Source of the DNA: Candidatus Aldehydirespiratoraceae bacterium
GTDB lineage: Bacteria > Actinomycetota > Acidimicrobiia > Acidimicrobiales > Aldehydirespiratoraceae
Assembly (NCBI GenBank): GCA_965204595.1
Contig: CBDBEW010000014.1
Span: 405,034-469,033 of the forward strand
Length of the DNA: 64,000 nt
Direction of reading: 5' to 3'
Shown piece after piece: positions 1 through 64,000 of the stretch. Both the position numbers and the translations under genes were made by a program. Within the stretch, counting starts at the first letter, position 1. The number at the start of each line of letters is the position of its first letter. The notes under the pieces are model-generated. The model was not told the origin of the DNA. It was given only the letters and a program-made list of their open reading frames with translations, and ran no database searches.

Positions 1-433
1 CTTTGACCTTGAAGATTTGGCGGGTTCTATAGAGGTGGTGGTGTTTCCTAGGGCACTGAAAGAGCACGGTGATAAACTCAATGAAGATGCGATTGTGTTG
101 GTCAGCGGACGTAAAGAAAGCGGCCGATCAACTAGAAGAAGGCGTGATGGTGGCGGAGATGACATTACCAACTTGATTGCATCTTCAATTGAGGTGATAG
201 AGGAACTGCCCGAACATCCTTCGCTGCGGGTGCGCCTCGACACGCTCAACCACGAAAAATCTAAGATCGCGCACCTCAAAACTATTCTTGAAGCGCATCC
301 CGGCGATTGTCAAGTGGAGTTACATCTCAGCGAAAAGAATGTACTGCGCCTTCCCAAAAATTTTTCTGTAGACCGTAGCAATGGTGTGGTGGCTGAACTG
401 CGTGAACTGCTAGGAGTTGGTTCGATCCTCTGA
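1..433 (+). CDS. dnaE: DNA polymerase III alpha subunit, C-terminal end (5' part lies outside the window)
   Basis: The frame is open from nt 2 (FDLEDLAGSIEVVVFPRAL...), which resembles the DnaE1 C-terminal OB/tail region. Stop at 431-433. Confidence 0.7.
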   Translation, partial: FDLEDLAGSIEVVVFPRALKEHGDKLNEDAIVLVSGRKESGRSTRRRRDGGGDDITNLIASSIEVIEELPEHPSLRVRLDTLNHEKSKIAHLKTILEAHPGDCQVELHLSEKNVLRLPKNFSVDRSNGVVAELRELLGVGSIL

Positions 434-495
434 TAAGGCTCACGCAGTGGCGATATAGCTGCGTCTAGCTATAGTAAATATTCGGGGTTCTAGCA

Positions 496-1164
496 ATGAC
501 AATCACAGCAGAGACAAACGACAGCATTGCTGTTAGCGATGCTGACCTTGAAGACATGGCTAATCTCTGCTCACAATCTCCGAATGCTTTTGCCAAAAGT
601 GTGTTAATGAATCAAACCAGTAACTGGGTTCTATTGACATTGGCACGGGACGAAGAACACACGCGAGGCTTTTCTTTCTTTTCTTTAGAACGTATTGGAG
701 GAACACCTTGCTGTCTTATCGGTGCCACTCACATCTGTCGCAACAACAAACGAGACAGCATTTTAAGCACCATTTTGAACGACCAATTGAGACGCGCAGT
801 CCTTGCGTTCCCCGATGAAGATGTCTTGCTAGGCACGCAAATTAATGACCCTGGCGCACTTGATGCATATCGTACACTTGACAACATTATTCCTCGTCCT
901 AATCACAATGCTTCGGGAGAGGAACGGGCTTGGGGTCGGCGCTTAGCTAAGCGATTTGGTATAGGGCCGAGCCGTTATGAAGACCGTGTATTCACCGCGC
1001 GTGGTAAAGGTCATCAAAGTATCGTATTTGACCACGCTAGTGCTAAACCAAGTTCTATAGCACCAGAGGTTCAAGCTCAGTTCGGTGATCTTAATGTCCC
1101 AGCAGGTGATACTTTGATTGTTTTTGGTTGGGCCTTGCTTGAAGATTTAGAGAAACTGCTCTGA
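496..1164 (+). CDS. hypothetical protein (222 aa)
   Basis: Long ORF in an otherwise empty interval with host-like codon usage. No motif recognised. Confidence 0.5.
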   Translation: MTITAETNDSIAVSDADLEDMANLCSQSPNAFAKSVLMNQTSNWVLLTLARDEEHTRGFSFFSLERIGGTPCCLIGATHICRNNKRDSILSTILNDQLRRAVLAFPDEDVLLGTQINDPGALDAYRTLDNIIPRPNHNASGEERAWGRRLAKRFGIGPSRYEDRVFTARGKGHQSIVFDHASAKPSSIAPEVQAQFGDLNVPAGDTLIVFGWALLEDLEKLL

Positions 1165-1202
1165 AACACACAGCTATCGCATCAGTTATACGAACTCGGC
1201 GG

Positions 1203-1784
1203 ATGACCCGGTCGTTTCGCAGTGATCCAATTCCAACCACACTTCTTGAAACACTTGTTGATTTAGCCCGTCGCGCACCTTCAGCTGGTAACACAGCAGC
1301 TTTAGAATGGCTAATTCTCAGTAGGCCAGTTGATATTGCCTTGTATTGGAAGACCACCTTAGGTGATCGTCGTGAAGATTTTGTTTGGCCCGAATTACTC
1401 AACGCGCCTGCGCTTGTTATTCCTTGGGTGGACCCGCAAAGATATCTTGACCGTTACCGTGAAGATGACAAAGCTCATTTAGAACTCGCACAATCGCTAG
1501 AGGCTTGGCAGGTTCCATACTGGTTTGTGGATGGGGGAGCGGCAGTGCAAACGCTGCTATTGGCAGCACACGAGGCAGGTTTGGGAGCACTATTTTTTGG
1601 TCTTTTCGAACACGAAACCCGAGTTCGCAAGAGCTTTGGAGTTCCGACCTCGCAACGAGCTATTGGTGCGGTGGCACTTGGCTACCGTCTTAACGACACC
1701 ATGTCGCAAAGCCAAAAACGCAAGCACCGCAAACTCGCTGAAGTAACACACCACGGTAGCTGGCGCGGATCAGATACAAGATGA
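1203..1784 (+). CDS. nitroreductase-family protein
   Basis: N-terminal RSFRSDPIP...LARRAPSAGNTAALEWLIL resembles the nitroreductase fold signature. The stop overlaps the purL start (ATGA). Confidence 0.7.
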   Translation: MTRSFRSDPIPTTLLETLVDLARRAPSAGNTAALEWLILSRPVDIALYWKTTLGDRREDFVWPELLNAPALVIPWVDPQRYLDRYREDDKAHLELAQSLEAWQVPYWFVDGGAAVQTLLLAAHEAGLGALFFGLFEHETRVRKSFGVPTSQRAIGAVALGYRLNDTMSQSQKRKHRKLAEVTHHGSWRGSDTR

Positions 1785-4615
1785 TTTGGCGTGTAACGGT
1801 TAGCGCAACACAGCATCCTTTTGCCGCGACACTCCTAGCCACAGCACCGCTAGCTGGGGTTACGGGGCTATGCAAATGCGATATCTATCGCATTTATCAC
1901 CTGCACTATGATGGTGAACAAAACACCATTGAACAAATTTGTCGTGAACTGCTTGTTGACCATGTCATTGACCAACTGTGGATAAACGACAGCCCACCAA
2001 GTCGTGGACGCACCATAGAGGTAGCGTTCCATGCGGGTGTTAACGACAATGAAGCAAGAGAAATTGAACTCGCTGCAAAACTACTCGGGGCCAACGGCTT
2101 ACGTGCCGCTACCTCATGGCGTTACGATCTTGGTGACCTTGATGACGAGGCGGTGTCGGTCATTGGGCGACATTTCTTAGCTAATGACACTATTGAACAT
2201 TGGCGAGAGGGCACCATCAATGTTGGCTTTACGAGCGAAATTTCTGCGAAGCAACAAGTCACGCAGATACCTTTAGCGGATCTCAGCGATGCCGAATTAG
2301 TAGAGGTAAGCCGGACGCGACTCCTATCTTTAGATGTCACGGAGATGCGCGCTATCCAAGACTACTTTAAAACTCTAGGGCGTGAACCAAGTGATGCTGA
2401 ACTTGAGACCTTGGCGCAAACTTGGTCAGAGCACTGTGTGCATAAAACCTTCAATGCCAACATTGAACTAACCCATGTGAAAGCAAACGGACAAACTGTC
2501 ATTAGCTGCCACAATGGTTTGTTGGCAAAGCTTCGTCAAGTGACTCAAGAACTCAACCCTTGGTGGCTTCGTTCAGCGTTTGTCGATGATGCCGGCATTG
2601 TCGCTTTTGATAACGAATTTGATGTTGCCATTAAAGTTGAGACCCATAATCATCCCTCCGCGCTTGAACCTTTTGGTGGTGCCAATACCGGTGTGGGTGG
2701 TGTAGTGCGAGATATTTTAGGTGTCTCGGCTCGCCCCATTGCCTGCACAAACGTGCTTTGTTTTGGTGACCAAGACATAAACTATGACAAGTTAGCGAAC
2801 CCACTGTTGCATCCACGGCAAATAAAAGAAGGCGTTGTGGCTGGCATAGCTGACTATGGCAACAAACTGGGTCTGCCAACCGTGGCTGGCGCGGTGCTAT
2901 ACGATCACAAATACACGGCTAACCCTTTGGTGTATTGTGGTGCTATAGGTTTGCTACGTCGTGGTGTACACCGAAATCAAGCCCAAGTTGGTGACCAAAT
3001 CATTTGTATTGGCGGCAGAGTGGGACGAGATGGCATTCACGGTGCCACTTTCTCATCTGCGAACCTTGATGCCAACGCTATTGAACAAGCAGGGGCGGCG
3101 GTACAGATTGGCGATCCAATCACGCAAAAAGGTTGTATTGAAGTGGTGGTGCAAGCTAGTGAAGCGGGTTTGTACAACGCTATTACCGACTGTGGCGCTG
3201 GTGGGTTGTCTTCAGCTATTGGCGAGATGGGCAAACATCTTGGGGTGGAGGTAGACCTAGCCAATGTGCCCCTGAAATACCCCGGGCTGCTGCCATGTGA
3301 AATCTGGATTTCAGAAGCACAAGAACGGATGGTGCTGGCCGTGCCTGATCATTCTCTAGCGTCATTGGCGCAAATTTGTGAAGACCACGAAGTCGAATTC
3401 TCCAACATCGGTTGTTTCACCAACAGTGGTGAACTAGTTGTGTATTATGGCGACCGCAAAGCAATCGAGTTGTCGATGGACTTTTTGCATGAGGGGCTGC
3501 CACAGCGAACTATGACGGCAACCTGGGTAGAGCAAAAGACCTCGAAAGTCTCACTGCCGCCACTTATTGATGAGGTTTTACTTGAATTACTGGCTCACCC
3601 TGATGTTGCTAGCAAAGAAGAAATTGTTCGCCGCTACGACCACGAAGTGCGCAGCAGTGCTGTGGTTCGCCCCTTTGTGGGTAAGTGTGGTGATGGTCCA
3701 GCCGACGCGGCGGTCATCAAACCGCTTGGCACGCACCAATCTCGGAAAGCGTTGGTGGTGAGTTGTGGCTTGTGCCCTCGTGTAGGCATGCTTGACCCAT
3801 ACACAATGTCACTACTAGCTATCGATGAAGCGGTGCGCAACTTAGTCGCGGTGGGTGGCAACCCTCAACGGGTTGCTCTGCTAGATAACTTTTGTTGGCC
3901 AGACCCCACAAAGCATCTTCAGCTAGGGGCACTGGTGCGAGCCGTTCAAGGTTGCGTTGACGGTAGCCGACGTTACGCTATGCCCTTCATTTCTGGTAAA
4001 GATAGTCTATATAACGAATTTGCGGGGCAAGCCATACCACCAACCCTGCTCATCACTGCGCTCGGTGTGGTACCCGACCTGCATTGTTCGTTGGATTCCG
4101 CGGGTATGAGCGTTGGTGACGATTTGTGGTTAGTTGGGCACGGTAGTGATGCCCTAGGTGGTTCAATAGCAGACTCAAACTATGCACTTGACGCGACTGC
4201 CGTGCCTCAAGCGGTTACCGATCCGCTACCTCGCTACCTGAGTGTTCATTCTCTAATTATGGACAAGTTGATTTCAGCCGCCCACGATTGCAGTGACGGT
4301 GGTATCGCGGTAGCTGTAGCAGAGATGGCTATTGGGGCGGTTTGTGGTGTAAGTGTTGACGTGCCCGCCGATGGTCACGATGCTTTCACAGCACTAGTCA
4401 ATGAAGGAGCGGGACGCCTAGTGTTAGCGGCACCACGTTTCAATCGCGGCAAAGTGGCAAAACGTTTGGCGCGACATGGTCGACTTGTCGGCAAAGTAAT
4501 AGAGGAAGAACAAATCCACCTGAACGTGGTTGACGAGGCCGCTAAAACCATTGATCGTATTGATGTGGCGTTGGCCGCCGCTAGAGGTGCCTTCACAAAT
4601 GGTGGCTCACGATGA
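1781..4615 (+). CDS. purL: FGAM synthase subunit PurL with two N-terminal PurS-like repeats (PurS-PurS-PurL fusion, 944 aa)
   Basis: The PurL core has EPFGGANTGVGGVVRDILG and SGKDSLYNE-type motifs. It is about 200 aa longer at the N-terminus than a small PurL. That extension shows two PurS-like segments (...ICRELLVDHVIDQ and ...IGRHFLANDTIEHW). Confidence 0.9.
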   Translation: MIWRVTVSATQHPFAATLLATAPLAGVTGLCKCDIYRIYHLHYDGEQNTIEQICRELLVDHVIDQLWINDSPPSRGRTIEVAFHAGVNDNEAREIELAAKLLGANGLRAATSWRYDLGDLDDEAVSVIGRHFLANDTIEHWREGTINVGFTSEISAKQQVTQIPLADLSDAELVEVSRTRLLSLDVTEMRAIQDYFKTLGREPSDAELETLAQTWSEHCVHKTFNANIELTHVKANGQTVISCHNGLLAKLRQVTQELNPWWLRSAFVDDAGIVAFDNEFDVAIKVETHNHPSALEPFGGANTGVGGVVRDILGVSARPIACTNVLCFGDQDINYDKLANPLLHPRQIKEGVVAGIADYGNKLGLPTVAGAVLYDHKYTANPLVYCGAIGLLRRGVHRNQAQVGDQIICIGGRVGRDGIHGATFSSANLDANAIEQAGAAVQIGDPITQKGCIEVVVQASEAGLYNAITDCGAGGLSSAIGEMGKHLGVEVDLANVPLKYPGLLPCEIWISEAQERMVLAVPDHSLASLAQICEDHEVEFSNIGCFTNSGELVVYYGDRKAIELSMDFLHEGLPQRTMTATWVEQKTSKVSLPPLIDEVLLELLAHPDVASKEEIVRRYDHEVRSSAVVRPFVGKCGDGPADAAVIKPLGTHQSRKALVVSCGLCPRVGMLDPYTMSLLAIDEAVRNLVAVGGNPQRVALLDNFCWPDPTKHLQLGALVRAVQGCVDGSRRYAMPFISGKDSLYNEFAGQAIPPTLLITALGVVPDLHCSLDSAGMSVGDDLWLVGHGSDALGGSIADSNYALDATAVPQAVTDPLPRYLSVHSLIMDKLISAAHDCSDGGIAVAVAEMAIGAVCGVSVDVPADGHDAFTALVNEGAGRLVLAAPRFNRGKVAKRLARHGRLVGKVIEEEQIHLNVVDEAAKTIDRIDVALAAARGAFTNGGSR

Positions 4616-5421
4616 CCAAGCCACCCATACTGATACCGTATGCTGCGGGCACCAACAGAGACGGCGATGCAGCACTGGCAATCGAGTTAGCCGGTGGAGA
4701 ACCACGTATCGTGACCTTAAAGGCACTGCGCGAAGACAATAAGTCCTTTTCCGAACATGCTGGTGTGCTGTTGCCGGGCGGCTTTTCTTATGGTGACGCG
4801 CTAGGTGCTGGTCAAAAACTCGCTCTTGAACTGCATCATTTTTTTGCTCAAGAATTAGAGGAGCTAATTAGGGCAGGGAAACCTGTCTTAGGTATCTGCA
4901 ACGGTTTTCAGGCACTTGTTAAATCAGGGTTTTTGCCAAACTCGCTAGCAAGCGATTCACCCCACAACGAACGCCAAGTTACATTAACTCACAACGCAAG
5001 CGGAAAGTTTGAGTGCCGGTGGGTCACCTTGAGAGTTGCTTCAAATATGTGCAGTTCATGGTTGTCACCCATACAAGGCTCGCTCATTCGTTGCCCAGTA
5101 GCACACGGTGAAGGACGTTTCATAACCACTAGCGACACCACAACCAAGGCTCTTTTTGAGCGTGGTTTGGTTGCCTTCACCTACCTCGCCAACGGCGCGG
5201 CCGCGCCCTCCCAGGAGGGCGAACAAGGTGCTCAGGGGAGTTATCCGGCGAACCCAAACGGCTCAGTAGCCGATATTGCAGGTATTTGTGACTACAGCGG
5301 TGCTGTTGTCGGACTCATGCCTCACCCAGAGAATCATGTTTTGGATTGGCAGTGTCCTAATGGTGGTTCAAAATCGAGTGGCTTACCCCTATTTGAAACG
5401 TTCGTAGCGGCGGCGCACTGA
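4612..5421 (+). CDS. purQ: FGAM synthase glutaminase subunit PurQ
   Basis: GICNGFQAL nucleophile elbow and MPHPE His/Glu motif. ATGA overlap with purL. Confidence 0.9.
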   Translation: MTKPPILIPYAAGTNRDGDAALAIELAGGEPRIVTLKALREDNKSFSEHAGVLLPGGFSYGDALGAGQKLALELHHFFAQELEELIRAGKPVLGICNGFQALVKSGFLPNSLASDSPHNERQVTLTHNASGKFECRWVTLRVASNMCSSWLSPIQGSLIRCPVAHGEGRFITTSDTTTKALFERGLVAFTYLANGAAAPSQEGEQGAQGSYPANPNGSVADIAGICDYSGAVVGLMPHPENHVLDWQCPNGGSKSSGLPLFETFVAAAH

Positions 5422-6422
5422 TGCTTGATCTCCAAACCGCGCAACAACACAGTTTTAGTGGTGTTGACTTAGAAGGTCTGGCAACTACCTGCCTAGTGCG
5501 TCGCGGCAAGGTTCGTGACATTGTTGATTGTGGAGACTCACTTATTCTCGTGAGCACCGACCGTGTGTCGGCCTTTGACCACATTCTGGGGACAATACCT
5601 TTAAAGGGTCAAATACTCAATCAACTTTCAGCTTGGTGGTTTCAACAGATCTCTAATCAAGTCAGCACACATTTCATTGATGCACCTGATCCCAACATCA
5701 GCTTGGTTAGAAGATGTATCCCATTGCCTGTAGAGGTTGTTGTTCGTGATCGGCTAAGTGGTAGCACCGCCACTTCTTTGTGGACTCAATATCAAGCCGG
5801 GAAGCGAACAATTTATGGCATCCGTTTTCCCGACGGCATGCACAAAAATCAAACTCTACAGAACCCGATCATCACGCCTACCACCAAAGCAACGGCAGGC
5901 GAACACGACTTGCCGATAAGTGAATCCGAAATCATCGCCAACAACATCGTTGATGCCGAACTCTGGGATGAGGTTCGCACTATCGCATTAGCAATGTTTG
6001 AAACTGGCAAAAGGGTTGCTTTGGCAGCAGGTTTGATCTTGATAGACACCAAATATGAGTTTGGCATCGACCAAGAAGGCCAACTCAGGGTAATTGACGA
6101 GTTGCATACTCCAGATAGCTCTCGTTATTGGCGAATGTCGAATTTGGGGTCACGCCGCGACGCAGAGTTAGAACCTGAACACCTTGACAAGGAAATAATT
6201 CGGCACGCATATCGAACCTGTGGCTATGTTGGACGCGGCACCCCACCCGAACTTGATCAAGTGCTTGCTTTACGCACAGCCACCAGTTACGCAGAGGTAT
6301 ATGAAATGCTAACGGGTTCGGCACTTGTGGTAGCAAAACAACCCGCTCAAGAACGGGTTGAGGCCTATATTGATGGTGGGCAGGTTTGCAAATATAACAA
6401 TACAGAGGAGCTTGATGACTAA
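5421..6422 (+). CDS. purC: SAICAR synthetase (long form)
   Basis: GKVRDIV...[13 protein letters not shown] and LIDTKYEFG motifs. Confidence 0.9.
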
Positions 6423-6900
6423 AGACCCAGTTGTTGGGGTGATAATGGGTAGCGATTCCGACTGGAAAACCATGCGTAGCTGTGCGGAGGTGTTAGCGGA
6501 GTTTGCGGTGCCACATGAGTGCAAGGTGGTGTCAGCGCACCGCACCCCAGAGTTGTTAGCAACCTATGCCCGTCAAGCCGAACCACGCGGCTTGCATGCC
6601 ATAGTTGCCGGTGCTGGTGGAGCAGCGCATTTGCCTGGCATGGTGGCTTCTCACACTCCAATTCCTGTCGTTGGTGTGCCAATAAAAAGTGGCACACTAA
6701 ACGGCGTTGATTCATTGCTGTCAATCGTGCAAATGCCCGCCGGTGTGCCCGTGGCCACTATGGCTATAGGCGAAGCTGGAGCCATCAACGCCGCCTTGTT
6801 TGTCGTTGCCTTGCTAGCTCGTTCTGATGAGGTTCTAGCTCAGCAACTAGCTCAATACAGGAATGCGCGTGCTGAGCAAATAAATGCCATAACCTTATGA
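6415..6900 (+). CDS. purE: N5-CAIR mutase
   Basis: [11 protein letters not shown]...VVSAHRTPE and [10 protein letters not shown] motifs. I chose the internal ATG at 6415 ([13 protein letters not shown]), which overlaps the purC stop, over the track start at 6358. Confidence 0.9.
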
Positions 6901-8045
6901 ACTCTAGAGATGGCCACTCAGTACTAGCAGAGGGTGCCACCATTGGTGTTGTGGGGGGTGGTCAACTTGGGCGCATGTTTACCCACACAGCACAAGCCCA
7001 TGGTTATCGTGTGGCAATATTCACAGGTGGCAACCAAAACACTCCCGCTGGGGTCGTGGCCGATACTGAGATGCCTGCCGGCTTTGACGATGACTCTGCG
7101 CTGCATCGCTTCGTTGAGTGTGTGGATGTGGTTACTTGGGAGTTTGAAAATGTTGATTTGAGAATTGCAGCGATTGCTGAACAAGCAGGGGTCGAGGTGC
7201 ATCCGAGTGCCCAAATTGTTGCTGCCACGCAAGACCGCTGGCTAGAAAAAGAAGCGTTACAGCTAGCTAAAGTGCCGTTAACACCGTGGCGCAAAGTTAC
7301 AAACGAACACCAACTAGCCACGGCCGCTGAGGAGCTAGGATTGCCAATGATCGTTAAATCGGCGCGTTTTGGTTATGATGGGAAAGGTCAAGTTCGTGTT
7401 GAGCACCCTAAACAAGTGAGTGACACCTGGCGAACTCTAGGGCCACAAAGACTAGTCGCAGAAGCTCTAGTGCCATTCGAACGTGAAATCTCTGTGGTGG
7501 TTGCCCGTTCACAACAAGGTGAGGTAGTGCCACACACGGTGATGGAAAATCAGCACGTCAATCAAGTCCTCGACACCACCATCACGCCGGCGAATATCGG
7601 TGCTGAAATGTCTAATCGGGCATACGACATAGCTACCGAGCTCGCTAATGCGTGGCGACTCGTCGGTGTAATGTGTGTTGAGATGTTTGTTACGCCCACG
7701 ACTTTGATCGTTAACGAAGTAGCACCGCGACCACACAATTCGGGTCATTGCACTATTGAGGCTGCGCCAGCAAGTCAGTTTGCCCAACAACTTCGTGCGC
7801 TAATCGGAATGCCCCTTGGCGACGGGCACTGCCGTCCTGCCGCTATGGTGCAACTACTCGGAGATTTGTGGCTACACGGCAACCCAGATTGGTCAAAGGC
7901 ATACGCCGCTAGCGATGTTCATTTGCATCTTTATGGCAAACGTGAGCCTCGTCCTGGTCGCAAGATGGGTCATATGACCACAGTTGGAGATGACCCTGCC
8001 ACACTCTTGGACAAGCTGCAATCCTTGCGTGAAGCTTTGAGGTGA
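6897..8045 (+). CDS. purK: N5-CAIR synthetase (ATP-grasp)
   Basis: [14 protein letters not shown]-terminus and an ATP-grasp body. ATGA overlap with purE. Confidence 0.9.
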
Positions 8046-8048
8046 AAG

Positions 8049-9473
8049 GTGCAGACAATCTCCGACAACCCTCATGAACAATGCGCTGTGGTGGGTATTT
8101 GCAGCTCCAACTCAGACGCAGCGCGGCTGGCCTTTTTTGCTTTGCATACCCTACAACATCGTGGGCAGGAAGCAGCTGGTATTGCCACAACCACCAACGG
8201 TGTAGCCCACATCCATAAAGGGTTGGGACTAGTTGCGAGCGTTTTTAATGAAGAAAACTTAGCCACCTTGCCAGGTAACCTAGCCATTGGGCATAACCGC
8301 TATTCCACCACCGGCAGTTCGGGTTTGCGCAATGCCCAACCCCAACTAATTGAGACCCTAAAAGGCCCGTTAGGGATAGCTCACAACGGTAATCTGGTCA
8401 ATGCCCCCCAACTGCGAAGGTCGTTGCTTGAAAGAGGAGTTGGGTTAGTCACCTCAAGTGACACCGAAGTCATGTTGCACTTGTTGAGCACGGCAACTGG
8501 AGATTGGCACGAACGGTTCAACATGCTGATGTCACAAGTGGAGGGAGCTTACGCGCTCACGATATTGACCCGTGACGCAGTTTTTGGTGTTCGTGACCCT
8601 TGGGGTTTTAGACCTCTAGTGATTGGCGCGATTGATGGTGGCCATGTGTTGGCTTCTGAAAGTTGCGCGTTCGCGACCATCGGAGCGTCATTTGTGCGCG
8701 AGGTGGCACCCGGAGAAATCGTGAGGTTAGACCACGCTGATGTTGAATCGTACCTCAGCGCACCTGTCAAAGAACGGGCATTATGCACATTTGAACAAAT
8801 TTACTTTTCACGCCCCGACTCAATTTGTGACGGCAAACTGGTTCATTCCACTCGGCAACGTTTAGGACGCGAGTTGGCACGTGAAGCACCTGTTGCGGCG
8901 GATTTGGTGGTTGCGGTACCTGATTCAGGAACACCTCACGCCGTTGGCTTCGCGCAAGAAAGCGGTATTCCTTACACTGAAGGTTTAATTAAAAACCGTT
9001 ACGTGGGGCGCACATTTATTGAACCCACGCCACAACTGCGAGCTGCTAGAGTGGCGATGAAGTTCAATCCCCTAGGCGACAACTTAGTGAACAAGCGAGT
9101 GGTTTTGGTCGATGATTCTATTGTCCGTGGCACCACCTCGGGGCCGCTAGTGAAAATGCTGAGAGAGGCAGGAGCCACTGAAGTGCATGTGCGCGTGGCT
9201 TGCCCAGCAATCACTAGCCCTTGTTTTATGGGTGTTGATATGGCTTGTGAAAGTGAACTAATCGCGGCTCATCGTAGTGTTGAAGACATCCAAGAACACA
9301 TTGCAGCCGATTCACTAGCATATTTGTCGATTGAAGCAATGATGTGTGCGCTAGGTGAAGACGATGGCTACTGCAATGCCTGCTTCACGGGTATCTATCC
9401 TTTCGAGTCGGTGTATTTTAAACAACTCACCTTCAATCCTAAAACCGAGTTCACTTCGGTCTGGAATGATTGA
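8049..9473 (+). CDS. purF: amidophosphoribosyltransferase
   Basis: Short propeptide followed by CAVVGI (Ntn cysteine). DDSIVRGTT PRPP loop and C-terminal Fe-S cysteines (SPCFMG, CNACFTG). GTG start preceded by GAGGTGAAAG. Confidence 0.92.
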   Translation: MQTISDNPHEQCAVVGICSSNSDAARLAFFALHTLQHRGQEAAGIATTTNGVAHIHKGLGLVASVFNEENLATLPGNLAIGHNRYSTTGSSGLRNAQPQLIETLKGPLGIAHNGNLVNAPQLRRSLLERGVGLVTSSDTEVMLHLLSTATGDWHERFNMLMSQVEGAYALTILTRDAVFGVRDPWGFRPLVIGAIDGGHVLASESCAFATIGASFVREVAPGEIVRLDHADVESYLSAPVKERALCTFEQIYFSRPDSICDGKLVHSTRQRLGRELAREAPVAADLVVAVPDSGTPHAVGFAQESGIPYTEGLIKNRYVGRTFIEPTPQLRAARVAMKFNPLGDNLVNKRVVLVDDSIVRGTTSGPLVKMLREAGATEVHVRVACPAITSPCFMGVDMACESELIAAHRSVEDIQEHIAADSLAYLSIEAMMCALGEDDGYCNACFTGIYPFESVYFKQLTFNPKTEFTSVWND

Positions 9474-9477
9474 GTAA

Positions 9478-10752
9478 ATGCCGAACAGAGTTCTTGTGGT
9501 TGGTGCAGGCGGGCGTGAACACGCCATTGCTTGGAGTTTGGCGAAGTCACCTTTACTTGGCGAGGTCATTGTTGCGCCCGGTAACGCCGGTACAGCAACC
9601 GAAACAAAGTGTCGCAATATTCCGATTGATTTACACGACCTGCCAAAGATTGTTGCACTCGCCCAAGAACAAGAAGTGTCTTTGGTGGTTGTGGGGCCTG
9701 AGTTTCCCCTCGTGGCTGGTCTAGTTGATGTCCTAGAGGTTGCGGGTATTGCAGCATTTGGACCAACAAGCGCGGCGGCTCGCCTAGAGGGATCAAAGTC
9801 GTTTTGCAAGAACTTCTTGCAGGAAAACAACATTGCCACCGCAAGTGCAGTTTCATTTTGCGACGCTCAAGCAGCCTTGTGTCACTTGGAGAGTTTGCCT
9901 GATGTACCGGTGATCAAGGCCGTTGGCTTGGCCGCAGGCAAGGGGGTGGTGGTGGCGCAAGACAAGTCAGATGCCGCGCAAGCAATCAAGGATATGCTCA
10001 TCGGCAATCGCTTCGGTGCTGCAGGCAAAGAAATTCTCCTTGAAGAACGATTGTCTGGCAAAGAGGTTTCGGTGCTGGCCTTTTGTGACGGCCACGATTT
10101 CGCGCTAATGCCAATCACACAAGACTATAAACGTTTGCTTGATGGTGACAAGGGTTCAAATACCGGTGGCATGGGTGCGTTTTGCCCTAGTTCCTTAGTT
10201 AGTGAAAAGTTAAAGAAGCAAATTGAACAGCAAATATTCGCACCCACGCTCACCACACTAGCTCGCAACGGTCACCCTTATAAGGGGGTGCTTTACGCCG
10301 GTCTTATGCTGACCGATAATGGCCCCAAAGTAATTGAGTTCAACTGCCGCTTTGGTGACCCTGAAACGCAAGTGATATTACCGTTGCTCAAGTCTGATCT
10401 TTATGAGATTATGTTGGCTTGTTGTGAAGGCAACCTCACCAATGTCGACATTAACTGGGCAAATGACTCCGCGGTGAGCGTGGTGTTAGCAAGCAGTGGT
10501 TACCCCACACACGCGAGTTCAGCCGAACCAATAGTAGGAATTGAACAAGCACTGACTCTGGAGTGTGAGGTCTTTCACGCCGGCACTACCGTAGCTGAAG
10601 GTTCCATCTTGGCAACTGGTGGCAGGGTACTAGCCATCACGGCAACCGCAAACACAGTATCTGCGGCAGCCAAGCTGGTCTATACCAGTGTTGCCGCGGT
10701 GAACTTTGAGGGCAAACAGTATCGTTTAGACATTGGTGAGATGAACAGATGA
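9478..10752 (+). CDS. purD: phosphoribosylamine-glycine ligase
   Basis: VLVVGAGGREHAIAW N-terminus and an ATP-grasp body (NCRFGDPETQ). Confidence 0.92.
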   Translation: MPNRVLVVGAGGREHAIAWSLAKSPLLGEVIVAPGNAGTATETKCRNIPIDLHDLPKIVALAQEQEVSLVVVGPEFPLVAGLVDVLEVAGIAAFGPTSAAARLEGSKSFCKNFLQENNIATASAVSFCDAQAALCHLESLPDVPVIKAVGLAAGKGVVVAQDKSDAAQAIKDMLIGNRFGAAGKEILLEERLSGKEVSVLAFCDGHDFALMPITQDYKRLLDGDKGSNTGGMGAFCPSSLVSEKLKKQIEQQIFAPTLTTLARNGHPYKGVLYAGLMLTDNGPKVIEFNCRFGDPETQVILPLLKSDLYEIMLACCEGNLTNVDINWANDSAVSVVLASSGYPTHASSAEPIVGIEQALTLECEVFHAGTTVAEGSILATGGRVLAITATANTVSAAAKLVYTSVAAVNFEGKQYRLDIGEMNR

Positions 10753-11756
10753 GCCGTTACCTTGTCGCTGGTGTCGACATTGATGCTGCGAACTCACTCG
10801 TCGGTCGGTTTGCGCCGTTGGTGGCAACAACCAAAACACCTGCGGTTCGATCTGATATTGGTGCCTTTGGAGGGCTTTTTGCGGCAGATGAAATCGGTGA
10901 GGGCAAGGTGTTGGTGGCTTCAACTGACGGTGTGGGCAGCAAGGCAACATTAGCAGCACACCACGGTCGCTACAAGGGATTAGGGTTCGATTTGTTGAAC
11001 CATTGCGTTAATGACATTTTGGTGCAGGGTGCTGCCCCACTGTTTTTTCTGGATTACATCGCTGCCGCATCTCTGCAAGCAGACGCGGTGCTGTCGATAG
11101 TTGAAGGTCTTTGTGAGGCAGCACAAGCAGTGCAGTGCGCGGTTTTGGGTGGGGAAACCGCGGAGATGCCAGGTGTTTATCACCCGGGGACTCTCGATAT
11201 TGTCGGCACTATTGTTGGTCTCGTCAACAACCACGACTTGTTACCACAAACTAAACGTCTAGTTGAGGGTGACTTACTTGTTGGTTTGGCGAGCGATAGC
11301 CCCCACACCAACGGCTACTCGCTCATTCGTGCATTGCTAGCAAATCGTGCGGTTGCCTCAGAGATGCTGGATTATCTCCTGACACCGCATCGCTGTTACC
11401 TGCACGACATAGCTGATTTGCAAAACGCCGGCTTACACCCCAAAGCTCTGGCACACATTACAGGTGGGGGAGTGATTGATAACGTTCCACGTGTGTTACC
11501 CCAGGGACTTAAGGCACAAATTGAGCTGTCTAGGTGGCCTGTGCCTCAGGAGTTTCGTGTTCTAGTTGATTGGGCACAAATTGATGATGAAGAAGCTTTT
11601 AGAGTATGGAACATGGGGATTGGCATGGTTGTGATCGTCGGACAAGACCAAAGCGAACTGCTGACTAGACTGGACTTGCCCGTCGTGGGGAGACTGTTGA
11701 AGGGTGCTAACCCAACTGATGAGCCAAATGTTTCATTTGCGGGGCATTGGCGGTGA
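10749..11756 (+). CDS. purM: AIR synthetase
   Basis: GAFGGLF and LVASTDGVGSK motifs. ATGA overlap with purD. Confidence 0.92.
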   Translation: MSRYLVAGVDIDAANSLVGRFAPLVATTKTPAVRSDIGAFGGLFAADEIGEGKVLVASTDGVGSKATLAAHHGRYKGLGFDLLNHCVNDILVQGAAPLFFLDYIAAASLQADAVLSIVEGLCEAAQAVQCAVLGGETAEMPGVYHPGTLDIVGTIVGLVNNHDLLPQTKRLVEGDLLVGLASDSPHTNGYSLIRALLANRAVASEMLDYLLTPHRCYLHDIADLQNAGLHPKALAHITGGGVIDNVPRVLPQGLKAQIELSRWPVPQEFRVLVDWAQIDDEEAFRVWNMGIGMVVIVGQDQSELLTRLDLPVVGRLLKGANPTDEPNVSFAGHWR

Positions 11757-12364
11757 GAAGGCAACTAGTGGTGCTCGCCTCGGGCAATGGATCTAACTTA
11801 CAAGCACTACTCGATGCCATCGACGACGGTCGTCTTGTTGCTGAAATAACGGCGGTGTTTGTCAACCGCAAGCAAACAAAGGCCCAACAACGAGCACAAG
11901 AAAACAACATTAGCAACCAATATTTTGGCTTAGCTCCCTACCTAGCATCTGCATCGACTGGTGCTGCTGCACGCCAGCAATACGACACCGACTTGGCTGC
12001 AAAGATTAGCGTGTACCAACCAGACCTAATAGTCTTAGCGGGATGGATGCATTTGCTGTCGCTGGCGTTTTTGCACCATTTTCCGCAGCGAGTGATCAAC
12101 TTGCATCCTGCATTACCGGGAGAGTTTCCCGGGCCAACAGCGATCAGCGATGCTTGGCAGGCACACCTTAAGCACCGCCTGCAACGATCGGGGGTGATGG
12201 TGCATATGCTTGAAGACGAACGGGTGGACGAGGGTGAAGTGCTGGCTTGCGAGCAAGTCCCCTTTCATCCCAACGACACCCGCGAGAGTTTTGAGGCTCG
12301 GATGCACCGCGCTGAACACAAGCTAATCGTTGAGGCTGTCGACACATTATTGGCCAAGATGTGA
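11753..12364 (+). CDS. purN: GAR formyltransferase
   Basis: VVLASGNGSNLQALLDA and INLHPALPG motifs. GTG at 11753 overlaps the purM stop (GTGA). The in-frame TTG at 11747 is an alternative start. Confidence 0.88.
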   Translation: MRRQLVVLASGNGSNLQALLDAIDDGRLVAEITAVFVNRKQTKAQQRAQENNISNQYFGLAPYLASASTGAAARQQYDTDLAAKISVYQPDLIVLAGWMHLLSLAFLHHFPQRVINLHPALPGEFPGPTAISDAWQAHLKHRLQRSGVMVHMLEDERVDEGEVLACEQVPFHPNDTRESFEARMHRAEHKLIVEAVDTLLAKM

Positions 12365-13272
12365 GCACCATCAAGCCAAATAGTTCCGACAAATCATTGT
12401 CAAGGATACGTCTCTATTGGTTGGGGATCCGGCCAGCTACGCTTGGTGCTGCGGTTGTGCCTGTGGCGGTTGGTTCGGCCACTGCGGTGGGCATGGCCAT
12501 GAATTGGTGGCGCAGCATTTTGGCACTCGTGGTTGCATTGGCCTTACAGGTAGCGGTGAACCTAGCCAACGATTACTCAGACGGTGTTCGTGGTGCTGAC
12601 GACGACAGGCGTATTGGTCCACAGCGATTAGTGGGTTCTGGTCTGCTGGCAGCCGTTGTTGTGAAACGCGCCGCTGTTGGCGCGTTTTTCATTGCTGGCA
12701 TGGCGGGGTTAGCGTTAGCAATAGTGGTGGGTCCAGAACTACTGGTGCTTGGCGTGATGTGTCTCTTGGCTGGTTGGGCATACACAGGTGGCCCACGCCC
12801 TTATGGCTACTATGGGTTGGGCGAGGTGTTTGTTTTTGTGTTTTTCGGGTTGGTGGCAGTTGCAGGCACACACTACGTTCTTGTTGAACGCGTGGACGGA
12901 TTGGTTGTTAGTTGTGCCGTGGTGGTTGGATTGTGGGCCACATCATTGTTGGTTATCAACAATTTGCGTGACACAGATGGAGACAAATCAGTTGGCAAAA
13001 TGACTTTGGCCGTGCGCTTGGGTGACAAGCGAACCCGACAGTTTTATGTTGGTCTGCAATTAGCTGCCATGTTAGGGTGCGTGACGATCACCGTTGTCAC
13101 ATCTCGACTAGCTATAGCTGCGCTGTTGGGCACACCATTGGTGGTTTCGGCTCTGCGTAGGCTTCGCGGCAATGCTAGGGGGTCAGAGTTGATCCCGCTA
13201 TTAGTAACCACCGCACGGATTCAACTTGTTTCTGGATTGGCTATGGCAGCCGGTATTGCCTTATCTGCATAA
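12361..13272 (+). CDS. menA: 1,4-dihydroxy-2-naphthoate polyprenyltransferase
   Basis: Polytopic UbiA-family membrane protein with an NLANDYSDGVRGADD motif. GTGA overlap with purN. Confidence 0.85.
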   Translation: MSTIKPNSSDKSLSRIRLYWLGIRPATLGAAVVPVAVGSATAVGMAMNWWRSILALVVALALQVAVNLANDYSDGVRGADDDRRIGPQRLVGSGLLAAVVVKRAAVGAFFIAGMAGLALAIVVGPELLVLGVMCLLAGWAYTGGPRPYGYYGLGEVFVFVFFGLVAVAGTHYVLVERVDGLVVSCAVVVGLWATSLLVINNLRDTDGDKSVGKMTLAVRLGDKRTRQFYVGLQLAAMLGCVTITVVTSRLAIAALLGTPLVVSALRRLRGNARGSELIPLLVTTARIQLVSGLAMAAGIALSA

Positions 13273-13967
13273 GCACTTCTACCTAAGGTGGCAGAAATGA
13301 GTTGTGCGCCGACAAACGTTCGTCTTCTGATGTTTGTGAAACCCGACTTATGGAGTTGTTGTTTAAGTTCTTGCCAAGGGGGAAGATAGGCGAGCGATTT
13401 GGGAAGGTATGCGTAGGCTTCTTTATCAGACAACAACGCACCGATTCTTGGAACTATCGTCTGAAAGTAGATTCGATGACCAAAGCGAAGTATTTTGTTT
13501 TCGGGTTCGCTTGCATCGAGTAGTGCTATTCTTCCGTTGGGTCGGACAATGCGAGCTAACTCAGCAAAGAACACATTCAGATCAACCAAGTTTCGCAAAG
13601 CGAACCCACAAACCGCTCCATCGGCCGATTGGTCTGCGAGGGGTAATGCCAAGAGATCGCCTTGTAGTAAGGGAGCATCGGTTCGAGCGGCCAAAAGCAT
13701 CCCCATCGACAGGTCAACGCCCATTGGTATCATAGAAGCACGTGAGATTTCGCGGCAGAGGTCAGCGGTGCCACAAGCCAAATCCATCACCACAGAACCA
13801 GTTGGTAGTTCCAAGTCAGCGACCGTCTTTTTGCGCCAATAGATGTCAAGACCAAAGGTGATGATGCGGTTCACGCGATTATAGCGTTTGGCGATACGGT
13901 CAAAAATCGATTTGACGGCTATTCTCTTAGCATCGCCTTGAGGCAGTTGCGGGTTTGATTCCTGCAT
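13221..13967 (-). CDS. menG: demethylmenaquinone methyltransferase (UbiE/MenG family)
   Basis: FDRIAKRYNRVNRIITFGLDIYWRK and VMDLACGTADL (SAM motif I). The 3' end overlaps the menA 3' end by 52 nt (convergent). Confidence 0.85.
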   Translation of the reverse strand: MQESNPQLPQGDAKRIAVKSIFDRIAKRYNRVNRIITFGLDIYWRKKTVADLELPTGSVVMDLACGTADLCREISRASMIPMGVDLSMGMLLAARTDAPLLQGDLLALPLADQSADGAVCGFALRNLVDLNVFFAELARIVRPNGRIALLDASEPENKILRFGHRIYFQTIVPRIGALLSDKEAYAYLPKSLAYLPPWQELKQQLHKSGFTNIRRRTFVGAQLISATLGRSAYADKAIPAAIANPETS

Positions 13968-13972
13968 TTAGC

Positions 13973-14608
13973 CTAGGGCTTGTAACGGTAGGCACGGTTA
14001 GTGTGGTGCTTAGTGAACCCAATTGAGTGGTAGGTGGCGTTGGCGGCAAAATTATCGGCTTCAACATACAACATGGCGCGATCAAGACCTGCTCCGCTGA
14101 GCCATTCAAGCCCGGCTAATGTCAACGCTTTCCCCAGTCCCCGCCCCACAAAGTCGGGGTCTAGGGCTATCACATAGATTTCACCTAACTTAGGGCTAGT
14201 GTCGTGGTGAATCTTTGTCCAACAAAATCCCATTAAGCGGTTTTCAGGGTTGTGAAGCAGTCGAAAACCGTCTTGGAGATACCAAGATTCGTGCGTTGTT
14301 TGGCGAAACCTTTCTGCAGTTAGTCGCCCTTGTTCGGGATGCCAATGAAAAGCTCGATTATTCACCCGCAAGAAGTCGTTTATGTCATTTTCGGTGAATG
14401 CTCTGGTGTGGATGCCCGAAGGTGCTTGTGGGAGTGAGCAGCGCAGTTGCCATAGGTCACGATACGGTGCAAAATTCGCAGCTCGCGCGATTGCGTCAAG
14501 TTGCGCATTGACTTGATGAAGCCAAAGTTGCGCTGAGTCATGCGGGTGCTCTGATAGCCAACTGTCAAGAGCACTTTGCAGGTCAAGGTCTTGGTTACTT
14601 TCTGGCAT
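13973..14608 (-). CDS. GNAT-family N-acetyltransferase (MshD-like?)
   Basis: GNAT motif A (VGRGLGKALTLAGLEWL). I placed the start at the ATG at 14608 (MPESNQ...). The track start at 14725 would overlap the divergent nth gene. Confidence 0.6.
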   Translation of the reverse strand: MPESNQDLDLQSALDSWLSEHPHDSAQLWLHQVNAQLDAIARAANFAPYRDLWQLRCSLPQAPSGIHTRAFTENDINDFLRVNNRAFHWHPEQGRLTAERFRQTTHESWYLQDGFRLLHNPENRLMGFCWTKIHHDTSPKLGEIYVIALDPDFVGRGLGKALTLAGLEWLSGAGLDRAMLYVEADNFAANATYHSIGFTKHHTNRAYRYKP

Positions 14609-14684
14609 AGTCAACACCCAACGGTATTCACCTTCTTTTGGCTGCACAACAGTTAGGGTCACGGTGCTAGCGTAACTAGAGAGT

Positions 14685-15326
14685 ATGACAAAACCACGGT
14701 CACCACAGGGGCGCGCTCGCCTCACCCACGAGCGTCTAGCACACGAATACCCGAAAGCACAATGTGAACTAGATCACAAAAACGCTTTTCAACTATTGGT
14801 GGCCACAATCTTGTCTGCACAAGCAACAGATGTGGGGGTAAACAAAGCCACCCCCGCCTTGTTTGCTGCCTTCCCAGACCCATATGCTTTAGCTGCTGTA
14901 GATGCATCTGAGGTTGAGCCATATGTCAACACCATTGGCTTGTTCCGTCAGAAGTCAAAGAGTTTGGTAAAGATGGCTCGCTTGTTGGTTGATGATTATT
15001 CAGGTGAGGTGCCTTCAAGTATGCGGGATTTGGTGCGATTACCGGGGGTAGGACGAAAAACTGCCAACGTGGTTCGTAGCGTTGCCTTGAATTTGCCGGG
15101 GCTACCAGTTGATACTCACGTGACCAGATTGTCGAATTTGTTGAAGTTGACTAGCGAAACTGACGCGGTGAAGATTGAACTCGCACTCAATCCAATGATT
15201 CCAAGATATGAGCGTGGTGAGTTCAGCCTGCGTGTGATTTTGCACGGCCGCCGTGTTTGTATCGCGCGACGGCCTCGCTGTGCTGATTGTGTTTTAAACG
15301 ATTTTTGCCCTTCCAAAAAAATTTAA
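14685..15326 (+). CDS. nth: endonuclease III
   Basis: VATILSAQATD motif, HhH LPGVGRKTANVV, and a C-terminal C-x6-C-x2-C-x5-C cluster (CIARRPRCADCVLNDFC). Confidence 0.9.
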   Translation: MTKPRSPQGRARLTHERLAHEYPKAQCELDHKNAFQLLVATILSAQATDVGVNKATPALFAAFPDPYALAAVDASEVEPYVNTIGLFRQKSKSLVKMARLLVDDYSGEVPSSMRDLVRLPGVGRKTANVVRSVALNLPGLPVDTHVTRLSNLLKLTSETDAVKIELALNPMIPRYERGEFSLRVILHGRRVCIARRPRCADCVLNDFCPSKKI

Positions 15327-15396
15327 TTTATTAATGTGGGTGCGAATGCGAAACTTTTCGTGTAGTGTTCTTGCTGTTGCTACTTTAAATGGCGTT

Positions 15397-15457
15397 GGTC
15401 GGGTTTGAACAACCCGACCGGTTCGGCGATACGCGGGATCCGCCGCCCCGTATCGCC
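15397..15457 (+). other. two consecutive GC-rich stem-loops in the nth-hisD spacer
   Basis: Hairpin 1 is GGTCGGGTT/AACCCGACC (15397-15419, 9-bp perfect stem, 5-nt loop). Hairpin 2 is GGCGATACG/CGTATCGCC (15425-15457) with an inner GGG/CCC extension and a C-rich loop. Confidence 0.4.
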
Positions 15458-15459
15458 TT

Positions 15460-15499
15460 GCGGTGGCCTCTGTGCACAGAGGCCACCGCATTCTCTTTA
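15460..15499 (+). terminator. candidate intrinsic terminator after nth
   Basis: Perfect 13-bp stem GCGGTGGCCTCTG/CAGAGGCCACCGC (15460-15489, loop TGCA) followed by ATTCTCTTTAAAA. Confidence 0.5.
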
Positions 15500-15541
15500 A
15501 AACGAGCCTCAGCACCATACCAACAACGCTAGTGTTGGGGG

Positions 15542-16828
15542 GTGCTTAAAAAAATTGACCTACGCAATAGCACTGGCGATGTTGCCGTTCATCTGCCGAG
15601 ACCAACGATACCTAACAGTTCTCCAATGCACGCTGTTGTTGAGATTATCGAAGAAGTGAAACAAAAAGGTGATCAGGCACTTTTTAACTTCACTAGACGT
15701 TTTGATAACGCAACACTCGATTCGTTGCGCGTGGAACCAAGTGTTATCAAACGCGCTCCCTCTCTAATCAATGGCGAGACCTGCCAAGCACTAAAAGTGG
15801 CTGCAGAACGTATCGCTGCCTACCACAAACAACAGATTCCGCGAGACATCCACACCAACATTGATGGCTTGCAACTGCTAGGAAGCCACCGTCCTGTGGG
15901 CCGGGTTGGTTGCTATGTGCCGGGTGGCAGGGCAGCCTATCCTTCCACTTTGCTAATGACCGCAGTGGTGGCAAGAGTGGCAGGAGTTCCCGAAGTGGTG
16001 GTGTGTGTGCCTCCAAATTCGTTAGGACGTGTGGCAGATGTTACCTTGGCAGCGGCTGCTATCGCGCAGGTGGATGAGGTGTATGCTGTTGGTGGTGCTC
16101 AAGCGATTGCGGCTTTGGCATACGGTACTGAAACAATCAAACCAGTTGACGTAATAGTTGGACCCGGCAACATTTATGTGGCTTTAGCTAAACAACAAGT
16201 CTCGGGGATAGTCGGGGTGCCATCTTCTTTTGCTGGTCCATCAGAAGTCGTGGTGGTGACCGACGGTTCTGCGCCAAGTGATTTCGCGGCGATTGATTTA
16301 ATAGTCCAAGCCGAGCACGGCCCAGATGGTTTGGCGTGGTTAGTGACCTGGAACGAACAACACCTCTCCTCGGTGCTCAGCGCACTTGAGAGGTTGGTTA
16401 GCCAATCTATTAGACAAAGTGATATTGAAGCAACTCTAGCTCACTGTGGTTACGCTGTTTTATGTGCTAATCCACAACAAGCTATGGCTGTTTGCAACCA
16501 CATCGCGCCCGAGCATTTGCAGCTACAAACAGCTAATCACGATGAACTACTTGCGTTGGTTAGAAATGCTGGTGCAGTATTTTGTGGTGCTTTCACACCT
16601 GCGTCACTCGGGGATTACATAGCCGGACCAAGCCATGTTTTGCCAACTAATGGCACCGCGCGGTTCGCTAGCGCGCTAACTGTGGACGACTTTATGAAAG
16701 ATGTTCACGTTGTTAGTGCCACCAAAGAAGGGATCGAACAGTTGGGCGTGCATGTTATGGCATTAGCCAATGCTGAAGGTCTTGACGCTCACGCCAGGTC
16801 AATACAAATGCGGCTTGACGCACTGTGA
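15542..16828 (+). CDS. hisD: histidinol dehydrogenase
   Basis: QAEHGPD motif and overall HisD pattern. GTG start after a G-rich RBS. Confidence 0.92.
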   Translation: MLKKIDLRNSTGDVAVHLPRPTIPNSSPMHAVVEIIEEVKQKGDQALFNFTRRFDNATLDSLRVEPSVIKRAPSLINGETCQALKVAAERIAAYHKQQIPRDIHTNIDGLQLLGSHRPVGRVGCYVPGGRAAYPSTLLMTAVVARVAGVPEVVVCVPPNSLGRVADVTLAAAAIAQVDEVYAVGGAQAIAALAYGTETIKPVDVIVGPGNIYVALAKQQVSGIVGVPSSFAGPSEVVVVTDGSAPSDFAAIDLIVQAEHGPDGLAWLVTWNEQHLSSVLSALERLVSQSIRQSDIEATLAHCGYAVLCANPQQAMAVCNHIAPEHLQLQTANHDELLALVRNAGAVFCGAFTPASLGDYIAGPSHVLPTNGTARFASALTVDDFMKDVHVVSATKEGIEQLGVHVMALANAEGLDAHARSIQMRLDAL

Positions 16829-17901
16829 TGCCTTCTCGCCCCACTCCTCGCGAATCTATAGCTTTACAAAAGGGTTATCATTCACCTCAACTAGACGTTG
16901 AGATACGTTTGAATACTAATGAGAGTCCTGTTCCACCGCCAGATGAGTTTCGCGAAGCATTAGCGAAAGCAACTGCACAAGTAACTTGGAATCGTTATCC
17001 CGATCGCAAGGCCGGTGAACTACGGAGTCGCATCGCTGCATTTCATGGTGTAAAACTTGATCAAATATTTGTGGCAAACGGATCAAATGAAGTGCTACAG
17101 ACTCTGCTGCTGACTTACGGTGGCAAGGGTCGTTGTGCTGCGGTATTTGAGCCAACCTACGCGTTGCATTCTCACCTCACAAAAATATCTGGCACCCGCT
17201 TGGCTATTGGCACCCGCACAAATAGCTTGCAACTTGACCTTAGTGAAATAGAGCGTCTTGTGGCCAAGGAGCAACCTGATGTGACATTTCTTTGCTCTCC
17301 CAATAACCCGACCGGTATTGTTGATCCTTTAGTTGACATCGAAGCGGTGTTAGCGATGGTCACGAAGCAAGGTTCTTTGTTGTGTGTGGATGAAGCGTAT
17401 GGAGAGTTTTGTGAGCAAAGTGTACAATCTCTGTTAGTTGATGACGTTCCCTTGGTGGTTTTGCGAACATTTTCTAAGATTTGGGCCCTGGCTGCGGCCC
17501 GACTTGGATACTTGATTGGACCATCCTGGTTGATTGAACAACTTTGGAAGGTGGTGTTGCCTTATCATCTCAACTCGGTTTCACAAATCGCAGGCTGCAT
17601 AGCGTTTGATTATGTTGACGCAATGCAAGAACGAGTGAGCCAATTAGTGGAACAACGAGAGCGTCTGATTACTGAGATGGGCGAGTTAGGATTAGAGGTG
17701 TGGCCAAGCGGAGCGAACTTTGTCCTTTTTCGAGCCAAGCATGTCGCAGGTGAAGCGTTGTGGAGTTCGCTTCTTGAGAAGTCAGTGCTGGTGCGAAACT
17801 GTGCGACATGGCCCCGCCTTGAAGGTTGCTTAAGGGTAACCATTGGCACCCCAGATGAAAATGACCGATTCTTAGAAGCACTAAGCGAGGCATTGAAATG
17901 A
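16825..17901 (+). CDS. hisC: histidinol-phosphate aminotransferase
   Basis: LNTNESP motif and the TFSKIWALAAARLGY PLP-lysine motif. Overlaps the hisD stop. Confidence 0.9.
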   Translation: MMPSRPTPRESIALQKGYHSPQLDVEIRLNTNESPVPPPDEFREALAKATAQVTWNRYPDRKAGELRSRIAAFHGVKLDQIFVANGSNEVLQTLLLTYGGKGRCAAVFEPTYALHSHLTKISGTRLAIGTRTNSLQLDLSEIERLVAKEQPDVTFLCSPNNPTGIVDPLVDIEAVLAMVTKQGSLLCVDEAYGEFCEQSVQSLLVDDVPLVVLRTFSKIWALAAARLGYLIGPSWLIEQLWKVVLPYHLNSVSQIAGCIAFDYVDAMQERVSQLVEQRERLITEMGELGLEVWPSGANFVLFRAKHVAGEALWSSLLEKSVLVRNCATWPRLEGCLRVTIGTPDENDRFLEALSEALK

Positions 17902-18512
17902 TCAAAGCCGAGACCACCAGAATGCAACGAAGCGCCATCCTAAACCGCCAGACCAAAGAAACCACCATTGCCATATCTCTAGTTCTTGACGGCAAAGGAG
18001 TAACCAACGTTGATACAGGTTTGCCGTTCTTTGATCACATGCTCGACCAACTGGGTAAGCACGCATCTTTTGACCTCAACATTAAAGCTCAAGGAGACAT
18101 CGAAGTTGATGCACATCACACCGTTGAAGACGTGGGCATAGTTTTAGGCGAAACCTTAGCTCGCGCTCTAGGTGCGAAACGAGGTGTGCGTAGGTTTTCG
18201 TCAACGGTGGTGCCACTTGATGAAGCTGCCGTTGAGGTGGTGCTAGACCTCTCAGGACGTCCCTTTTTGCATTACGAAATAGATTTTCCTGGCGAAAAAA
18301 TACTAGGCGATCCACCATTTGATCCCCAACTAGCAGAAGAATTCTGGCGTGCTCTGACGATGGCTGCAGGCGTGACTCTGCACATCGTGTTGCAGCGAGG
18401 AAAAAACACCCACCATATTATTGAGGCATCCTTCAAAGGAGTTGCTAGAGCACTGCGTGATGCAGTCAAGATAGAAGGTGACAGCTTACCTAGCACCAAA
18501 GGCAAGCTATAA
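17898..18512 (+). CDS. hisB: imidazoleglycerol-phosphate dehydratase
   Basis: DAHHTVEDVGI and HHIIEASFK motifs. ATGA overlap with hisC. Confidence 0.92.
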   Translation: MIKAETTRMQRSAILNRQTKETTIAISLVLDGKGVTNVDTGLPFFDHMLDQLGKHASFDLNIKAQGDIEVDAHHTVEDVGIVLGETLARALGAKRGVRRFSSTVVPLDEAAVEVVLDLSGRPFLHYEIDFPGEKILGDPPFDPQLAEEFWRALTMAAGVTLHIVLQRGKNTHHIIEASFKGVARALRDAVKIEGDSLPSTKGKL

Positions 18513-18515
18513 GCG

Positions 18516-19172
18516 ATGAAGCCACAACCGGCAGATACTAGCTCAAGTCGGCCACTAATAGCGGTGCTTGATTACGGCATTGGAAATCTGCGTTCAGCAC
18601 AAAAAGGCTTTGAGTTCGTTGGAGCCGACACCCGCCTGACTGCCGATAGGCAACTAATCAACGATGCCTGCGCGCTGGTTCTCCCTGGTGTTGGGGCTTT
18701 TGGGCCGGCGATGCGAGAAATGCGAGCGAGAGGGCTTGATGAAGTAGTGCTTGAACGGATAGCTGCCGGTGTGCCATTTTTTGGAATTTGCGTTGGCATG
18801 CAAATGCTCTTTTCTGCTTCAGATGAGGCACCTAACGTTGCTGGCTTGTCAGTTTTTCCCCAAAAGGTTCGCCTCTTGTCCTCTGCGGTCAAACGCCCGC
18901 AGATTCAATGGAACAAGCTCAAAATAGAACGACCACACCCTATGTTTGCCCATCTTGATCAACAGCCGTGGCTGTATTTTGTCCATTCCTATGCCGGCGA
19001 CTGGAGCGATGAAGTGATCGCGAGTTGCGATTACGGTGGTGCTGTGCCCGCTGCTGTGGCACGCAACAATGTCTGGGCAGCGCAGTTTCATCCCGAAAAA
19101 TCCAGCGTTGCCGGATTACAGATTCTCGCCAACTTTGTTGTTCACGCTCAAATGAATTCACCCGTTACCTAG
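18516..19172 (+). CDS. hisH: imidazole glycerol phosphate synthase, glutaminase subunit
   Basis: GICVGMQ nucleophile and QFHPEKS motif. Confidence 0.92.
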   Translation: MKPQPADTSSSRPLIAVLDYGIGNLRSAQKGFEFVGADTRLTADRQLINDACALVLPGVGAFGPAMREMRARGLDEVVLERIAAGVPFFGICVGMQMLFSASDEAPNVAGLSVFPQKVRLLSSAVKRPQIQWNKLKIERPHPMFAHLDQQPWLYFVHSYAGDWSDEVIASCDYGGAVPAAVARNNVWAAQFHPEKSSVAGLQILANFVVHAQMNSPVT

Positions 19173-19174
19173 TA

Positions 19175-19900
19175 ATGGAATTGTATCCAGCGATCGATAT
19201 TTTGGGTGGCAAATGCGTACGCCTGCACCAAGGAGATTACGGTGCTGAAACTGTCTATGGGGCTGATCCACTAATGCAGGCTTGGTCTTTCGTGGACGCG
19301 GGAGCGTCTTGGCTGCATGTGGTTGACTTGGATGCTGCCCGCACTGGGGTTGCTGCTAACCAACCAATTATTGCAGCCATTACCCGTGAACTACCTGTGC
19401 CCGTGCAAACGGGTGGTGGTGTGCGCAGTGAGGAACTAGCTCACGCTCTCTTTGATGTGGGTGTGGAGCGCGTGGTGGTTGGCACAGCAGCTTTGTCCGA
19501 CCCAGAGATGGTTGTTCGTTTAGCCAACAATCATCGGGTAGCGGTTGGACTTGACAGCCGCAGCGGGCAAGTAGCCACAGATGGTTGGCTAGTCAACTCT
19601 AGTCGCACCGCAAGCGATGTTGTTCAATCCTTTGCCGACAGTGCCGTTGATGCCTTTGTGGTGACCGATATTGACAGAGACGGCACTCTTGAGGGGCCAG
19701 AGTTGGCTCAGTTGCTTGAAATTCTTGAAATCACAGACAAAGATGTGATCGCAAGTGGGGGAGTGGGCACTCTCAACGATCTGCGTGTCTTGGCTGGCTT
19801 AGAGGGGCAGGGGCACCGTCTCAGCGGAGTCATTGTGGGTAAAGCCCTTTACGAAGGTTGCTTTGACATAGCTTCTGCGCTTGCGTTGTTGAGTGGTTGA
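19175..19900 (+). CDS. hisA: ProFAR isomerase (HisA or PriA type)
   Basis: [18 protein letters not shown]-terminus. The ATG at 19175 lies 3 nt after the hisH stop. The 50-codon upstream extension in the track overlaps hisH and is Cys/Arg-rich noise. Confidence 0.9.
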
Positions 19901-20691
19901 TGATGCGAGTTGTGAGGGTAATTGTTTGTCTTGATGTTGATGCTGGGAGAGTGGTCAAAGGTGTCAACTTCGTGAACATTCGAGATGCGGGTGATCCCGT
20001 TGAACTTGCGGCTGCTTATGATGCACAGGGAGCCGACGAGTTAGTGTTTTTGGATATCACGGCTTCCGTTGATAAACGTGACACGACTACAGCAATGGTG
20101 AGTGCGGTTGCTGAGCAAGTTTTCATTCCTTTCACCATAGGTGGGGGGATACGCAATGTGGAAGATGCCAGGCGGTTACTGATGGCAGGTGCCGACAAGG
20201 TGAGTATCAACACTGCGGCGGTCAAACGTCCTGAACTAATACGTGAGATCAGCAGTGAGTTTGGTGCGCAATGCTGTGTGGTGGCAATCGATGCCCGCCG
20301 ACAGCTCGACAGCCCCAGTGAGGTTTACACACATGGTGGCAGGGTGCGCACGGGTATTGATGCTCCGCAGTGGGCCAGTGAGGTGCAACGACTTGGCGCG
20401 GGTGAAATACTGTTGACTTCCATGGACACAGATGGCACCCAAGGCGGTTTTGACATTGAACTCACCCGCACCATCACTAGGCGCGTTGATATACCGGTCA
20501 TAGCTAGTGGCGGTGTGGGTGACTTGCGCCATCTAGCCGAAGGCGTGACCCAAGGTGGTGCAGACGCAGTGTTAGCGGCCAGCATTTTTCATTTCGGTCA
20601 ACACACCGTCGCAGATGCCAAACAAACTCTCAACGAACACGGCATCACCACCCGCCCCGCACCCTCCGATCCACCACAGCTTCACATCTGA
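19900..20691 (+). CDS. hisF: imidazole glycerol phosphate synthase, cyclase subunit
   Basis: [16 protein letters not shown] and ASGGVG motifs. TGATG overlap with hisA. Confidence 0.92.
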
Positions 20692-20699
20692 CATATTGG

Positions 20700-20941
20700 T
20701 AAAGAAGAGCCTGCTTGTGCCACACTAGGCGTGTCGCCCTACCAAACACCGGCAGATCCACCAACTCCACCCACCGGTCGCCGTCAGACCACAACGACCC
20801 GCCGCAAGTTCCCCACGGCGATCTCGACGTTCGCCGCCGCACATGAACCCGCAACAACCCGCCGGTGTCGTCTGCGGCGAGCACCTTGACATTGCCTAAA
20901 TCGACGATCATTTCGCTCACGCGCCTACGGTGACAGTCCAC
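20700..20941 (-). pseudogene. remnant of an ISL3-like transposase N-terminus
   Basis: The - strand translation ...LLRVHVRRRTSRS...VELVDLPVFGRATRLVWHKQ... resembles the ISL3 N-terminal L-x-DLP-x-x-GR-x-x-x-L-x-W-x-K block. It has no catalytic domain and is visibly more GC-rich than its flanks. Confidence 0.45.
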
Positions 20942-21090
20942 AGGGATCCTCCAATGTTCGGTGTTGTAGACAACACCAATTCCGGGGGATCCCTCACACT
21001 CAAGCGCGGATAGCCACCGACCTCACTCCGACCTCATTCGCGCAGAGCCAGTTAAGTGATCGTTAGTCCCTCTAGCCAACCTGGAGCTAT

Positions 21091-21627
21091 TCAAGTACAC
21101 AATTTGCCGATTGATAGAGGAACCAGAGATTGCTGACCTGAGGATTGAACAATTAGGTCGACACAACTGGGTTCGACTACCCAAGTACCGCCAGCAAATA
21201 CGAGCCAGTCGTCAGGTTCTCCAGCGCAGGGACCTACACTGACGCGCTGCACGAACGCATCTGGCTCAGACCAATCAAGACGCACTGAATCAAGAAACTC
21301 ATCTCCCAAAGTAACCTGTGTTTCGTGACCTGGGCGAACCAAAAGTGGATGCTTGGAAAAGCGGAACGACGGACCTGAGGGCAGAATGTTGTCTCGTCGT
21401 CTCAGTCGATGAACGATCTTTGACCTGATTGCTATCGCATCGTGATACACCTGAAAACCATCAGGGAGGTAGGAAACAACATCAATTTGGGTCGCACAGT
21501 CCACTTGAGCCTCCAACAAAGGTTGATCAAGGTCTCCTCGGTCGACGGTTAGCACAAATAGCCCAACGAAAGCTATCGCGATAGCGACAAGCCCTAGAAG
21601 CATTTTACGCAATCCAGTCATCACCAA
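21091..21627 (-). CDS. hypothetical membrane-anchored protein (178 aa)
   Basis: N-terminal hydrophobic anchor (LLGLVAIAIAFVGLFVL) and four Cys in the extracytoplasmic part. Antisense to the surrounding his operon. Confidence 0.5.
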   Translation of the reverse strand: MVMTGLRKMLLGLVAIAIAFVGLFVLTVDRGDLDQPLLEAQVDCATQIDVVSYLPDGFQVYHDAIAIRSKIVHRLRRRDNILPSGPSFRFSKHPLLVRPGHETQVTLGDEFLDSVRLDWSEPDAFVQRVSVGPCAGEPDDWLVFAGGTWVVEPSCVDLIVQSSGQQSLVPLSIGKLCT

Positions 21628-21763
21628 GTTCGCTATCTTTCATAAGTGAAATATTATCACTCGCTTTGAAAGTCCTTTTGTAACAAAATCTCTTCGCAGC
21701 CAATTCGATGCCCGATTCGGCTAAGACGAACATAGTTGGCGGGGGATACTCTAGGCTGATCAA

Positions 21764-22189
21764 ATGGAAAAAGACTTGGCGTTGGAGGAGGGGTTAGGTG
21801 CCAACCTTGATTTTGACAAAGTTGCCAAGATTGGTAAGGCAGGACATCAGGTCGTGCCGGTGGTGCTACAAGATGTTGACTCTAGCGAGGTCTTGTTTAT
21901 TGGTTACTCCAACAAAGAAGCCTACGAAGCCACACTTGAACGAAAAGCCGCAGTGCTCTACTCAACCTCCCGTCAAGAGATTTGGCACAAGGGCGCAACA
22001 AGTGGAGATCAACTCACCGTTGTCGAGGTGCGCGTCAACTGTGAACAAAATAGTCTGCTCTATCTCGTTCGCAAAGTGGGCGCAGGTGCCTGCCACACAA
22101 AAGACCAAAATGGCAATACCCGACCAAGTTGTTATTACCGCAAAGTGCTTGACCCGCAGACACTAGCACCCGTTGACACAGAAAGCTAA
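21764..22189 (+). CDS. hisI: phosphoribosyl-AMP cyclohydrolase (divergent active-site motif)
   Basis: WHKGATSGDQLTVVEVRVNCEQNSLLYLV...GACHT...SCYY aligns to the HisI G-x-x-Q...DCDxD...CHTG..SCF pattern. Confidence 0.8.
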   Translation: MEKDLALEEGLGANLDFDKVAKIGKAGHQVVPVVLQDVDSSEVLFIGYSNKEAYEATLERKAAVLYSTSRQEIWHKGATSGDQLTVVEVRVNCEQNSLLYLVRKVGAGACHTKDQNGNTRPSCYYRKVLDPQTLAPVDTES

Positions 22190-23733
22190 TGCGTACCTTC
22201 CCCAATTTAGAAGAGTTCCGCGGGTTAGCACGGCAATATCGGGTGATACCTCTCTGGCGAGTGCTCCTCGCTGATCTGACCACGCCTGTTAGTGCTTTTC
22301 TGCGGGTGGTTGGAGACGAAGCGGGTTTTCTCTTAGAATCTGTGGATGGAGGGGATCGCTGGAGTCGCTGGTCTTTTGTTGGCCGTCGCCCCTTAGCGAC
22401 AATAATTTCTCGTCACAACCACATCACCGTTGAAGGAGAACTCGGTGTTGAGATAGACCCCAAAGGCGGTGTGCTAAATGCCCTCGACCTCTTACTGGCG
22501 TATTACCGCACCCCTCCTTTAGTAGGACTGCCACCACTTCATAGCGGCTTAATCGGCTACCTCGGCTATGACGTTGTACGTGAGGTTGAGCACCTTCCAA
22601 ACCAACCCGAAGATGATCTACAGTATCGAGACGCAGTAATCTCTGTCATCGGCGAACTCGCTGCCTATGACCACTGGCAACAGCAAGTGACCCTAGTTGC
22701 AAACGCCATCATTCCCCAAGATGCCGATCAAGAACAAATCGATGCCATTTATCAAGATGCGCTTGCACGTCTCGAATCGCTAGAGGAGGCGGGCTCTCAA
22801 GCAGTTGCCGAGCCGCTTTTTCTACCCGCCCAAGGCGATGAAGACTTACCCGAAACAACCTCCACCATGTCTAAAGCGACCTATTGTGCGGCAGTTGAGG
22901 CGGCACGTGAGTGCATATTCGCGGGCGATATTTTTCAGGTTGTGTTAGCGCAACGGTTTAGCTTCGAACTTGATGCTGACGCGATCGATCTCTATCGGGT
23001 GTTGCGGCAAGTGAACCCTAGTCCATACATGTATTTTCAGCGTCACCATGACCTCGAAATCGTGGGGGCCTCACCCGAACCGCTGGTGCAAGTTCTTGAT
23101 GGACGGGTGATCTCTCGTCCTATAGCTGGCACCCGCAAACGCAGTAATTTGGAAGCCAAAGATCGCCAAATGGAAGCAGAACTTCGCGAAAACCCCAAAG
23201 AAATTGCTGAGCACATAATGTTGCTAGACCTAGCACGCAACGACATCGGGCGTGTCATCAAATATGGAACTCTAAAGGTGGATGAAATGATGACGCTTGA
23301 AAAATATAGCCATGTGATGCACCTCACTTCGCAAGTGTCAGGAGACTTGGCCCAAGATGCCACAGCCATTGATGTCTTGCGCGCCACGCTGCCCGCAGGC
23401 ACCTTGTCGGGTGCTCCTAAGGTGCGGGCGATGCAAATCATTGATGAACTAGAGCCAACTAAACGAGGTCCATATGGGGGAGTGGTTGGCTATATAGACT
23501 TCTCTGGAGGGATGGACACCGCAATAGCCATACGCACAATGCTGGTTTCAGGTAATCGGGCAACTGTTAGTGCAGGTGCGGGCATTGTTGCGGATTCGGT
23601 GCCAGAAGAGGAATATTTGGAATGTCAAAACAAGGCCAAGGCTTTGTTGGCGGCGGTTCCCGCGGCTCGCCGCATGCGTGCAGTTCGTGCCATGTCAGAA
23701 GCTAAAGGTAGCAATGCTAGCCACTCTCGTTGA
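22189..23733 (+). CDS. trpE: anthranilate synthase component I
   Basis: FLLESVDGG Trp-site motif and LPAGTLSGAPKVRAM motif. TAATG overlap with hisI. Confidence 0.92.
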   Translation: MRTFPNLEEFRGLARQYRVIPLWRVLLADLTTPVSAFLRVVGDEAGFLLESVDGGDRWSRWSFVGRRPLATIISRHNHITVEGELGVEIDPKGGVLNALDLLLAYYRTPPLVGLPPLHSGLIGYLGYDVVREVEHLPNQPEDDLQYRDAVISVIGELAAYDHWQQQVTLVANAIIPQDADQEQIDAIYQDALARLESLEEAGSQAVAEPLFLPAQGDEDLPETTSTMSKATYCAAVEAARECIFAGDIFQVVLAQRFSFELDADAIDLYRVLRQVNPSPYMYFQRHHDLEIVGASPEPLVQVLDGRVISRPIAGTRKRSNLEAKDRQMEAELRENPKEIAEHIMLLDLARNDIGRVIKYGTLKVDEMMTLEKYSHVMHLTSQVSGDLAQDATAIDVLRATLPAGTLSGAPKVRAMQIIDELEPTKRGPYGGVVGYIDFSGGMDTAIAIRTMLVSGNRATVSAGAGIVADSVPEEEYLECQNKAKALLAAVPAARRMRAVRAMSEAKGSNASHSR

Positions 23734-24523
23734 CCGTGACGTTGTTGAGGTCGTTGGGGGTGATGCCACATCGTACCTGCAAGGCCAAATTTCTCAAGAT
23801 GTTGCCAGCATCTCCCAAGGCGGGTCTGCTTGGTCATTGATTCTGGCACCTACTGGCAAACTTGTGGCATGGTTTCGTTTGCATCACCTCACCGCTGACC
23901 GTTTTCTCATCGACATTGAAACTGGTTGGGCGCAGCCACTGATAGCACGTCTGCGGCAGTTCGTCTTGCACAGCGATGTTGCATTCAATGCTCTAGGTGG
24001 TTGGCGCATGCTTTCGTTGCGCCAGTTCGCTGAACCCTTCGAGGTTGTGGCACAACTATCGGCAGACTTCGCCTGGCCTGACTTTAGTGGTCGTGATTAC
24101 CTCAGCCCTGCTTTACAAGTGCCCGCTGGTGTCACCCTCACCGAAGCGGCTAGTGAAGAAGCAAGAATTCTTGCTGGTGTGCCTCGTTTAGGAAAAGACA
24201 TTACCGAAAACATGATCCCTGCTGAAGCGGGAGCGCATTTCATTAGCGAATCGGTGAGTTTCACTAAGGGCTGCTACACAGGCCAGGAACTCGTGGCTCG
24301 TATCGACAGCAGAGGTGGCAATGTGCCTCGGTTGTTGCGCGTGTTGATTGCACAATCTCCCCTTCGTGAGGGTGGGGCAGTCATATATGAGGAGGCACAA
24401 GTGGGTGAAGTGCGCTCTGCTGCGGGTTCGGTGGCTCTAGCACCCTTGTTGCGAAAGGTGCCCCTCGGTGCTCAGGTTCAAGTTGATGGCGTTATGGCTC
24501 AAGTGAAAGTTCCCCAAAATTGA
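23714..24523 (+). CDS. YgfZ/GcvT-like folate-binding protein
   Basis: FTKGCYTGQELVARIDSRG matches the YgfZ K-G-C-Y-x-G-Q-E signature. Start set at the ATG at 23714 (MLATLVDRDVVEV), which overlaps the trpE end by 20 nt. Confidence 0.7.
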   Translation: MLATLVDRDVVEVVGGDATSYLQGQISQDVASISQGGSAWSLILAPTGKLVAWFRLHHLTADRFLIDIETGWAQPLIARLRQFVLHSDVAFNALGGWRMLSLRQFAEPFEVVAQLSADFAWPDFSGRDYLSPALQVPAGVTLTEAASEEARILAGVPRLGKDITENMIPAEAGAHFISESVSFTKGCYTGQELVARIDSRGGNVPRLLRVLIAQSPLREGGAVIYEEAQVGEVRSAAGSVALAPLLRKVPLGAQVQVDGVMAQVKVPQN

Positions 24524-24557
24524 AGCCCTTGAGCGAAAGCCCGCTAGCGTCAAGACC

Positions 24558-25229
24558 ATGTTCATCAAGATCTGTGGCATCACCAACGAACAAGACGCGT
24601 TGCTAGCAGCCGCTTTGGGAGCCGATGCCGTGGGATTTGTGTTCGCTCCCTCATCTCGACAGGTCGCAGTCGACCGCGTGCGAGACATTACTCGCCGTCT
24701 ACCTGTTGATGTGCTGACGGTTGGCGTTTTTCGTAATGAACTACCAGATCGTGTGGTGCAGATCGTGCATCGTGCTAATTTGGGCGCGGCACAACTGCAC
24801 GGGAACGAACCACCAGAACAGGCTCAAGAGATAAATAAGCGTGTGCCGCGACTCATCAAAGCCTTCACTTCTAGCGACAAGAGATTAGCTAAAGTGGCTG
24901 CCTATGGTGCTGATGTGATCCTCATAGACTCGCCCCGCCCAGGCAGCGGTGAAGTGTTTGATTGGAACCTTATGGAAAACATGCCTCTTTCTGGTGCTCG
25001 GGTGCTCTTAGCTGGCGGTCTTGATGCAGGTAATGTTGGGCGAGCCATAGAGGTTGTTTCGCCTTGGGGAGTTGATGTCTCAAGCGGAGTTGAACGCTCA
25101 CCCGGTGAAAAAGACCCAGTTAAACTAAGACATTTCATTGTCGCTGCCAAAGAGGCCTTCACCAAGGTTCGCTTACGTGACCGCGTTGAGGTGTCTGAAC
25201 TACCCTACAACTGGAAGGACGATATTTAA
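24558..25229 (+). CDS. trpF: phosphoribosylanthranilate isomerase
   Basis: MFIKICGIT...GADAVGFVFAPSSRQV and GVDVSSGVERSPGEKD motifs. Confidence 0.88.
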   Translation: MFIKICGITNEQDALLAAALGADAVGFVFAPSSRQVAVDRVRDITRRLPVDVLTVGVFRNELPDRVVQIVHRANLGAAQLHGNEPPEQAQEINKRVPRLIKAFTSSDKRLAKVAAYGADVILIDSPRPGSGEVFDWNLMENMPLSGARVLLAGGLDAGNVGRAIEVVSPWGVDVSSGVERSPGEKDPVKLRHFIVAAKEAFTKVRLRDRVEVSELPYNWKDDI

Positions 25230-26428
25230 TGACCCACACAATTGCGCCTGCACCAATCAGTGCTAGTGCCAGCGGAATGGGTGATCCGAGCGAAGCCGGC
25301 AGATTCGGTGAGTTTGGCGGGATGTTCGTACCCGAAACGTTGGTGCCCGCATGTCAAGAACTTGATCGTGCCTTTCGCTCAGCTTGGGCAGATACAACTT
25401 TTAGAGATGAACTAAATCGATTGTTGCGCGACTATGCGGGGCGTCCTTCGCCGATAACTGTCTGTGACAATCTAAGTACCGAACTGGGATGCCAAATATT
25501 GCTCAAACGTGAAGACCTGAACCACACCGGAAGTCACAAGATCAACAGTGTCTTGGGCCAGGGTTTGCTGGCGAAACGTCTAGGCAAAACCCGCCTTGTG
25601 GCAGAAACTGGTGCCGGGCAACATGGCGTGGCAACAGCAACTGCCGCAGCATTGTTTGGCATGGAGTGCATTGTGTATATGGGCGAGGTTGATATTGCCC
25701 GCCAAGAACTAAACGTCTTTCGCATGAAGTTGTTGGGTAGCGAGGTTCGTGCTGCACAATCTGGTTCTCAAACTCTCAAGGATGCGGTAAATGAGGCGAT
25801 GCGTTATTGGGTTGGTGCGGTGGAGTCAACTCATTATTGCTTGGGTTCGGTGATGGGTCCTCATCCCTATCCCTGGATGGTTCGTGAGTTTCATCGAGTT
25901 ATCGGCACCGAAGCTGCACAGCAATGCAGGGAACTCTTGGCAGGCGGCACACCCGATGTGGTTGTGGCTTGTGTTGGCGGAGGTTCTAATGCCGCGGGCA
26001 TCTTTTCTGGATTTGTGGATAGCGATGCGGCTTTAGTGGGGGTTGAACCAGCGGGTGGGGCAGCTGTCGGGCGTGCTGTGCCGGGGATTGTGCATGGTTC
26101 ACATTCGTATTTGATGCAAGATGAATGGGGTCAGGTGCTTGAGGCACAATCCATCTCTGCGGGGCTTGATTATCCTGGTGTGGGCCCCGAACACGCTCAT
26201 CTCGCGGCCACTAAGCGAGCTCGTTACGAGGCGGTTAGCGATGAACAAGTGATAGAAGCGTTTGGATTGCTGGCCCGCACAGAGGGCATCATCCCCGCGC
26301 TCGAACCGGCTCACGCGCTCGCATGGGTTGCACAAGAAGCCCCGCAACTGCAGGGGCAAACCATCTTGTTGAACCTCAGTGGCCGCGGCGACAAAGATGT
26401 GGCGCAGATGATGGAACTCCTTGCGTGA
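25229..26428 (+). CDS. trpB: tryptophan synthase beta chain
   Basis: LNHTGSHKINS PLP-lysine motif and GGGSNAAG motif. TAATG overlap with trpF. Confidence 0.93.
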   Translation: MTHTIAPAPISASASGMGDPSEAGRFGEFGGMFVPETLVPACQELDRAFRSAWADTTFRDELNRLLRDYAGRPSPITVCDNLSTELGCQILLKREDLNHTGSHKINSVLGQGLLAKRLGKTRLVAETGAGQHGVATATAAALFGMECIVYMGEVDIARQELNVFRMKLLGSEVRAAQSGSQTLKDAVNEAMRYWVGAVESTHYCLGSVMGPHPYPWMVREFHRVIGTEAAQQCRELLAGGTPDVVVACVGGGSNAAGIFSGFVDSDAALVGVEPAGGAAVGRAVPGIVHGSHSYLMQDEWGQVLEAQSISAGLDYPGVGPEHAHLAATKRARYEAVSDEQVIEAFGLLARTEGIIPALEPAHALAWVAQEAPQLQGQTILLNLSGRGDKDVAQMMELLA

Positions 26429-27204
26429 GTGGTGCTCTTGAAACAGCATTGCGAGCGAGGCGGGAACGCGGCGGCAAGTGTTTAGTGCCATACCTAACTG
26501 GGGGTCTAGGGCAAGACTGGCTTGAGACAATTCAGGCAGTTGCGTTGGCTGGTGCTGACGCTATCGAGGTTGGTATTCCTTTTTCTGATCCAGTTATGGA
26601 CGGCCCCACGATTCAACAAGCCAACGACAAAGCATTAGCGGCAGGCACCACACCGCAGTCGGTGTTGGATCAGCTTCGTGGTGCAGACATCGGGATACCA
26701 ACCGCGGTGATGACCTATGGCAACATTGCTTACCATATGGGTTATAAACGTTTTGCTTCTTCTTTGGCGAACAGTGGGGTTGCTGGTTGTATATTGCCAG
26801 ACATACCTCTTGAAGAGGTTGCCCCTTGGACACAAGCAGCAGATACCGCTGGAATTGAAACAGTCTTGTTGGCCGCGCCCACCGCAAGCGATCAACGTTT
26901 AGCTCAGATTGCAAGCAGGTCGCGTGGATTCGTTTATGGCGTTGGATTGCTAGGTATTACCGGTGTGCGTTCCGAGTTGGCTGCTAGTGCTAAAGTGATA
27001 GCTAGTCGTTTGAAACAACTCACCAACCGTGTGGTGCTTGTGGGGGTGGGGGTGAGCACACCAAGCCAGGCTGTTGAGGTTTGTGAGACAGCAGACGGGG
27101 TGGTTGTGGGTTCGGCTGTGGTGCAACGTATGCTTGACGGTGCTGGCCCTGAAGGGGTTGCCGCTTTGGTTAGCGAATTTCGTGCGGCGCTAGATGCCTG
27201 CTAA
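26425..27204 (+). CDS. trpA: tryptophan synthase alpha chain
   Basis: LVPYLTGG and GADAIEVGIPFSDPVMDGPTIQ motifs. GTG at 26425 overlaps the trpB stop (GTGA). Confidence 0.9.
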   Translation: MSGALETALRARRERGGKCLVPYLTGGLGQDWLETIQAVALAGADAIEVGIPFSDPVMDGPTIQQANDKALAAGTTPQSVLDQLRGADIGIPTAVMTYGNIAYHMGYKRFASSLANSGVAGCILPDIPLEEVAPWTQAADTAGIETVLLAAPTASDQRLAQIASRSRGFVYGVGLLGITGVRSELAASAKVIASRLKQLTNRVVLVGVGVSTPSQAVEVCETADGVVVGSAVVQRMLDGAGPEGVAALVSEFRAALDAC

Positions 27205-27251
27205 AAACCGTTGCTGGCCCGGAGGACGCTGGCTTCACCTAACTGGGGATT

Positions 27252-27953
27252 TTATCCATCTACGTTGGTGACACTTTGTGAAGTCGCTGCATCGAAACGT
27301 TCAACGGCAGGCAAGTGTGCAAACTGGGCAGCGTTAGTGTCACCTTGGGTATTGTTGAGGGTTTGCGTCAGTTCGTTTGCGTTCTTCCCATGCAGTAGCT
27401 GTGAAGCGGGATTAGTGATCTGCTGCGGGTCTAGCTCAACTACTTGATTGGAATCGAGGGGTAATATTGTTGAGGCACTCAACCACCCCCACTCGTCTCC
27501 ATAAAGAACCAGTGGCAGAACATAGCTCTTTCCAACTTCAAGCCGTTCCGCACCCAATGAACCATAAGGAACGGTAACTCTATTTTTGCGTATCCAACCG
27601 TTTGCCACAAAGGAAACTGTCCCCGTTTGAGGCACGGTGTTGGGGTAGTTCCAGAGAGTTTCGTCGATGCGTAAAGCGACACTTCTCCCCACATATCCAC
27701 CGCCTCGCTCCTCACTCAACTCGCTAGGCAGCTCTGCTTCGCTCATCACCGTAACCCTAGAAATTTGAGTCGCGTAGCTTACCCAGTCGGTCAGGCTTGA
27801 AGACGGCAACGCATCTTCATCTATACCATAAACTATGCCACCAGCCTCGTCTGTTAATCCAGAACCATTAATCACGGCAAACAAAGTAACCCCTGCTCCC
27901 AACAAGGCAAAGATCGCTACAGCGAGTAGAGCTTTTCTTGAACCTTTGGACAT
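27252..27953 (-). CDS. hypothetical membrane-anchored or secreted protein (233 aa)
   Basis: N-terminal anchor ALLAVAIFALLGAGVTLFAV. Good RBS (AAGGAG) 8 nt upstream on the - strand. Confidence 0.55.
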   Translation of the reverse strand: MSKGSRKALLAVAIFALLGAGVTLFAVINGSGLTDEAGGIVYGIDEDALPSSSLTDWVSYATQISRVTVMSEAELPSELSEERGGGYVGRSVALRIDETLWNYPNTVPQTGTVSFVANGWIRKNRVTVPYGSLGAERLEVGKSYVLPLVLYGDEWGWLSASTILPLDSNQVVELDPQQITNPASQLLHGKNANELTQTLNNTQGDTNAAQFAHLPAVERFDAATSQSVTNVDG

Positions 27954-27969
27954 GATATGAACTCCTTTG

Positions 27970-28164
27970 TCAAACGGATAATAGTGTGCTACCTACTACT
28001 TGACAATAGCGAGTCCCTGCGCTCGTTGACGTACCTTGCTCTGTGCAATTCCATGTCGCATTTTTTGTTCTGAACAGACTGTCAAACGAGTAAGCGGACC
28101 TAAAAGTCACCGTCCCAACTACAGCAAGTAAACACAAACCGATCAAAAGGGCCGCTTTCCGCAT
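27970..28164 (-). CDS. small putative secreted protein (64 aa)
   Basis: Signal-like N-terminus MRKAALLIGLCLLAVVG and two Cys. Lies 16 nt upstream of the previous gene. No clear RBS. Confidence 0.35.
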   Translation of the reverse strand: MRKAALLIGLCLLAVVGTVTFRSAYSFDSLFRTKNATWNCTEQGTSTSAGTRYCQVVGSTLLSV

Positions 28165-28446
28165 AAGATGTGAGGATCACTCCGCGGCGTGAGGAGCTGA
28201 CAACGCAGGTGCTTCGTTGGTGACGTGTCAGGTTGGTCATAGTCGCCCGCTAAGCAAAATGGCAACCGAACTAGAATAACAGCATTGGCAAGATTTTGAT
28301 TTATTTTGTTTTGTGTGAGCATGATTGGTTTTGGTTTGGTATGGTTGTGTTTAGCGATGGGTGAATTATTTTGATTCGTTCGTTGTGGCTTTGTCGCCGA
28401 GTCTTACCGCTTCCATTTACATCACAAAATATTTTTAGATGCAGAC

Positions 28447-28908
28447 ATGGCCAACCATTTTTCCATATCAACTATTCTTAACGACCAAATAGGTGTTATG
28501 ACCAAACCCAACAAAACAAAAACCCCAACCACAACAGAAGTGGAGTCTTCTTCAAAAGCGTCTGCTAATACGGTTGTGGAAGGTGCCGCGAAACCCAAGA
28601 GGTTTCAAGGGTTAAAGAACTCTGCGTTTTCTTTAGCGACCGCGCTACTTGTTTTGTTCGCTGGTATCACCTTCACTACCTTGAACTACAATATCGGACG
28701 ACTCGACACCCGCATCGACCGGTTAGAAGACCGCATAGATCAACGTTTTGAAGCAGTTGATCAACGTTTTGAGGCTGTCGATCAACGTTTCGAGGCTCAA
28801 GATGAGAAGTTAGATGAGATTAATCTCAAGCTAACGGCTTTGATATCTGCTTTGAATGCGTCAGCGGCTGTCGATGCTGCAATTGATGGCACACTGCTCA
28901 CGCCATAA
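28447..28908 (+). CDS. single-TM coiled-coil protein with DQRFEAx heptad repeats
   Basis: TM segment FSLATALLVLFAGITFTTL followed by RLDTRIDRLEDRIDQRFEAVDQRFEAVDQRFEAQDEKLDEINLKL. Confidence 0.55.
   Translation: MANHFSISTILNDQIGVMTKPNKTKTPTTTEVESSSKASANTVVEGAAKPKRFQGLKNSAFSLATALLVLFAGITFTTLNYNIGRLDTRIDRLEDRIDQRFEAVDQRFEAVDQRFEAQDEKLDEINLKLTALISALNASAAVDAAIDGTLLTP
28738..28800 (+). repeat. 3 x 21-bp in-frame tandem repeat (GATCAACGTTTTGARGCNGTY)
   Basis: Units read directly at 28738-28758, 28759-28779 and 28780-28800. They encode DQRFEAV x2 plus DQRFEAQ. Confidence 0.85.
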
Positions 28909-29012
28909 CCTGTGTCCGCATTTCAAAGCTCAAGCAATCGACCGCTCTCTCGACACATTCACTCCACCCTAAAACGCGAAGAGCCATCAAAGCTACACCG
29001 CTTCACACCGCA

Positions 29013-29120
29013 GTGTCCAACGGGTACAGCATCGACGACTTCGACATCGACACCCAAGCCCGAACGGTCACCTGCCTCGCCGGTGTGACCATAAATATCA
29101 CCAACAACCGCTTATCATCG
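29013..29120 (+). pseudogene. transposase fragment (IS1182/IS5-like C-terminal motif)
   Basis: YSIDDFDIDTQARTVTCLAGVT resembles the F-x-I/Y-D-x-x-x-x-x-x-V-T-C-P-A-G block of IS1182/IS5-type transposases. Only about 35 codons are recognisable, and the rest of the track ORF is antisense to the next gene. Confidence 0.4.
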
Positions 29121-29224
29121 AAAACCTCAATAACCGTCAAGAAGAAACAGTACTGTGATTCAACAATTAGATGTCATTTAGCGAACAACTCGCTGAAGCA
29201 GTGGTTGCACAACGTCTTTCGGAA

Positions 29225-29896
29225 TCATAAAGAGTTGCCTAATCGTTGGCCTAACACGCCTGAGATGCCCTGTAATTGCGTTTGCACGCCTTGATTACCG
29301 CAATGTTCGGCGAAGCGCTCCATGACGATCTCTTCAACTTGTTGCCAGTTGTGGGCACGCAGTCCCTGTAGGTGACGGTTGTGGTATTGATCAAAAACGA
29401 TAACTTCGTTGCCCGCAGATCTCAAGGCTTCTATGTTATGCGGTGCGTCATCAATATATAAATTAGCTTCCACTTGTGGTTTGGCACCGAGAAAACAAAG
29501 GTCACGATAGGGGATACGTACCCGATCGAGCCAATCAACGGTGTCACTAGCAGCGATTTGGTGCCCCCAATTCACATAAAGACGATGGGTGATTATGCGT
29601 ATCCAAACCCCGGCATCCGATAGCCGCCACAACGCTTCGGTAGCACCTTCAATCACTTCCATATCTCTGAACATGCGACCTTGCGTGACCGCATACAGAT
29701 GGTGATCTTCAAAAGTTTCTTGACTAAAACCCCATTCCTCAAAGTTCCAACTGCGTTCCAAAGGAAGGGATTCTTCTGCAACGCCAAGCCGCTTGGCAAC
29801 AACGCGGCGAAAACCGAGTGTGTGCTCAGCGCATACCCCATCTAGGTCAACACCGAGGACAAAGGTTTCAGGGTTGGTGGTTTCAGGTGTGGTCAT
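29225..29896 (-). CDS. HAD-superfamily 5'(3')-deoxyribonucleotidase-like protein (NT5C family)
   Basis: VLGVDLDGVCAEH (DxDGV nucleophile motif) and LYIDDAPHNIEAL motif. Confidence 0.6.
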   Translation of the reverse strand: MTTPETTNPETFVLGVDLDGVCAEHTLGFRRVVAKRLGVAEESLPLERSWNFEEWGFSQETFEDHHLYAVTQGRMFRDMEVIEGATEALWRLSDAGVWIRIITHRLYVNWGHQIAASDTVDWLDRVRIPYRDLCFLGAKPQVEANLYIDDAPHNIEALRSAGNEVIVFDQYHNRHLQGLRAHNWQQVEEIVMERFAEHCGNQGVQTQLQGISGVLGQRLGNSL

Positions 29897-29955
29897 ATTG
29901 CATAAATCCTTTAGTTGTTATGTTATCTGTCTTAGAAATCGCTAGCGTCTCCTAA

Positions 29956-30630
29956 ATGCCTAAACGATACGAAGATTTAGCCGCGGCACGAGAACTAAAT
30001 CAGGTATTGCGCGACCTCATCAACACCGTGCGAACCGCAGACTTTACAGGCGTTGACTTGGCTTCTGCTATCGGACAACTACGTTCGGTTGACTCTGAGT
30101 TGGCAAACCATACGGTTCCAAAGTTACAGACGCAATCCACTCTTGAGGGCGAGGAACGGTTTGAAGACAGTTCAACTGAGTTACTAAAGCAAGGTCCGCC
30201 GCGCGCTATTGAGGGTGCTGAACCCGCTGAGTTCTTCCCGTATAGCCCGATCGTGGGGCCGCTTAACCCAATTTCGCCACCAGCTAAGTTGACTAAAGTT
30301 GCTGTTGGGAATTCGTTTGAGATCCAAGGTGAGGTCGTCTTTCCGACGGCGTTTAATGGTCCGCCGGGTTGTGTTCATGGTGGTGCTTTGGCGGCTTTGA
30401 TTGATGAAATGCTTGGGTTGGTGGGTGTGGTTAATGGCTTGGGTGGCTTTACCGGCACGTTAACTGTTGTGTACCATTCACCCACGCCCTTGTACACCCC
30501 TTTGACCTTGCGTTCTTGGATTGAACGTGTTGATGGTAGGAAGGTTTTCTCTTCTGGAGAAATTCGTGTTGGCGAGCAATTGTGCGCCTCCGCAGACGCA
30601 ATTTTCATTCAACCTAAACCAAGAAGTTAG
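29956..30630 (+). CDS. hotdog-fold (PaaI-like) thioesterase with an N-terminal extension
   Basis: PPGCVHGGALAALIDEMLG motif typical of PaaI/4HBT-type thioesterases. Confidence 0.6.
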   Translation: MPKRYEDLAAARELNQVLRDLINTVRTADFTGVDLASAIGQLRSVDSELANHTVPKLQTQSTLEGEERFEDSSTELLKQGPPRAIEGAEPAEFFPYSPIVGPLNPISPPAKLTKVAVGNSFEIQGEVVFPTAFNGPPGCVHGGALAALIDEMLGLVGVVNGLGGFTGTLTVVYHSPTPLYTPLTLRSWIERVDGRKVFSSGEIRVGEQLCASADAIFIQPKPRS

Positions 30631-30633
30631 CAA

Positions 30634-30685
30634 GCACCTTAACTCAGTGTCACACCCCTTGTGCTATTGTGCAATGCGTTGCCAA
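30634..30685. repeat. left copy of a 52-bp direct repeat flanking the R-M cassette
   Basis: GCACCTTAACTCAGTGTCACACCCCTTGTGCTATTGTGCAATGCGTTGCCAA. Identical at 50 of 52 positions to 32510-32561 by manual alignment. Confidence 0.9.
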
Positions 30686-30714
30686 TGAACGAGCAAAATG
30701 GAGGAGCTGGCGGC

Positions 30715-31653
30715 ATGAGCGAAAGGTTTGACTGCGCTGACTTCTTCTGTGGCATAGGTGGGTTCCACATAGCCGCTGCAAGCCTGGGACATCGTGTCGT
30801 GGTGGCTTGTGATATTGACGAAGAAGCGCGGCGAGCGTATGCCGCCAACTTCGCCATCTTGCCCTATGGAGACATATGCACGTTGAACGAAAAGGAGGTG
30901 CCAGATTTCGACTTGTTGTTCAGCGGATTTCCCTGCCAGCCATTCTCGATCATCGGCAAGCGCAATGGTTTTGCTGACGACAGAGGCACGTTGTTTTTCC
31001 AACTGTCGCGGTTCATCTCTGAGAAAAAACCTATTGGGATCATCTTGGAAAACGTCAAGCAGTTGGCTACGGCTAAGGGCGGAACCTTACTACAGTGTAT
31101 GATTGAGGAACTATCCGATCTTGGATACCACGCTGACTACCGTGTGCTGAACACGCTGGACTTTGAGTTGCCGCAAAACCGCGAACGGGTTTACATAGCC
31201 GCATCTTTGCGGTCGCTTGAATCGTTCAAATGGCCCTCTGATGCCGTGTCTATGACACCGCTATCGGACATCTTGGAGAGCGATCCCGACCCCAAACACT
31301 TCGCGTCCGAAGAGATACGAGCTAAGCGTCACCGAGCGCATACCGCAGAGGCCAGTCCTATGATTTGGCACGAGAACAAGAGCGGTAACATATCTAGCCA
31401 TCCGTGGTCGTGCGCGCTAAGAGCGGGAGCCTCCTACAACTACCTGTTGGTAGACGGCAACCGCCGGCTGACACCGCGTGAAACGCTCAGACTGCACGGG
31501 TTCCCCGATTCATGGAAGATTGTGTGCAGCGACAGTCAAACGAAGAAGCAGACCGGTAACGCCGTGTCTGTGCCGGTCGCAAGGGCCATGATCAAAGCAA
31601 TGGGAGAGTACCTTGGAAGAACCGAGACTGAGACGCGGCAGTTATCAGCATAA
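30715..31653 (+). CDS. DNA (cytosine-5)-methyltransferase
   Basis: Motif I FFCGIGGF, motif IV GFPCQPFS, motif VI ENVKQL, motif VIII QNRERVYI, motif X TGNAVSVPV. Start chosen at the ATG at 30715 with GGAGGA 10 nt upstream. The track start at 30661 lies inside the repeat. Confidence 0.9.
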   Translation: MSERFDCADFFCGIGGFHIAAASLGHRVVVACDIDEEARRAYAANFAILPYGDICTLNEKEVPDFDLLFSGFPCQPFSIIGKRNGFADDRGTLFFQLSRFISEKKPIGIILENVKQLATAKGGTLLQCMIEELSDLGYHADYRVLNTLDFELPQNRERVYIAASLRSLESFKWPSDAVSMTPLSDILESDPDPKHFASEEIRAKRHRAHTAEASPMIWHENKSGNISSHPWSCALRAGASYNYLLVDGNRRLTPRETLRLHGFPDSWKIVCSDSQTKKQTGNAVSVPVARAMIKAMGEYLGRTETETRQLSA

Positions 31654-32352
31654 ACCACGATACCCGCTAGGCGAGATACCAGACGATGTGTTGCGTGCCG
31701 TGGGCAGACTTATGGTCTACCGCGCCGTTGTGGGCATTGGTGATGTAAGTGGAGACGGCTTCGGAGACATATTCGCAGAGGCCGTGGGAGGTACACACTA
31801 CGCTAGTCCTGTTGGCGTGGTGGATGTCGCTTGTGGGGTTACTGGATGGTCAGTGAAAACAGTGAAGAAGCCTGACCCGTTCACCACACGTACCATTAGG
31901 TTGGTATCTGGAAGGAATTCGCCAGACTATTCATACGGAATCTCAGACCCCCGTTACGACATACAGAAAACCGGCAGTGCTGTGTTGACGATATGGAACC
32001 AGCGTATCCAAGATTCGTTGTCGGAGTTTCACGAGCTCCGCACAGCGGGCTCGTTCGCAACTTTGAGGACAGGAAGTTCGTGCTGTTCGAGCACGAAATG
32101 GAACTGTTTCTGCCAGACGACTACTTGTGGACTGTGAATGCCCGCGGCAATTTAGAGGGCACAGAAACGGCAACAAACAGGAGCAGGTTCGTGTGGCAAC
32201 CGCACGGATCGCAGTTCACCATACGGGAGAACGTGCCGGACACGGCTAGGGCGTTTTATGTGGCGCGAACCGTGGAGACATTGGACACAGCCGACCTTCT
32301 CGGCCTTATAGATTACAGCGACGAGTGGATCAAATTGAAGGAGTCTCTGTGA
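31613..32352 (+). pseudogene. type II restriction endonuclease candidate, split by a frameshift near 32035-32060
   Basis: Two overlapping ORFs in different frames (31613-32137 and 31993-32352). The first carries a PD-(D/E)xK-like VVDVACGVTGWSVKTVK and ends in Cys/Ser-rich nonsense. The second becomes protein-like only from ...LVRNFEDRKFVLFEHE. The 5' end overlaps the MTase stop. Confidence 0.55.
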
Positions 32353-32509
32353 TGCCGACAGAAGAACTACCCCAAAAGAGTCACGAGATCAGTCCTGCCC
32401 CGAAGAGATATTCACGTTTGTCGGCAAGACGGAGGACCTTGCCGACGTTCGCTCAAGGAGCGCGAGTGAGTGCTTCGCTTCTTTCGATATAAACCCAAGA
32501 GGTGGCAGC

Positions 32510-32561
32510 GCACCTTAAGTCAGTGTCACACCCCTTGTGCTATTGTGAAATGCGTTGCCAA
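32510..32561. repeat. right copy of the 52-bp direct repeat
   Basis: GCACCTTAAGTCAGTGTCACACCCCTTGTGCTATTGTGAAATGCGTTGCCAA. Ends 26 nt before the GTG at 32588. Confidence 0.9.
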
Positions 32562-32587
32562 AATCGTAATTCACAAGGAGGCATTTT

Positions 32588-32950
32588 GTGACCACAAGTC
32601 CATTCGAACGAAACCCTGACCCTTTCGCCGAGGAAGGTTTTAGCTCTTCAACATCCCAAGTTGCCCCACTCAAGCGAGACACTAGCCTCGTGATTTTTAC
32701 CGTGCCGGCGATATTGGCATCGCTGCTCGCTGTTTTATTGTATTGGTGGGGTGTGGTGGGTTATGGTGCCGTGGGTATGGCTGCTTTAGGATACGTGCTA
32801 GCAGTGTTGGCAGACACACAAACGCGTCGCACACGTTACGATCAACGCAACTTCGTGCGCCCTAAACTCACTACTAGTTTGCGGGTCGCAACGTTTCTGA
32901 TGGCATTGTTGATCGGTTGGCTAGTTGCTTCAAATCTGGCAGGCTCGTGA
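32588..32950 (+). CDS. small three-TM membrane protein with an N-terminal SPF/DPF peptide (cassette gene A)
   Basis: AAGGAGG lies 7 nt before the GTG. N-terminus TTSPFERNPDPFAEEGF followed by three hydrophobic helices. The stop overlaps the next start (ATGA). Confidence 0.7.
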   Translation: MTTSPFERNPDPFAEEGFSSSTSQVAPLKRDTSLVIFTVPAILASLLAVLLYWWGVVGYGAVGMAALGYVLAVLADTQTRRTRYDQRNFVRPKLTTSLRVATFLMALLIGWLVASNLAGS

Positions 32951-35772
32951 TGCGCGTAATTTGTTTGCTATTTCTGGCAATTTCTTTGGCAGGTGTGCTG
33001 CTCGCAACCACGTCTCCCGCCACCGCAGAAACAAACGTGCCCGTTACCGACAGGTGCTTTTTATCCGAAAGTCAAAACCAAGTCAATGTTTTGATCTTGA
33101 TGGACGTTTCTGGGAGCTTGGCAAGTAACGATCCTGATGGGGCGCGTCAAAAAGGGTTGGAGAGTGCACTAAATAATCTCGCCCGCTTGGCAAGAACTCA
33201 TGATGACGTTGATATCAAAGTTGCCATAGACACATTCGCAAGACGCTATCGCCAAGTTTTGGGCTGGCTGGATGCGAACGAAGCAGCCGTGGCACTCGCA
33301 GACAACATTCGTGAAATTATTCGATCTGGTGGAAGAACTGACTACCGTGAAGCTCTCAAGGGTGCGGCAGCACGTTTTAGCGAAGAACCAGAAAGCACCT
33401 GCAACCTGCTTATGTGGTTCACAGATGGATCACACGACACGAACAATAGCACGCAGGTTGTAGCCAGTGAGTGGGCTGATTTAACCGAGCTTTGTTCATC
33501 ACAGGAAATGAGCGACCTGTCTAATGTAAGTGTCTGGACAACAAGCGTGCTGCTATCTTCAGACGACCTCAACCAAGCAAGCCTCAACACTACCCGCACC
33601 GAACCCCTCGAATTTGTTTACGGTGAACATCCGCGTAACTGTGAACATCCACTTGACGGTGAGATTCGAGCTGACATCAACAGCGAAGAGTTGCGCAACC
33701 TATTAGGCGAGCTATTAAGCGAGGCTGTCTACCGATCCACCGCTACTAGCGATTTGCCCGGAGACGATGATCTGCTACCAAACGAGGCTGAATTTGAAAA
33801 GTGTCAAGGAGAAGGCACCCAAGATGACCCCTGTCAGTTCAATTTTGGGCTAACCGAAACCCATGAGGGTTTTCGCGTATTTGTTGACATGACGTATTCA
33901 AACAATCAAATTCTTGATCCAAGTGCTATCAACGTTGACTTAATTTCTCCGACCGACCGGACATACTCGGTCTACTCTGCTTCGGGAAGCCAACCAACAA
34001 ATGAGGTCCGCTACCAAGAAATTGGTGATTCTGGATTTCTGTCCTACTTTCCATATGACAGTCGCTGGGAAATTATCGGCCATCAAGTGGCAAGAGATTC
34101 GGCTACTGATTGGGAGTGGGCTGGTGAGTGGACGCTTCACTATTGGGGCGACGATAGCGTCCAAAGCAGAGAAGCCACTAAGGTGGCAAGCGCGCTGCGC
34201 ACGATCACGACACCAAAACCTTCTGTCAATATGCGTGTTACCCCGCAAGACGCTCTATTTGGAGAAATAACCAATTATCCAGAACCTGACCAGATACCAG
34301 AATTGCGCTTGCGAGTAGAAAACGGCCAAGGTGGACCACTCTATACCACACGCACGTTCCCTCTGAGTCCAGTGAGCACCGAAAATCCGCAGTTTAGCGA
34401 ACCAGACATTTATAAAGATTTGCTTTACTGGGATAGTGAAGCTGGGGGTGGTGATGGAACAAGTTTGCTTGAAGCATTCGAGAATCAACCGCCGATCACC
34501 TTGGTTGGGGAGTTGAGTCAGGAATTTCAATATGGCAACAACGACGTGACCTGGACACGTCCATTGGATAGACAACTTGAATTGGAAGGTCTCGCCAACT
34601 TCATTGAAGGCGTTAATGAGCGTGCAGAGTTAGAAGAGTGGCTCAACGACCTAGAGCAAGGTAACGCAGATCAACCTGCGTTGCCAACGGTACAGTTGAC
34701 TAATACACCATATGACATTAATGGCTCTGAGGTGGAATTAGATGTTGATGTGCCTGAGGGACGGTTTCCTGGGGACTTGTCGCTAGTTGATGTTAGAGCA
34801 ACAGAAGGTAACCCAGCGGGTGCGTGGAACTGCTCCACACCGTCGGACACTCCTTGCCCACCAGTCAAAGTAGACTTGGGCTTAAACGAAGACGGCAACG
34901 TGGAGACCACGTTAGTTATAGAAATACGCCCAAATCCCGACCTAGAAAGAACATTACGCAACCGCTATGTGATGTTTAGCAACGACGAATGGGCTGATAT
35001 CTGGAATCGGATTTCCCAAGCCACTCAAGCCACAACACTTACTCTGACCTCTGAACCAATTCAGGTCGACATTGCCACCCCTAGCGACAAGATAAGCAAG
35101 TTCTTACCAATATTGGTGGCTCTCGTTTTGTTGGCGGTTGCGTTGCGCTTTGCGGCGGCTTGGTGGCTAAGGCCCTGGCTGCCCTTGGCAACAGCTCAAT
35201 ATGTTGTGAAACCCCTGCAATCAGCGACTGGACTTGCACCCATGATTTCACAACAGCGAGAGTTGTGTATGGACCTCACCGCGCGATCATCATCTGCCAA
35301 TATTGGCTCGGTGGTGCTCAACTCGAGGTTGTTGCCTCTTTTGATAGGTCGTCCCCCGTTGCTTGAAGCACGATCGTCGCGCGGCAATTGCTTTGGTTCA
35401 AGAGGCAGCTATCACAACAGAAAGGGCGAAAGAGTAGGTCGAGTTGGAAACTCTTTGCACGATGGTTGGGTGGTTGATCTTGCAACAGACACACCCTTGT
35501 TGATTGTGTGGGACTTACCAAGTGATGAAACAGATCAGGCAAATCGCATCTCAGAAGTGACCAGCGAAGCATCAGACAAATTGGAGAAGTTGCATCTTGC
35601 AACGCACAAGCCAGCATCGAATCAAAGTTCCAAGATCCCATCGCCACAAACTGACCCATTTTCAAATCCCGCTCGGGATCCATTTGCTGAACCACGGATT
35701 AGCAATGATCCCTTCGCAGATGAGAGCCGTGATCCGTTCAACGAACCAAGACGCAGCGATCCCTTTACGTAA
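32950..35772 (+). CDS. type-I membrane vWA (MIDAS) protein with a cytoplasmic DPF-repeat tail (cassette gene B, 940 aa)
   Basis: Signal peptide MRVICLLFLAISLAGVLLATTSPATA/ETN. vWA MIDAS motif LILMDVSGS (DVSGS at 33103-33117) plus MWFTDGSHD. Large extracytoplasmic region and a TM segment FLPILVALVLLAVALRFAAAWWL (about 35101-35168). The C-terminal tail ends with five DPF motifs. Confidence 0.8.
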   Translation: MRVICLLFLAISLAGVLLATTSPATAETNVPVTDRCFLSESQNQVNVLILMDVSGSLASNDPDGARQKGLESALNNLARLARTHDDVDIKVAIDTFARRYRQVLGWLDANEAAVALADNIREIIRSGGRTDYREALKGAAARFSEEPESTCNLLMWFTDGSHDTNNSTQVVASEWADLTELCSSQEMSDLSNVSVWTTSVLLSSDDLNQASLNTTRTEPLEFVYGEHPRNCEHPLDGEIRADINSEELRNLLGELLSEAVYRSTATSDLPGDDDLLPNEAEFEKCQGEGTQDDPCQFNFGLTETHEGFRVFVDMTYSNNQILDPSAINVDLISPTDRTYSVYSASGSQPTNEVRYQEIGDSGFLSYFPYDSRWEIIGHQVARDSATDWEWAGEWTLHYWGDDSVQSREATKVASALRTITTPKPSVNMRVTPQDALFGEITNYPEPDQIPELRLRVENGQGGPLYTTRTFPLSPVSTENPQFSEPDIYKDLLYWDSEAGGGDGTSLLEAFENQPPITLVGELSQEFQYGNNDVTWTRPLDRQLELEGLANFIEGVNERAELEEWLNDLEQGNADQPALPTVQLTNTPYDINGSEVELDVDVPEGRFPGDLSLVDVRATEGNPAGAWNCSTPSDTPCPPVKVDLGLNEDGNVETTLVIEIRPNPDLERTLRNRYVMFSNDEWADIWNRISQATQATTLTLTSEPIQVDIATPSDKISKFLPILVALVLLAVALRFAAAWWLRPWLPLATAQYVVKPLQSATGLAPMISQQRELCMDLTARSSSANIGSVVLNSRLLPLLIGRPPLLEARSSRGNCFGSRGSYHNRKGERVGRVGNSLHDGWVVDLATDTPLLIVWDLPSDETDQANRISEVTSEASDKLEKLHLATHKPASNQSSKIPSPQTDPFSNPARDPFAEPRISNDPFADESRDPFNEPRRSDPFT

Positions 35773-35804
35773 TAAACAAGAAATGCTTAGAAAGGATTCA
35801 ACCC

Positions 35805-38800
35805 ATGCTTAGACCAGTAATCTTTATCGGATGTGGCGGCTCTGGAGAAAAAGCTGTTCGCTACGTTCGTGCAGCAGTGCAGCGAACCCTTGACCATTAC
35901 GATTGGCCCCACGGTATGCCAAACCCGTGGCAGTTCATCGGCCTAGATACCCTTACAGTGCAGGAATCACCCACAGAGATCCCAACCATCCCCTCACAAG
36001 ACTTCTTGACGCTGTCCTCAGAACACGACACCTACGCGGCACTGCACCGCTCATTAGAAGCCAATCACAACCAACACCAAGGACACCCAGAATTGTTGTG
36101 CGGCTGGTTGCCCAACCCAGATGGCGTGAGTCTTCCTCTCAAGGATGGAGCTGGCCAGAATCGTGCTATAGGTAGAGCCGCAGGACTAAGATCTCTTGAA
36201 CGCACACTATTATCGCGTCTCAAAGAAGCATTCAGAAGAGCGAGTTCTGGCGGCCAAGAACTTTACGAGGTTGGTCAGGCACTTGGGGTGGATGCTGAAC
36301 TCGGAACCGAAACTCCAGCACCCTTGGTGATGGTTTGTTCATCCATGGCAGGCGGCACGGGAGCCGGTGTTGCACTAGATGTGATCGACCTAGTACGTCG
36401 CTGTGATCCATTGGGTGCCCATCCCTCGCTAGTGCTATTTGCCAATGACATCTTTGATGTGGGGGAGAAGGTTCCGATGGCAGCAAACTCTTTGGGTTTG
36501 ATTTCAGAGCTGATGGCTGCTTATTGGTCTAGGGCAGGTGAAATCGAATCACCACTCACCACTAAAGGAGTGCAAAGCCCAGGTGCGGGGCCTCACTCTG
36601 TTTTTGTGCTAGGCAAGGTGGGTTACAGCGGCGCAGACCTCGGTAACACCAAAGACTTCTATCACGCAGTTGGTGAAGCTCTGTCGGTATGGGTTACATC
36701 AGCAGTTGTACAAGAACAGATTCACAACTTCATCAACGTCAATTGGCGCAACAATGCCAAGATCAACTTTGGTGGTTATCCCTTTGGCAAGGATGCACAG
36801 TTCGGGGCAATCTCTTCTTTCGGAGCAGCAAAAGTGACCGTGGGACGGGATCGCTTTGTGCAATGGGCACAACACAAAATTGGTAGGGAAGTGCTTGACG
36901 CATTGCTCAAAGGCCACCTTAGAGATCAATCGCTTCAGGGAAATCAGCAGACATCGCAAACAACAGATGCAGAACTCATTGCTGAGCTCGGCAAAAAATA
37001 CGCCCCAATGGTGTTTGCGGGTGCCCCACTTTGGGAAGCAGCACCCGAACAACTAGAAGGTTTTCAGGGCGCACAGCTGCGCTTTGCTTCAGATGAAAAG
37101 GTTCGCAACAAGGCGAGAGAGCTAAATAATGACTTGACAGAAACACTGGGTGGACACACCTCCAGCGGTGCTCAATGGGCGAGCGAACTCGAACTGCTCG
37201 CACGCCAACAGGTTTCTGCTATTGACCGTTCAAGCACTGCACCTGAAGATCACCAGTGGCACCAAGACATGGTGGATGCCACCTGTTTATCCGCATCGCA
37301 AGTGGCCGCAGTGTCGTCTCTAGGTGTTGCCTCAGCCGCGCTAAGAGAAGCGGTAAAGCTAAATCAAAGAGAACTAAACGACGTGCGCCGCGCGGCACAA
37401 CTTGCTGAGCACAGATACGGCGAACGTGTTGGCCAGGGCTTGGAGCAAATTCGCAACATCAATGGTCAAGCCGATAACAATCACGGCGAACTCGTGGACG
37501 GTATCAAGAGTGTTGCGCAAGGCGTGGCGTTCCGTTGGCAGTTTCAACGCCTCAACCACGTAGCAAAAGTGCTAGAACACGCCGAACGAGAGGTCTTTGG
37601 GGTTATCGCGGGTGCGCTAGATAGGGTCGTTCCCCAAGTAGGCGAAGCACTCGACAGCGATGAGGTGAATGCTTGGCCCATGCCACACACCCTTGGCGTG
37701 CCCGATCGCTACACCCCTTCAACGGTGGAATTTCCTCTCGAACATCATGACCAGTGGATGGATAATCTCGAGCTGCTCTGCCAGGAGGCTAGGGAAAGTA
37801 GAGTGCCTTATGGGGCCAGAGAAATAGATGCACTTCGTTACCGTCTCATTGCTGGCACCCCCATAGCGAGCAGCAAAGGGCAAATTCCCTCGTTGGTGCA
37901 TCGCTCGCCAACACGTTGGATATTAGGGCAATCTACTAGGGTGATCTGTCAAGCAGGCAAAGCAGATATTGAGGCCCGCGTGCATCAATGGACCAACGCT
38001 CCAGGTAGCAAGTTTAAGCGCTTCTTAGATGAAGGGTTGGCGGCTTATCTCAATGAAAGCGATCCCGATAGTGGTGAACCGCGACTAGACCACACCCAAC
38101 GACTGCAAGAGTTTAGAAGGCAACTTGGCAAAGCTAAAGAAGGTTCCAAACCGCTGGTGTCGGTAGATCAAGACCTCTATGGGGTTTGTCACCCCACGAA
38201 GAGTTTGGAACTACGCACAATTTGCTCACAGTTTCCCTTTCCCGAAGGCCACGCAGCGAGCGAAGATGCCAAGGGCATCGTCGGTGAAGCTGCCTACAGT
38301 ATTAGCAGCACCGACACGACCTCGATTCTGGTTTCGCAATACTTAGGTAATCCTGTTCATCCCATGGTGGTGCGCTCCATCACAGAGCCACTTAATGAAG
38401 CGATCGCAGTAACAGAAGACCCCGTTGAACGCTCGTCGTCATTTTGGATGTGGCGGCGCGCCAGGCGTCTTGATGGCTTTATACCGTTGCCGAGGACGGT
38501 GCTTGAAGCAGTTGTAAGGGGTTTTGCCGTGGCCAGACTTTGTGGCTACATCACCGCAGATGCTAGCAAACCAATGTGCATCAGTGCAGCCCCTGATGAG
38601 GTGGAGTTCCCGTTTCCATGTCTGAGTAGGTTGCGTCATCCCAACGATGTCTTAGCAGGTCTGCTTGAGAGCTTCTCGTTGACATATGGCTTAGTTGGAG
38701 GTGAAGGAATAGCGGCCTTTGAAGGATACAGGCGGCTTCATGGGTTAGGTGAGCCTATCGAACGCAAACAACTACCTAGAGACCTAGAAAATTTGCTCAA

Positions 38801-39083
38801 CACAGGATTACCAACATACGCCGCGGTAGCTGGGGAGGAAGCGAAAGTTATTGGTAGCACTCTCGACGAACGTCAAAGTCGTGCCATGTCCTATTTAGAA
38901 GCAAATGTGCAATGGTTTTGGGATAAGAAAACCAATCGTGGCGAGCGCATCCATCATCGCAATCAAAACGGTCTTGCTGAAGAAGGTGTGCCGACAATGG
39001 AAATGGCCGACGTGTTTGCTCGCTGCTACAGCCAACTCCTTGAACTTCTGGCGGCGAGAGGCTCAAAAGGCAGCGTGGTATGA
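35805..39083 (+). CDS. tubulin/FtsZ-like GTPase, large form (Tubulin_2-type, 1092 aa; cassette gene C)
   Basis: N-terminal VIFIGCGGSGEKAV (T1-like loop, 35829-35846). DGAGQNRAIGRAAG segment. LVMVCSSMAGGTGAGVALDVIDLVR (tubulin signature-like T4 loop, GGTGAG at 36351-36368). ANSLGLISELMAAY segment. About 750 aa of C-terminal sequence is unassigned. Confidence 0.75.
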   Translation: MLRPVIFIGCGGSGEKAVRYVRAAVQRTLDHYDWPHGMPNPWQFIGLDTLTVQESPTEIPTIPSQDFLTLSSEHDTYAALHRSLEANHNQHQGHPELLCGWLPNPDGVSLPLKDGAGQNRAIGRAAGLRSLERTLLSRLKEAFRRASSGGQELYEVGQALGVDAELGTETPAPLVMVCSSMAGGTGAGVALDVIDLVRRCDPLGAHPSLVLFANDIFDVGEKVPMAANSLGLISELMAAYWSRAGEIESPLTTKGVQSPGAGPHSVFVLGKVGYSGADLGNTKDFYHAVGEALSVWVTSAVVQEQIHNFINVNWRNNAKINFGGYPFGKDAQFGAISSFGAAKVTVGRDRFVQWAQHKIGREVLDALLKGHLRDQSLQGNQQTSQTTDAELIAELGKKYAPMVFAGAPLWEAAPEQLEGFQGAQLRFASDEKVRNKARELNNDLTETLGGHTSSGAQWASELELLARQQVSAIDRSSTAPEDHQWHQDMVDATCLSASQVAAVSSLGVASAALREAVKLNQRELNDVRRAAQLAEHRYGERVGQGLEQIRNINGQADNNHGELVDGIKSVAQGVAFRWQFQRLNHVAKVLEHAEREVFGVIAGALDRVVPQVGEALDSDEVNAWPMPHTLGVPDRYTPSTVEFPLEHHDQWMDNLELLCQEARESRVPYGAREIDALRYRLIAGTPIASSKGQIPSLVHRSPTRWILGQSTRVICQAGKADIEARVHQWTNAPGSKFKRFLDEGLAAYLNESDPDSGEPRLDHTQRLQEFRRQLGKAKEGSKPLVSVDQDLYGVCHPTKSLELRTICSQFPFPEGHAASEDAKGIVGEAAYSISSTDTTSILVSQYLGNPVHPMVVRSITEPLNEAIAVTEDPVERSSSFWMWRRARRLDGFIPLPRTVLEAVVRGFAVARLCGYITADASKPMCISAAPDEVEFPFPCLSRLRHPNDVLAGLLESFSLTYGLVGGEGIAAFEGYRRLHGLGEPIERKQLPRDLENLLNTGLPTYAAVAGEEAKVIGSTLDERQSRAMSYLEANVQWFWDKKTNRGERIHHRNQNGLAEEGVPTMEMADVFARCYSQLLELLAARGSKGSVV

Positions 39084-41677
39084 GTTCCGCTGCGCGTTTA
39101 GTGATATTAATGTCGGCTGACCCCGCTGAATTCACTGCGCCCCTCAACGACAACCTCGCTGATTGGTGTGAATCTGGCCTGCTAGGGGAGGTGGTGTGGC
39201 TTTGCGCGCAAGACCTAGCAACTCATCTTCACAATGCAGAGTGTTGGACAAATCACAACCAAACTTGGCAAAAGACAACCCTCGCCGCGGCCATGTCGCA
39301 GCAGTTCTTTGGTGAGGTGTGGTTAGCTGCGCTGAGACACCCTCACGCCACAAACGACCCCACGCTAAAAGAAACTGCTCGCCACACCGAAGAACAAGCC
39401 CACTCAATATTGGGCCAAATGGTTGGCACCGACAGCAATTTTCGATCATTCACCGTCAAAATTGCACGAGAAACGGCCACAAGCACCGCTCAAGACTGTA
39501 CCCCTGCCTGGGACTTCCACCTCATTCATGATGCGATGGTGGCAACGCACTCAAACCTCCCCAAAGTGGGTGCGTCGGCAAGTTCACCACTAAGCCTCTG
39601 CGCGATCGTGGCGCTATGTGCAGCGAGTGGTTGGTACAACGTAGACACATCAATCAATATCGGTTCAGATGTGGCTGATGGCGTGTTCAAACCAGTGCGT
39701 TTTGTGCGCTGTCAGTTGAGAGTTTTACACACGCCGCTGATTTTGGGATTCGCAATACCTTCTGCAACTCCCACGGCACCACCATGGCCACTACCTCAAG
39801 TCGACAATGTGCAAAGAGCACACCCTGATGCAGTGCCTCCGCTATCGCTAGCTACCAACTTAGCGCAGCAAAGTGGACTGGTTTGTCGCCAACCACCAAC
39901 TGTGCCAAAGGCGGGCCGCAAGTATGAGTTTGCAAGATTGTGGAAGAAATTTGCTGGTTCCATACCGGCCATTCCTGCTGTCTCAAAATATGAACAAGCA
40001 CTGCACAGGTTCGCAGATCGCACTGGGGGAACTAGCCAAGAAAGTACAACTAAAGCTGTGCTTCAACTAGTTGACATCAGCGACTTTCCAGACCTAGTGT
40101 TACAGGTGCGACGCAGCGATTTTCCTCCTGTACTCGACCCGTCAAATGCTTTCATAGAAGCTGAGGATTCTTGGAAAAATGTGCGTGACGTAATGTTTGG
40201 CCTTGTTGATGGATCCGAACTAATCGCCAAGGTCAAACATCCAGTAGACGAAACAGTCAAAGACCCACCTCGGCTACTCTGGACCGATCCACGCGGCTTG
40301 GCACCTGAACAATCTCCTCTTGACGCAACTGATGTCTGGCCAGTTTCTAAAACTGATGAAGTTCAAGAAGAGAAACTCGTAGGGGATACGAACAAACGTT
40401 CAACAAAGTTGCAGCACAAAGACACACTAATGGAACGCCTTACAGAAACGCTGCGCCAGGCGATTGCGCAAGCACAGCAAAACTTTATCGATAACTGCGT
40501 CATCGCCTCAGTTGACGATCACTATGATCAAGCTAAGTCCAGCCAAAGAAAAGCTCGGCTTGTGGGTGCGGTTTTGTCGGTAGCGATTTTCATTTCCTTG
40601 CTGCTAATGCTTGATCAACGCATGCCTACCCTTGCTGGTGTTATTGAGGGCATAACCCCGTTTGGTGCTCTACGAAGAGACTGGGGGATTGGTTTCTACA
40701 TCATCATATTGTTAGCACTACTTGGTGGGCTGATCTGGTTTGGCAAGTTGTTTGATCAAATGTTAGAAGCGCGCCACCAACTTGAAGCGATTTACGCACA
40801 ACGCCATCGACTGGGCATTTATAGCTCTCACTATGCAGCAGAGCTTTTGCGACTGTGGGGGGTAGGGCAGCAGTACGCCGATCATCGGCTAATCATCACA
40901 GAATTCTTGCATCGTCCATTCGGCAATCTTGTAGCTAATGACAGAACTACTTTGAATGCCGCAGAGTTGCCATTCCGACAAGACCCCCCAGCGGCGATGC
41001 TGGTGACCCACGCAGATGTGAACCCCAGGAAAATCCCAGACATCCATCGTCACGGTCAAAGAACAGCAGTGGCACCTAAATGGCTCAATGAGGCATATGG
41101 CCGTGTGTACTCTATTTGGAAACAATCGTTCCAAAAGAGAGTGGTTGGAGAGTTTCTAGACCCCGACCACGACATTACCGCGCGCAATACCGTAATTCAC
41201 AAGAATCGTCGTGATGGTAGCGACTTGTTTGGTGCGCGCACAGAATTTTCGACCGCTGTTGTTGGAGCATTCGGACTTGCAGAAACGGGGTGGGCTTTGC
41301 GACAAGCAAGCGATGAGCGCACCATAACCTTGTTAGAACAACATCGTGATAACCCCGAAGAATTTCTAGCAGCATTTGGCAATATTAGAACTGTACATGG
41401 TGCTTATCCAGGCATTAGCGCGGAGGAGTTTTTTAGGTTCTCTCATTCACAACACGACTTGACTTGGCGTTCTCTGCTTGCTGCTAACACTGAAGCACCG
41501 GAGGTAAGAAAATTTACAAGCAAAATCGGCATCGTTCCGACAGTTGCAGACAAGCGATCATTAATTTTGGCTTGGCAAATGGTTATTTCTGATCCAGTAC
41601 GTCCTCAAGACCAAGCGGGTTGGCGAAAAGACACCACAGAACAACACCTACCTACCACACATGAATCGATTGTGTGA
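39080..41677 (+). CDS. large two-TM protein of unknown function (cassette gene D, 865 aa)
   Basis: ATGA overlap with gene C. TM hairpin LVGAVLSVAIFISLLLML and IGFYIIILLALLGGLIWFG (about 40562-40745) lies between two large soluble regions. No motif recognised. Confidence 0.7.
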   Translation: MSSAARLVILMSADPAEFTAPLNDNLADWCESGLLGEVVWLCAQDLATHLHNAECWTNHNQTWQKTTLAAAMSQQFFGEVWLAALRHPHATNDPTLKETARHTEEQAHSILGQMVGTDSNFRSFTVKIARETATSTAQDCTPAWDFHLIHDAMVATHSNLPKVGASASSPLSLCAIVALCAASGWYNVDTSINIGSDVADGVFKPVRFVRCQLRVLHTPLILGFAIPSATPTAPPWPLPQVDNVQRAHPDAVPPLSLATNLAQQSGLVCRQPPTVPKAGRKYEFARLWKKFAGSIPAIPAVSKYEQALHRFADRTGGTSQESTTKAVLQLVDISDFPDLVLQVRRSDFPPVLDPSNAFIEAEDSWKNVRDVMFGLVDGSELIAKVKHPVDETVKDPPRLLWTDPRGLAPEQSPLDATDVWPVSKTDEVQEEKLVGDTNKRSTKLQHKDTLMERLTETLRQAIAQAQQNFIDNCVIASVDDHYDQAKSSQRKARLVGAVLSVAIFISLLLMLDQRMPTLAGVIEGITPFGALRRDWGIGFYIIILLALLGGLIWFGKLFDQMLEARHQLEAIYAQRHRLGIYSSHYAAELLRLWGVGQQYADHRLIITEFLHRPFGNLVANDRTTLNAAELPFRQDPPAAMLVTHADVNPRKIPDIHRHGQRTAVAPKWLNEAYGRVYSIWKQSFQKRVVGEFLDPDHDITARNTVIHKNRRDGSDLFGARTEFSTAVVGAFGLAETGWALRQASDERTITLLEQHRDNPEEFLAAFGNIRTVHGAYPGISAEEFFRFSHSQHDLTWRSLLAANTEAPEVRKFTSKIGIVPTVADKRSLILAWQMVISDPVRPQDQAGWRKDTTEQHLPTTHESIV

Positions 41678-41718
41678 TATTGGTATAGGGGTAGGCACGA
41701 GCTTGACTTGATATCCAA

Positions 41719-41746
41719 ACTTGACATAACATATATTTCAGGCGTT
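41719..41746 (-). other. candidate dif (XerC/XerD) site, overlapping a 9-bp inverted repeat
   Basis: The - strand reads AACGCCTGAAA-TATATG-TTATGTCAAGT. The right arm fits the generic XerD arm TTATGTnAAnT (9/11 to E. coli TTATGTTAAAT). TGACATAAC (41722-41730) and GTTATGTCA (41744-41752) are perfect inverted copies. Confidence 0.4.
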
Positions 41747-41812
41747 ATGTCACCCCAAACGTTTCAAAGCAAATCGTGCTGTGGTGTATGCGCTAGGCGT
41801 TTGGGGGTGCTA

Positions 41813-43096
41813 GTGTTGTTGTTTGTGTCACGGAGATTAGAGATAGAACTAACGTCTGACCGCACCGACGGCCAATGGACTTGGCGCGCTGCTGGTGCCA
41901 AGAAACCCAAAGGTCTAGTTGATGCCAAGTTGCTGCCAGAGAAGGTTCAAGTTGGTGATGTATTACGTGTTGAAGCGAATGCAAGCCTTGATGGATTAGA
42001 GATCATCACCGTGCTGCCGTCTCGTTTATCAAAGCCCAAAGACAAAATATTGCAACTGATCGGCTCAGCTCCAGAAGAGTCATTAGTAATGTCAACGACA
42101 GCAACCAAAACTCGCTCAAAGAACTCGAAAGGTAGTAAGAAAGAGCGATCTGAACGCCCGCAAAACAGCAACGCAGAAGTTGTGCAGAATAAAAAGAAGA
42201 GAAACAAACGCGCCCAAGACGACCGAAGTAAGCAAGTAGACAAACTCAAAAAACGTAACAACAACCAAAAACGCAGATCATCGTTAACGAAAACTTCTAA
42301 AACACGTCGCTTACGCCCCAACAACAAACATCGGCTCGCTGCATTAGAAGCACTGCCCAAAATTCAACAAGAACTCGCTAGTGAGGTGATGAGAAGAGGC
42401 GTTGCTGGCGTGCGTGAAAGCATTGAAAGGATGAATGCTCTCGCCAAAGATGAAGGCATCCCTCAAGTCAAGTCGGAACCCCTTGTTGCCTTAGCCGAGC
42501 AACTGGCACCGATCATGAAGGCCGCAGAATGGCGAGACCGTGCCGAAGCAGTTTACGCCAATCTCGAAACTGTTGATCTAAAAGACTTGCGTACCGTGGT
42601 GGTTGCTGCTGACAGTGCAGCGCGAGACGAAGAATCCAAAGCTCTGGCTAAAAAAATCCAGGAGGGGCTAACAACTCGGGTGGAACGCGAACATCGAGCC
42701 TGGCTCAACGAAATCGTTAATCACCTCACCGATGGGCGTACGGTTCTGGCTTTAACGCGCAGTAGCCGTCCGCCCAAAGCAGGTGCACCATTGCCAATAG
42801 ACGTGTCCGAGCGGTTAACTAAAGCAGCGGTGGCTTCGCTCACTAGCGATACCGCAGCCAAACGCTGGGCCACTGTGTTAGAGGCACTAGCTTATTCGCC
42901 AGTTCGATCCTTAGTTACGCCACAAAGCTGCATCGAAAAACCGAGTGAAGAGTTGCTAGCCACTATCAAAAGGTTGTCGCCCAAGATTCCTCAAATTGCC
43001 TCACTTTTTGGAATTGAAGATAAGAGCAAATCGCTGGCATCTGTAAAAGTCCGGCCTCAGCCCCCACCTCCACCACAACAAACCTCACAAAGCTAG
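41813..43096 (+). CDS. hypothetical protein with a Lys/Arg-rich linker and Pro-rich C-terminus
   Basis: Conserved-looking N-terminal beta-rich segment RLEIELTSDRTDGQWTWRAAGAKKPKG...VGDVLRVEA. K/R-rich stretch (about 42100-42340) and a helical C-terminal domain. Start uncertain: GTG at 41813 or 41825 after GGGGG. The track start at 41708 would run through the dif-like site. Confidence 0.5.
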   Translation: MLLFVSRRLEIELTSDRTDGQWTWRAAGAKKPKGLVDAKLLPEKVQVGDVLRVEANASLDGLEIITVLPSRLSKPKDKILQLIGSAPEESLVMSTTATKTRSKNSKGSKKERSERPQNSNAEVVQNKKKRNKRAQDDRSKQVDKLKKRNNNQKRRSSLTKTSKTRRLRPNNKHRLAALEALPKIQQELASEVMRRGVAGVRESIERMNALAKDEGIPQVKSEPLVALAEQLAPIMKAAEWRDRAEAVYANLETVDLKDLRTVVVAADSAARDEESKALAKKIQEGLTTRVEREHRAWLNEIVNHLTDGRTVLALTRSSRPPKAGAPLPIDVSERLTKAAVASLTSDTAAKRWATVLEALAYSPVRSLVTPQSCIEKPSEELLATIKRLSPKIPQIASLFGIEDKSKSLASVKVRPQPPPPPQQTSQS

Positions 43097-43117
43097 TGGT
43101 GGTGCTCTTTGGCGATC

Positions 43118-43588
43118 TTAATCTTCCCGCAGCGAACGATGCACGCAGATAGCTCTAGCAACTAAACCAAAGGTCTCAAAAAAGTTCTTAGTGGCACGAT
43201 CTCCTGGTAACGCTAGAGAATCAATCCCGACACATTCTTGCTCGCGACACCAATCCTCCACGAAGTTGATCAATGTCTCACCGCAGCCAACCCCACGAGC
43301 TTGGGGTAAAACAAAAATCTCGCTGAGGCGACCAAGTATGTTGGAATCGTGCAGTTTCACCAATTCTACTGAGGCATAACCAACAATCACATCGTCAATT
43401 AAACTCACCGCCAACAAGCCAAAATCGCATGTAGCGCGTAAACTCTCTTCAAACGGTGGAGTGCGAGCTTCTAGCACCGACCAAACCGCACCACCACGAT
43501 GAGGAGTTAGTTCGGCAATAGCAGCGGCACACAAATCGGCGACCACCACTAAATCTGATTCTTGGGCACAACGGGCATCAATTTGCAT
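43118..43588 (-). CDS. GNAT-family acetyltransferase
   Basis: Motif A VLPQARGVGCGETLINFVEDW. Confidence 0.65.
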   Translation of the reverse strand: MQIDARCAQESDLVVVADLCAAAIAELTPHRGGAVWSVLEARTPPFEESLRATCDFGLLAVSLIDDVIVGYASVELVKLHDSNILGRLSEIFVLPQARGVGCGETLINFVEDWCREQECVGIDSLALPGDRATKNFFETFGLVARAICVHRSLRED

Positions 43589-43596
43589 AGCAAATC

Positions 43597-43983
43597 TTAG
43601 GGTTGCGAATCGCTTGAGAGTAGTTGGTTAATGCGGTTTATAACAGTTTGACGGTTGCGATGAGCCTTCTCGTAGCGCAGCACCACTTGGAGTTGAGATT
43701 GAGACAGCGGTGCCAACCTCTCTAGCAAGTCTGCTGCTAAGTAACTGTCGTAGTTAGCTATCGGCAAAGTTGATGTGGTGGTGGCACTCTTGTGCTTGTT
43801 GGCAACCTTACTCGCGAAACGCAGCAGTGCGACCTGTCCCCTACCACGCTCAACGAGTTTTGGAAGTAGGTCTCGTGCCTCTAAAGCTAAGCCTAGGGGT
43901 GCATAAATCAAGAGATCAGATAGCTGCTCAATCAGGTTTTCTGGCTCACCCGCAGCATCGTTGTGGTCACGATGTTGATTCAT
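43597..43983 (-). CDS. conserved hypothetical protein (128 aa)
   Basis: Start set at the ATG at 43983, which forms an ATGA overlap with the upstream stop. The C-terminus ...LSQSQLQVVLRYEKAHRNRQTVINRINQLL looks like a conserved helical module. Confidence 0.5.
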   Translation of the reverse strand: MNQHRDHNDAAGEPENLIEQLSDLLIYAPLGLALEARDLLPKLVERGRGQVALLRFASKVANKHKSATTTSTLPIANYDSYLAADLLERLAPLSQSQLQVVLRYEKAHRNRQTVINRINQLLSSDSQP

Positions 43984-44435
43984 GTTTGATCTAATGGTCC
44001 ACCGCAGTGTGGACATTCGTTATCAACTATTGCTGCGTTATTGACAAGTAAGAAGCAGTGAGGACATGAAATCTCATTCTCACCTTTGCCGATGGGCACC
44101 TCGGATTCACCAGCGATGGCGGTTCCTCTTGGTGTCACTGCATCGTCGTCATTATCGTCGTCTTCTTGGTCGTCGCCTGCGGCAATGCGTTCTTTTAAAA
44201 TGGCATCAAGGTCCGCTTCTATGTCTTCTTCGTCTTCTAAATCGTTTTCGTTCTCGTCATCGTCTTCGTCTTCGTCCTCTTCGTCTTCTTCATCGTCTTC
44301 GTCTTCTTCTGAATCTTCTTTGTCAAAAACGTCGTCATCGTGAGCATCTGCACGTTCCTCATCTTTGATGAACTCGTCCTCGTCTTCAGTGGCTGAGATT
44401 TTAAGTTCGTTATTTTTTGAAGTGGTTTTCTTCAC
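43980..44435 (-). CDS. hyper-acidic protein with a C-terminal zinc ribbon (DUF4193-like)
   Basis: Long D/E run (EDSEEDEDDEEDEEDEDEDDDENENDLEDEEDIE) followed by CPHCFLLVNNAAIVDNECPHCGG. Confidence 0.65.
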   Translation of the reverse strand: MKKTTSKNNELKISATEDEDEFIKDEERADAHDDDVFDKEDSEEDEDDEEDEEDEDEDDDENENDLEDEEDIEADLDAILKERIAAGDDQEDDDNDDDAVTPRGTAIAGESEVPIGKGENEISCPHCFLLVNNAAIVDNECPHCGGPLDQT

Positions 44436-44504
44436 TGCTCTTTCCTATTGATCCTGCTGGTACGCAGAGCGGCGCGTCATCACTATACTAAGCAGAAAAT
44501 TAGA

Positions 44505-46124
44505 TTAACCAAGGTCTCGTTTGTGCCGCTTTTTTGCAGTTAGGTTTTCCGCTGAAAGCCTTCCTAGCGCATCATCTTTGTCGTGGTTCACAAATTTCAT
44601 TGCTTCTGCTAATGCAATATGCCCAGCTTTGTCAGCGATTTGAGTATGCATTGCTTGGCAAACCAAACGATATGCCTCATGCCCTTGTGGTGTGGTGCGC
44701 AACTCAAGCATGTGGAGAGCCTCTCGAGCATTAAATTGCATTGAGTAACGGATACGATACGCCAAAGCTACTGCGTAACTTGCGCTCTCGGGAAACTCCT
44801 GTAATAGTGCGGCATACAGCGACTCTGAGCGCTGCATAGCACTATGGTATGTGTCGGCGTGTCCGGCGGCGGTTATGGTATCAGGGATCACATAACCGTG
44901 TCTAGCTGAAAGCGGCTGCCAATCAATCGTTAGCATGCGATGTCTTTGTAGGTCTCTAAAAGCACCGTAGTCAGACAACACGTCAAAGCGGTAACTTGTG
45001 CGTTCAAAGGCCCTGCCTGGACGGTGCCTACGGTTAGTTCTTTGCCCAACATAAGCTTTGATGACACTAATCCGTTCATCAACAGACATCTGCCGCACCC
45101 GCGCTTCAAGAAGGCGTTCTGAGAGAGAACTATGAGGATACAAACAGCCAATCACAACCTTCAGTTCGCCTTGTGGATCGTATTCAACCAAGTCGACAAT
45201 GGTCTTTTCTACCACTCCCCCAGTTTCATAGCCAAGTAATTCGTCACTTATGGCTTCAGTTGAGAGACGGGTATCACTAAGATAATCCCTCGCACGGTTT
45301 CCTCGCTCAGGTAAATCTACTCGCTTTAAAAATGAGGGGATGACTTTACGCAATTCTGTTAACATCATCTCTGCGTAGGTGCGCGCTTCTGGCAATGGAT
45401 GACTTCTCATTCGTAGCAAAAGTGCTTCGTATGCTTGCCCAGATCCGAAGATGCCCACGTTAGATAATGAAGCCGCGGGCAACAATCCACGAATAGCATC
45501 AAAGGCTTTGGCTTGGACTGCTAATCGATAAGCGAAATCGCTGTCGCCTGGTTTTTTAGGAACCGCTTCTCGAAAATAACTTTGCATCTTGGGGATGAGA
45601 GCAGAATAAATGTCGAAAATGCGATCTAGGTCCGCAACATAGCGAGTACCGAGAGGCGAACTCATCACCTTTGGGTCACGATAATAGCGGTAGCGCCCAC
45701 CAAGTCGTTGGTCATAAGCTATATAGCGAGTACTTTGCTCAAGGTAGGCCATCAAGCGACCCCATTCAAGCACCTTGGTAAGGATGTTGGATGCTTGTTC
45801 ACACGCCAGATGCACACCGCCAAGTTGTGCAACGCTGTCGTCTCCATACTCAAAGAAAACTCGGTCATATAGTTCCTCGGCGCGCTTCAGCCCCACGGTT
45901 GCATCTATGGTTTTGTCGCCTGACACATCTAGATCGCCAACAAATTCCTGCAAAAACAAGCGACGTAAGCTAAGCGGTGAGCGAGAATAACGGGCAAAGA
46001 GTGCGCCTTTTACCACCTCAGGCAGGTTCACCAACGCAAACACTGGTTGATCAAGGTTGGTGAAATAGCGCCGCAGAATGTCGGCTTCGTTAGCGGTGTA
46101 TTCCTCAGCAATATAAACCGTCAT
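44505..46124 (-). CDS. thyX: tandem-domain ThyX-like FAD-dependent thymidylate synthase homologue (539 aa)
   Basis: ThyX-type motif AFRDLQRHRMLT in the C-terminal half. Start set at the ATG at 46124 (MTVYIAEEY), which avoids overlap with the upstream gene. Confidence 0.6.
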   Translation of the reverse strand: MTVYIAEEYTANEADILRRYFTNLDQPVFALVNLPEVVKGALFARYSRSPLSLRRLFLQEFVGDLDVSGDKTIDATVGLKRAEELYDRVFFEYGDDSVAQLGGVHLACEQASNILTKVLEWGRLMAYLEQSTRYIAYDQRLGGRYRYYRDPKVMSSPLGTRYVADLDRIFDIYSALIPKMQSYFREAVPKKPGDSDFAYRLAVQAKAFDAIRGLLPAASLSNVGIFGSGQAYEALLLRMRSHPLPEARTYAEMMLTELRKVIPSFLKRVDLPERGNRARDYLSDTRLSTEAISDELLGYETGGVVEKTIVDLVEYDPQGELKVVIGCLYPHSSLSERLLEARVRQMSVDERISVIKAYVGQRTNRRHRPGRAFERTSYRFDVLSDYGAFRDLQRHRMLTIDWQPLSARHGYVIPDTITAAGHADTYHSAMQRSESLYAALLQEFPESASYAVALAYRIRYSMQFNAREALHMLELRTTPQGHEAYRLVCQAMHTQIADKAGHIALAEAMKFVNHDKDDALGRLSAENLTAKKRHKRDLG

Positions 46125-46135
46125 TGCGCCAGATT

Positions 46136-47311
46136 TTAGTTTCTTGCTGTGAATGAGTCGTGGATGGTAGCCAGTATTTCGGGTTGAGCCCAACAATCAA
46201 CTATAGTCATGGCCATATTTAATGCACCATCCAAGACTGCTTGGTCTGCGGCTTCAGAACGCGCCGCCACCGCAAATTCTGGTGTGTGAATAACTGTACC
46301 TTGCGGTGCTAACTTGATCATCGGGTGAATAGCTGGCACTTGTTGACTGACATTGCCCATGTCCGTGCTTCCAACAACCACCCTTGACTCATCTTGAGGG
46401 TGCACCACTCTGCCATTTGCTTCAGAGTTCTTAGTGTAAAGTTCAAGCAACACGTCATTGCTCAGCATGTGATGGTAGGGCGGGTCGTGCCAAACAGTTT
46501 GCATCTCACAACCCGCTGCGGTCGCTCCAGCTGCTAGGCAGGCATTAAAACGCTCCTTAAGGCAGGCTAAACTCTCAGTTGTTGTTGAGCGGACATACCA
46601 TTGCGAAGCAGCTTGACTTGGCACAATGTTGGGTTTATCTCCAGCTTGTGTGAAGATTCCATGAATTCGTTCGTCTGTCGCAATGTGTTGACGTAAGGCA
46701 GCAACAGCGTTATAGCCGAGAACGGCAGCATCTAAGGCATTACGACCTTCTTGAGGGTTTGCAGCGGCGTGGCTAGCTACTCCCCGATAAGTGATATCCA
46801 CTGATTCGCAAGCTAATACATGCATTGTTTCTATGTCGTGGTCGGCTGGATGAACCATCATCGCGCCCTCAACACCTCTAAAGGCACCTCGGCGAATCAT
46901 GAACTCCTTGCCGCCCCCTCCTTCTTCTGCTGGAGTACCGAGCACCACCACTTGCCCAGCCATAGCTTGCGCAACTTTAGCGGCTGCCAAACCAGCACCA
47001 AGCCCAGCAGCAGCAATCACATTGTGACCACAGGCATGGCCGATGGCAGGCAACGCATCATACTCACAACAAACAGCCAATGTGGGGCCAACGTTGCCTG
47101 CTCTAGCAGCGAACGCTGTTGGCAATCCATAAGCACCGCGTTCCACTTCAAGTCCCTGCTCTGCAAGTGTGTCGGTGAGTAGTTCATGGGCGTGATGTTC
47201 CTCAAATCCGAGTTCGGGATTGGCATGGATTGAATGAGAAATTTCAATGAGTTTGGAACTCAAGCGAGAAACTTCAGCGCGTACCAGCCGTTTGGCTAGA
47301 AAGACATCCAT
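46136..47311 (-). CDS. M20D-family amidohydrolase
   Basis: NPELGFEEH, HACGHNV and GTPAEEGGGGK motifs. Confidence 0.8.
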   Translation of the reverse strand: MDVFLAKRLVRAEVSRLSSKLIEISHSIHANPELGFEEHHAHELLTDTLAEQGLEVERGAYGLPTAFAARAGNVGPTLAVCCEYDALPAIGHACGHNVIAAAGLGAGLAAAKVAQAMAGQVVVLGTPAEEGGGGKEFMIRRGAFRGVEGAMMVHPADHDIETMHVLACESVDITYRGVASHAAANPQEGRNALDAAVLGYNAVAALRQHIATDERIHGIFTQAGDKPNIVPSQAASQWYVRSTTTESLACLKERFNACLAAGATAAGCEMQTVWHDPPYHHMLSNDVLLELYTKNSEANGRVVHPQDESRVVVGSTDMGNVSQQVPAIHPMIKLAPQGTVIHTPEFAVAARSEAADQAVLDGALNMAMTIVDCWAQPEILATIHDSFTARN

Positions 47312-47347
47312 CGTTTTATCCTAGAGGTACTTGCATAATCTCGGGTG

Positions 47348-47953
47348 TCAAACCCAAACGTCAAGTGCTGCGGGTTCCACCCGAATACTCAAACGTGTTG
47401 CCTTGCCGTGAGGTAGTCCATCAAGAGTTATCGACATGGGGTGGGGTAGGTCTAGTTGCGTTGCTTTGCTGCGGCGCACCTTAATGTCTCGATGTGGTAT
47501 GTGGCTCCCTGAACGCAGCCTCCTGAATGCTTTAACACGTTGAGAAAAGCCTAAGTTGCCCTCAATGATGTCGAGTAAGCCATCACCCGGATGAGCTCTT
47601 GGTGCTACATTGTGGGTGCCGATGAACGCGGCGTTAGCGGCAATCACCAATGGTCCATGCCACCACGAATTTCGTGCTACTAAATTAGCAAGAAACCAGA
47701 AAAGCCGTCCATCCACTAACACTGCTCCTAAATCAACTTGCAGGTGGGTACCATTGTTAGCTCGCAGACGTTTTTCATTATTATGTGCTCCTAGTGTTCG
47801 AGCCAAATCACCACCAAGCAAACACAGTTTAGGCAGAGTTTCTTTAGCGCGCTTAGCGTTATTTACCAGTTCGTTGGCTTGCGAGTCCGATCGCACAAAA
47901 TATGCATCGCTTGGCACTTCACCACTATCACCCACAAAGTTGATGGGGCTCAC
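47348..47953 (-). CDS. hypothetical protein, possibly a lipid-kinase (DAGK) C-terminal-like fold
   Basis: GDGLLDIIEG...ITLDG resembles the C-terminal half of YegS/BmrU-type kinases. GTGA overlap with the tatC stop. Confidence 0.4.
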   Translation of the reverse strand: MSPINFVGDSGEVPSDAYFVRSDSQANELVNNAKRAKETLPKLCLLGGDLARTLGAHNNEKRLRANNGTHLQVDLGAVLVDGRLFWFLANLVARNSWWHGPLVIAANAAFIGTHNVAPRAHPGDGLLDIIEGNLGFSQRVKAFRRLRSGSHIPHRDIKVRRSKATQLDLPHPMSITLDGLPHGKATRLSIRVEPAALDVWV

Positions 47954-48723
47954 GTTAGTTTCTTGGCTGTTTGTCGCTTGCGAAGTCGGCCATACAGTAT
48001 CGCTATCTCATAAAACAAATACATGGGAACAGACAATACACCCAAGGTAAAAGGGTCACCGCTCGGCGTGATCACCGCTACTAGAGCAACAATGCCCACC
48101 ACAGCGTAACGGCGACCCCGACGCAAAACCTTGTTGTCGACAAGCTCAAGTTCTTGCAAAAAGATCAGTGCTATCGGGAACTCAAAGCCAATCCCAAATG
48201 CAACAATCATTTTGATAACGAATCCAAGATACTCATTAGGTGAATACCATTCAACTAGGTCTTCGCCACCTACCTGAGACAAAAATTCTAGTGCTCGGGG
48301 GATACTCCAATATGCGAGCGCAGTGCCAGCAAAAAACAGTGTCACGCTACTAATCATGAAAGCCACCGCGTATCGTTTTTCATGAGAAAACAACCCTGGT
48401 GCGACAAAACGCCACGTTTGCCACAAAACTAGCGGCATAGCTAAAATGACTCCGCCGTAACCAGCAACAGACATTCGCACACTGAACGGCTCGAAGGGGT
48501 TACGCGCGTAGAGTTGGCAACCACTACCAAACACATCACTAGCAATACGGTCAGCTTCAGGTAAGGAACGACAATACGGTTCAAGCAAGAAGCCAAGTAT
48601 CCAGGGGTACAAAAACCAACAAATCACCACACCCACAGCAATCGCGCTAACGGAGATTATGAGCCGTTGCCGTAACTCTGTAAGGTGTTCCACAAGGGTC
48701 ATTGCAGACACTTGCGGGTTCAT
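47950..48723 (-). CDS. tatC: twin-arginine translocase subunit TatC
   Basis: MTLVEHLTELRQRLI N-terminus and six TM helices. ATGA overlap with tatA. Confidence 0.9.
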   Translation of the reverse strand: MNPQVSAMTLVEHLTELRQRLIISVSAIAVGVVICWFLYPWILGFLLEPYCRSLPEADRIASDVFGSGCQLYARNPFEPFSVRMSVAGYGGVILAMPLVLWQTWRFVAPGLFSHEKRYAVAFMISSVTLFFAGTALAYWSIPRALEFLSQVGGEDLVEWYSPNEYLGFVIKMIVAFGIGFEFPIALIFLQELELVDNKVLRRGRRYAVVGIVALVAVITPSGDPFTLGVLSVPMYLFYEIAILYGRLRKRQTAKKLT

Positions 48724-49004
48724 GAAGTCATGTGAGGGTGCTCTGTTGCGTTGGGAGGGGCGGTTTCGTTGCTATCGAGTGGTGGTTGTAACCGCGCACT
48801 TTTCGCTTTAGTTTCTGTCGTTGGTTCTTGCATTGGTTCTTGCATGGTTGCACGCATTTCGTCTTGAAAGCTCCGTGAGATGCGCTTGATTTCATTGATG
48901 GCTCGCCCGACTTGCCGAGCAGCAACAGGAAGCTTTTGTGGGCCGAGCACGATCAACGCCAACAACAAGACCACCACCACTTCCATCCCACCAATATTGC
49001 CCAT
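48720..49004 (-). CDS. tatA: twin-arginine translocase subunit TatA/E
   Basis: GGMEVVVVLLLALIVLGPQKLP TM-hinge motif followed by an amphipathic helix. Confidence 0.88.
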   Translation of the reverse strand: MGNIGGMEVVVVLLLALIVLGPQKLPVAARQVGRAINEIKRISRSFQDEMRATMQEPMQEPTTETKAKSARLQPPLDSNETAPPNATEHPHMTS

Positions 49005-49293
49005 ATCTTGAGGCTACCGAGGGGTGACCACACGCCCAACTATCGGGCTGCGATGACTATGGCACATCATTTCTAGGTAAAGAGGTTAGCGAGGTTCTTC
49101 ACTCATCACCACCGACAGTTCGGGTTCGGCGTACCGATAAGCGTAAGAGGGTTACTTCTTTAGTGATTTGTTGCAAAGCTACTGTGGTACACAGCAAGGC
49201 TAAAACTAGAGCGGCAGTGACCAACAAAAAACTCCACAACATACCGTCAGCCTATCGCAAATCCCCAAAAAGTAGTTCCCGGTGCGTGCCCGC

Positions 49294-49896
49294 TCAAAGA
49301 CCACCCAAGTCACTTAGCGGCCAGATTTTTACAAAGGCTCTACCCACGATGGTGTCAATGTTGATTGGGCCAAAAACACGCGAATCGGTGCTTGCTTGAC
49401 GGTTATCCCCCATCACAAAAACCATTCCTTCTGGCACCAAACAGGTGTCAGTCGCGGGTGGGTTGTTGGCACAGTCCATTAACTGCCCATCTGGGTATGT
49501 TGGGGCTTGAGCAACATATGGCTCATCTTGAAGAACACCATTCAGATACACGTTGCCGTCTTGGAAGCTCAGCAAGTCATCGGGCAAAGCAATGATGCGT
49601 TTTATGAAATCTTGTTCCCCACCTTGGGCGTTTGGTGGCTTAGAGAAAACCACCACATCACCTCTGCTAACCTCACCAAACCGATAGCTGAGTTTGTTCA
49701 CCAACACTCGATCGTCAATACGCAAAGTTGCATACATGGAACTAGATGGAATGTAATATGCCTGCACTACAAAGGATCTGATCACAAACGACAGCACGAA
49801 TGCCACCAACGCCACTATCAGCCATTCACTGAGTGTGCGGAAGAGACTGTGAGAGCGTGTGTTTTTTTGATCTGGGGTGTCTTCAAGCTCTTCCAC
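49294..49896 (-). CDS. lepB: signal peptidase I
   Basis: IPSSSMYATL (catalytic Ser box), KRIIALPDD and GDNRQASTDSR motifs. Confidence 0.88.
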   Translation of the reverse strand: MEELEDTPDQKNTRSHSLFRTLSEWLIVALVAFVLSFVIRSFVVQAYYIPSSSMYATLRIDDRVLVNKLSYRFGEVSRGDVVVFSKPPNAQGGEQDFIKRIIALPDDLLSFQDGNVYLNGVLQDEPYVAQAPTYPDGQLMDCANNPPATDTCLVPEGMVFVMGDNRQASTDSRVFGPINIDTIVGRAFVKIWPLSDLGGL

Positions 49897-49946
49897 AGAT
49901 TACTACGATACCGCCAAGTTGCGCTCGTTAGTGCCAGCAAGCGACA

Positions 49947-50903
49947 CTAACGATAACGGGCTAGCACTCTTCGCGCGGTTTGGCTTAGCAGTGAAGCACT
50001 AAGGGGTTCATCGATGTGGAGAATTTCTGCCCTAACACCTAGCTGTAGGAGTAATCGTTCAAGCCAACTCTGTGACAAAACAGTCAACGTTACGATCAAG
50101 GCACCGTTGCCGTCTTCGTTGGTTGACTCAGCTTGATACTGTTGAGCCACCCAACTGCAATCCTTTTGCAAACGAAGTACCACCTTAGGCTCGTTTCCGT
50201 GGGTGGTGAAGGCCGTGCGGGTGGTGCTGCTTGCTTTCCGTGTGACCTCATTGTTGGTCAGACGCAAAGCGTGAATGCGATCAAGTCGAAAGATGCGCTC
50301 TCCTTCAGCCAAACTACACCAAGCTTGGAGATACCAGTTGCCGTTGTCGCTAAACAGATCCAGGGGTTCTACCGTGCGCTTAGAAAGTTTATGGCGGCCA
50401 AAAGTGTAGTAATCGATTTCAACTTGTTGTTTGTTGGCTAGAGCTTTTTGTAGTGGAGCTAGGGTGTTTTGAGGTGTGCTGCCTAGTTGCACCTCGACCG
50501 CCTCTGTGGCAGCATCGCCTAGAGTCAATCGAAGTTTTGTTAAAGCTCGCACTAATGGGTTAGTTGCTTTTGTCAACGTGTAGCCTTCGCTTAACACAGA
50601 GGTGGCCGCGGTGAGCAAACGTGCGGCTTCACTTGACGTAAGTCGCAATGGACGCGAAAACCAATCAGCATAACTGATTTGCACTTCATCATCGGTGATG
50701 TCGACCTCAATCAAGGAGTCGGGCGTGAAAGGATGCACCCCCACGAAAAACAGCACTCCAGTTAGGTCTGCCACTAGCTGCTCTCGGGGGTAATCGAAAC
50801 GAGTAGCGATTTCATCTATTGGCGCACCTCGTTGATCCACCACCCACGGAATCACGGCCAAGAGACGGCTAAAGCGTTCCGCCGCGGTCATTTGTGTGTT
50901 CAT
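49947..50903 (-). CDS. pafC: WYL-domain transcriptional regulator PafC
   Basis: Second of two paralogous HTH-WYL genes directly downstream of pafA. ATGA overlap with pafB. Confidence 0.8.
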   Translation of the reverse strand: MNTQMTAAERFSRLLAVIPWVVDQRGAPIDEIATRFDYPREQLVADLTGVLFFVGVHPFTPDSLIEVDITDDEVQISYADWFSRPLRLTSSEAARLLTAATSVLSEGYTLTKATNPLVRALTKLRLTLGDAATEAVEVQLGSTPQNTLAPLQKALANKQQVEIDYYTFGRHKLSKRTVEPLDLFSDNGNWYLQAWCSLAEGERIFRLDRIHALRLTNNEVTRKASSTTRTAFTTHGNEPKVVLRLQKDCSWVAQQYQAESTNEDGNGALIVTLTVLSQSWLERLLLQLGVRAEILHIDEPLSASLLSQTARRVLARYR

Positions 50904-51793
50904 GTGAGTTCCTCAAGCCACTGCACTATTTTTTCGCGAACCGATTGAGGTTCTAGCACTTCAGCGTGTTCAAGGAATGTGAATAAAAAAGACCGAAACG
51001 CTTCAAAGTTTCGTACTTGCAGTGTCATCTCGGTTACAGAGCCATTTGCATTTATGTCTTGTCCGATTAGATATGCAAAGTACACTGCCTGCTCACTGTC
51101 CACCGCCACTTTCACCTCCACAGGTTCACCGTCGCCTAGCTCCCAACTACGAAGCTGGGCCGGGTTGGTTGGAGTGGTGCGTGGCTCGGTGGCCGCATCC
51201 AGCTTTTCAATGTCGGAGGTAATGCGGTCAACCCGGAACAAACGTTGATCTTGTTGTTGGCGATCCCAAGCTGCAAGATACCAGTGTCCGCGCGCAAAGG
51301 ATAATTGCCATGGTTCAACCTCGCGTCTAGTGTGGCGGTGCTGAAAACCAACAGCACTCTGTTCTGCCGCTGCGGTGATTAGCGCAGCTAGTTTGTCGCT
51401 AAAGGGGACCCGCCCAATCTCGCTTATCTCTAACCGCTCAGGTGTTCCACCAAGTTTAATCAAACCTTTTTGGGCACCTTCCACTGGTATTAACTGCTCC
51501 GCTAGGTGCAATGCAGCTAACTCATCGGGTTCGAAGTGGATCTCTTTGCCAACATATTCTGAACGTAAAATGCGGTAGCCGTCTATCGGTGGGTCGATAC
51601 CGGCTACGGGTAGGACACGCAAGGGTATACCTAAGCTACGCAGGTCGTCTTTATCCCGTTCAAAGGTGCGCCGAAAAGCTGCTTGTGTTTTAGGGTAACC
51701 CCCGATGCGTTTGCGTAGTTCCTCGGCTGACAGTACACGGTCGGTGTCTAATAGGGCGGCTGTCAGGTTTAAGAGGCGCTCAAGTTTGTCCAT
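50900..51793 (-). CDS. pafB: WYL-domain transcriptional regulator PafB
   Basis: MDKLERLLNLTAALLDT HTH N-terminus and a WYL-like GHWYLAAWD segment. Confidence 0.8.
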   Translation of the reverse strand: MDKLERLLNLTAALLDTDRVLSAEELRKRIGGYPKTQAAFRRTFERDKDDLRSLGIPLRVLPVAGIDPPIDGYRILRSEYVGKEIHFEPDELAALHLAEQLIPVEGAQKGLIKLGGTPERLEISEIGRVPFSDKLAALITAAAEQSAVGFQHRHTRREVEPWQLSFARGHWYLAAWDRQQQDQRLFRVDRITSDIEKLDAATEPRTTPTNPAQLRSWELGDGEPVEVKVAVDSEQAVYFAYLIGQDINANGSVTEMTLQVRNFEAFRSFLFTFLEHAEVLEPQSVREKIVQWLEELT

Positions 51794-51852
51794 CTGTTGA
51801 TGATCCTGTCTCGGCTCAGTAAAGACAATATTTTCTAGCTGTTGTTTTAGGT

Positions 51853-53211
51853 CTACAGGTTTGAGATTAGTTTGGCTACCCGGTCATCTTGCGCTTTGAA
51901 TGGATCTTTGCATAAGACCGTTCGTTGGGCTTGGTCGTTGATCTTCAAATGTACCCAATCAACCGTGTAGTCTCGTTTTCGTTGTTGAGCACGGCGCACA
52001 AACTCGCCACGAAGGTTCGCTCGTGTGGTTTTAGGCGGATTTTCAACAGCTTGAGAAATGTGTGAGTTGGTAATAATCCGTTCAACGAGACCTCGTTTTT
52101 GCAAGCGATAATACAACCCACGTTTAACAATGACATCATGGTATTGCAGGTCAAGCAAAGCTATTGTCGCAGCAGACAACTCTAGGTTGTGGCGGGTGCG
52201 GTAACCTTGGATTAGCTGGTACTTCATCACCCAATCAAGCTCTCGTTCTAGCTTCAATGGATCATCGGCAAGCTCGGTTATACAGTGCTCCCACATTTTC
52301 AACACCAACTTCTCTTCAGAGGTTAGCTCGTGGTGTTCGGCGAAACGCAAAGCTCGCTCTAGGTACTCACTTTGAATGTGAAGAGCGGACACTTCACGAC
52401 CATTAGCTAAACGCACTCTTCTCTTACAAGTAATGTCGTGGCTGATTTCGCGGATGGCACGAATTGGGTTCTCCAACGTCATATCACGAAGCACCACGTT
52501 TGGTTCTTCCAACATACGCAACATTAGCGCAGTTGTGCCAACCTTTAAAAATGTGCTATATTCGCTCATGTTGGAATCGCCCACGATCACATGCAGCCGT
52601 TTGTAACGTTCGGCATCAGCATGAGGTTCATCTCGAGTGTTGATGATTGGCCGAGAGCGAGTTGTCGCAGATGAAACACCATCCCAGATGTGTTCAGCCC
52701 GTTGGCTTATCGCATATTTAGCCCCCCGCGTGGTGCGTAACACTTTGCCGGCACCAGCAATGATTTGCCTACTCACCAAAAACGGAATCAATACTTGTAG
52801 GTACGAGGAAGGTTTGTCTTGGCGTGGCACGCAATAATTTTCGTGGCAACCATAACTGTTACCTGCGAAGTCTGTGTTGTTTTTGAACAGGTAGATGTTG
52901 CCGTGGATACCTTCAGCGGCTAGTTCGCCTTGTGCATTGACTAATAGTTGTTCTAATATGCGCTCACCAGCTTTGTCGTGGGCGATGAGGTCACCTAAGG
53001 CGTCACATTCAGGGGTTGCGTATTCCGGATGACTGCCAACATCAAGATAAAGTCTGGCACCATTCGCTAAAAAGACATTGCTAGAACGCCCCCATGAGAC
53101 CACTCGCCGAAACAAATAGCGAGCCACTTCATCTGGACTCAAACGCCGTTTCCCTCGCAAGGTGCAGGTGACACCGTATTCGTTTTCGATCCCCATTATT
53201 CGCCGTTGCAC
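51853..53211 (-). CDS. pafA: Pup-protein ligase PafA
   Basis: [16 protein letters not shown]...[26 protein letters not shown] is near-identical to the M. tuberculosis PafA N-terminus ([16 protein letters not shown], from memory). The GTG at 53211 gives 452 aa and removes the overlap with prcA. Confidence 0.93.
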
Positions 53212-53245
53212 AGACAAGAACCTTGCTCTTAGGTTGTTGGTTAGT

Positions 53246-53926
53246 TCACTCGGTGAGTAGACGGGTTGTTTCGGTGTTGTCGATTCGCCGAAACGCCCGT
53301 CTGCCAATACCTCTTTGCAGCACCGCGATTTCTAGGTCGTCAGGACCTAAAGAACGGTCAGGTCCACTTAGCGCAGCAACGGCACGTTTAAGTCCATCGC
53401 TAAGTTCAACCACCTCAGTAAATTCGCCAAAACGTTCTGAGATGGCCTCTGTTTCACCACCGAGCACAACGTAAAAATCTTCATCAACTACCGTGCCGTC
53501 ATAGAGTATGTGAAACATTTGGTCAGAGCTGCCGTCTTCTGAGCCGATTTCAGCAACCAATATTTCCACTTCCATTGGTTTCATTTCGTGAGTGAAGATT
53601 TGCCCTAAGATTTGAGCGTATTGGTTGGCTAAGCTGCGCGCTTCAACATCGCCACGGCTAAAAGTGTAGCCTTTGAGGTCGGCGTGGCGTATGCCAGCTA
53701 CCCGCAACTGGTCAAATTCAATGTATTTGCCAACACCGGCAAAAGCCATGCGGTCATAGATTTCGCTGACCTTATGCAGAGTCGCAGATTTATTTTCAGC
53801 GCAAATGGCGATGCCTTCTAAGAAGCGGAAAGCAATCAGGCTACGGCCTCGTGCAATACCTTTGCGAGCATAAAACGCACGGTCTTTCATTACTTGCTCA
53901 GGTGCCACATAATAGGGTGTGTTCAT
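53246..53926 (-). CDS. prcA: proteasome alpha subunit
   Basis: [30 protein letters not shown]-terminus, typical of actinobacterial PrcA. Confidence 0.92.
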
Positions 53927-53939
53927 GTCGTTTACCTCA

Positions 53940-54737
53940 CTAGACGCGGCGGTGCTTGATTAACGTGCTGGTTCGTTCGGCGAGTTCGCTTTGCGCCGTG
54001 CGCTCATAGCCATGTTTAGTTATTGTGGCCACTATTGGATAGATACCTCTAATGGGGTCGGGCCCACCTGTAGCTGAATCTTCTTCTGCGGCTTCGTAAA
54101 GTGCGCTGATTGCTAGGTCTGTCGCGGTAGCAGCATCTGCGTTGGGGTCAAATCCAAGTTTGAGAACTGTTCCTGCGTGAAAGCTCCCTGATCCAGTTGT
54201 GGCGTATTCGGTGTCTTCGTATTTGCCGCCAGTCACATCATATTCAAATAAACGACCCATGCCTTCTTGCATGTCGTAGCCAGCAAAGATTGGCACCACT
54301 ACTAAACCCTGCATTGCTGCAGGTAAATTGGAACGCACCATTTGAGCTAACTGGTTAGCTTTGCCCTCAAGGCTCAAAGTTTGCGCCTCAACTTTTTCGT
54401 AGTGCTCTAGCTGCAATTGAAATAAGCGCACCATTTCCGCGGCTGGGCCTGCCGCACCCGCGATGGCGATGCCACTATATTTATCGGCGGGAAATACTTT
54501 TTCTATGCTGCGATGACTTATCAGGTGACCCGAGGTTGCACGCCGGTCGCCTGCAAGCAACACCCCTTCACTAAATCGCAGCGCAACACAAGTGGTGCCG
54601 TGGCGAAACTCAGTTGGTGGAATTTTCTGCTCATGTGTGGCGGTGGGTAAAGTTGGACTCATGATTCCGCTGCGTTTTAGCAATTCAGCAAAGTTGGGGC
54701 CTGGGTCTTGTGCGGGTTGGAAAATGGGTAGGTTCAT
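53940..54737 (-). CDS. prcB: proteasome beta subunit
   Basis: Propeptide followed by [10 protein letters not shown] (active-site Thr). Confidence 0.92.
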
Positions 54738-54928
54738 TCCCCGCCCTTTTGCACATAACTTTTCACAAATTCTTCAGCGTTGGTTTCTAACACTTCGTCT
54801 ATGTCATCTAGCAGTTCGTCAAGTTCAGCGGTTATTGCGGCACCTTGTTCGGAAGTTGAATGAGATGTTTCGGGGTTCTCTTGGGGTTCATTTTGGGAGG
54901 GCTTTCTTTTCTGTTCACGTTCTGGCAT
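54734..54928 (-). CDS. pup: prokaryotic ubiquitin-like protein Pup (C-terminal GGE)
   Basis: 64 aa, acidic. [31 protein letters not shown]-terminus. ATGA overlap with prcB. Confidence 0.92.
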
Positions 54929-54942
54929 TGCTGGTCTCCTTG

Positions 54943-56451
54943 CTACGAACTTAAGCGACGAACCAGGTCTGTCGCGTTTTCGCTTTCCTCAAATATCTTA
55001 CCCAATACCGCGGCAGTAGCGCGCATGGGTTCTCTCATTGGTACTCGCCGTAAAGTGTCGTTACCCAAGTCAAAGACCACAGAATCCCAGTTGGCTGCTA
55101 CCACCGACGATGCAAAATGTTTAATACAGTTGCCACGAAAATATGCGCGGGTGTTATCAGGCGGGTTGTTGATCGCTTCTTCTGCTTCTTTGCCATCAAT
55201 AATCTGTTCTAGCCCTAAGCGAACTGCCAGCGATTTGTGGGGTCTCATATCGTGGTATTGAATGTCTAGTACGCGCAAACGAATGTCTTGCCAGGCAAGA
55301 CTATGGCGTGAACGGTATCTTTCTATGAGGAGATATTTGGCCACCCAATCTATTTGCTTGCCAAGCGTTAGAGGGTCGGTTTCTAGGGCACTCAGAACAC
55401 TCTCCCAACGGTCTAGTACTGCTAGTGCCACTTCCCCACCAACTGCTTCGGTTCCATAGGTTTCCACATACTTGCGGCTCTGATCATAAAGTTCCCATTG
55501 CACCTCAAGGGCCGTGATAGTTGAGCCATCAACTAGTTCAAGTGGTTTAGTGAGCGTAAGGTCGTTTGAGACACTTCGGATGGCAGCCACAGGCGCAGCA
55601 AAAACAAAGTCTCGGCTCAGCGCACCGTCTTCAATTAAAGCCAGCACTAAAGCGGTGGTGCCGACCTTGAGAAAAGTCGCCACCTGTGACATATTGGCAT
55701 CACCCACAATCACATGTAAACGCCGGTATTTCCTAGCATCTGCATGGGGTTCGTCTCGGGTATTAATGATGGGACGTTTTAGGGTCGTTTCCAGCCCAAC
55801 CTCTTCTTCAATAAAGTCAGCGCGTTGGCTTAGTTGAAAATGACTACCATCACTCGCCTGCCAAAGTGGTTCTACTCCTACTTTGCCGCTGCCACAATAA
55901 ATTTGGCGGGTAACAAAATGACTAATGCAATGGTTAACGATTTCGCCAAATGGCGTGGCGCGGTCAACAAGATAATTTTCGTGACAGCCATAACTATTGC
56001 CTTTGCCATCGCTGTTGTTTTTGTAAAGCACCAATTCTTGATCGTCTTGCAGGAATTCTTGAGCGGATTTCATAGCACGTTGCCCAATTAACTCAGCTGC
56101 CCGGTCATACAACACTAGGCTTAGCGCATCAGCGCATTCTGGTGTGGAGATTTCAGGGTGGGCGTGGTCTACGTAAAATCGGGCACCGTTTCGTAAGACA
56201 GCGTTCACCAAATGAGTTTCTGCGTTTTGGGTCTGAGCATCGCCAACTGAAAAACCCCTCACATCGTTGCCGGGGGTTTCATCGATAAAGTCCCAGTTAA
56301 CTTGATACGCCTGATCGTTGCTTAAATATTTTGCATCACGCAGGTAGGCATTGATTAGCAATGCCGAATCGGCGGAAGGCAAGGCGTTGTCAACACCACG
56401 GTGGCTGATGCCGTATTCGGTTTCTATGCCGATTGTCTTGGGAATGGACAC
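54943..56451 (-). CDS. dop: Pup deamidase/depupylase Dop
   Basis: PafA paralogue ([20 protein letters not shown]) located directly upstream of pup. Confidence 0.9.
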
Positions 56452-56475
56452 TACTCAACCTCTTTGCTGTTAAGG

Positions 56476-57561
56476 TTACGACTCTTGGTTGATAACGTAG
56501 GTACGACGATAGCGATCACCAAGCAAAGCTAAGAACTCATGGGCAATGGTTCCAGCGTTTTGTGCGGCTTGGTCGATGGTTATATTCTGCCCCACAAACT
56601 CAACTTGGGTACCTTCAGCTAGTAACGATTCAGGAACCAAAGAGACATCTAAGGTGATCAAGTCCATTGATACCCGTCCAACAATTGGTGCTCGTGTGGA
56701 GCCAATATAGGCATAGGCAGTGCCCGCGGTAGACCTCAAAAATCCATCGGCATACCCCAGCGCAACCGTGGCAACCTTGCCGGCCGCAGCGAATTCAAAG
56801 GTGGCACCGTAGCCAACGGTATCGCCAACGTTGACCTCTCTTATTTGCAATATGGGAGCGTTCACGTTTACTACCGCATTCATGGGGTTTTTCTGGTGTA
56901 GGTATGGATTACCGCCATACAAACCAACCCCACAACGCACCAGATTGAAGTGATAAGCAGAACCCAAAAAAACCCCCGCAGAATTTGCTAACGAGGCACG
57001 GCCTCGCCGCAAACGGCTTCTGTACGCGGTGAAGCGGTTTAGTTGTTGTTCGTTGTGAGTACTGCCAACAACTTCTGCACATGCTAAATGGCTCATCACT
57101 AAAACAACATCAATATTTTCTAGTAGCCATGGTTGGCAAAAAAGTTTCTCTGCTTCGCTCGCACTTAAACCCGTACGGTTCATGCCAGTGTCTAAGTGGA
57201 TAACTGCCTGTAGCGCACATTGCTTACCCTTAGCTAGACGCGACCAACGGTGAATTTGTGAAAGGCTATTTAGCACTGGGATTAGTTGAGCAGCAGTTAG
57301 TTCTTCGCAATCTGTATGCGTAGCACCGTTTAGCACATAAATGTCCACATCTGCTAGCGCAGCACGAAGTTCTATACCCTCATCAATGTTGGCCACAAAA
57401 AAATGCCGACACCCCACGGCACGCAGAGCTTCTGCCACTTTCACACATCCAAGCCCATAAGCATTGGCTTTCACAACCGCAGCGCAATGTGCGGACCCCA
57501 CCAAATTGTCGATGAGTTGGTAGTTTGCTTGGATTTGCCCTAAGTCAATGTTGAGGTTCAC
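56476..57561 (-). CDS. alr: alanine racemase
   Basis: AAVVKANAYGLG PLP-lysine motif. Overlaps the gdh stop. Confidence 0.88.
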   Translation of the reverse strand: MNLNIDLGQIQANYQLIDNLVGSAHCAAVVKANAYGLGCVKVAEALRAVGCRHFFVANIDEGIELRAALADVDIYVLNGATHTDCEELTAAQLIPVLNSLSQIHRWSRLAKGKQCALQAVIHLDTGMNRTGLSASEAEKLFCQPWLLENIDVVLVMSHLACAEVVGSTHNEQQLNRFTAYRSRLRRGRASLANSAGVFLGSAYHFNLVRCGVGLYGGNPYLHQKNPMNAVVNVNAPILQIREVNVGDTVGYGATFEFAAAGKVATVALGYADGFLRSTAGTAYAYIGSTRAPIVGRVSMDLITLDVSLVPESLLAEGTQVEFVGQNITIDQAAQNAGTIAHEFLALLGDRYRRTYVINQES

Positions 57562-58829
57562 GGAAAAATACCGCGTAAACGGTAAACCTTCTGCAAAAGG
57601 GTTGCCGCTTCAATATAAGCGGCTAGGCGCCAACTACAACCTCTCTCTTTGCGAACTGCTCCGACACGGTCGCAAGCATCCCAAATTGAATCACGCAACT
57701 TTTTATCAATGTTTTGTTCGGTCCATCGGTTGCTTGTCTTGTTTTGAACCCATTCATAATAAGACACCACCACTCCTCCAGCATTAGCCAAAATATCAGG
57801 GATTAAATGAACTCCTCTATCTTCAAGGATTGAGGTAGCTTCGGCGGTAACAGGTCCGTTGGCTGCTTCAACGATAGTGGCGGCACGAATATCGTGGACA
57901 TTGTCTGAAGTGATTTGTGTTTCCAGAGCCGCTGGTACTAACACGTCCACATCTAGAGCAAAAAACTCCTTGGTGGTTATTATGTCGCAGTCAGCGAAAT
58001 CAACCACACGGCGGTGCCCTTTGGTGTGTTTGATTAGTGCAGGCACATCTAAACCTTTAGGGTTATAAATCGCGCCACTAATGTCTGCTATCGCCACGAC
58101 TTTCATATTGAGTTCACTAAATGCCGCGGCTGCGTGAGAGCCAACATTGCCAAATCCCTGTATGGCTGCACTTTGTTGATTCAAGGAACGATCGAGTTGA
58201 CCATATAGATGGCGCAGTGCATATGCCACACCACGGCCCGTTGCTGCTTCTCTCCCGAGGCTGCCACCTAGTTCAACTGGCTTGCCAGTTACCACCCGCC
58301 GAGCGTTTTGTCTTTCTCCAGGTCCTCGCGAGTTAAGATAAGTGTCCATCATCCAAGCCATGGTTGTGGCATCGGTTCCCATGTCGGGTGCTGGTATATC
58401 AAATTCGGGGCCGATGTTGCCTCCTAAGGAGTGGGTGAAGCGCCGCACGACCCTTTCAAGTTCAACCCTGCTGTAGTTAGAAGGATTGATGCGCACCCCA
58501 CCCTTAGCACCACCAAATGGCAAATTTAATAAGGCACACTTGAAGGTCATCCACGTTGCTAGTGCTCGCGCCTCGTTCAAGTCGATGCTTTGATGAAAGC
58601 GCATTCCACCCTTATATGGACCCAAAACGTTGTTGTGTTGAATGCGGTAGCCCTTTAGCACTTGGTGTTCACCGCTGTCTCGCAGCACCGGGAAGTTAAC
58701 GATTAACTCGTTCATTGGTTGCATTAGCACCCGACGCACTTTTTGGTCCATCTCGATAGCTTGCGCGGCTGCTTTTACATTTGCCGTGGCCTCTTGGTAG
58801 AGACGGGTTGAGGTTCTTTTTTTGTTCAA
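57558..58829 (-). CDS. gdhA: glutamate dehydrogenase (about 420-aa class)
   Basis: GPYKGGMRFH and PFGGAKGG motifs and a GFGNVG dinucleotide fold. Confidence 0.9.
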   Translation of the reverse strand: MNKKRTSTRLYQEATANVKAAAQAIEMDQKVRRVLMQPMNELIVNFPVLRDSGEHQVLKGYRIQHNNVLGPYKGGMRFHQSIDLNEARALATWMTFKCALLNLPFGGAKGGVRINPSNYSRVELERVVRRFTHSLGGNIGPEFDIPAPDMGTDATTMAWMMDTYLNSRGPGERQNARRVVTGKPVELGGSLGREAATGRGVAYALRHLYGQLDRSLNQQSAAIQGFGNVGSHAAAAFSELNMKVVAIADISGAIYNPKGLDVPALIKHTKGHRRVVDFADCDIITTKEFFALDVDVLVPAALETQITSDNVHDIRAATIVEAANGPVTAEATSILEDRGVHLIPDILANAGGVVVSYYEWVQNKTSNRWTEQNIDKKLRDSIWDACDRVGAVRKERGCSWRLAAYIEAATLLQKVYRLRGIFP

Positions 58830-58879
58830 CGGTCGGTTGCGAATCTAGTCATTTAGGGTTCCATTCATTTAAGCTCCAT

Positions 58880-60634
58880 TTAGAGGAACTGCCCAGATGT
58901 CAGCGATTCAATTGACTTGCCGCCGCTTTGTTCTTCATCGCTGTGCGCCAAGGTGCGGACAAAAACAATTGGTTCGCCTTTCTTTCCAGAAATCTTAGCC
59001 CAGTCATCAGGGTTGGTAGTGTTTGGTAAGTCTTCGTGTTCTTTGAACTCTTGACGAATGGAAGCCAGCAGGTCTTCTGTGCAAATCCCTCTGCTACCAC
59101 CACTTATTTCTCTTTTGATAGCTAGTTTTTTAGCTCGACGGACGATGTTTTCAATCATTGCGCCAGATGCAAAATCCTTAAAATACATCACTTCTCTATC
59201 GCCGGTTTGGTAGGTGACTTCGAGAAAACGGTTGTCTTGTTCGGTGCTATACATTGAACGCACTGTTTCTTCTATCATGTATTGAATAGCTTTGTCTACG
59301 TCTCCCCCACCGTGGGTCTCAATTATGCTCGCATCGATTGGTACGTCAGCTGTGAGATATCGAGAAAAGATTGGTGCTGCTGCCTCTGCATCAGGTCTGT
59401 GTATTTTGATTTTCACATCAAGTCGTCCTGGGCGCAAAATTGCGGGATCAATAAGGTCTTCGCGATTAGAGGCACCAACCACGATAACATTGCGAAGCGT
59501 CTCAACGCCATCGATTTCAGCTAGCAACTGTGGCACGATGGTGGATTCAATGTCTGAACTAATGCCGCTACCACGTGTGCGAAAGAGAGATTCCATCTCA
59601 TCAAAAAACACAATGACGGGCCATCCCTCTTCACTTTTTTCTCGTGCCCGTTGAAACACCAAGCGAATTTGCCGTTCGGTTTCACCAACATATTTATTGA
59701 GAAGTTCGGGCCCTTTAATGTTTAGGAAATAACTGTGTGCTTTGCTGTCGCCACTCATTTCTGCAACTTTGGTAGCGAGACTGTTAGCCACAGCTTTAGC
59801 AATTAGAGTCTTGCCGCAGCCCGGTGGGCCATACAACAAGATGCCTTTCGGCGCAGGCAAAGCGTAATCAGCGAATAACGCGCCATGTATAAATGGCAGT
59901 TCAACTGCGTCGGTGATTTCTTCTATTTGTTGCTCAAGCCCACCAACATCAGCGTAAGAAACGTCAGGCACTTCCTCTAGGATCAGGCTTTCCACTTCGG
60001 GTCTTGGCAACCGTTCTAAGACAATATTGGCCCGGGGATCAACTAACAAGGTGTCGCCACTACGCAATGGGGTCTGGCGAACACTGTCACTTAATTCAAC
60101 CACCCGTTCTTCATCAGCGTGCCCCACAATCAACGCTCTTTTATTGTTGTTAAGCAGTTCCTTGAGGGTTGCCACCTCGCCAAATCTTTCTGGCTGGCGG
60201 ACATATACCACATTTAGTGAGTCGTTTAGTGCTACTTCACAGCCGCGGATGAGCTCTTTGTGCAGTTCGGGCTGCACTTCTACCCGCAATTTTCTGCCAC
60301 TAGCAAACACATCAACTGTGCCATCATCGTTGAGTTCTAGCACGGTGCCGTAACCCGAAGGAGGCTGAGTTAGTTTAGTTATTTCCTCTCGAAGTTTAGT
60401 GATGTGTTCACGGGCCTCGCGCAGCATGGAATCAAGTTTCTCGTTCTGTCTAACAGTTTTTCTCAATCGCGCTTGTTCTTTACTGAGATGTTGCTCGAGT
60501 TCAACTACACGTTTTAACTGGTCTTGTTGGTGTAGAGATTTCAGTTCGTCTTCTAATTCTGCTATACGCATGTGCAACTGGTTTACCTGAGACTGTGATT
60601 TCTCCACTCTTCCTCCTGAACCCATATCGCGCAC
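58880..60634 (-). CDS. mpa: proteasome-associated AAA ATPase Mpa/ARC
   Basis: N-terminal coiled coil, Walker A GPPGCGKT, Walker [11 protein letters not shown], and C-terminal ...SGQFL (GQYL-like proteasome-docking tail). Confidence 0.92.
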
Positions 60635-60802
60635 TACCTTAGGTTACTTTTCGTGAATAGAATTTGAATGCGAATTTCCACAATAACGCCTTGAAATTAT
60701 CTCAGTGGGGGTTGTCATATTCTATTGTTGAACTGTTATCATTGGTGTAGCATAGTCAACAAGCGGCGAACGCTGCATACATAAATGAGGTCGTAAAGTC
60801 AC

Positions 60803-61036
60803 ATGAAGGTTTGGATCGATCAAGATCTTTGCACGGGAGATGGTCTCTGCGAAGAAATAGCACCCGATGTTTTTACACTTCTCGACGATGGCCTAGCCTA
60901 TGTGCGAGAAGGCGACAAAGTATTTTCAGATCCAGGTGGTCCCGAAGGTCTTGCGGTCGTTCCCGAAGGCCAAGAAGAGGCAACCATTGAATCTGCTGAA
61001 GAGTGCCCCGGCGAGTGTATTTTCATTGAGGTGTAA
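60803..61036 (+). CDS. fdx: small ferredoxin
   Basis: CTGDGLCEEIAPDVF...ECPGECI cluster-binding pattern. 77 aa. Confidence 0.85.
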   Translation: MKVWIDQDLCTGDGLCEEIAPDVFTLLDDGLAYVREGDKVFSDPGGPEGLAVVPEGQEEATIESAEECPGECIFIEV

Positions 61037-61063
61037 CTTACTCTATTTGGGACGAAACAATCG

Positions 61064-61852
61064 TTAGTCACTAAATAGCCTCGCACTTGTCAAAAACCCA
61101 GTGTGAGCCACCATACGATGATTTGGCCTAACCGCCTGATCCACCACATGCCAACCCCTATTTAGCACTTCAATTGTTTGTGCCAAACCGAAGCGGGAAT
61201 TTTCCAAATGCTTATGCAATTGTGATACCTGCATGATGCTTGGGGTGTATGCCACAAATAAACCACCCGGGCGTAGTGCTTTTTCAGCGTGAGATACCAC
61301 CTGCCACGGTTCTGGTAGGTCAAGCACCACCCGGTCAAAGTCGTTTTCACTAATGCCCTCATAGGAGTTGCGTTGGCTTGTTTTGTAGCGCGCGAGAATT
61401 TCGTTGCCCAAGAAACGACTGACATTAGCGATGGCTTTCACCAAAAAGTCTTCTCTTATTTCATAACCAGTGATGTCAGCACCAGCTTGCAACATGGCAG
61501 TTGACAAAGCTCCACTACCCAAACCAGATTCGAAGACCCTCACACCAGGGAATATGTCTGCCAACAGCAGCAATGGTCCAATATCTTTGGGGTAGATGAC
61601 TTGCGCGCCGCGGGGCATCTTTAGGACAAAATCGGCCACGGTCGGTCTAAAAGCTACAAAAGACATTCCTCGGCTTGATTTCAATGAACTACCTTCGCGT
61701 GATCCGATTATTTCATCGTGTCGCAACACTCCACAATGAGTGTGGAACTCACCATTTGAGGACAAGTCGATTAAGTAGCGACGGTGTTTGCGATCAACAA
61801 GCAAGACCATTTCACCTACCTGCAGCGGACCTCGCGGTCTCAAAGGCATCAA
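61064..61852 (-). CDS. trmI: tRNA (adenine58-N1)-methyltransferase TrmI
   Basis: GAQVIYPKDIG motif and SAM motif VFESGLGSGALS. Its position next to mpa matches mycobacteria. Confidence 0.85.
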   Translation of the reverse strand: MMPLRPRGPLQVGEMVLLVDRKHRRYLIDLSSNGEFHTHCGVLRHDEIIGSREGSSLKSSRGMSFVAFRPTVADFVLKMPRGAQVIYPKDIGPLLLLADIFPGVRVFESGLGSGALSTAMLQAGADITGYEIREDFLVKAIANVSRFLGNEILARYKTSQRNSYEGISENDFDRVVLDLPEPWQVVSHAEKALRPGGLFVAYTPSIMQVSQLHKHLENSRFGLAQTIEVLNRGWHVVDQAVRPNHRMVAHTGFLTSARLFSD

Positions 61853-62065
61853 CTACTTAGACTTAAAATGACTAATATGCAGCGACTTGCCCACCTCTAA
61901 TTTTTCAGAAAAAACCACCGGCATATCGGATCGTTTAGCTACTTTGGTTAGCCAACAGCGCACTGATCGTAAGAGGAAGACAGTCAACCAAAAACGTGAA
62001 CCTCCCACCACACCCCGTCTAAAGCTCTTTACTTGCCAAAGCTGTGTCAGCGATCTTATGGTCAC
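61853..62065 (-). CDS. small hypothetical protein (70 aa)
   Basis: Fills the gap between neighbouring genes exactly, with its stop abutting the trmI start. One hydrophobic segment. No homology recognised. Confidence 0.3.
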   Translation of the reverse strand: MTIRSLTQLWQVKSFRRGVVGGSRFWLTVFLLRSVRCWLTKVAKRSDMPVVFSEKLEVGKSLHISHFKSK

Positions 62066-62079
62066 GCGCGAACCTGAGC

Positions 62080-62292
62080 TTACAGTCTGCGTATCTCAAC
62101 TACCGTTGAGCGGACAGCACCGACACGACGACCAAGTCGGTAAGCGACGAAAAGTGCGACAACACCAGCTCCTACGAAGAGTGGGAGCAAGCGCTTAGCC
62201 GTGCCTGTGGCCTTTTGTTCAAAATCGCCAACTATTGAACGAAGGGTTGAGTCAAGGTCTTCAGGTGTGACGATTTGGTCATTTGACTTCAC
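62080..62292 (-). CDS. small membrane protein (70 aa)
   Basis: The GTG at 62292 forms a GTGA overlap with the upstream stop. TM segment LLPLFVGAGVVALFVAY. Confidence 0.45.
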   Translation of the reverse strand: MKSNDQIVTPEDLDSTLRSIVGDFEQKATGTAKRLLPLFVGAGVVALFVAYRLGRRVGAVRSTVVEIRRL

Positions 62293-62585
62293 AGAGTTCT
62301 CTTTCTGATTTGATTCAACAAAAGTGCTAATATGATCACCACGCCAAGCAGGGTAAGGGCATAAGGTGCCCAACTCAAGTTACCGCTAAATGTGCTACCA
62401 GTTTCTTCTTGCAGCACTCTCAACATGGCTATTGTGGAGAGGATACCAGCGAGCATTAACAAAGCTGACCCCATTAGACCAAAGCCAATCCAGCGAGGTA
62501 TAGCTTTGAGTGGTTGCAATAGTTCTTGCCGTGCATATTCTTTAACCTGGTCAAAGAAGTCAACGGGTCCAAGTCGATTTGCCAT
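62289..62585 (-). CDS. two-TM membrane protein (actinobacterial 'holin-X'-like family)
   Basis: Two hydrophobic helices (WIGFGLMGSALLMLAGILSTIAML and YALTLLGVVIILALLL). The pattern resembles the Phage_holin_3_6 family, which is common in actinobacterial core genomes. Confidence 0.5.
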   Translation of the reverse strand: MANRLGPVDFFDQVKEYARQELLQPLKAIPRWIGFGLMGSALLMLAGILSTIAMLRVLQEETGSTFSGNLSWAPYALTLLGVVIILALLLNQIRKRTL

Positions 62586-62641
62586 AACTAATTAGACTAG
62601 GGGAGAATCTCGCCGCTGCATGTGTTTAGCTTGTTTCTGTG

Positions 62642-64000
62642 CTAGAAACTCAAAGGGCGGAGCAATTCCTTGGCTGGACCATAGTTTTCGGGATAACGAG
62701 CCACCGCATCAAGTAAACTTGTTTGGAGTTGATTACATGATGTGAAGTCGTTTGCGTTAGGTTCACGATTGGCAATTAGGACGAAGGTAACGATTGAACC
62801 GTTATCTGCAATCATTTCTCCCAACAAAGCAGTAACACCACCTCGGTTCACGCTGTGCAGACGAATATTTGTGCCTGCTGGTGGTGTGCAGGGTGCTAGC
62901 ACGCTAGCACTAATGGGCGTAAGCGCAGAACTAATAACCTCATTACTGGGTTCTTTTTCGATCAGTGCCATTAACAAACTACATGTAACCCTATTTAGCC
63001 TAGACAGACCCGACCCGTCTCTCGGTTGGACACTTTCTGTCGGTAATCCTTGTTGAAACAAGGCTATTTGCATGGCATAGAACGCATCACTAGAAGCAGG
63101 AGATAGACCGTTCACACGCCCCACCTCTTTGAAGAGCATTTCCGCGGTGGTGCCATCTATGAGAGCCCGTTTAGCTATCTCTGTGATCGTTGGAGATTCT
63201 ATCTTTGCTAGTTCTTCTTGGTCGGCTAAAGGGGGTTGTTCGCCACTTCTTGCAGGGGTTAAAACACTGATACCTCGCTGGGTCAACAACTCAGTTAGAA
63301 GTGCAGCAGCCGCAGCAGCGGGTTCTTCAGTTCGTATTAGTGGGGTAGTTGGGGTGTCTACTATGAAACCATTGTTCACTAAAAGTGCTGAAAGAGGACC
63401 GACTTGATTATCGGCATTATCGGACTCTGTCCACACCGAACCGAGGTAATCAGTTTCGGTTGGTGAGAAACGAAACTCATCACCTACTACCCCTCCAGCA
63501 ATCGTAGTTACGCCGCGTTGACGTAATGCTGCGCTCAAATTGGCAGCAAGCTGTTCAAGGCTTGTTGCTGCCCGGTCATCTGCAAAGCGCGCCAAAAAGT
63601 CACTTGTCGACAACACAGGATCGGCACCACCGACAAAAAAAATGTCACCCTGGAGCACCCCATCTTCTATCGGGCTAGTGGTGTTGCTAACTACTTTTGT
63701 GACAAATACAGACTCAGCAGGCAAACTCTCAATAGCTGCGACTGTCACGAGACGTTGCAATTCGGCTGCTTCATATCCAATCGAAGCATTTTTTGCAGCG
63801 ATTTCTAAACCGTCACGATGAACCTTAAGACAGTGCTTGGTCGGTACGCCCGGTTGTGCCACTACAGCACTCACAGCAGCTGCAAATTCTTGGTTGGAAG
63901 TTGGTAACCGAAGCCACTCTGGTATTCGCCGCGCATTAATAATAGGGGTAGACAACACGCTGGTGTTGGTCGGGGTTGATTCTTGGGGGTTGGCCGCTTG
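62642..64000 (-). CDS. PBP4/DacB-like (peptidase S13 fold) protein lacking catalytic motifs; 5' end probably outside the window
   Basis: S13-like blocks GDIFFVGGADPVLS, VGPLSALLVNNG and DGSGLSRLNRVT. The frame stays open upstream to nt 64000. Confidence 0.65.
   Translation of the reverse strand, partial: QAANPQESTPTNTSVLSTPIINARRIPEWLRLPTSNQEFAAAVSAVVAQPGVPTKHCLKVHRDGLEIAAKNASIGYEAAELQRLVTVAAIESLPAESVFVTKVVSNTTSPIEDGVLQGDIFFVGGADPVLSTSDFLARFADDRAATSLEQLAANLSAALRQRGVTTIAGGVVGDEFRFSPTETDYLGSVWTESDNADNQVGPLSALLVNNGFIVDTPTTPLIRTEEPAAAAAALLTELLTQRGISVLTPARSGEQPPLADQEELAKIESPTITEIAKRALIDGTTAEMLFKEVGRVNGLSPASSDAFYAMQIALFQQGLPTESVQPRDGSGLSRLNRVTCSLLMALIEKEPSNEVISSALTPISASVLAPCTPPAGTNIRLHSVNRGGVTALLGEMIADNGSIVTFVLIANREPNANDFTSCNQLQTSLLDAVARYPENYGPAKELLRPLSF

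Follow-up and report, generated by a model that had tools for sequence, protein, structure and literature searches.

Between a host thioesterase gene and an operon encoding vWA-domain and tubulin-like proteins, the 64-kb window (the whole stretch of DNA analysed) contains a compact insert with the genes of a restriction-modification (R-M) unit. The insert is bracketed by two direct-repeat copies, and all features lie on the forward strand:

29956-30630, + strand: PaaI/4HBT-type thioesterase, the upstream host gene (Pfam 4HBT; homologs named PaaI family thioesterase)
30616-30685 (core 30634-30685), + strand: left direct-repeat copy (self-comparison and shuffle test)
30648-30670, + strand: promoter-like bipartite motif, left copy, TGTCACACCCCTTGTGCTATTGT (TGTCACA-N10-TAnnnT; motif search)
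30715-31653, + strand: C-5 cytosine DNA methyltransferase, intact (Pfam DNA_methylase, E 5.8e-75)
31613-32352, + strand: restriction-endonuclease candidate, a pseudogene here (two overlapping ORFs in different frames)
32353-32491, + strand: trailing DNA of the insert, about 140 nt (93.6% identical to the related locus L001)
32492-32561 (core 32510-32561), + strand: right direct-repeat copy (self-comparison and shuffle test)
32524-32546, + strand: promoter-like motif, right copy (begins 64 nt ahead of gene A)
32588-32950, + strand: gene A, which opens the vWA/tubulin-like cassette and encodes a small protein with two TM segments (conserved in 19 of 19 related loci)
32950-35772, + strand: vWA-domain protein (Pfam VWA_2)
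35805-39083, + strand: Tubulin_2 protein (Pfam Tubulin_2)

The methyltransferase (MTase) gene is preceded by a ribosome-binding site (RBS), GGAGGAG, at 30700-30706, and its product also matches TIGR00675 (dcm) and PADLOC MTase_II (2e-92). The best solved relative is M.HhaI. The locus resembles M.HhaI-type systems in the full-length MTase match (E 2.9e-53), the M-then-R order and the overlap of the two genes, whereas the target-recognition region of M.HhaI is not conserved in the window MTase. A GCGC specificity like that of M.HhaI was considered but discarded, as this region does not align and palindrome statistics were uninformative.

The second gene has its TTG start at 31613, and its first 41 nt overlap the MTase gene. 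Its linkage to the MTase gene and a weakly matching fold suggest that its product is a restriction endonuclease (REase). Homologs are found directly 3' of m5C MTases in three other loci (L041-L043), and the weak fold matches in the PDB are to ThaI (3ndh, E 0.07, TM 0.32-0.37) and to EcoRV (E 0.16), TM staying below 0.4 for both. The AF2 model of the candidate has a pLDDT of 91, and an alignment shows the conserved residues D71...S80-x-K82; sequence searches of Pfam, NCBIfam, PADLOC and the PDB returned no family. In the window, the loss of 1 nt after 32048 shifts the frame near codon 146 (of 246) and cuts off the conserved C-terminal half. L001 has one more T here, and its ORF of 246 aa is intact. 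Among the sequencing runs, X1 and X3 show the deletion, and the T is retained in X4 and X5. Because the deletion splits the REase frame, the MTase alone is intact in the window genome. When the locus was assessed for a functional type II pair, an intact endonuclease was absent from the window and present in L001, X4 and X5. The two genes that the sequence-only reading had described as an R-M pair are present, but with the REase frameshifted they no longer form a functional pair here.

M and R are the only ORFs in the insert. The trailing DNA contains a weak terminator-like hairpin at 32457-32476, whose fold is no better than that of shuffled sequences, and neither these approximately 140 nt nor the 29-nt leader ahead of the MTase gave a significant blastn or tblastx match in any fetched locus. 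A Vsr remnant in the trailing DNA was considered and was not supported. The ORFs and Pfam matches thus agree with the content first proposed for the insert, an m5C MTase, an endonuclease candidate and trailing DNA.

The insert has a GC content of 53.8%, compared to 50.4% for the window, which places it in the top 3.5% of segments of the same size; the trailing DNA, at 53.2%, is insert-like. GC3 ranges from 0.54 to 0.70 in the insert (0.63 for the MTase) versus 0.44-0.50 in host genes. The R-M unit has long direct repeats at its flanks and a foreign-looking composition, in line with the initial suggestion that it is an inserted, mobile element.

Direct repeats flanking the insert

The two 52-nt cores are identical at 50 of 52 positions in direct orientation and are the only copies in the 64-kb window, with two mismatches between them. 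No match of this kind occurred in 100 dinucleotide-preserving shuffles (0/100; chance expectation 0), so that self-comparison and shuffling together confirm the repeat. Ungapped similarity reaches further left, to 30616 and 32492, giving copies of 70 nt with 86% identity. With one indel the repeat possibly extends to 30604 and 32479; the added stretch alone is not significant, and extension into the thioesterase gene is not significant past about 18-43 nt. The distance between the copies is 1,824 nt when measured from the 52-nt cores and 1,806 nt from the 70-nt copies. The insert adjoins both copies directly, each copy forming a complete unit.

The left copy covers the last approximately 8 codons of the thioesterase gene. 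In the window, this gene stops at TAG 30628-30630, four codons ahead of an in-frame ancestral TAA (30640-30642), and the L001 thioesterase reads through to the TAA within the repeat. The right copy retains a pseudo 3' end of the thioesterase gene (...PRGGSAP*); in the right copies of both the window and L001, this in-frame pseudo C-terminus terminates at the ancestral TAA. Deletion of the insert together with one repeat copy would leave an 81-nt gap from the thioesterase stop (30630) to the GTG of gene A (32588), in accordance with the normal spacer of about 80 nt anticipated for the uninterrupted site. An assembly artefact is ruled out, because Logan contigs from the independent runs X1 (430x) and X3 cover 29800-33300 with 0 differences and the separate assembly L001 has the same architecture.

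The sequence-only reading had named a widespread repeat family unrelated to the R-M genes as the finding that would speak against it, and the window and metagenome scans revealed none. With up to 3 mismatches permitted, only the two copies were found in the 64-kb window. A metagenome scan with a 17-base core returned 34 loci, of which only L020 is syntenic, the other 33 being chance matches without flanking similarity. With two window copies and metagenome matches that are either syntenic or due to chance, a dispersed intergenic repeat family (REP/MITE-like) was rejected. A structured RNA element, such as a riboswitch or leader, was likewise rejected, as the repeat region had no Rfam match at E<=1 and its folds were no better than those of shuffles (z-scores +1.5 and -1.2).

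Direct repeats of tens of base pairs over the 3' end of a gene are typical of integrase-mediated islands (PMC2853133). The repeats could on this basis represent attL/attR sites, or a transposon target duplication, with the R-M unit as the remnant of a larger mobile element. We consider this explanation very improbable. The insert is just 1.8 kb long and is filled by two genes, neither it nor its neighbours encode an integrase or transposase domain, and there is no tRNA and there are no terminal inverted repeats. Moreover, a search around the homologous R-M units L040-L043 found no such flanking repeats. An integrase/att island was therefore rejected, a tyrosine or serine recombinase gene and a tRNA/tmRNA target being absent from the insert and its neighbours.

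A promoter-like element in the duplicated segment

Each repeat copy contains the bipartite motif. The left motif is located 45 nt upstream of the MTase ATG, measured from the end of TATTGT, while the right one precedes the RBS of gene A (AAGGAGG, 32575-32581). The pattern TGTCA[CT]A-N9-10-TAnnnT has 14 matches in 658 kb, 12 of which sit 56-89 nt upstream of gene A; this position-specific occurrence upstream of gene A extends to 12 of 19 lineages. The right copies of the window and L001 differ at 1 of 52 positions, and the pooled synonymous difference of the flanking genes is about 18% (pS 0.183). The former value is far below the latter, which indicates that the right copy is under constraint.

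Judging from this conservation, the repeat core is probably the promoter of the gene A operon, and the left copy presumably drives the methylase. As the duplicated segment carries the promoter-like element, the MTase gene and the operon are each situated behind a copy of it. The segment had been proposed to be the native 5' region, and probably the promoter, of the downstream operon. The conserved, position-specific element supports this proposal; a sigma-70 consensus scan of both repeat copies found nothing, and the assignment as a promoter follows from conservation only.

Origin of the duplication

L001 (92% nucleotide identity) shares this layout, including the repeats (68 nt, 90%), and its REase is intact; the event therefore predates the split between the window and L001 lineages. 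Between the two, dS is 0.08-0.12 for the R-M genes and 0.12-0.33 for neighbouring genes. As the R-M values are within the range of the neighbours, they fit the presence of the unit in the common ancestor. A recent transfer of the R-M unit between the two lineages was considered and is not established, the low dS falling within the neighbour range.

The same divergence data bear on a Campbell-type integration, in which an R-M circle with one 70-bp copy enters by a single homologous crossover and the flanking repeats are regenerated. Such a circle would have been excised from a related genome via the flanking repeats; it would account for the spread of the unit, not for its first origin. A life cycle of this type was put forward as a hypothesis in PMC2853133, and the R-M dS of 0.08-0.12 is lower than that of the adjacent genes NT5C (0.30), gene A (0.28) and vWA (0.24). 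The thioesterase is an outlier in the other direction (dS 0.52, dN 0.145), with the change in divergence coinciding with the left repeat, and Fisher tests against the pooled flanks gave p=3e-6 for R-M and p=9e-9 for the thioesterase. However, R-M dS lies within the range seen across a 17-kb alignment (PRA-CH 0.12, PRAI 0.12, hyp232 0.13). Furthermore, excision joints were not seen in the assembled contigs of X1 and X3-X5, and the search for another source of this R-M brought up nothing with more than 59% aa identity. We regard this route as quite unlikely.

We favor, with a probability of roughly 0.55, an insertion of the R-M unit into the 5' region of the operon with a target duplication of about 70 bp, followed by loss of the REase. 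According to this reading, a 1.8-kb type II R-M unit, consisting of an m5C methylase and an overlapping small endonuclease gene with no mobility gene, would have been acquired horizontally by the Acidimicrobiia ancestor of the window genome and L001. Its point of entry would be the 5' untranslated region of the operon formed by gene A, vWA and tubulin, some 26 nt ahead of gene A. The directly duplicated target would comprise the final approximately 8 codons of the thioesterase gene with their stop codon, together with the promoter-like element of the operon, and would end just past the transcription start, which is predicted about 7 nt beyond TATTGT (near 30677 and 32553). The left copy would thereby have come to lie ahead of the methylase's own ribosome-binding site, and the host operon would have kept its control region because the right copy still precedes gene A. 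A later 1-nt deletion would have killed the endonuclease in the window genome, leaving an orphan methylase.

Alleles without the R-M unit were identified in L046, L002-L005 and L020. L046 contains the thioesterase gene, a 130-nt spacer with one motif copy located 69 nt upstream of gene A, and gene A. This relative is distant (thioesterase 55% aa identity), and only a core of about 20 nt aligns to the repeats; across the R-M-free relatives, thioesterase identity is 55-59%, and the alignment is likewise confined to this core. The search for a near-identical strain with an empty site, covering the sequencing runs, a metagenome motif scan and a thioesterase scan of genome contigs, found none; the thioesterase scan returned no relative, and no exact protein matches for the window thioesterase or gene A are on record. 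The empty-site alleles expected by the sequence-only reading thus exist, but in distant relatives and not in near-identical strains.

L002-L005 and L020 contain two perfect 52-nt copies 144 nt apart, with the core motif inside and no cargo, and three copies of the thioesterase 3' end. These alleles raise the alternative that the 70-bp segment was already tandemly duplicated and that the R-M unit was then inserted between the copies by illegitimate recombination, corresponding to the class that Furuta and co-workers call "chance insertion between repeated sequences". Two motif copies in L057, the short tandem duplications that several lineages carry ahead of gene A and three copies of the cassette 5' flank in L056 also point in this direction, and an old inter-copy spacer could survive as the leader (29 nt) and the trailing DNA (140 nt). 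On the other hand, both copies adjoin the insert as complete units, the GC content of the trailing DNA resembles that of the insert, and neither leader nor trailing DNA shows similarity to any inter-copy spacer; the duplications of the L002 type could in turn be what remains of insertions since lost. On balance, we consider a pre-existing duplication somewhat unlikely.

Under the favored insertion reading, we infer that the insertion event itself produced the duplication, although the L002-type tandem copies without cargo and the two motif copies of L057 mean that it could precede the insertion. The original claim of a cassette inserted with long target duplication therefore stands as a fit to the pattern; insertion as the cause of the duplication is not established, given the cargo-free duplications of the L002 type.

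Comparison with known R-M insertions

R-M insertion with long target duplication is a recognized class (Furuta, Abe & Kobayashi 2010, NAR 38:2428, PMC2853133), first described for H. pylori (ref. 37 of PMC2853133), so that the literature statement of the sequence-only reading is correct. The class is defined by M and R homologs inside an insert of <20 kb with no other mobile-element genes, a repeat of >30 bp that is not multi-copy, and a related genome with a single uninterrupted target aligning both repeats. The insert and repeats of the window locus fit this class; as for the uninterrupted target, L046 has a single motif copy, of which the core of about 20 nt aligns. M and R lie inside the insert, the R gene being assigned from placement and a weak fold match and frameshifted in the window. 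The insert measures 1,806-1,824 nt without other mobile-element genes, and the repeat (52 nt at 96%, or 70 nt at 86%) is not multi-copy in the 64-kb window.

As in the published class, R and M are the sole cargo, no mobility gene is present, and insert-free alleles occur in related genomes. The overlap of the repeat with the 3' end of the upstream gene resembles the H. influenzae cases, in which 46-bp repeats overlap the 3' end of a gene by 2-15 bp (PMC2853133). The window locus differs in that its empty sites are in distant relatives and not in conspecific strains, in that the event is old and common to two lineages approximately 8% diverged, and in that a conserved promoter-like element, belonging to the downstream operon, forms the duplicated target. 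Its host also belongs to Acidimicrobiia, a clade absent from that survey, with relatives in sponge and marine metagenomes; the only actinobacterial case of the survey is Clavibacter, with 29 bp. Amplification and excision of R-M units via long direct repeats have been framed as a "virus-like life cycle" hypothesis, cited in PMC2853133. The window architecture would permit the unequal crossing-over, deletion or circle formation that this entails, but no amplified, deleted or circular form was found in contigs of the window locus. With the REase dead, there is no post-segregational selection in the window genome.

In the sister lineages L051, L053, L056 and L063, the whole 12.8-kb vWA/tubulin cassette lies between target duplications of 40-65 nt with clean empty sites, and L056 also holds a cargo of about 1.3-1.7 kb at the 5' boundary of the cassette. 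A repeat bracketing the whole cassette was sought in the window and was not found. Together, the R-M case and the cassette signature suggest a process that is not specific to R-M genes.

The window case adds an Acidimicrobiia example to the 2010 catalogue, and its duplicated target lends itself to a functional reading: because this target consists of a gene end and a promoter-like element, both neighbours retained their signals, and the arriving methylase gene, which had no promoter, acquired a copy. The locus further illustrates how such a unit decays afterwards, the nuclease being dead and the methylase surviving as an orphan. A bolder and, in our judgment, unlikely proposal is that the cassette 5' boundary is a dedicated insertion hotspot of Acidimicrobiia, which repeatedly receives varied DNA and duplicates the whole short regulatory region each time, by a process that is recombinase-independent or encoded by the cassette. 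If this were true, the clade would provide a natural setting in which to work out how insertions with long target duplication come about.

Repeat and insert

The window contains the 52-mer GCACCTTAA[C/G]TCAGTGTCACACCCCTTGTGCTATTGTG[C/A]AATGCGTTGCCAA exactly twice (30634-30685 and 32510-32561), as direct copies that differ by two mismatches; none of 100 shuffles gave such a match, and the direct repeat described from sequence alone is thereby borne out. Ungapped similarity extends leftward by 18 nt (from 30616/32492), for a total of 70 nt at 86%, and a further ~12-25 nt can be aligned with one indel, a stretch that is not significant alone. The two copies flank a restriction-modification (R-M) unit comprising a methyltransferase (MTase) and a restriction-endonuclease (REase) candidate.

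Features of the insert and its left flank
29956-30630: thioesterase, PaaI/4HBT; its last codons form the left extension of the repeat
30715-31653: C-5 cytosine methyltransferase, intact; RBS GGAGGAG at 30700-30706; Pfam 5.8e-75, TIGR00675, PADLOC MTase_II 2e-92
31613-32352: REase candidate; start TTG at 31613, overlapping the MTase; split over two frames
Remaining insert DNA: about 140 nt

In L001, an ENA metagenome scaffold with 92-93% identity to the window across 17 kb, the thioesterase reads through to a TAA stop within the repeat core. The window gene has a premature TAG four codons ahead of this ancestral TAA, which is still in frame, and the right copies of both sequences carry an in-frame pseudo C-terminus of the thioesterase ending at the TAA. 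The duplication thus measures about 70 bp and takes in the thioesterase 3' end with its stop codon, followed by ~45 nt of intergenic sequence; the 52 bp first proposed represent its core. Contigs from the independent sequencing runs X1 (430x) and X3 cover 29800-33300 with zero differences, which excludes an assembly artefact.

The insert looks foreign in composition, with a GC content of 53.8% vs 50.4% for the window (top 3.5% of same-size windows) and a GC3 of 0.54-0.70 vs 0.44-0.50 in host genes. Its MTase matches M.HhaI over the full length (2.9e-53), the target-recognition region remaining without alignment. The REase candidate carries a 1-nt deletion after 32048 (GCGG-GCTC, aligned with GCGGTGCTC in L001), which shifts the frame at about codon 146 and removes the conserved C-terminal half. 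Runs X1 and X3 share this deletion; X4 (sponge metagenome) and X5 (marine metagenome) have the T and an intact frame at this point. Thus, of the R-M pair read from the sequence, the MTase is intact and the nuclease is dead: the window genome has an orphan methylase and a nuclease pseudogene.

For the intact REase protein (246 aa; L001 9658-10398), about 900 homologs were retrieved, ~245 aa in length and spread over many phyla, and no match to this family was found in Pfam, NCBIfam, PADLOC or PDB sequences. In L041-L043, which are all the loci besides the window and L001 with an MTase called, the homolog lies directly 3' of an m5C methylase; gene calling placed no MTase between the Vsr and REase genes of L040. 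Vsr genes are adjacent or nearby in L040 and L041. An AlphaFold (AF2) model of a homolog (pLDDT 91) gave weak best structural matches to ThaI (E 0.07, TM 0.32-0.37) and then EcoRV, and no solved structure matched better than E 0.07. Given its placement after an m5C methylase and the weak ThaI/EcoRV fold matches, the second ORF probably encoded a type II endonuclease that the window genome has lost, and the ~245-aa proteins look like a type II REase family that has yet to be curated. The homologous M-R pairs of L040, L041 and L043 (about 3300-5800) share a conserved location, with DUF1214 on one side and a methyltransferase/glycosyltransferase cluster on the other; the L043 REase is annotated as Candidatus Poriferisocius sp.

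A promoter-like motif in the repeat

Downstream of the right copy lies a cassette of gene A, vWA and tubulin genes. The 160 nt 5' of gene A were compared between the window and 19 loci, 20 sequences in all. The bipartite motif TGTCA[CT]A-N9-10-TAnnnT has 14 matches on both strands of the 658 kb of the 19 loci and is nearly confined to the gene A 5' region: twelve matches, each from a different lineage, lie 56-89 nt ahead of the gene A start, and the other two are in the L001 left copy ahead of the MTase and elsewhere.

Motif copies
30648-30670 and 32524-32546: window
5' of gene A: also in L002, L051, L053-L057, L059 and L065-L067

Given this position-specific occurrence across lineages, we conclude that the repeat holds a conserved cis-regulatory element of the cassette, most likely a promoter, which supports the proposal that the duplicated segment is the native 5' region of the operon. 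We take the TAnnnT half to fit the usual actinobacterial -10 hexamer, and the TGTCACA half lies only 10-11 nt from this -10-like hexamer, closer than is usual in sigma-70 promoters. Scanning the repeats for a strict sigma-70 consensus gave no match, an Rfam search no family and RNA folding no stable fold. With TATTGT as the -10, transcription starts would be predicted at ~30677 and ~32553, within both repeat copies, and each copy could act as promoter for the gene that follows it, with translation from the RBS of that gene.

A 12-nt inverted repeat (TTGTGAAATGCG / CGTAATTCACAA; 32543-32554 / 32565-32576) spans the right repeat boundary just 5' of the gene A RBS. Both arms are found only at the right promoter copy, so that regulation of the two copies may differ.

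Age of the event

L001 shares the window's gene order (thioesterase-MTase-REase-gene A-vWA-tubulin) and its flanking repeats (68 nt, 90%). On the simplest reading of this comparison, the common ancestor already had the insert and repeats, so that the R-M insertion first noticed in the window would be an old, shared event. Between window and L001, right repeat copies differ at 1/52 positions and left copies at 6/52, which indicates that the right copy is under constraint.

The dS values are 0.116 for the MTase and 0.079 for the REase, below those of directly neighbouring genes; the other aligned genes range from 0.12 to 0.33. The thioesterase is a strong outlier (dS 0.52, dN 0.145; 79% aa), and its divergent patch stops at the left repeat. 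The low R-M values and this outlier are compatible with later recombination between repeat copies but do not prove it. The mosaic pattern also hints that an R-M-plus-repeat circle, excised in a relative, re-integrated here by a Campbell-type event, which we consider improbable. Upstream, a 1.26-kb low-GC (38-49%) segment (27968-29230) is missing in L001. Its product is a coiled-coil protein of 153 aa, encoded with three tandem 21-nt repeats (28738-28800), for which no Pfam family came out above threshold.

Origin of the duplication

Alleles free of the R-M unit were found in distant Acidimicrobiia, so that a complete lack of empty-site alleles, which would have spoken against the sequence-only reading, is not seen. 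In L002-L005 and L020 (thioesterase 59% aa), a 307-nt spacer separates the thioesterase from gene A-vWA-tubulin, and in L046 (55% aa) the spacer before the gene A homolog measures 130 nt and carries the core once (AATGTCACACCCATGCGCTA), 69 nt 5' of that gene; neither type has R-M genes. Searches of sequencing runs, of metagenomes and of GTDB genomes yielded no near-identical empty-site strain. In the window and in a metagenome scan the core is not a dispersed repeat; the widespread intergenic family raised as a counter-explanation is thus not seen.

A search of the insert and its neighbours for recombinases, transposases, tRNAs and terminal inverted repeats found none, making an integrase or transposon origin very improbable. 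The insert holds R and M genes, is < 20 kb long, has flanking repeats of > 30 bp and lacks any further mobile element, which corresponds to the operational definition of R-M insertion with long target duplication (Furuta, Abe & Kobayashi 2010; PMC2853133). That survey includes repeats overlapping a gene's 3' end, and according to its authors the mechanism is not known but may involve double-strand breakage. We favor such an insertion here, with a probability of roughly 0.55.

Insertion is only the more likely cause of the duplication, since the L002-type spacer (L002 3420-3695; L003-L005, L020) has, besides three copies of the thioesterase 3' end, two perfect 52-nt direct repeats that include the core and lie 144 nt apart, with no cargo between them. 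The segment can therefore duplicate in tandem without R-M genes, or it may bear the scars of lost inserts. One copy differs in L003, which hints at conversion between copies. Insertion of the R-M unit between tandem copies already present is made credible by L002, L057 and L056, and we regard it as possible but the less likely course.

In four lineages represented by Acidimicrobiia MAGs (L051, L053, L056 and L063), where the cassette lies 5' of the thioesterase, the whole 12.8-14.5-kb gene A-vWA-tubulin cassette stands between 40-65-nt direct repeats.

Repeats bracketing the cassette
L053: 4483-4547 / 17306-17370 (62/65 positions identical)
L056: 2780-2839 / 17300-17359
L063: 4330-4384 / 17079-17133
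L051: 4470-4509 / 17269-17308

The repeat begins at the SDR start codon and ends on the A of the ATG that opens the thioesterase, and so covers the entire SDR-thioesterase intergenic region. L044 and L047 have this region once, with no cassette, and are clean empty sites. In the alignment, left copies retain the SDR side and right copies the thioesterase side; no recombinase domain was detected in the cassette. L056 additionally has nested copies of the cassette 5' flank, three in all, which include a 39-nt direct repeat (3194-3232 / 4495-4533) and are separated by ~1.3-1.7 kb of additional sequence. The extra high-GC stretch of ~1.7 kb (2840-4600) between outer repeat and cassette promoter has a small HTH-like ORF (4042-4440). 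No bracketing repeat was found around the window's own cassette.

The sequence-only interpretation was largely right, with corrections concerning the dead nuclease, the age of the event, the extent of the repeat and the causality of the duplication. As the brackets and nested copies show, the cassette 5' boundary is a recurrent duplication site, with or without cargo, and the R-M unit of the window is one instance. It offers a clean, functionally readable example and points to a clade in which such duplication recurs.

Follow-up and report, generated by a model that had tools for sequence, protein, structure and literature searches.

Four co-directional genes, here called A to D, in the 64,000-nucleotide stretch of DNA that we analyzed (the window) form the four-gene core (B2, vWA, FtsZl1/Tubulin_2 and B3) of the FtsZl1-vWA system. 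This assignment is well supported, as is the view that the cassette is a chromosomal, vertically inherited version of that system without the accessory GTPase module. Comparative genomics had defined the FtsZl1/vWA operon by its B2-vWA-FtsZl1-B3 core and predicted a role for it in membrane remodelling (Makarova and Koonin, 2010, Biol Direct 5:33, PMC2875224). The pairing of an actinobacterial tubulin with a membrane-bound vWA protein also figures as a theme among the GAP1-N2 GTPase-centric ‘conflict systems’ (Kaur, Burroughs, Iyer and Aravind, 2020, eLife 9:e52696, PMC7159879). Hence, the module is not new to science, as an earlier note made from the sequence had supposed. The same note held that its function had never been characterized experimentally, and here our literature searches concur: sixteen years after the description of FtsZl1, they returned no experimental work on any member of the FtsZl1-vWA family.

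No branch of the tubulin/FtsZ superfamily is more divergent than the FtsZl1 proteins, which are widespread and occur, among other places, in Corynebacterium, Mycobacterium, Rhodococcus, Streptomyces, cyanobacteria, Planctomycetes, and archaea. The window has them in a minimal form of four genes without the accessory GTPase, and the host belongs to a marine-type actinobacterial lineage with small genomes. To the system as previously described we add a conserved DPF tail motif, which probably connects the membrane proteins with the cytoplasmic GTPase. On balance, we lean towards viewing the cassette as a scaffold beneath the membrane that is regulated by GTP and tied to surface proteins via these DPF tails.

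The cassette and its tubulin-like GTPase

The identity of the cassette follows from gene order and sizes that match the actinobacterial operon described in 2010 and from the relationship of D to the B3 protein of Rhodococcus. All four open reading frames lie where the earlier note had placed them on the forward strand (Table 1). D starts on the stop codon of C in an ATGA overlap, and C follows B after a 32-nt gap with a Shine-Dalgarno-like AGAAAGGA, both as originally read; the A/B junction, likewise taken for an ATGA overlap, is instead a 1-nt TGATG overlap (A stop at 32948-32950, B ATG at 32950-32952), and the open frame of B extends back to a TTG at 32917. The junction overlaps support the translational coupling that had been proposed. 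B, C, and D keep their collinear order in practically all related loci with enough flank; B precedes C in 45 of the 46 related loci, and homologues of A are found upstream of B in relatives. The base composition of the cassette is unremarkable.

Table 1. Features of the cassette and its upstream neighbor, in window coordinates
Feature	Position	Strand	Description	Basis
dcm-type C5 methyltransferase	30661-31653		upstream of A	
Gene A (B2-type)	32588-32950	+	120 aa, GTG start	ORF
Gene B	32950-35772	+	940 aa counted from ATG	ORF
Five DPF motifs, C-terminal end of B tail (aa 902-939)	35653-35766	+	proposed docking peptides	
Gene C	35805-39083	+	1092 aa	ORF
C N-terminal tubulin/FtsZ-like GTPase domain (aa 1-370)	35805-36914	+		Pfam, model, Foldseek
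C non-tubulin part, stalk and C-terminal alpha/beta domain	36915-39083	+		model secondary structure
Gene D (B3-type)	39080-41677	+	865 aa	ORF

Profile and structure comparisons agree that C is a tubulin/FtsZ-like GTPase of the Tubulin_2 type, as the sequence-based reading had it. The Pfam Tubulin_2 profile (PF13809) matches with E 1.2e-33 and 117.3 bits against a cut-off of 27, across profile positions 1-355 of 356, and is recovered in all 120 listed homologues except one 876-aa protein. Foldseek searches with an AF2 model (pLDDT 86.9, pTM 0.76) return CetZ1 (E 9.8e-5), gamma-tubulin, FtsZ, and Odin tubulin as the best matches, at probability 1.0 over approximately 360-390 aligned columns, with modest TM-scores of 0.31-0.47 per target. 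A profile search of PDB sequences similarly retrieves TubZ and FtsZ, aligned at the T1, T3, and T4 loops. In C, these correspond to GCGGSG (aa 9-14, within IGCGGSG, 8-14), the T3-like GAGQNRAIGR (aa 115-124), and GGTGAG (aa 183-188, within SSMAGGTGAGV, 179-189). G9, G11, G12, G14, G183, G184, G186, and A187 are invariant in a broad alignment of 23 sequences that takes in Rhodococcus, Streptomyces, Chloroflexota, and one Firmicute. No other part is as well conserved as the tubulin domain, which is 73-87% identical to that of relatives.

C appears to depart from FtsZ at two points. Its T7-like loop appears to carry an Asn in place of the catalytic Asp: in the segment INVNW (aa 310-314), Asn313 falls where the Asp is expected in a weak alignment (FINVNW/LMNVDF, E 0.007) obtained by permissive hhalign against E. 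coli FtsZ, and this residue is at least 90% conserved across the C family. Further, neither FtsZ_C nor Tubulin_C is present in C, as judged by the Pfam scan and the AF2 model. Lacking a canonical C-terminal activation domain and with an apparent Asn in T7, C may thus not follow FtsZ-like filament dynamics. What comes after the GTPase domain in the model is a helical stalk (aa ~371-640) with long helices at 506-550 and 561-617, and then a conserved C-terminal alpha/beta domain (aa 641-1092), structured up to residue 1087, that holds an invariant basic and aromatic patch, FWMWRRARR (aa 880-888); the protein terminates in S-V-V. Outside the tubulin domain, neither the profile search nor Foldseek gave a significant PDB match, the profile search yielding keratin coiled-coil noise at aa 507-592.

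Membrane proteins and the DPF motif

Protein B is a type I membrane protein. A hydrophobic N-terminal signal sequence (aa 1-26) precedes a vWA domain (Pfam VWA_2, 1.9e-8; PDB match 9no5_A, with an alignment spanning the MIDAS) whose MIDAS is intact (D52-x-S54-x-S56 in DVSGS, T130, and D159). This is followed by approximately 550 aa of further ectodomain, a single TM helix predicted from hydropathy (aa 718-740), and a cytoplasmic region in which a conserved WDLP motif (aa 854-857) is succeeded by the acidic tail. The signal peptide, vWA/MIDAS, single TM helix, and five DPF motifs of the earlier note all stand, with the cytoplasmic tail being longer (about 200 aa rather than about 180 aa). The TM helix is conserved above its surroundings, and the ectodomain (38-41% identity to relatives) evolves faster than the tubulin domain of C.

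Protein A has the three TM segments previously attributed to it (approximately 34-54, 55-75, and 97-117 by hydropathy), preceded by an acidic cytoplasmic peptide with SPF at aa 4-6 and DPF at aa 11-13. Its putative Rhodococcus counterpart, a 148-aa protein beginning MTSPSDPFASDPFAA, is alike in position, size, three-TM topology, and N-terminal DPF, with no sequence similarity detected by BLAST. Protein D carries a central TM hairpin, confirmed by hydropathy (aa 494-511 and 536-555), after an N-terminal cytoplasmic alpha/beta region (aa 1-490). The hairpin leads into a long juxtamembrane helix (aa 561-615), conserved above its surroundings, and a cytoplasmic C-terminal region ending in S-I-V. 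D has no relative in Pfam, NCBIfam, or PDB; since its predicted model is of moderate confidence (pLDDT 66.7) and finds no fold match, any role ascribed to it is a guess. Its family comprises 184 clusters, mostly of 850-1050 aa. Rhodococcus B3 reaches these clusters in BLAST with E-values down to 4e-23, aligns with the D profile in hhalign (E 3.4e-5, probability 72%, 741 columns), and has its TM hairpin in a similar, roughly central position.

What A and B share is a short motif. The ORFs of the window hold nine DPF tripeptides in approximately 19,600 aa, and six of the nine are in A and B, where the motif is thus above chance for the window. Beyond the window, 39 of 44 B homologues have [DN]P[FLW] among their final 15 residues, as against 5 of 498 control ORFs, and [DNS]P[FLW] lies ahead of TM1 in 26 of 36 A homologues. 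Gene F, which relatives have and the window lacks, encodes a protein with an array of DPF motifs at its N-terminus, a single TM helix, and a HELGH domain outside the cytoplasm. The motif recurs in the Rhodococcus vWA protein, though Rhodococcus C is only 24% identical, and in the multi-TM protein that closes the Rhodococcus operon. From this pattern we tentatively propose that an acidic D-P-F/W peptide could act as a cytoplasmic docking or sorting signal on unrelated membrane proteins, to be captured by C with D. Its carriers would be the 3-TM protein, the vWA/MIDAS protein, the HExxH protease-like protein, and the Rhodococcus multi-TM protein. If true, such capture would give prokaryotes an equivalent of integrin-tail/cytoskeleton coupling or DPF/W-adaptor sorting, and would be the first mechanistic handle on the FtsZl1 family.

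The scaffold that we favor would work as follows. C, a predicted cytoplasmic GTP-binding protein with a tubulin-like head, helical stalk, and conserved C-terminal domain, would be co-made with D by translational coupling, and the TM hairpin of D would anchor the assembly in the membrane. The D-P-F/W peptides on the disordered, acidic cytoplasmic ends of A and B, and on the protease-like membrane protein of relatives, would dock on C or D, at a conserved surface facing the cytoplasm. The MIDAS domain of B, which may bind ligands through its metal ion outside the cytoplasm, would thereby be coupled to a nucleotide-regulated submembrane scaffold, and GTP-dependent self-assembly of C could either cluster and position the surface proteins or reshape the membrane locally. 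Signals might pass in either direction, in a manner formally like integrin-tail-cytoskeleton coupling.

Genomic context and alternative functions

The earlier note had taken the cassette to lie in an island compatible with defence. The methyltransferase upstream of A is the only recognizable R-M component, and the ORFs downstream of it, which run in two overlapping frames, have no family match. As the closest relative has the thioesterase gene directly followed by A, the methylase is a window-specific insertion. In many Acidimicrobiia genomes the cassette itself is found at one syntenic position, between genes 75-85% identical to those that flank it in the window. PADLOC-DB 2.0 gave no family at E up to 1 for the four proteins or for the next gene; the cassette has no match in phages and, among plasmids, only in two Rhodococcus megaplasmids. 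Given the conserved site and the absence of a PADLOC, phage, or mobile-element signal, the defence-island argument is not supported, and the cytoskeletal, adhesion, or envelope-remodelling role that had been offered as the alternative fits the evidence better. Moreover, a fixed chromosomal site in a small-genome lineage speaks for a basic role in cell biology and against a dispensable island function.

Among the alternatives to a tethered scaffold, a function in conflict or defence survives best, though we consider it unlikely. The vWA domain of B would sense an invader or an envelope perturbation and trigger NTP-dependent assembly of C, whereupon D or the assembly itself would damage or seal the membrane, in a manner like abortive infection or exclusion. 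Fuller actinobacterial operons have been read as conflict systems (Kaur et al., 2020, PMC7159879), but neither the window nor any of the 46 Acidimicrobiia-type loci, within 10 kb, has the GTPase, GAP1, or FNIII/HRDC genes that define such systems. The cytosine methyltransferase just upstream would suit a defence role, yet it is missing from the closest relative. The divergence of the B ectodomain relative to the tubulin domain is in keeping with this role, as are the second, divergent copy in some genomes and the tandem tubulin-like paralogues at one locus (L043). Against these stand the syntenic, PADLOC-negative, and phage-free distribution described above, the retention of the cassette in a contig of only 2.06 Mb, and the lack of a recognizable toxic effector domain.

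Less probable still is cargo-selective vesicle or surface export, in which the DPF motif would sort membrane proteins into a patch that C and D would then bud or extrude. The cargo would be the vWA adhesin, joined in relatives by the protease-like F; as the window lacks F, the cargo here would be A and B only. Membrane remodelling and vesicle biogenesis were indeed what was proposed for the FtsZl1-vWA system (Makarova and Koonin, 2010, PMC2875224), and DPF does occur on three unrelated membrane proteins encoded beside C and D. The head and long helical stalk of C, together with the hairpin of D, are formally dynamin-like; however, this reasoning is purely architectural, dynamin/Mx matches in the Foldseek search with C are far below significance, and the structure searches with C and D gave no significant match to dynamins, ESCRT, or any other remodelling protein.

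An accessory division or shape cytoskeleton is improbable. In it, C would be an FtsZ paralogue that forms cytomotive filaments, septal or polar, held to the membrane by A, B, and D. The tubulin/FtsZ fold, the conserved T1, T3, and T4 loops, and the very high conservation of the GTPase domain would accommodate it, but C is without FtsZ_C or Tubulin_C, its T7-like Asn313 is nearly invariant family-wide, the family is patchy in distribution and co-exists with ordinary FtsZ (PMC2875224; PMC9871819), and there are no division genes in the cassette neighborhood.

The DPF/W tails, the basic and aromatic patch of C, and the T7-like Asn offer concrete targets for mutation, and such mutants, together with binding assays, could separate the ‘membrane remodelling’ from the ‘conflict system’ readings.

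Comparison with known systems

The closest known system is the FtsZl1-vWA operon, whose actinobacterial order is B2-vWA-FtsZl1-B3(-B4-B5-B6-GTPase) (PMC2875224, supplements). The cassette has the same order, with a small membrane protein and a vWA protein of about 900 aa bearing a signal peptide and intact MIDAS, and the sizes of the FtsZl1 (about 1100-1200 aa) and of the following membrane protein (about 870-1030 aa) are alike. The FtsZl1 architecture, too, is alike, namely a tubulin-like head, a coiled-coil/helical region, and a C-terminal domain. B4-B6 and a diverged Zn-ribbon GTPase are present in Corynebacterium, Rhodococcus, and Mycobacterium and absent from Xylanimonas (PMC2875224), which thus has the bare four-gene form seen in the window. 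The Rhodococcus B4, B5, B6, and GTPase proteins, used as tblastn queries, matched nothing in the window and nothing in loci L001-L046; the Zn-ribbon GTPase was found by tblastn, among the loci searched, only in those of Streptomyces, Kitasatospora, and Oscillospiraceae. Many relatives instead add genes for lipoprotein-like, single-TM, and DPF-TM-HExxH proteins. The 2010 set was without Acidimicrobiia, the host class of the cassette, and the main text of that paper makes no mention of the DPF motif or the T7-like Asn.

With the GAP1-N2 conflict systems, the cassette has in common a tubulin with a C-terminal helical domain and a membrane-bound vWA protein, which in the actinobacterial conflict systems has a beta-rich extracellular part (PMC7159879). 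In contrast, their defining core of a two-Zn-ribbon GTPase, GAP1, and an FNIII-repeat/HRDC protein is missing from all Acidimicrobiia loci examined. Within the 64-kb window, tblastn detected no genes for a GTPase with zinc ribbons, GAP1, or FNIII repeats, and Pfam scans of the cassette and its neighbors detected no fn3 or GTPase families. The context of the cassette is likewise syntenic and chromosomal, not island-like.

The C-terminal peptide of FtsZ is bound by the membrane tethers FtsA, ZipA, and SepF. The cassette parallels this arrangement in placing a tubulin-fold GTPase at the membrane, with a short conserved peptide on a disordered linker as the likely attachment device. However, the polarity is reversed, with the peptide borne by the membrane proteins and not by the tubulin-like protein, and C differs from FtsZ in having approximately 720 extra residues, in lacking the FtsZ C-terminal domain and, apparently, in lacking acidic residues in T7.

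A more distant parallel, by analogy only, is the integrin-talin/kindlin-cytoskeleton linkage, where an extracellular, ligand-binding vWA/MIDAS domain, a single TM helix, and a short tail in the cytoplasm with proline-aromatic peptides likewise come together near a cytoskeletal element. Islam and colleagues are said to have placed a vWA adhesin of Myxococcus, CglB, at bacterial focal adhesions in 2023, again a matter of analogy. Homology to these systems is confined to the vWA fold, and the partners in the cassette would be a tubulin-like GTPase and an orphan membrane protein.

Identity and layout of the cassette

The four co-directional genes A-D, which lie on the + strand at 32588-41677 exactly as an earlier note had them, constitute a minimal form, in a new class, of a system already described computationally. 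The earlier note took the module to be uncharacterised; it is the core of the FtsZl1/vWA operon, FtsZl1 being the Tubulin_2 family of Pfam. The actinobacterial FtsZl1 neighbourhoods tabulated in the supplements of Makarova & Koonin, 2010 (PMC2875224) comprise a small membrane protein, B2 (175-204 aa; in Xylanimonas an unlabelled 84-aa ORF), a vWA protein (~890-918 aa), FtsZl1 (1118-1197 aa) and a large membrane-associated protein, B3 (866-933 aa; in Xylanimonas an unlabelled 1027-aa protein), and A-B-C-D agrees with this B2-vWA-FtsZl1-B3 core in both order and size. B4, B5, B6 and a diverged GTPase are added in Corynebacterium, Rhodococcus and Mycobacterium, and Xylanimonas has the four-gene form alone (PMC2875224). 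In Corynebacterium glutamicum the orthologous operon is cgR_2625-2628. The copy on a Rhodococcus megaplasmid (L079), for example, is an eight-gene operon that includes a Zn-ribbon P-loop GTPase. Neither the window nor any of the Acidimicrobiia loci has a counterpart to B4, B5, B6 or the GTPase of the Rhodococcus operon, indicating that this lineage has a GTPase-free form.

The domain assignments of the earlier note are right: Pfam and fold searches recover the tubulin fold in C, which matches Tubulin_2 (PF13809) end to end (1.2e-33), and the vWA domain in B (VWA_2, 1.9e-8). It was also right about the want of experimental characterisation, as our literature searches, including those under model-organism locus tags and defence terms, found no experimental study of any family member. 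The vWA and tubulin systems of a haloarchaeal differentiation paper and a jumbo-phage paper proved to be unrelated, and Tubulin_2 proteins serve only as an outgroup in Santana-Molina et al., 2023 (PMC9871819). NCBIfam and PADLOC searches with A-D and the next gene gave nothing useful.

The genes are tightly packed and co-inherited. Of the junctions previously described, the 32-nt B/C spacer, which holds a Shine-Dalgarno-like AGAAAGGA, and the ATGA overlap at C/D both stand, whereas the supposed ATGA at A/B is a one-base overlap, TGATG. Scanning a single genome for each species yielded 78 loci and upheld the co-conservation of B, C and D in other genomes: B is upstream of C in 45 of 46 Acidimicrobiia-type loci, and D is downstream of C wherever the contig continues, except in three divergent loci of a second type (26-27% identity).

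Genes of the cassette and of the block preceding it
Feature	Position	Strand	Remarks
dcm-type C5 cytosine methyltransferase	30661-31653		TIGR00675, 1.9e-75
Two ORFs after the methyltransferase	31613-32137, 31993-32352		different, overlapping frames; no family match
A	starts at 32588	+	120 aa, GTG start
B	ATG at 32950	+	940 aa counted from that ATG
C	within 32588-41677	+	1092 aa
D	ends the cassette at 41677	+	865 aa

The tubulin-like protein and its membrane partners

Hydropathy and motif reading place three hydrophobic helices in A behind a short acidic N-terminus with SPF and DPF. B opens with a signal-type hydrophobic segment (hydropathy), and the MIDAS of its vWA domain is complete (D52-x-S54-x-S56, T130, D159); among solved structures, the one closest in sequence is that of a secreted vWA protein, with the alignment spanning the MIDAS. 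The ~550 extracytoplasmic residues after the vWA domain have no family match; a single TM helix (718-740) and a cytoplasmic region of ~200 residues follow, the latter with a conserved WDLP segment and five DPF motifs at its end. In this predicted topology B displays its MIDAS domain on the cell exterior.

For C, an AlphaFold2 model built from 22 homologues is confident (pLDDT 86.9, pTM 0.76), and its top fold matches in the PDB are all of the tubulin/FtsZ class, namely CetZ1, gamma-tubulin, FtsZ and Odin tubulin (Foldseek; probability 1.0 across ~360-390 aligned columns, with modest TM-scores). By sequence, a wider profile of the head domain reaches TubZ and FtsZ in the PDB, aligned at the nucleotide loops T1, T3 and T4; the full-length profile searched against PDB sequences returned only coiled-coil noise. 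Model and profile together make C a cytoplasmic protein of the tubulin fold with predicted GTP-binding capacity. Past residue ~370 the model continues as a helical stalk, two of whose helices are very long, and then as a structured C-terminal domain, neither of which has a significant match in the PDB sequence profile search or the fold search; the C-terminal domain contains an invariant basic/aromatic patch, FWMWRRARR (880-888).

One feature of the head is a lead rather than a result. The segment FINVNW of C (309-314) aligns, weakly, with the T7 segment LMNVDF of E. coli FtsZ in a permissive local hhalign comparison that replaced a degenerate global one. Asn313, which is at least 90% conserved in the family-wide alignment, might on this alignment occupy the position of the catalytic Asp of FtsZ.

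Homologues of C (33-100% identity) are ~1070-1130 aa long, save for a few shorter ones of 876-990 aa, and the few with a named source are mostly from Acidimicrobiia, including the sponge-associated Candidatus Poriferisodalis and Poriferisocius. No relative of C turned up in the phage collection, and in the plasmid collection relatives occurred only on two Rhodococcus megaplasmids. Nowhere in the cassette is conservation higher than in the tubulin head, with 73-87% identity to relatives, as against 41-44% for the stalk, 38-41% for the ectodomain of B, 59-62% for its TM helix and 58-69% for the juxtamembrane helix of D.

Pfam, NCBIfam, PADLOC and the PDB contain no relative of D, and its full-length profile found nothing among PDB sequences. 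Its model, of moderate quality only (pLDDT 66.7), begins with an alpha/beta region, followed by a TM hairpin (494-511 and 536-555) and a long helix that leads out of the membrane. D is thus embedded in the membrane as an integral protein, and its two large parts both lie in the cytoplasm. As the model has no significant Foldseek match (best E 0.12), D remains a fold orphan. Its profile aligns with Rhodococcus B3 across 741 columns (hhalign E 3.4e-5), and an exhaustive search with it collects 184 clusters, mostly of 850-1050 aa, whose full-length members mostly share a central TM hairpin or segment and many of which are matched by Rhodococcus B3 in BLAST (best E 4e-23). These sequence links assign D to the B3 family.

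Acidic DPF/W peptides

We found that A and B share a short acidic peptide, D-P-[F/L/W], which constitutes a new feature of the FtsZl1/vWA system; the string 'DPF' does not occur in the main text of Makarova & Koonin, 2010 (PMC2875224). The window's ORFs contain nine copies of DPF in ~19,600 aa, six of them in A and B. Among relatives, [DN]P[FLW] lies within the last 15 residues of 39/44 B homologues vs 5/498 control ORFs, and 26 of 36 A-like proteins carry the motif ahead of the first TM helix, typically as M-S-x-DPWG-S-D-x-DPF. The association extends to Rhodococcus, whose C shares only 24% identity: B2 begins with MTSPSDPFASDPFAA and the vWA protein ends with SDPFDPFRGGSNR. Further, the 200-aa multi-TM protein closing the eight-gene operon (L079:25734-26336) starts MNQPDDPW and also has NPF, and is another DPF/W-tagged membrane protein beside the system. 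DPF is absent from Streptomyces-type vWA tails, four of which end DDYL, HPDL, SPYL and DDEFDEAT, with an aromatic or hydrophobic residue beside acidic ones or proline.

Many relatives have three extra + strand genes after D (L016:16035-19071; also L003, L004, L005, L008, L009, L014 and L038), all without a Pfam match and all missing from the window. The first encodes a lipoprotein-like protein of ~229 aa and the second a ~247-aa protein with a single N-terminal TM helix. The product of gene F (520-580 aa) has two to four DPF motifs in its cytoplasmic N-terminus; past a single TM helix, a linker rich in Pro and Thr leads to an extracytoplasmic domain that carries a zinc-protease-like HELGH. The DPF/W motif is invariably on the predicted cytoplasmic side.

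Separately, C ends in the tripeptide S-V-V (39072-39080) and D in S-I-V (41666-41674), and most homologues of each end x-V-V, x-I-V or x-L-V (alignments A1 and A2). C and D may thereby have a second terminal motif in common, resembling in form a class I PDZ ligand.

Chromosomal setting and proposed function

The cassette lies on a contig of 2.06 Mb and has the base composition of the remainder of the window (GC 0.48-0.55); E. coli genomes gave no DNA match, and promoter and terminator scans scored no higher than shuffles. Its flanks are syntenic: the genes at 24558-26428, like the NT5C gene (29225-29896), have counterparts beside the cassette in relatives at 75-85% identity. In L080, the closest relative, with 68% identity in C, the order thioesterase, A, B, C, D, E-like, GNAT ... 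ThyX, TatC, TatA is that of the window minus the methyltransferase between thioesterase and A, the whole block 30661-32352 being missing, with A directly after the thioesterase gene. By gene order, then, the cassette is an old resident of its chromosomal site and the methyltransferase a recent insertion. The two ORFs behind the methyltransferase may be a frameshifted partner gene, e.g., a restriction enzyme.

Gene E (41708-43096) was rejected as a fifth member, being several genes away from D in relatives and having no DPF motif. Its product, of up to 462 aa, has a Lys-rich middle and, in the N-terminal part, the conserved RRLEIELTS..DG.WTWRAAGAK; no family matches it, and the gene is syntenic in relatives. 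A sigma-70-like site (10/12 matches) at 41708-41737 weakly hints at a promoter of its own, placed at 41703-41737. Cumulative GC skew peaks just past the cassette (~41700-43200) and gene orientation flips there (+ genes to 43096, - genes from 43118), the pattern expected of a replication terminus; a dif-like pattern had no match. Beyond, a 563-aa protein (44505-46196, -; 539 aa in L080) matches the ThyX (Thy1) domain over two separate segments, of which residues 381-523 score best; it is much longer than an ordinary ThyX protein.

Divergent FtsZl1 loci of the second type, with 26-27% identity to C, are found at L043:6295-13363 and at L042, L044 and L046. L043 has a tandem pair of tubulin-like genes and comes from the same genome as L005; hence, some genomes hold two systems. 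L043 and L046 have two genes of ~450 aa at the position of D.

We propose that C and D would form a membrane-anchored, nucleotide-regulated assembly, onto which A and B, and elsewhere F, may dock through their acidic DPF/W peptides, with the invariant patch of C as one candidate site. Such docking would couple ligand binding on the exterior to assembly in the interior, whereby surface proteins might be clustered or positioned, or the membrane reshaped. A conflict system is the principal alternative: Kaur et al., 2020 (PMC7159879) present the same actinobacterial tubulin and membrane-vWA genes as one 'theme' of GAP1-N2 GTPase-centric conflict systems, a theme that they report to be mutually exclusive with VMAP ternary systems, and the earlier note had argued from a defence island. 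However, the GTPase, GAP1 and effector genes are all missing here, no defence model matches (PADLOC), and the locus, fixed and syntenic, carries no signal of mobility. Thus, this reading loses its main supports in the present case, and the island argument fails with the methyltransferase being a recent arrival. A role of C in division or shape is unlikely, as C is without an activation domain and its family occurs alongside ordinary FtsZ (PMC2875224, PMC9871819).

Two testable additions to a system described only computationally are the DPF/W motif and the Asn aligned with T7. The coupled C/D assembly proposed here stays within the membrane-remodelling proposal of Makarova & Koonin and supplies it with a specific connector in the form of the DPF/W peptides.

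Follow-up and report, generated by a model that had tools for sequence, protein, structure and literature searches.

The run of DPF tripeptides at the C-terminus of protein B, the second protein of a gene cassette A-B-C-D, is a genuine, selected short linear motif (SLiM), and we consider it likely, at slightly better than even odds (a probability of roughly 0.55), that it serves the multivalent docking of membrane subunits onto protein C and/or protein D. The cassette lies in a 64-kb stretch of DNA, which was analysed as a whole and is called the window here, comes from an Acidimicrobiia genome and represents an operon of the FtsZl1 (Pfam Tubulin_2)/vWA kind. Operons of the FtsZl1 (PF13809)/vWA type were predicted in 2010 via comparative genomics by Makarova and Koonin (PMC2875224). 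The preliminary description of this DNA had missed both the tubulin-like FtsZl1 nature of C and the identity of the cassette as a known FtsZl1/vWA operon.

Genes A to D are located on one strand and, according to the ORF list, are overlapping or closely spaced (Table 1): the ATG of B and the stop codon of A share 1 nt, and the start of D overlaps the stop codon of C (ATGA). Gene A starts with a GTG at 32588, with a Shine-Dalgarno sequence AGGAGG 7 nt before it. For B, the true start is probably the ATG at 32950 (MRVICLL...) and not a TTG at 32917, the resulting length of 940 aa matching P0001. Protein A has three hydrophobic segments by hydropathy analysis; its N-terminal tail is acidic and residues 75-99 form a positive loop. 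A homologues are found directly upstream of B in loci L001-L011. Protein B begins with a signal peptide and an extracytoplasmic vWA region, after which a single transmembrane helix leads to a cytoplasmic domain and finally the DPF tail. In the alignment of B homologues the MIDAS residues D52/S54/S56 are invariant and the cysteines are conserved, and because a conserved W-L-R-P-W follows the transmembrane helix, the remainder of B was assigned to the cytoplasm. The transmembrane hairpin of D is central, which places both large D domains on the cytoplasmic side. D is found after C in L001-L011, L018 and L020-L023. In 10 of 11 related genomes the cassette adjoins the same thioesterase gene, which suggests a chromosomal core locus. 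PADLOC gave no defence-system match for A to E or for two ORFs upstream, NCBIfam no match for A to E, and Pfam no match on A, D, E, two lipoprotein-like genes or protein F, a third membrane protein described below.

Table 1. Coordinates of the cassette genes and of the features within them, numbered from the first letter of the window
Feature	Position	Strand	Evidence
Gene A, 120-aa membrane protein	32588..32950	+	ORF list, Shine-Dalgarno, hydropathy
A N-terminal motif pair: SPF 32597-32605, DPF 32618-32626	32597..32626	+	translation
Gene B, 940-aa type I membrane protein	32950..35772	+	matches P0001 at 100% identity
vWA domain of B (Pfam VWA_2, E 2e-8), DxSxS metal site intact	33088..33429	+	
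B transmembrane helix FLPILVALVLLAVALRFAA	35101..35157	+	hydropathy and conservation
B disordered acidic C-terminal tail, five DPF	35647..35769	+	translation, pLDDT, conservation
Five B-tail DPF	35653-35661, 35677-35685, 35707-35715, 35731-35739, 35758-35766	+	
Gene C, 1092-aa cytoplasmic FtsZl1 protein	35805..39083	+	
FWMWRRARRL, near-invariant basic-aromatic patch in C C-terminal domain	38442..38471	+	
S-V-V-COOH, C-terminus of C	39072..39080	+	
Gene D, 865-aa protein	39080..41677	+	ORF list, hydropathy
D central transmembrane hairpin	40559-40615 and 40685-40741	+	hydropathy

Translation of 35647-35769 (+) gives QTDPFSNPARDPFAEPRISNDPFADESRDPFNEPRRSDPFT, that is, five DPF in 41 residues followed by the stop codon, and translation of 32597-32635 (+) gives SPFERNPDPFAEE, corresponding to residues 4-16 of A. 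Both the five DPF at the end of B and the SPF/DPF peptide at the N-terminus of A, as put forward in the preliminary description, were confirmed in this way. At the composition of B only 0.006 DPF are expected in 41 residues, and the probability of at least five is about 7e-14. When the D/P/F-rich composition of the tail itself was kept, not one of 200,000 shuffles yielded more than 3 DPF, and in 20,000 shuffles no tripeptide was observed at 5 copies. The five DPF copies differ in their codons (GAC/GAT, CCA/CCC/CCG, TTT/TTC) and Tandem Repeats Finder detected no DNA repeat in the B tail, from which it follows that the repetition is maintained at the amino-acid level; a recent DNA duplication as the source of the run was rejected on the negative Tandem Repeats Finder result. 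The composition of the motif tails is biased towards D (14%), S (13%) and P (11%) as well as E and G, and the B tail reaches a pLDDT of only 24-43 in two AlphaFold2 models; by pLDDT and composition the B motifs are short motifs within an intrinsically disordered region, as is characteristic of SLiMs. The tails of A and B had both been proposed to face the cytoplasm, and the predicted topology agrees: in B the tail comes after the signal peptide, the extracytoplasmic vWA region and a single transmembrane helix, and in A the N-terminal tail precedes a transmembrane hairpin whose cytoplasmic loop is strongly positive (hydropathy). Every motif-bearing tail is predicted to be cytoplasmic. Elsewhere in the window a DPF lies near a terminus only in TatC and in a Pup-ligase-family protein (PafA/Dop type), and these were dismissed as unrelated, being single copies embedded in folded regions.

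Absence of DPF from orthologous operons had been named beforehand as the observation that would speak against a functional motif. We found the opposite: across orthologues, and well outside them, the motif is kept and is the sole conserved feature of the tail. Between 1 and 5 DPF are present in every one of the 24 full-length homologues of B (35-40% identity), whose tails cannot otherwise be aligned and usually end in ...RDPFE-COOH. In 22 of them, with the window protein and its twin excluded, we counted 54 DPF compared to 1.2 expected. The twin itself (P0002, 90% identical to B) differs by 6 substitutions in the 41-residue tail, and all of them fall within the spacers. A similar picture was observed for A, whose homologues start with DPW or DPF at the N-terminus in 11 of 11 sister loci, a typical arrangement being MS-DPW-GS-x2-DPF. 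The second A motif is DPF in 8 of the 11 sister loci and D[VL]F in L003, L009 and L010; N-terminal variants are DPF+DPF in L008, DPF in L018 and DPF+SPF in L019. In 9 of 11 sister loci the motif also appears on a third membrane protein, F, which has an HExxH motif and carries 2-4 DPF within its N-terminal 60 residues (25 DPF in the F proteins compared to 0.9 expected). In L003 the start of F overlaps the stop codon of D, and a search of the 64-kb window for an F homologue found none. The HELGH motif of F was seen in the sequence only, Pfam being silent. A distant operon (L022) encodes a small 90-aa transmembrane protein with a C-terminal SSDPFA. When approximately 350 kb of loci were searched together with the window, only A, B and F were seen to contain at least two DPF. 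Taken together, the motif has the core DP[FW] and prefers the context [S/R/N/D]-D-P-[F/W]-[G/A/E]; the copies are most often spaced by 7 residues, and NPF, EPF, SPF and DPL occur as variants; SRDPFNEPRRSDPFT and MTTSPFERNPDPFAEE are examples of peptides that contain DPF motifs. A motif that is conserved between unconserved flanks and varies in copy number among orthologues is what is expected of a SLiM, and its position as the sole conserved feature of the tail, together with its presence on further membrane proteins, is the signature of a functional one.

The motif is also spread across the wider family. Operons in which C is 51-34% identical keep DPF, EPF or DPL tails. We examined the ends of 109 full-length family representatives: DPF falls within the final 12 residues of 22 (0.43 expected) and [DEN]P[FWLY] is present in 37 (2.4 expected). 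Other clades show the alternative tails DPL, DDW, DPWG, WDD and DFL. Acidic-aromatic peptides also terminate the C-like protein of L016 and L017 and the protein encoded downstream of it. We looked up eight distant examples, and each of them adjoins a Tubulin_2 (FtsZl1) gene. The type of motif shifts by clade along with the operon, which is explained more easily by a co-evolving, operon-encoded partner; that the motif occurs together with C and D is, as evidence, confounded by phylogeny.

We next consider C and D as the putative receptor. No branch of the tubulin/FtsZ superfamily is more divergent than FtsZl1, which occurs in many bacteria and some archaea. In C, the best-conserved protein of the cassette, the Tubulin_2 GTPase domain (PF13809) comprises residues 6-364 (35820-36896, +; Pfam E 1.2e-33) with invariant loops GGSGEK and GGTGAG. 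The AlphaFold2 model of C (pLDDT 90, pTM 0.84) further contains long helices and coiled coil at residues ~380-620, including helices 45-57 residues long at 506-617, and an alpha/beta, alpha-rich C-terminal domain at ~640-1087. Hydropathy analysis revealed no transmembrane helix in C, and Pfam no domain besides Tubulin_2. A Foldseek search with the model returned CetZ (CetZ2) and tubulins as top matches; the result is dominated by the tubulin domain and is uninformative for the C-terminal domain. For D, whose model is only moderately confident, Foldseek gave no significant match. When C and D were searched against the PDB by sequence and by profile, only chance coiled-coil matches came up, and neither these searches nor Pfam, NCBIfam or Foldseek detected a known peptide-binding domain in either protein. 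Within the C-terminal domain of C, a patch with the invariant or near-invariant columns F880, W881, W883, R884, R885 and L889 is also present in C-like proteins of Arachnia, Georgenia and Microlunatus. As far as the sequences go, this FWxWRRARxL patch is a candidate site that would suit acidic-aromatic tails, and the S-V-V-COOH of C is a second conserved terminal motif, common to D, which ends in S-I-V-COOH (41666-41674, +).

The preliminary description had named the C-terminal region of C, or D, as the candidate receptor, and here the models gave a weak negative. When C was modelled by AlphaFold2 as a monomeric fusion with the last 75 residues of B, C was confident and the tail, for which there was no alignment depth, stayed flat at pLDDT 31-43. 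The corresponding fusion of D, with a poor D model and a tail again lacking alignment depth, gave tail values of 24-32. Docking was judged from per-residue pLDDT alone, and no rise was observed at the DPF positions. The docking proposal is accordingly divided in its outcome: the motif is real and conserved and multivalent docking is the most economical reading, whereas C or D as the receptor is unsupported by the models.

In the docking reading, 1-5 copies of the motif would be displayed on acidic, disordered cytoplasmic termini of integral-membrane subunits, namely on A (N-terminal) and B (C-terminal) and, in sister genomes, also on F (N-terminal) and the 90-aa transmembrane protein (C-terminal). 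The motifs would bind a partner, which we infer to be C or D, and would gather the membrane-spanning subunits onto cytoplasmic components of the same machine. The docking platform might be C, the tubulin-like GTPase, perhaps solely once it has assembled, and/or D with its hairpin anchor, and ligand binding by the extracytoplasmic vWA domain would thereby be coupled to a GTPase assembly in the cytoplasm. A more far-reaching version, which we think improbable, holds that FtsZl1 operons encode a prokaryotic cargo-and-coat machine for membrane remodelling in which the assembled tubulin-like GTPase reads arrays of DPF/DPW/NPF-like tails; the FWxWRRARxL patch of C would perhaps be the reading site, and the S-V-V-COOH motif on C and D might add further connections.

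Several other explanations have to be weighed against docking onto C and/or D. The motif could dock on a protein encoded elsewhere, for example a chaperone, an AAA+ unfoldase or a housekeeping protein of the cytoskeleton or divisome, with the operon proteins as clients of a general system. The fusion models of C and D without tail docking would fit this idea, and similar FtsZ-type tails (acidic, with Pro and Phe) are bound by several unrelated partners. However, a general receptor is difficult to reconcile with a motif that is confined, in the loci and window searched, to proteins of this gene neighbourhood, and whose type (DPF, DPL, DDW, DPWG, DFL) varies by clade together with the operon, and we consider an off-operon receptor rather unlikely. 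It is less probable still that DP[FW] acts as a sticker for self-association or autoregulation, binding the cytoplasmic domain of B (residues ~740-880) in cis or trans and leading to clustering or auto-inhibition. This domain, located just before the tail, is well conserved (WLRPW, CMDL, PLL.GRPP, DGW, VWDLP), and multivalency with a regular 7-residue spacing is typical of clustering systems, but A, F and the small protein of L022 have the motif and lack the domain; binding in trans would still be conceivable for them.

We judge it very unlikely that the tripeptides are degradation or processing signals, i.e. terminal degrons that set the turnover of the membrane subunits. The occurrence of DPF at the N-terminus, at the C-terminus and internally in up to five copies fits a position-independent binding motif better, even though the copy conserved best is the outermost one (M-x-x-DP[FW] for A and F, DPFE/DPFA-COOH for B) and the window contains, elsewhere, a Pup-ligase-family gene (PafA/Dop type) and tatC. 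We know of no actinobacterial degron with a DPF-type sequence. Finally, the tails are compositionally biased, and the repeats could in principle be a functionless by-product of low-complexity D/P-rich sequence or of chance. Composition-preserving shuffles fall far short of the observed counts in the window as well as in the family, the codons vary with no DNA repeat, and the motif is kept while the spacers drift; shuffles and conservation together refute such an origin, and what probability it retains is negligible.

Compared to the FtsZl1/vWA operons described in PMC2875224, the cassette shares an N-terminal, divergent tubulin/FtsZ GTPase domain in C, followed by a coiled coil and a mostly helical C-terminal domain with neither FtsZ_C nor Tubulin_C, and an adjacent vWA protein with intact MIDAS, signal peptide and transmembrane helix. 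Its other partners are lineage-specific membrane proteins, as is the case there, but this clade is devoid of the OmpA, kinase and P-loop GTPase genes given in that study. Neither PMC2875224 nor the later PMC9871819 describes terminal peptide motifs in the FtsZl1 family, and both leave the extracytoplasmic vWA protein and the cytoplasmic FtsZl1 with no physical link. This missing connection was raised by a reviewer of PMC2875224 and is the main objection to its membrane-remodelling hypothesis. For a tractable actinobacterium with an operon of this type, the review of PMC2875224 mentions Corynebacterium glutamicum (cgR_2627). Our literature search found no bacterial DPF motif and no functional study or experimental characterisation of FtsZl1, binding included. 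A multivalent cytoplasmic motif on membrane-spanning subunits is a testable handle on the connection between vWA and FtsZl1 and on the assembly state that would read the motif. The family rule, with tails that end acidic-aromatic and an exact motif that depends on the clade, can serve as an annotation signature for clients of FtsZl1 systems.

The FtsZ C-terminal peptide is short, acidic and contains Pro and Phe; it ends a disordered linker and tethers the polymer to membrane-bound FtsA, ZipA and SepF. Its extreme C-terminal position matters and its consensus is D-[IV]-P-x-F-[LM], whereas the core found here is DP[FW] and occurs in multiple copies. The carriers also differ: here they are the membrane proteins A and B, not the tubulin-like protein, and C, with the C-terminus ...GSKGSVV, has no DPF. 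Searches of the cassette with Pfam and NCBIfam revealed no homologue of FtsA, ZipA or SepF. The arrangement would be that of the FtsZ tail and FtsA/ZipA reversed, with the membrane protein carrying the peptide and the cytoskeletal side providing the pocket.

A further parallel is found in eukaryotic endocytosis, where, for example in PMC4731787 and PMC12370899, DPF/DPW and NPF motifs of Eps15, epsin and Dab2 are described to bind the AP2 alpha-appendage, the mu-homology domains of FCHo/SGIP1 and EH domains, the minimal binding unit for SGIP1 being two consecutive DPF motifs. No alpha-appendage, mu-homology or EH domain was found in A to E by Pfam or in the C and D models by Foldseek. What is shared is the multi-copy array of DPF, DPW and NPF (NPF in L008) in disordered acidic regions, and the FtsZl1 system has likewise been proposed to remodel membranes; the spacing observed here is regular, at 7 residues. 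In contrast to the eukaryotic motifs, those observed here sit on the integral membrane proteins themselves. If the cargo-and-coat version were true, it would be a convergent functional analogue of the eukaryotic endocytic DPF/DPW/NPF network and, for the tubulin family, the first example of recruitment through peptide motifs that the membrane clients carry. The resemblance is one of analogy or convergence and not of homology, and if the functions are similar, the coincidence would be of evolutionary interest.

The four plus-strand genes A, B, C and D, which encode a small membrane protein, a vWA protein, the tubulin-like FtsZl1 and a hairpin protein, overlap or nearly abut at their ends and form an FtsZl1/vWA operon with the defining features of the kind predicted by Makarova and Koonin in 2010 (PMC2875224). 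C contains a Pfam Tubulin_2 domain (E 1.2e-33), the domain of the FtsZl1 family (PMC9871819), and its confident AlphaFold2 model (pLDDT 90, pTM 0.84) leads from a tubulin-like N-domain, best matched in Foldseek by CetZ2 and tubulins, through very long helices to an alpha/beta C-terminal domain. B starts with a signal-peptide-like N-terminus and carries a vWA domain (VWA_2, E 2e-8) whose DxSxS metal site is invariant; eight conserved cysteines lie within a region of ~690 residues, followed by one transmembrane helix (residues 718–736), a conserved cytoplasmic domain of ~150 residues and the tail. No known domain was found in D, whose central transmembrane hairpin would leave its two large domains on one side of the membrane, presumably the cytoplasmic one. 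The cassette was also considered as a known defence system and rejected for want of a match, and we found no experimental work on the FtsZl1 family in the literature searched.

The chromosomal position of the cassette is conserved in related genomes, where the same thioesterase gene is found nearby. This gene lies only ~300 bp from A in the closest relative (L008), so that the methyltransferase region between them in the window looks like an inserted restriction-modification-like module. ORF E, located after D on the same strand, gave no Pfam, NCBIfam or PADLOC match. Nothing equivalent follows D in any related locus, and ORF E is therefore probably outside the cassette. The window has a GC content of 50%, and its tatC-like and PafA/Dop-type genes would fit an actinobacterial chromosome.

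Positions of the cassette genes, motifs and neighbouring features
Feature	Stretch	Position	Strand	Remarks
A	window	32588-32950	+	120 aa; AGGAGG ahead of GTG start
B	window	32950-35772	+	940 aa counted from ATG; identical to database protein P0001
C	window	35805-39083	+	1092 aa
D	window	39080-41677	+	865 aa
A N-terminal peptide	window	32597-32635	+	SPFERNPDPFAEE
B C-terminal tail	window	35647-35769	+	QTDPFSNPARDPFAEPRISNDPFADESRDPFNEPRRSDPFT; stop codon directly after
FWMWRRARRL patch of C	window	38442-38471		residues 880-889
C end	window	39072-39080		[S/G]-V-[V/I]-COOH
D end	window	41666-41674		[S/G]-V-[V/I]-COOH
C-5 cytosine DNA methyltransferase gene and two overlapping ORFs	window	30661-32352		between thioesterase gene and A; methyltransferase PF00145, E 7e-75
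Overlapping ORFs beside methyltransferase gene	window	31613-32137 / 31993-32352		different frames, possibly one frameshifted gene
ORF E	window	41708-43096		462 aa; lysine-rich middle
TatC-like membrane protein	window	47950-48723	-	judged by sequence
Pup-ligase-family (PafA/Dop-type) protein	window	51853-53307	-	judged by sequence
F	L001	20617-22242		
F	L003	18835-20583		
F	L004	20399-21961		
F equivalents	L002, L005-L007, L010, L011			
F tail repeats	L003	18835-19150		~five tandem copies of SASDDEGGDGRFTEPDGFF
B (split) and D (fragmentary)	L019	6955-9996 and 14858-15857		B in two ORFs

The tail of B and the N-terminal peptide of A translate exactly as read in the preliminary description. From the composition of B only 0.006 DPF are expected per 41 residues (P(≥5) ~7e-14). 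Even when the biased composition of the tail was kept, 200 000 shuffles yielded at most three DPF, and in 20 000 tail shuffles no tripeptide reached five copies. The five copies differ in their codons and no DNA tandem repeat was found in the B tail, which argues that the repetition is held at the protein level. That the run is a product of chance or composition we regard as extremely improbable.

Relatives of B are rare (27 among 5.8 billion proteins searched) and come mostly from metagenome-assembled genomes of Acidimicrobiia (Aldehydirespiratoraceae, Ca. Poriferisocius). All 24 full-length relatives carry one to five DPF in their last ~60 residues and usually end in ...RDPFE-COOH, while the remainder of the tail is unalignable; the proposed check for DPF in orthologous operons thus finds the motif kept and the spacers not. 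In 22 of these tails, leaving out the window protein and its 90% identical twin (P0002), we counted 54 DPF compared to 1.2 expected and a maximum of 6 in 5000 shuffles, and no other tripeptide came near it in enrichment. Six substitutions, all in spacers, separate the twin from the window tail, and the tail motifs in L008, the locus of the closest C relative, are NPF, NPF and DPF. In all 11 sister loci the A homologue starts with MS-x-DPW-G-[ST]-x-x-(x)-DPF, with variants (DPF+DPF in L008; three loci have DVF or DLF as the second motif). The motif class drawn from these orthologues is DP[FW]. Over 107 instances its context is [S/R/N/D]-D-P-[F/W]-[G/A/E], and the spacing has its mode at 7 residues and a second mode at 13–14, where the copy in between has degenerated to DPS. 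One B homologue (P0009, 1030 aa) reads through its stop into the FtsZl1 start (...MLRPVIFIGCGGSGEK), which is probably not a real fusion but the result of a frameshift or misassembly on a short contig.

A further carrier is F, a membrane protein of ~540 aa found downstream of D in 9 of 11 sister loci, usually separated from D by two lipoprotein-like genes; in L003 its start overlaps the D stop codon. Its N-terminus displays two to four DPF (MPPPSDPFASG...DPF...DPF...DPF); a single transmembrane helix comes next, and the extracytoplasmic domain behind it has a HELGH zinc-protease-like motif. DPF is found 25 times in F compared to 0.9 expected. F gave no Pfam match, and no homologue of it was found in the window, L008 or L009. 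The repeats of the L003 tail, in which DPF has changed into DGFF or DRF, read as a motif-array expansion through repeat duplication. When every ORF of 60 aa or more in 17 loci was scanned together with all window ORFs, two or more DPF turned up only in A, B and F.

The order of small protein, vWA protein and C is also kept in more distant operons, with C identities of just 51, 43, 41, 36 and 34%, and D follows C except in the degraded L019. The B tails of these operons hold two DPF, three DPF, three DPL (ending DPLV), NWNPDDPFA-COOH and DDEPFGGAFA-COOH, respectively, and behind D in the last one lies a 90-aa transmembrane protein with the end SSDPFA-COOH. L019 is probably decaying; despite this, the motif is kept at the A N-terminus (DPF, SPF) and in the C-terminal fragment of B (three DPF). 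A profile search with B among 1.84 billion representatives yielded 992 matches. The best 150 of them include 109 full-length proteins, and in the last 12 residues of these DPF occurs in 22 (0.43 expected) and [DEN]P[FWLY] in 37 (2.4 expected). Typical ends are DPDDPFA, FDPFA, DDPLA, DDW, LPDFLxx and LFDD, and some tails are formed by DDW(G) or DPWG arrays. A Tubulin_2 gene adjoins all eight distant examples looked up (three DPF-ended, one DDW array, one DPWG array, and the Arachnia, Georgenia and Microlunatus types). In the L016/L017 clade the FtsZl1 protein itself ends in LPDWDAF and its downstream neighbour in GLDEFDQDF. Judged from sequence, the general rule is that FtsZl1-operon subunits end in clade-specific acidic-aromatic peptides, DP[FW] being the version used by the window's clade and a wide circle around it.

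According to sequence rules, the signal peptide, single transmembrane helix and W-L-R-P-W of B predict that its tail lies inside the cell. The strongly positive loop between hydrophobic segments 2 and 3 of A (TQTRRTRYDQRNFVRPK), with the hairpin before it, predicts the same for the N-terminal tail of A, as do the arginines ahead of the single transmembrane helix for that of F. The cytoplasmic placement of the A and B tails proposed earlier agrees with these patterns. No hydrophobic segment was found in C, and all DP[FW] tails are predicted to face the compartment with C and the large D domains.

Taken together, DP[FW] is established as a selected, operon-specific and multivalent short linear motif on the predicted cytoplasmic side, and docking is the most economical mechanism for it. 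For the proposed receptors, we modelled C or D fused to the last 75 residues of B. C (alignment of 86 homologues) was confident at pLDDT 90 with a flat tail at 31–43, and D (20 homologues) was moderate at a mean of 62 with the tail at 24–32; in neither model did confidence rise at the DPF positions. The tail thus stayed undocked, which speaks weakly against a strong monomer-level pocket on C, since these were single chains with no alignment depth behind the tail, without oligomers or nucleotide, read by per-residue confidence and not by coordinate inspection. Pfam, NCBIfam, PDB and Foldseek revealed no known peptide-binding domain in C or D. Of the preliminary description, the conserved, multivalent motif on predicted cytoplasmic tails is supported and docking is probable, and its choice of C or D gains no support from the models. 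C is the most conserved cassette protein, and the basic-aromatic FWMWRRARRL patch of its C-terminal domain is near-invariant in 87 homologues and kept in 24–31% identical C-like proteins of Arachnia, Georgenia and Microlunatus; as a candidate, it would suit an acidic-aromatic ligand. C and D share a conserved end that looks like a second terminal motif and formally resembles a class I PDZ ligand: of 116 C homologues, 73 have V and 16 have I as the final residue, 83 have V next to last and 59 have S at position –3, and 20 of 21 D homologues end in xSVV, xSIV, xPVV or xQVV.

We give docking of the DP[FW] tails onto C and/or D a probability of roughly 55%. The undocked tails would suit a partner encoded outside the operon, an unlikely reading for a motif that in the loci searched recurs only in operon proteins. 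Self-association or autoregulation through the conserved cytoplasmic domain of B is less likely still, the motif being carried by A and F as well. We consider a degron improbable for a tripeptide that is found at N-termini, C-termini and internally, in up to five copies.

Docking onto C and/or D would bring A, B and, in genomes that have it, F together on the cytoplasmic components and could couple vWA ligand binding outside to the tubulin-like GTPase; how cytoplasmic FtsZl1 and extracytoplasmic vWA proteins are linked was a reviewer's question in 2010 (PMC2875224). We came across neither terminal motifs of FtsZl1 operons nor bacterial DP[FW] motifs in the literature searched. Tethering of membrane proteins to a tubulin-family system by peptide motifs would be new in its FtsZl1 form, and the finding opens this branch of the tubulin superfamily, long left uncharacterised, to direct experiment. 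In its probable mode of working the motif resembles both the eukaryotic DPF/DPW-appendage system and the FtsZ C-terminal-peptide system. However, it is not a member of the former, as appendage, mu-homology and EH domains are all missing here, nor of the latter, because the peptide sits on the other partner and the consensus differs; the arrangement would rather be an inverted FtsZ-tail/FtsA-ZipA-SepF scheme.
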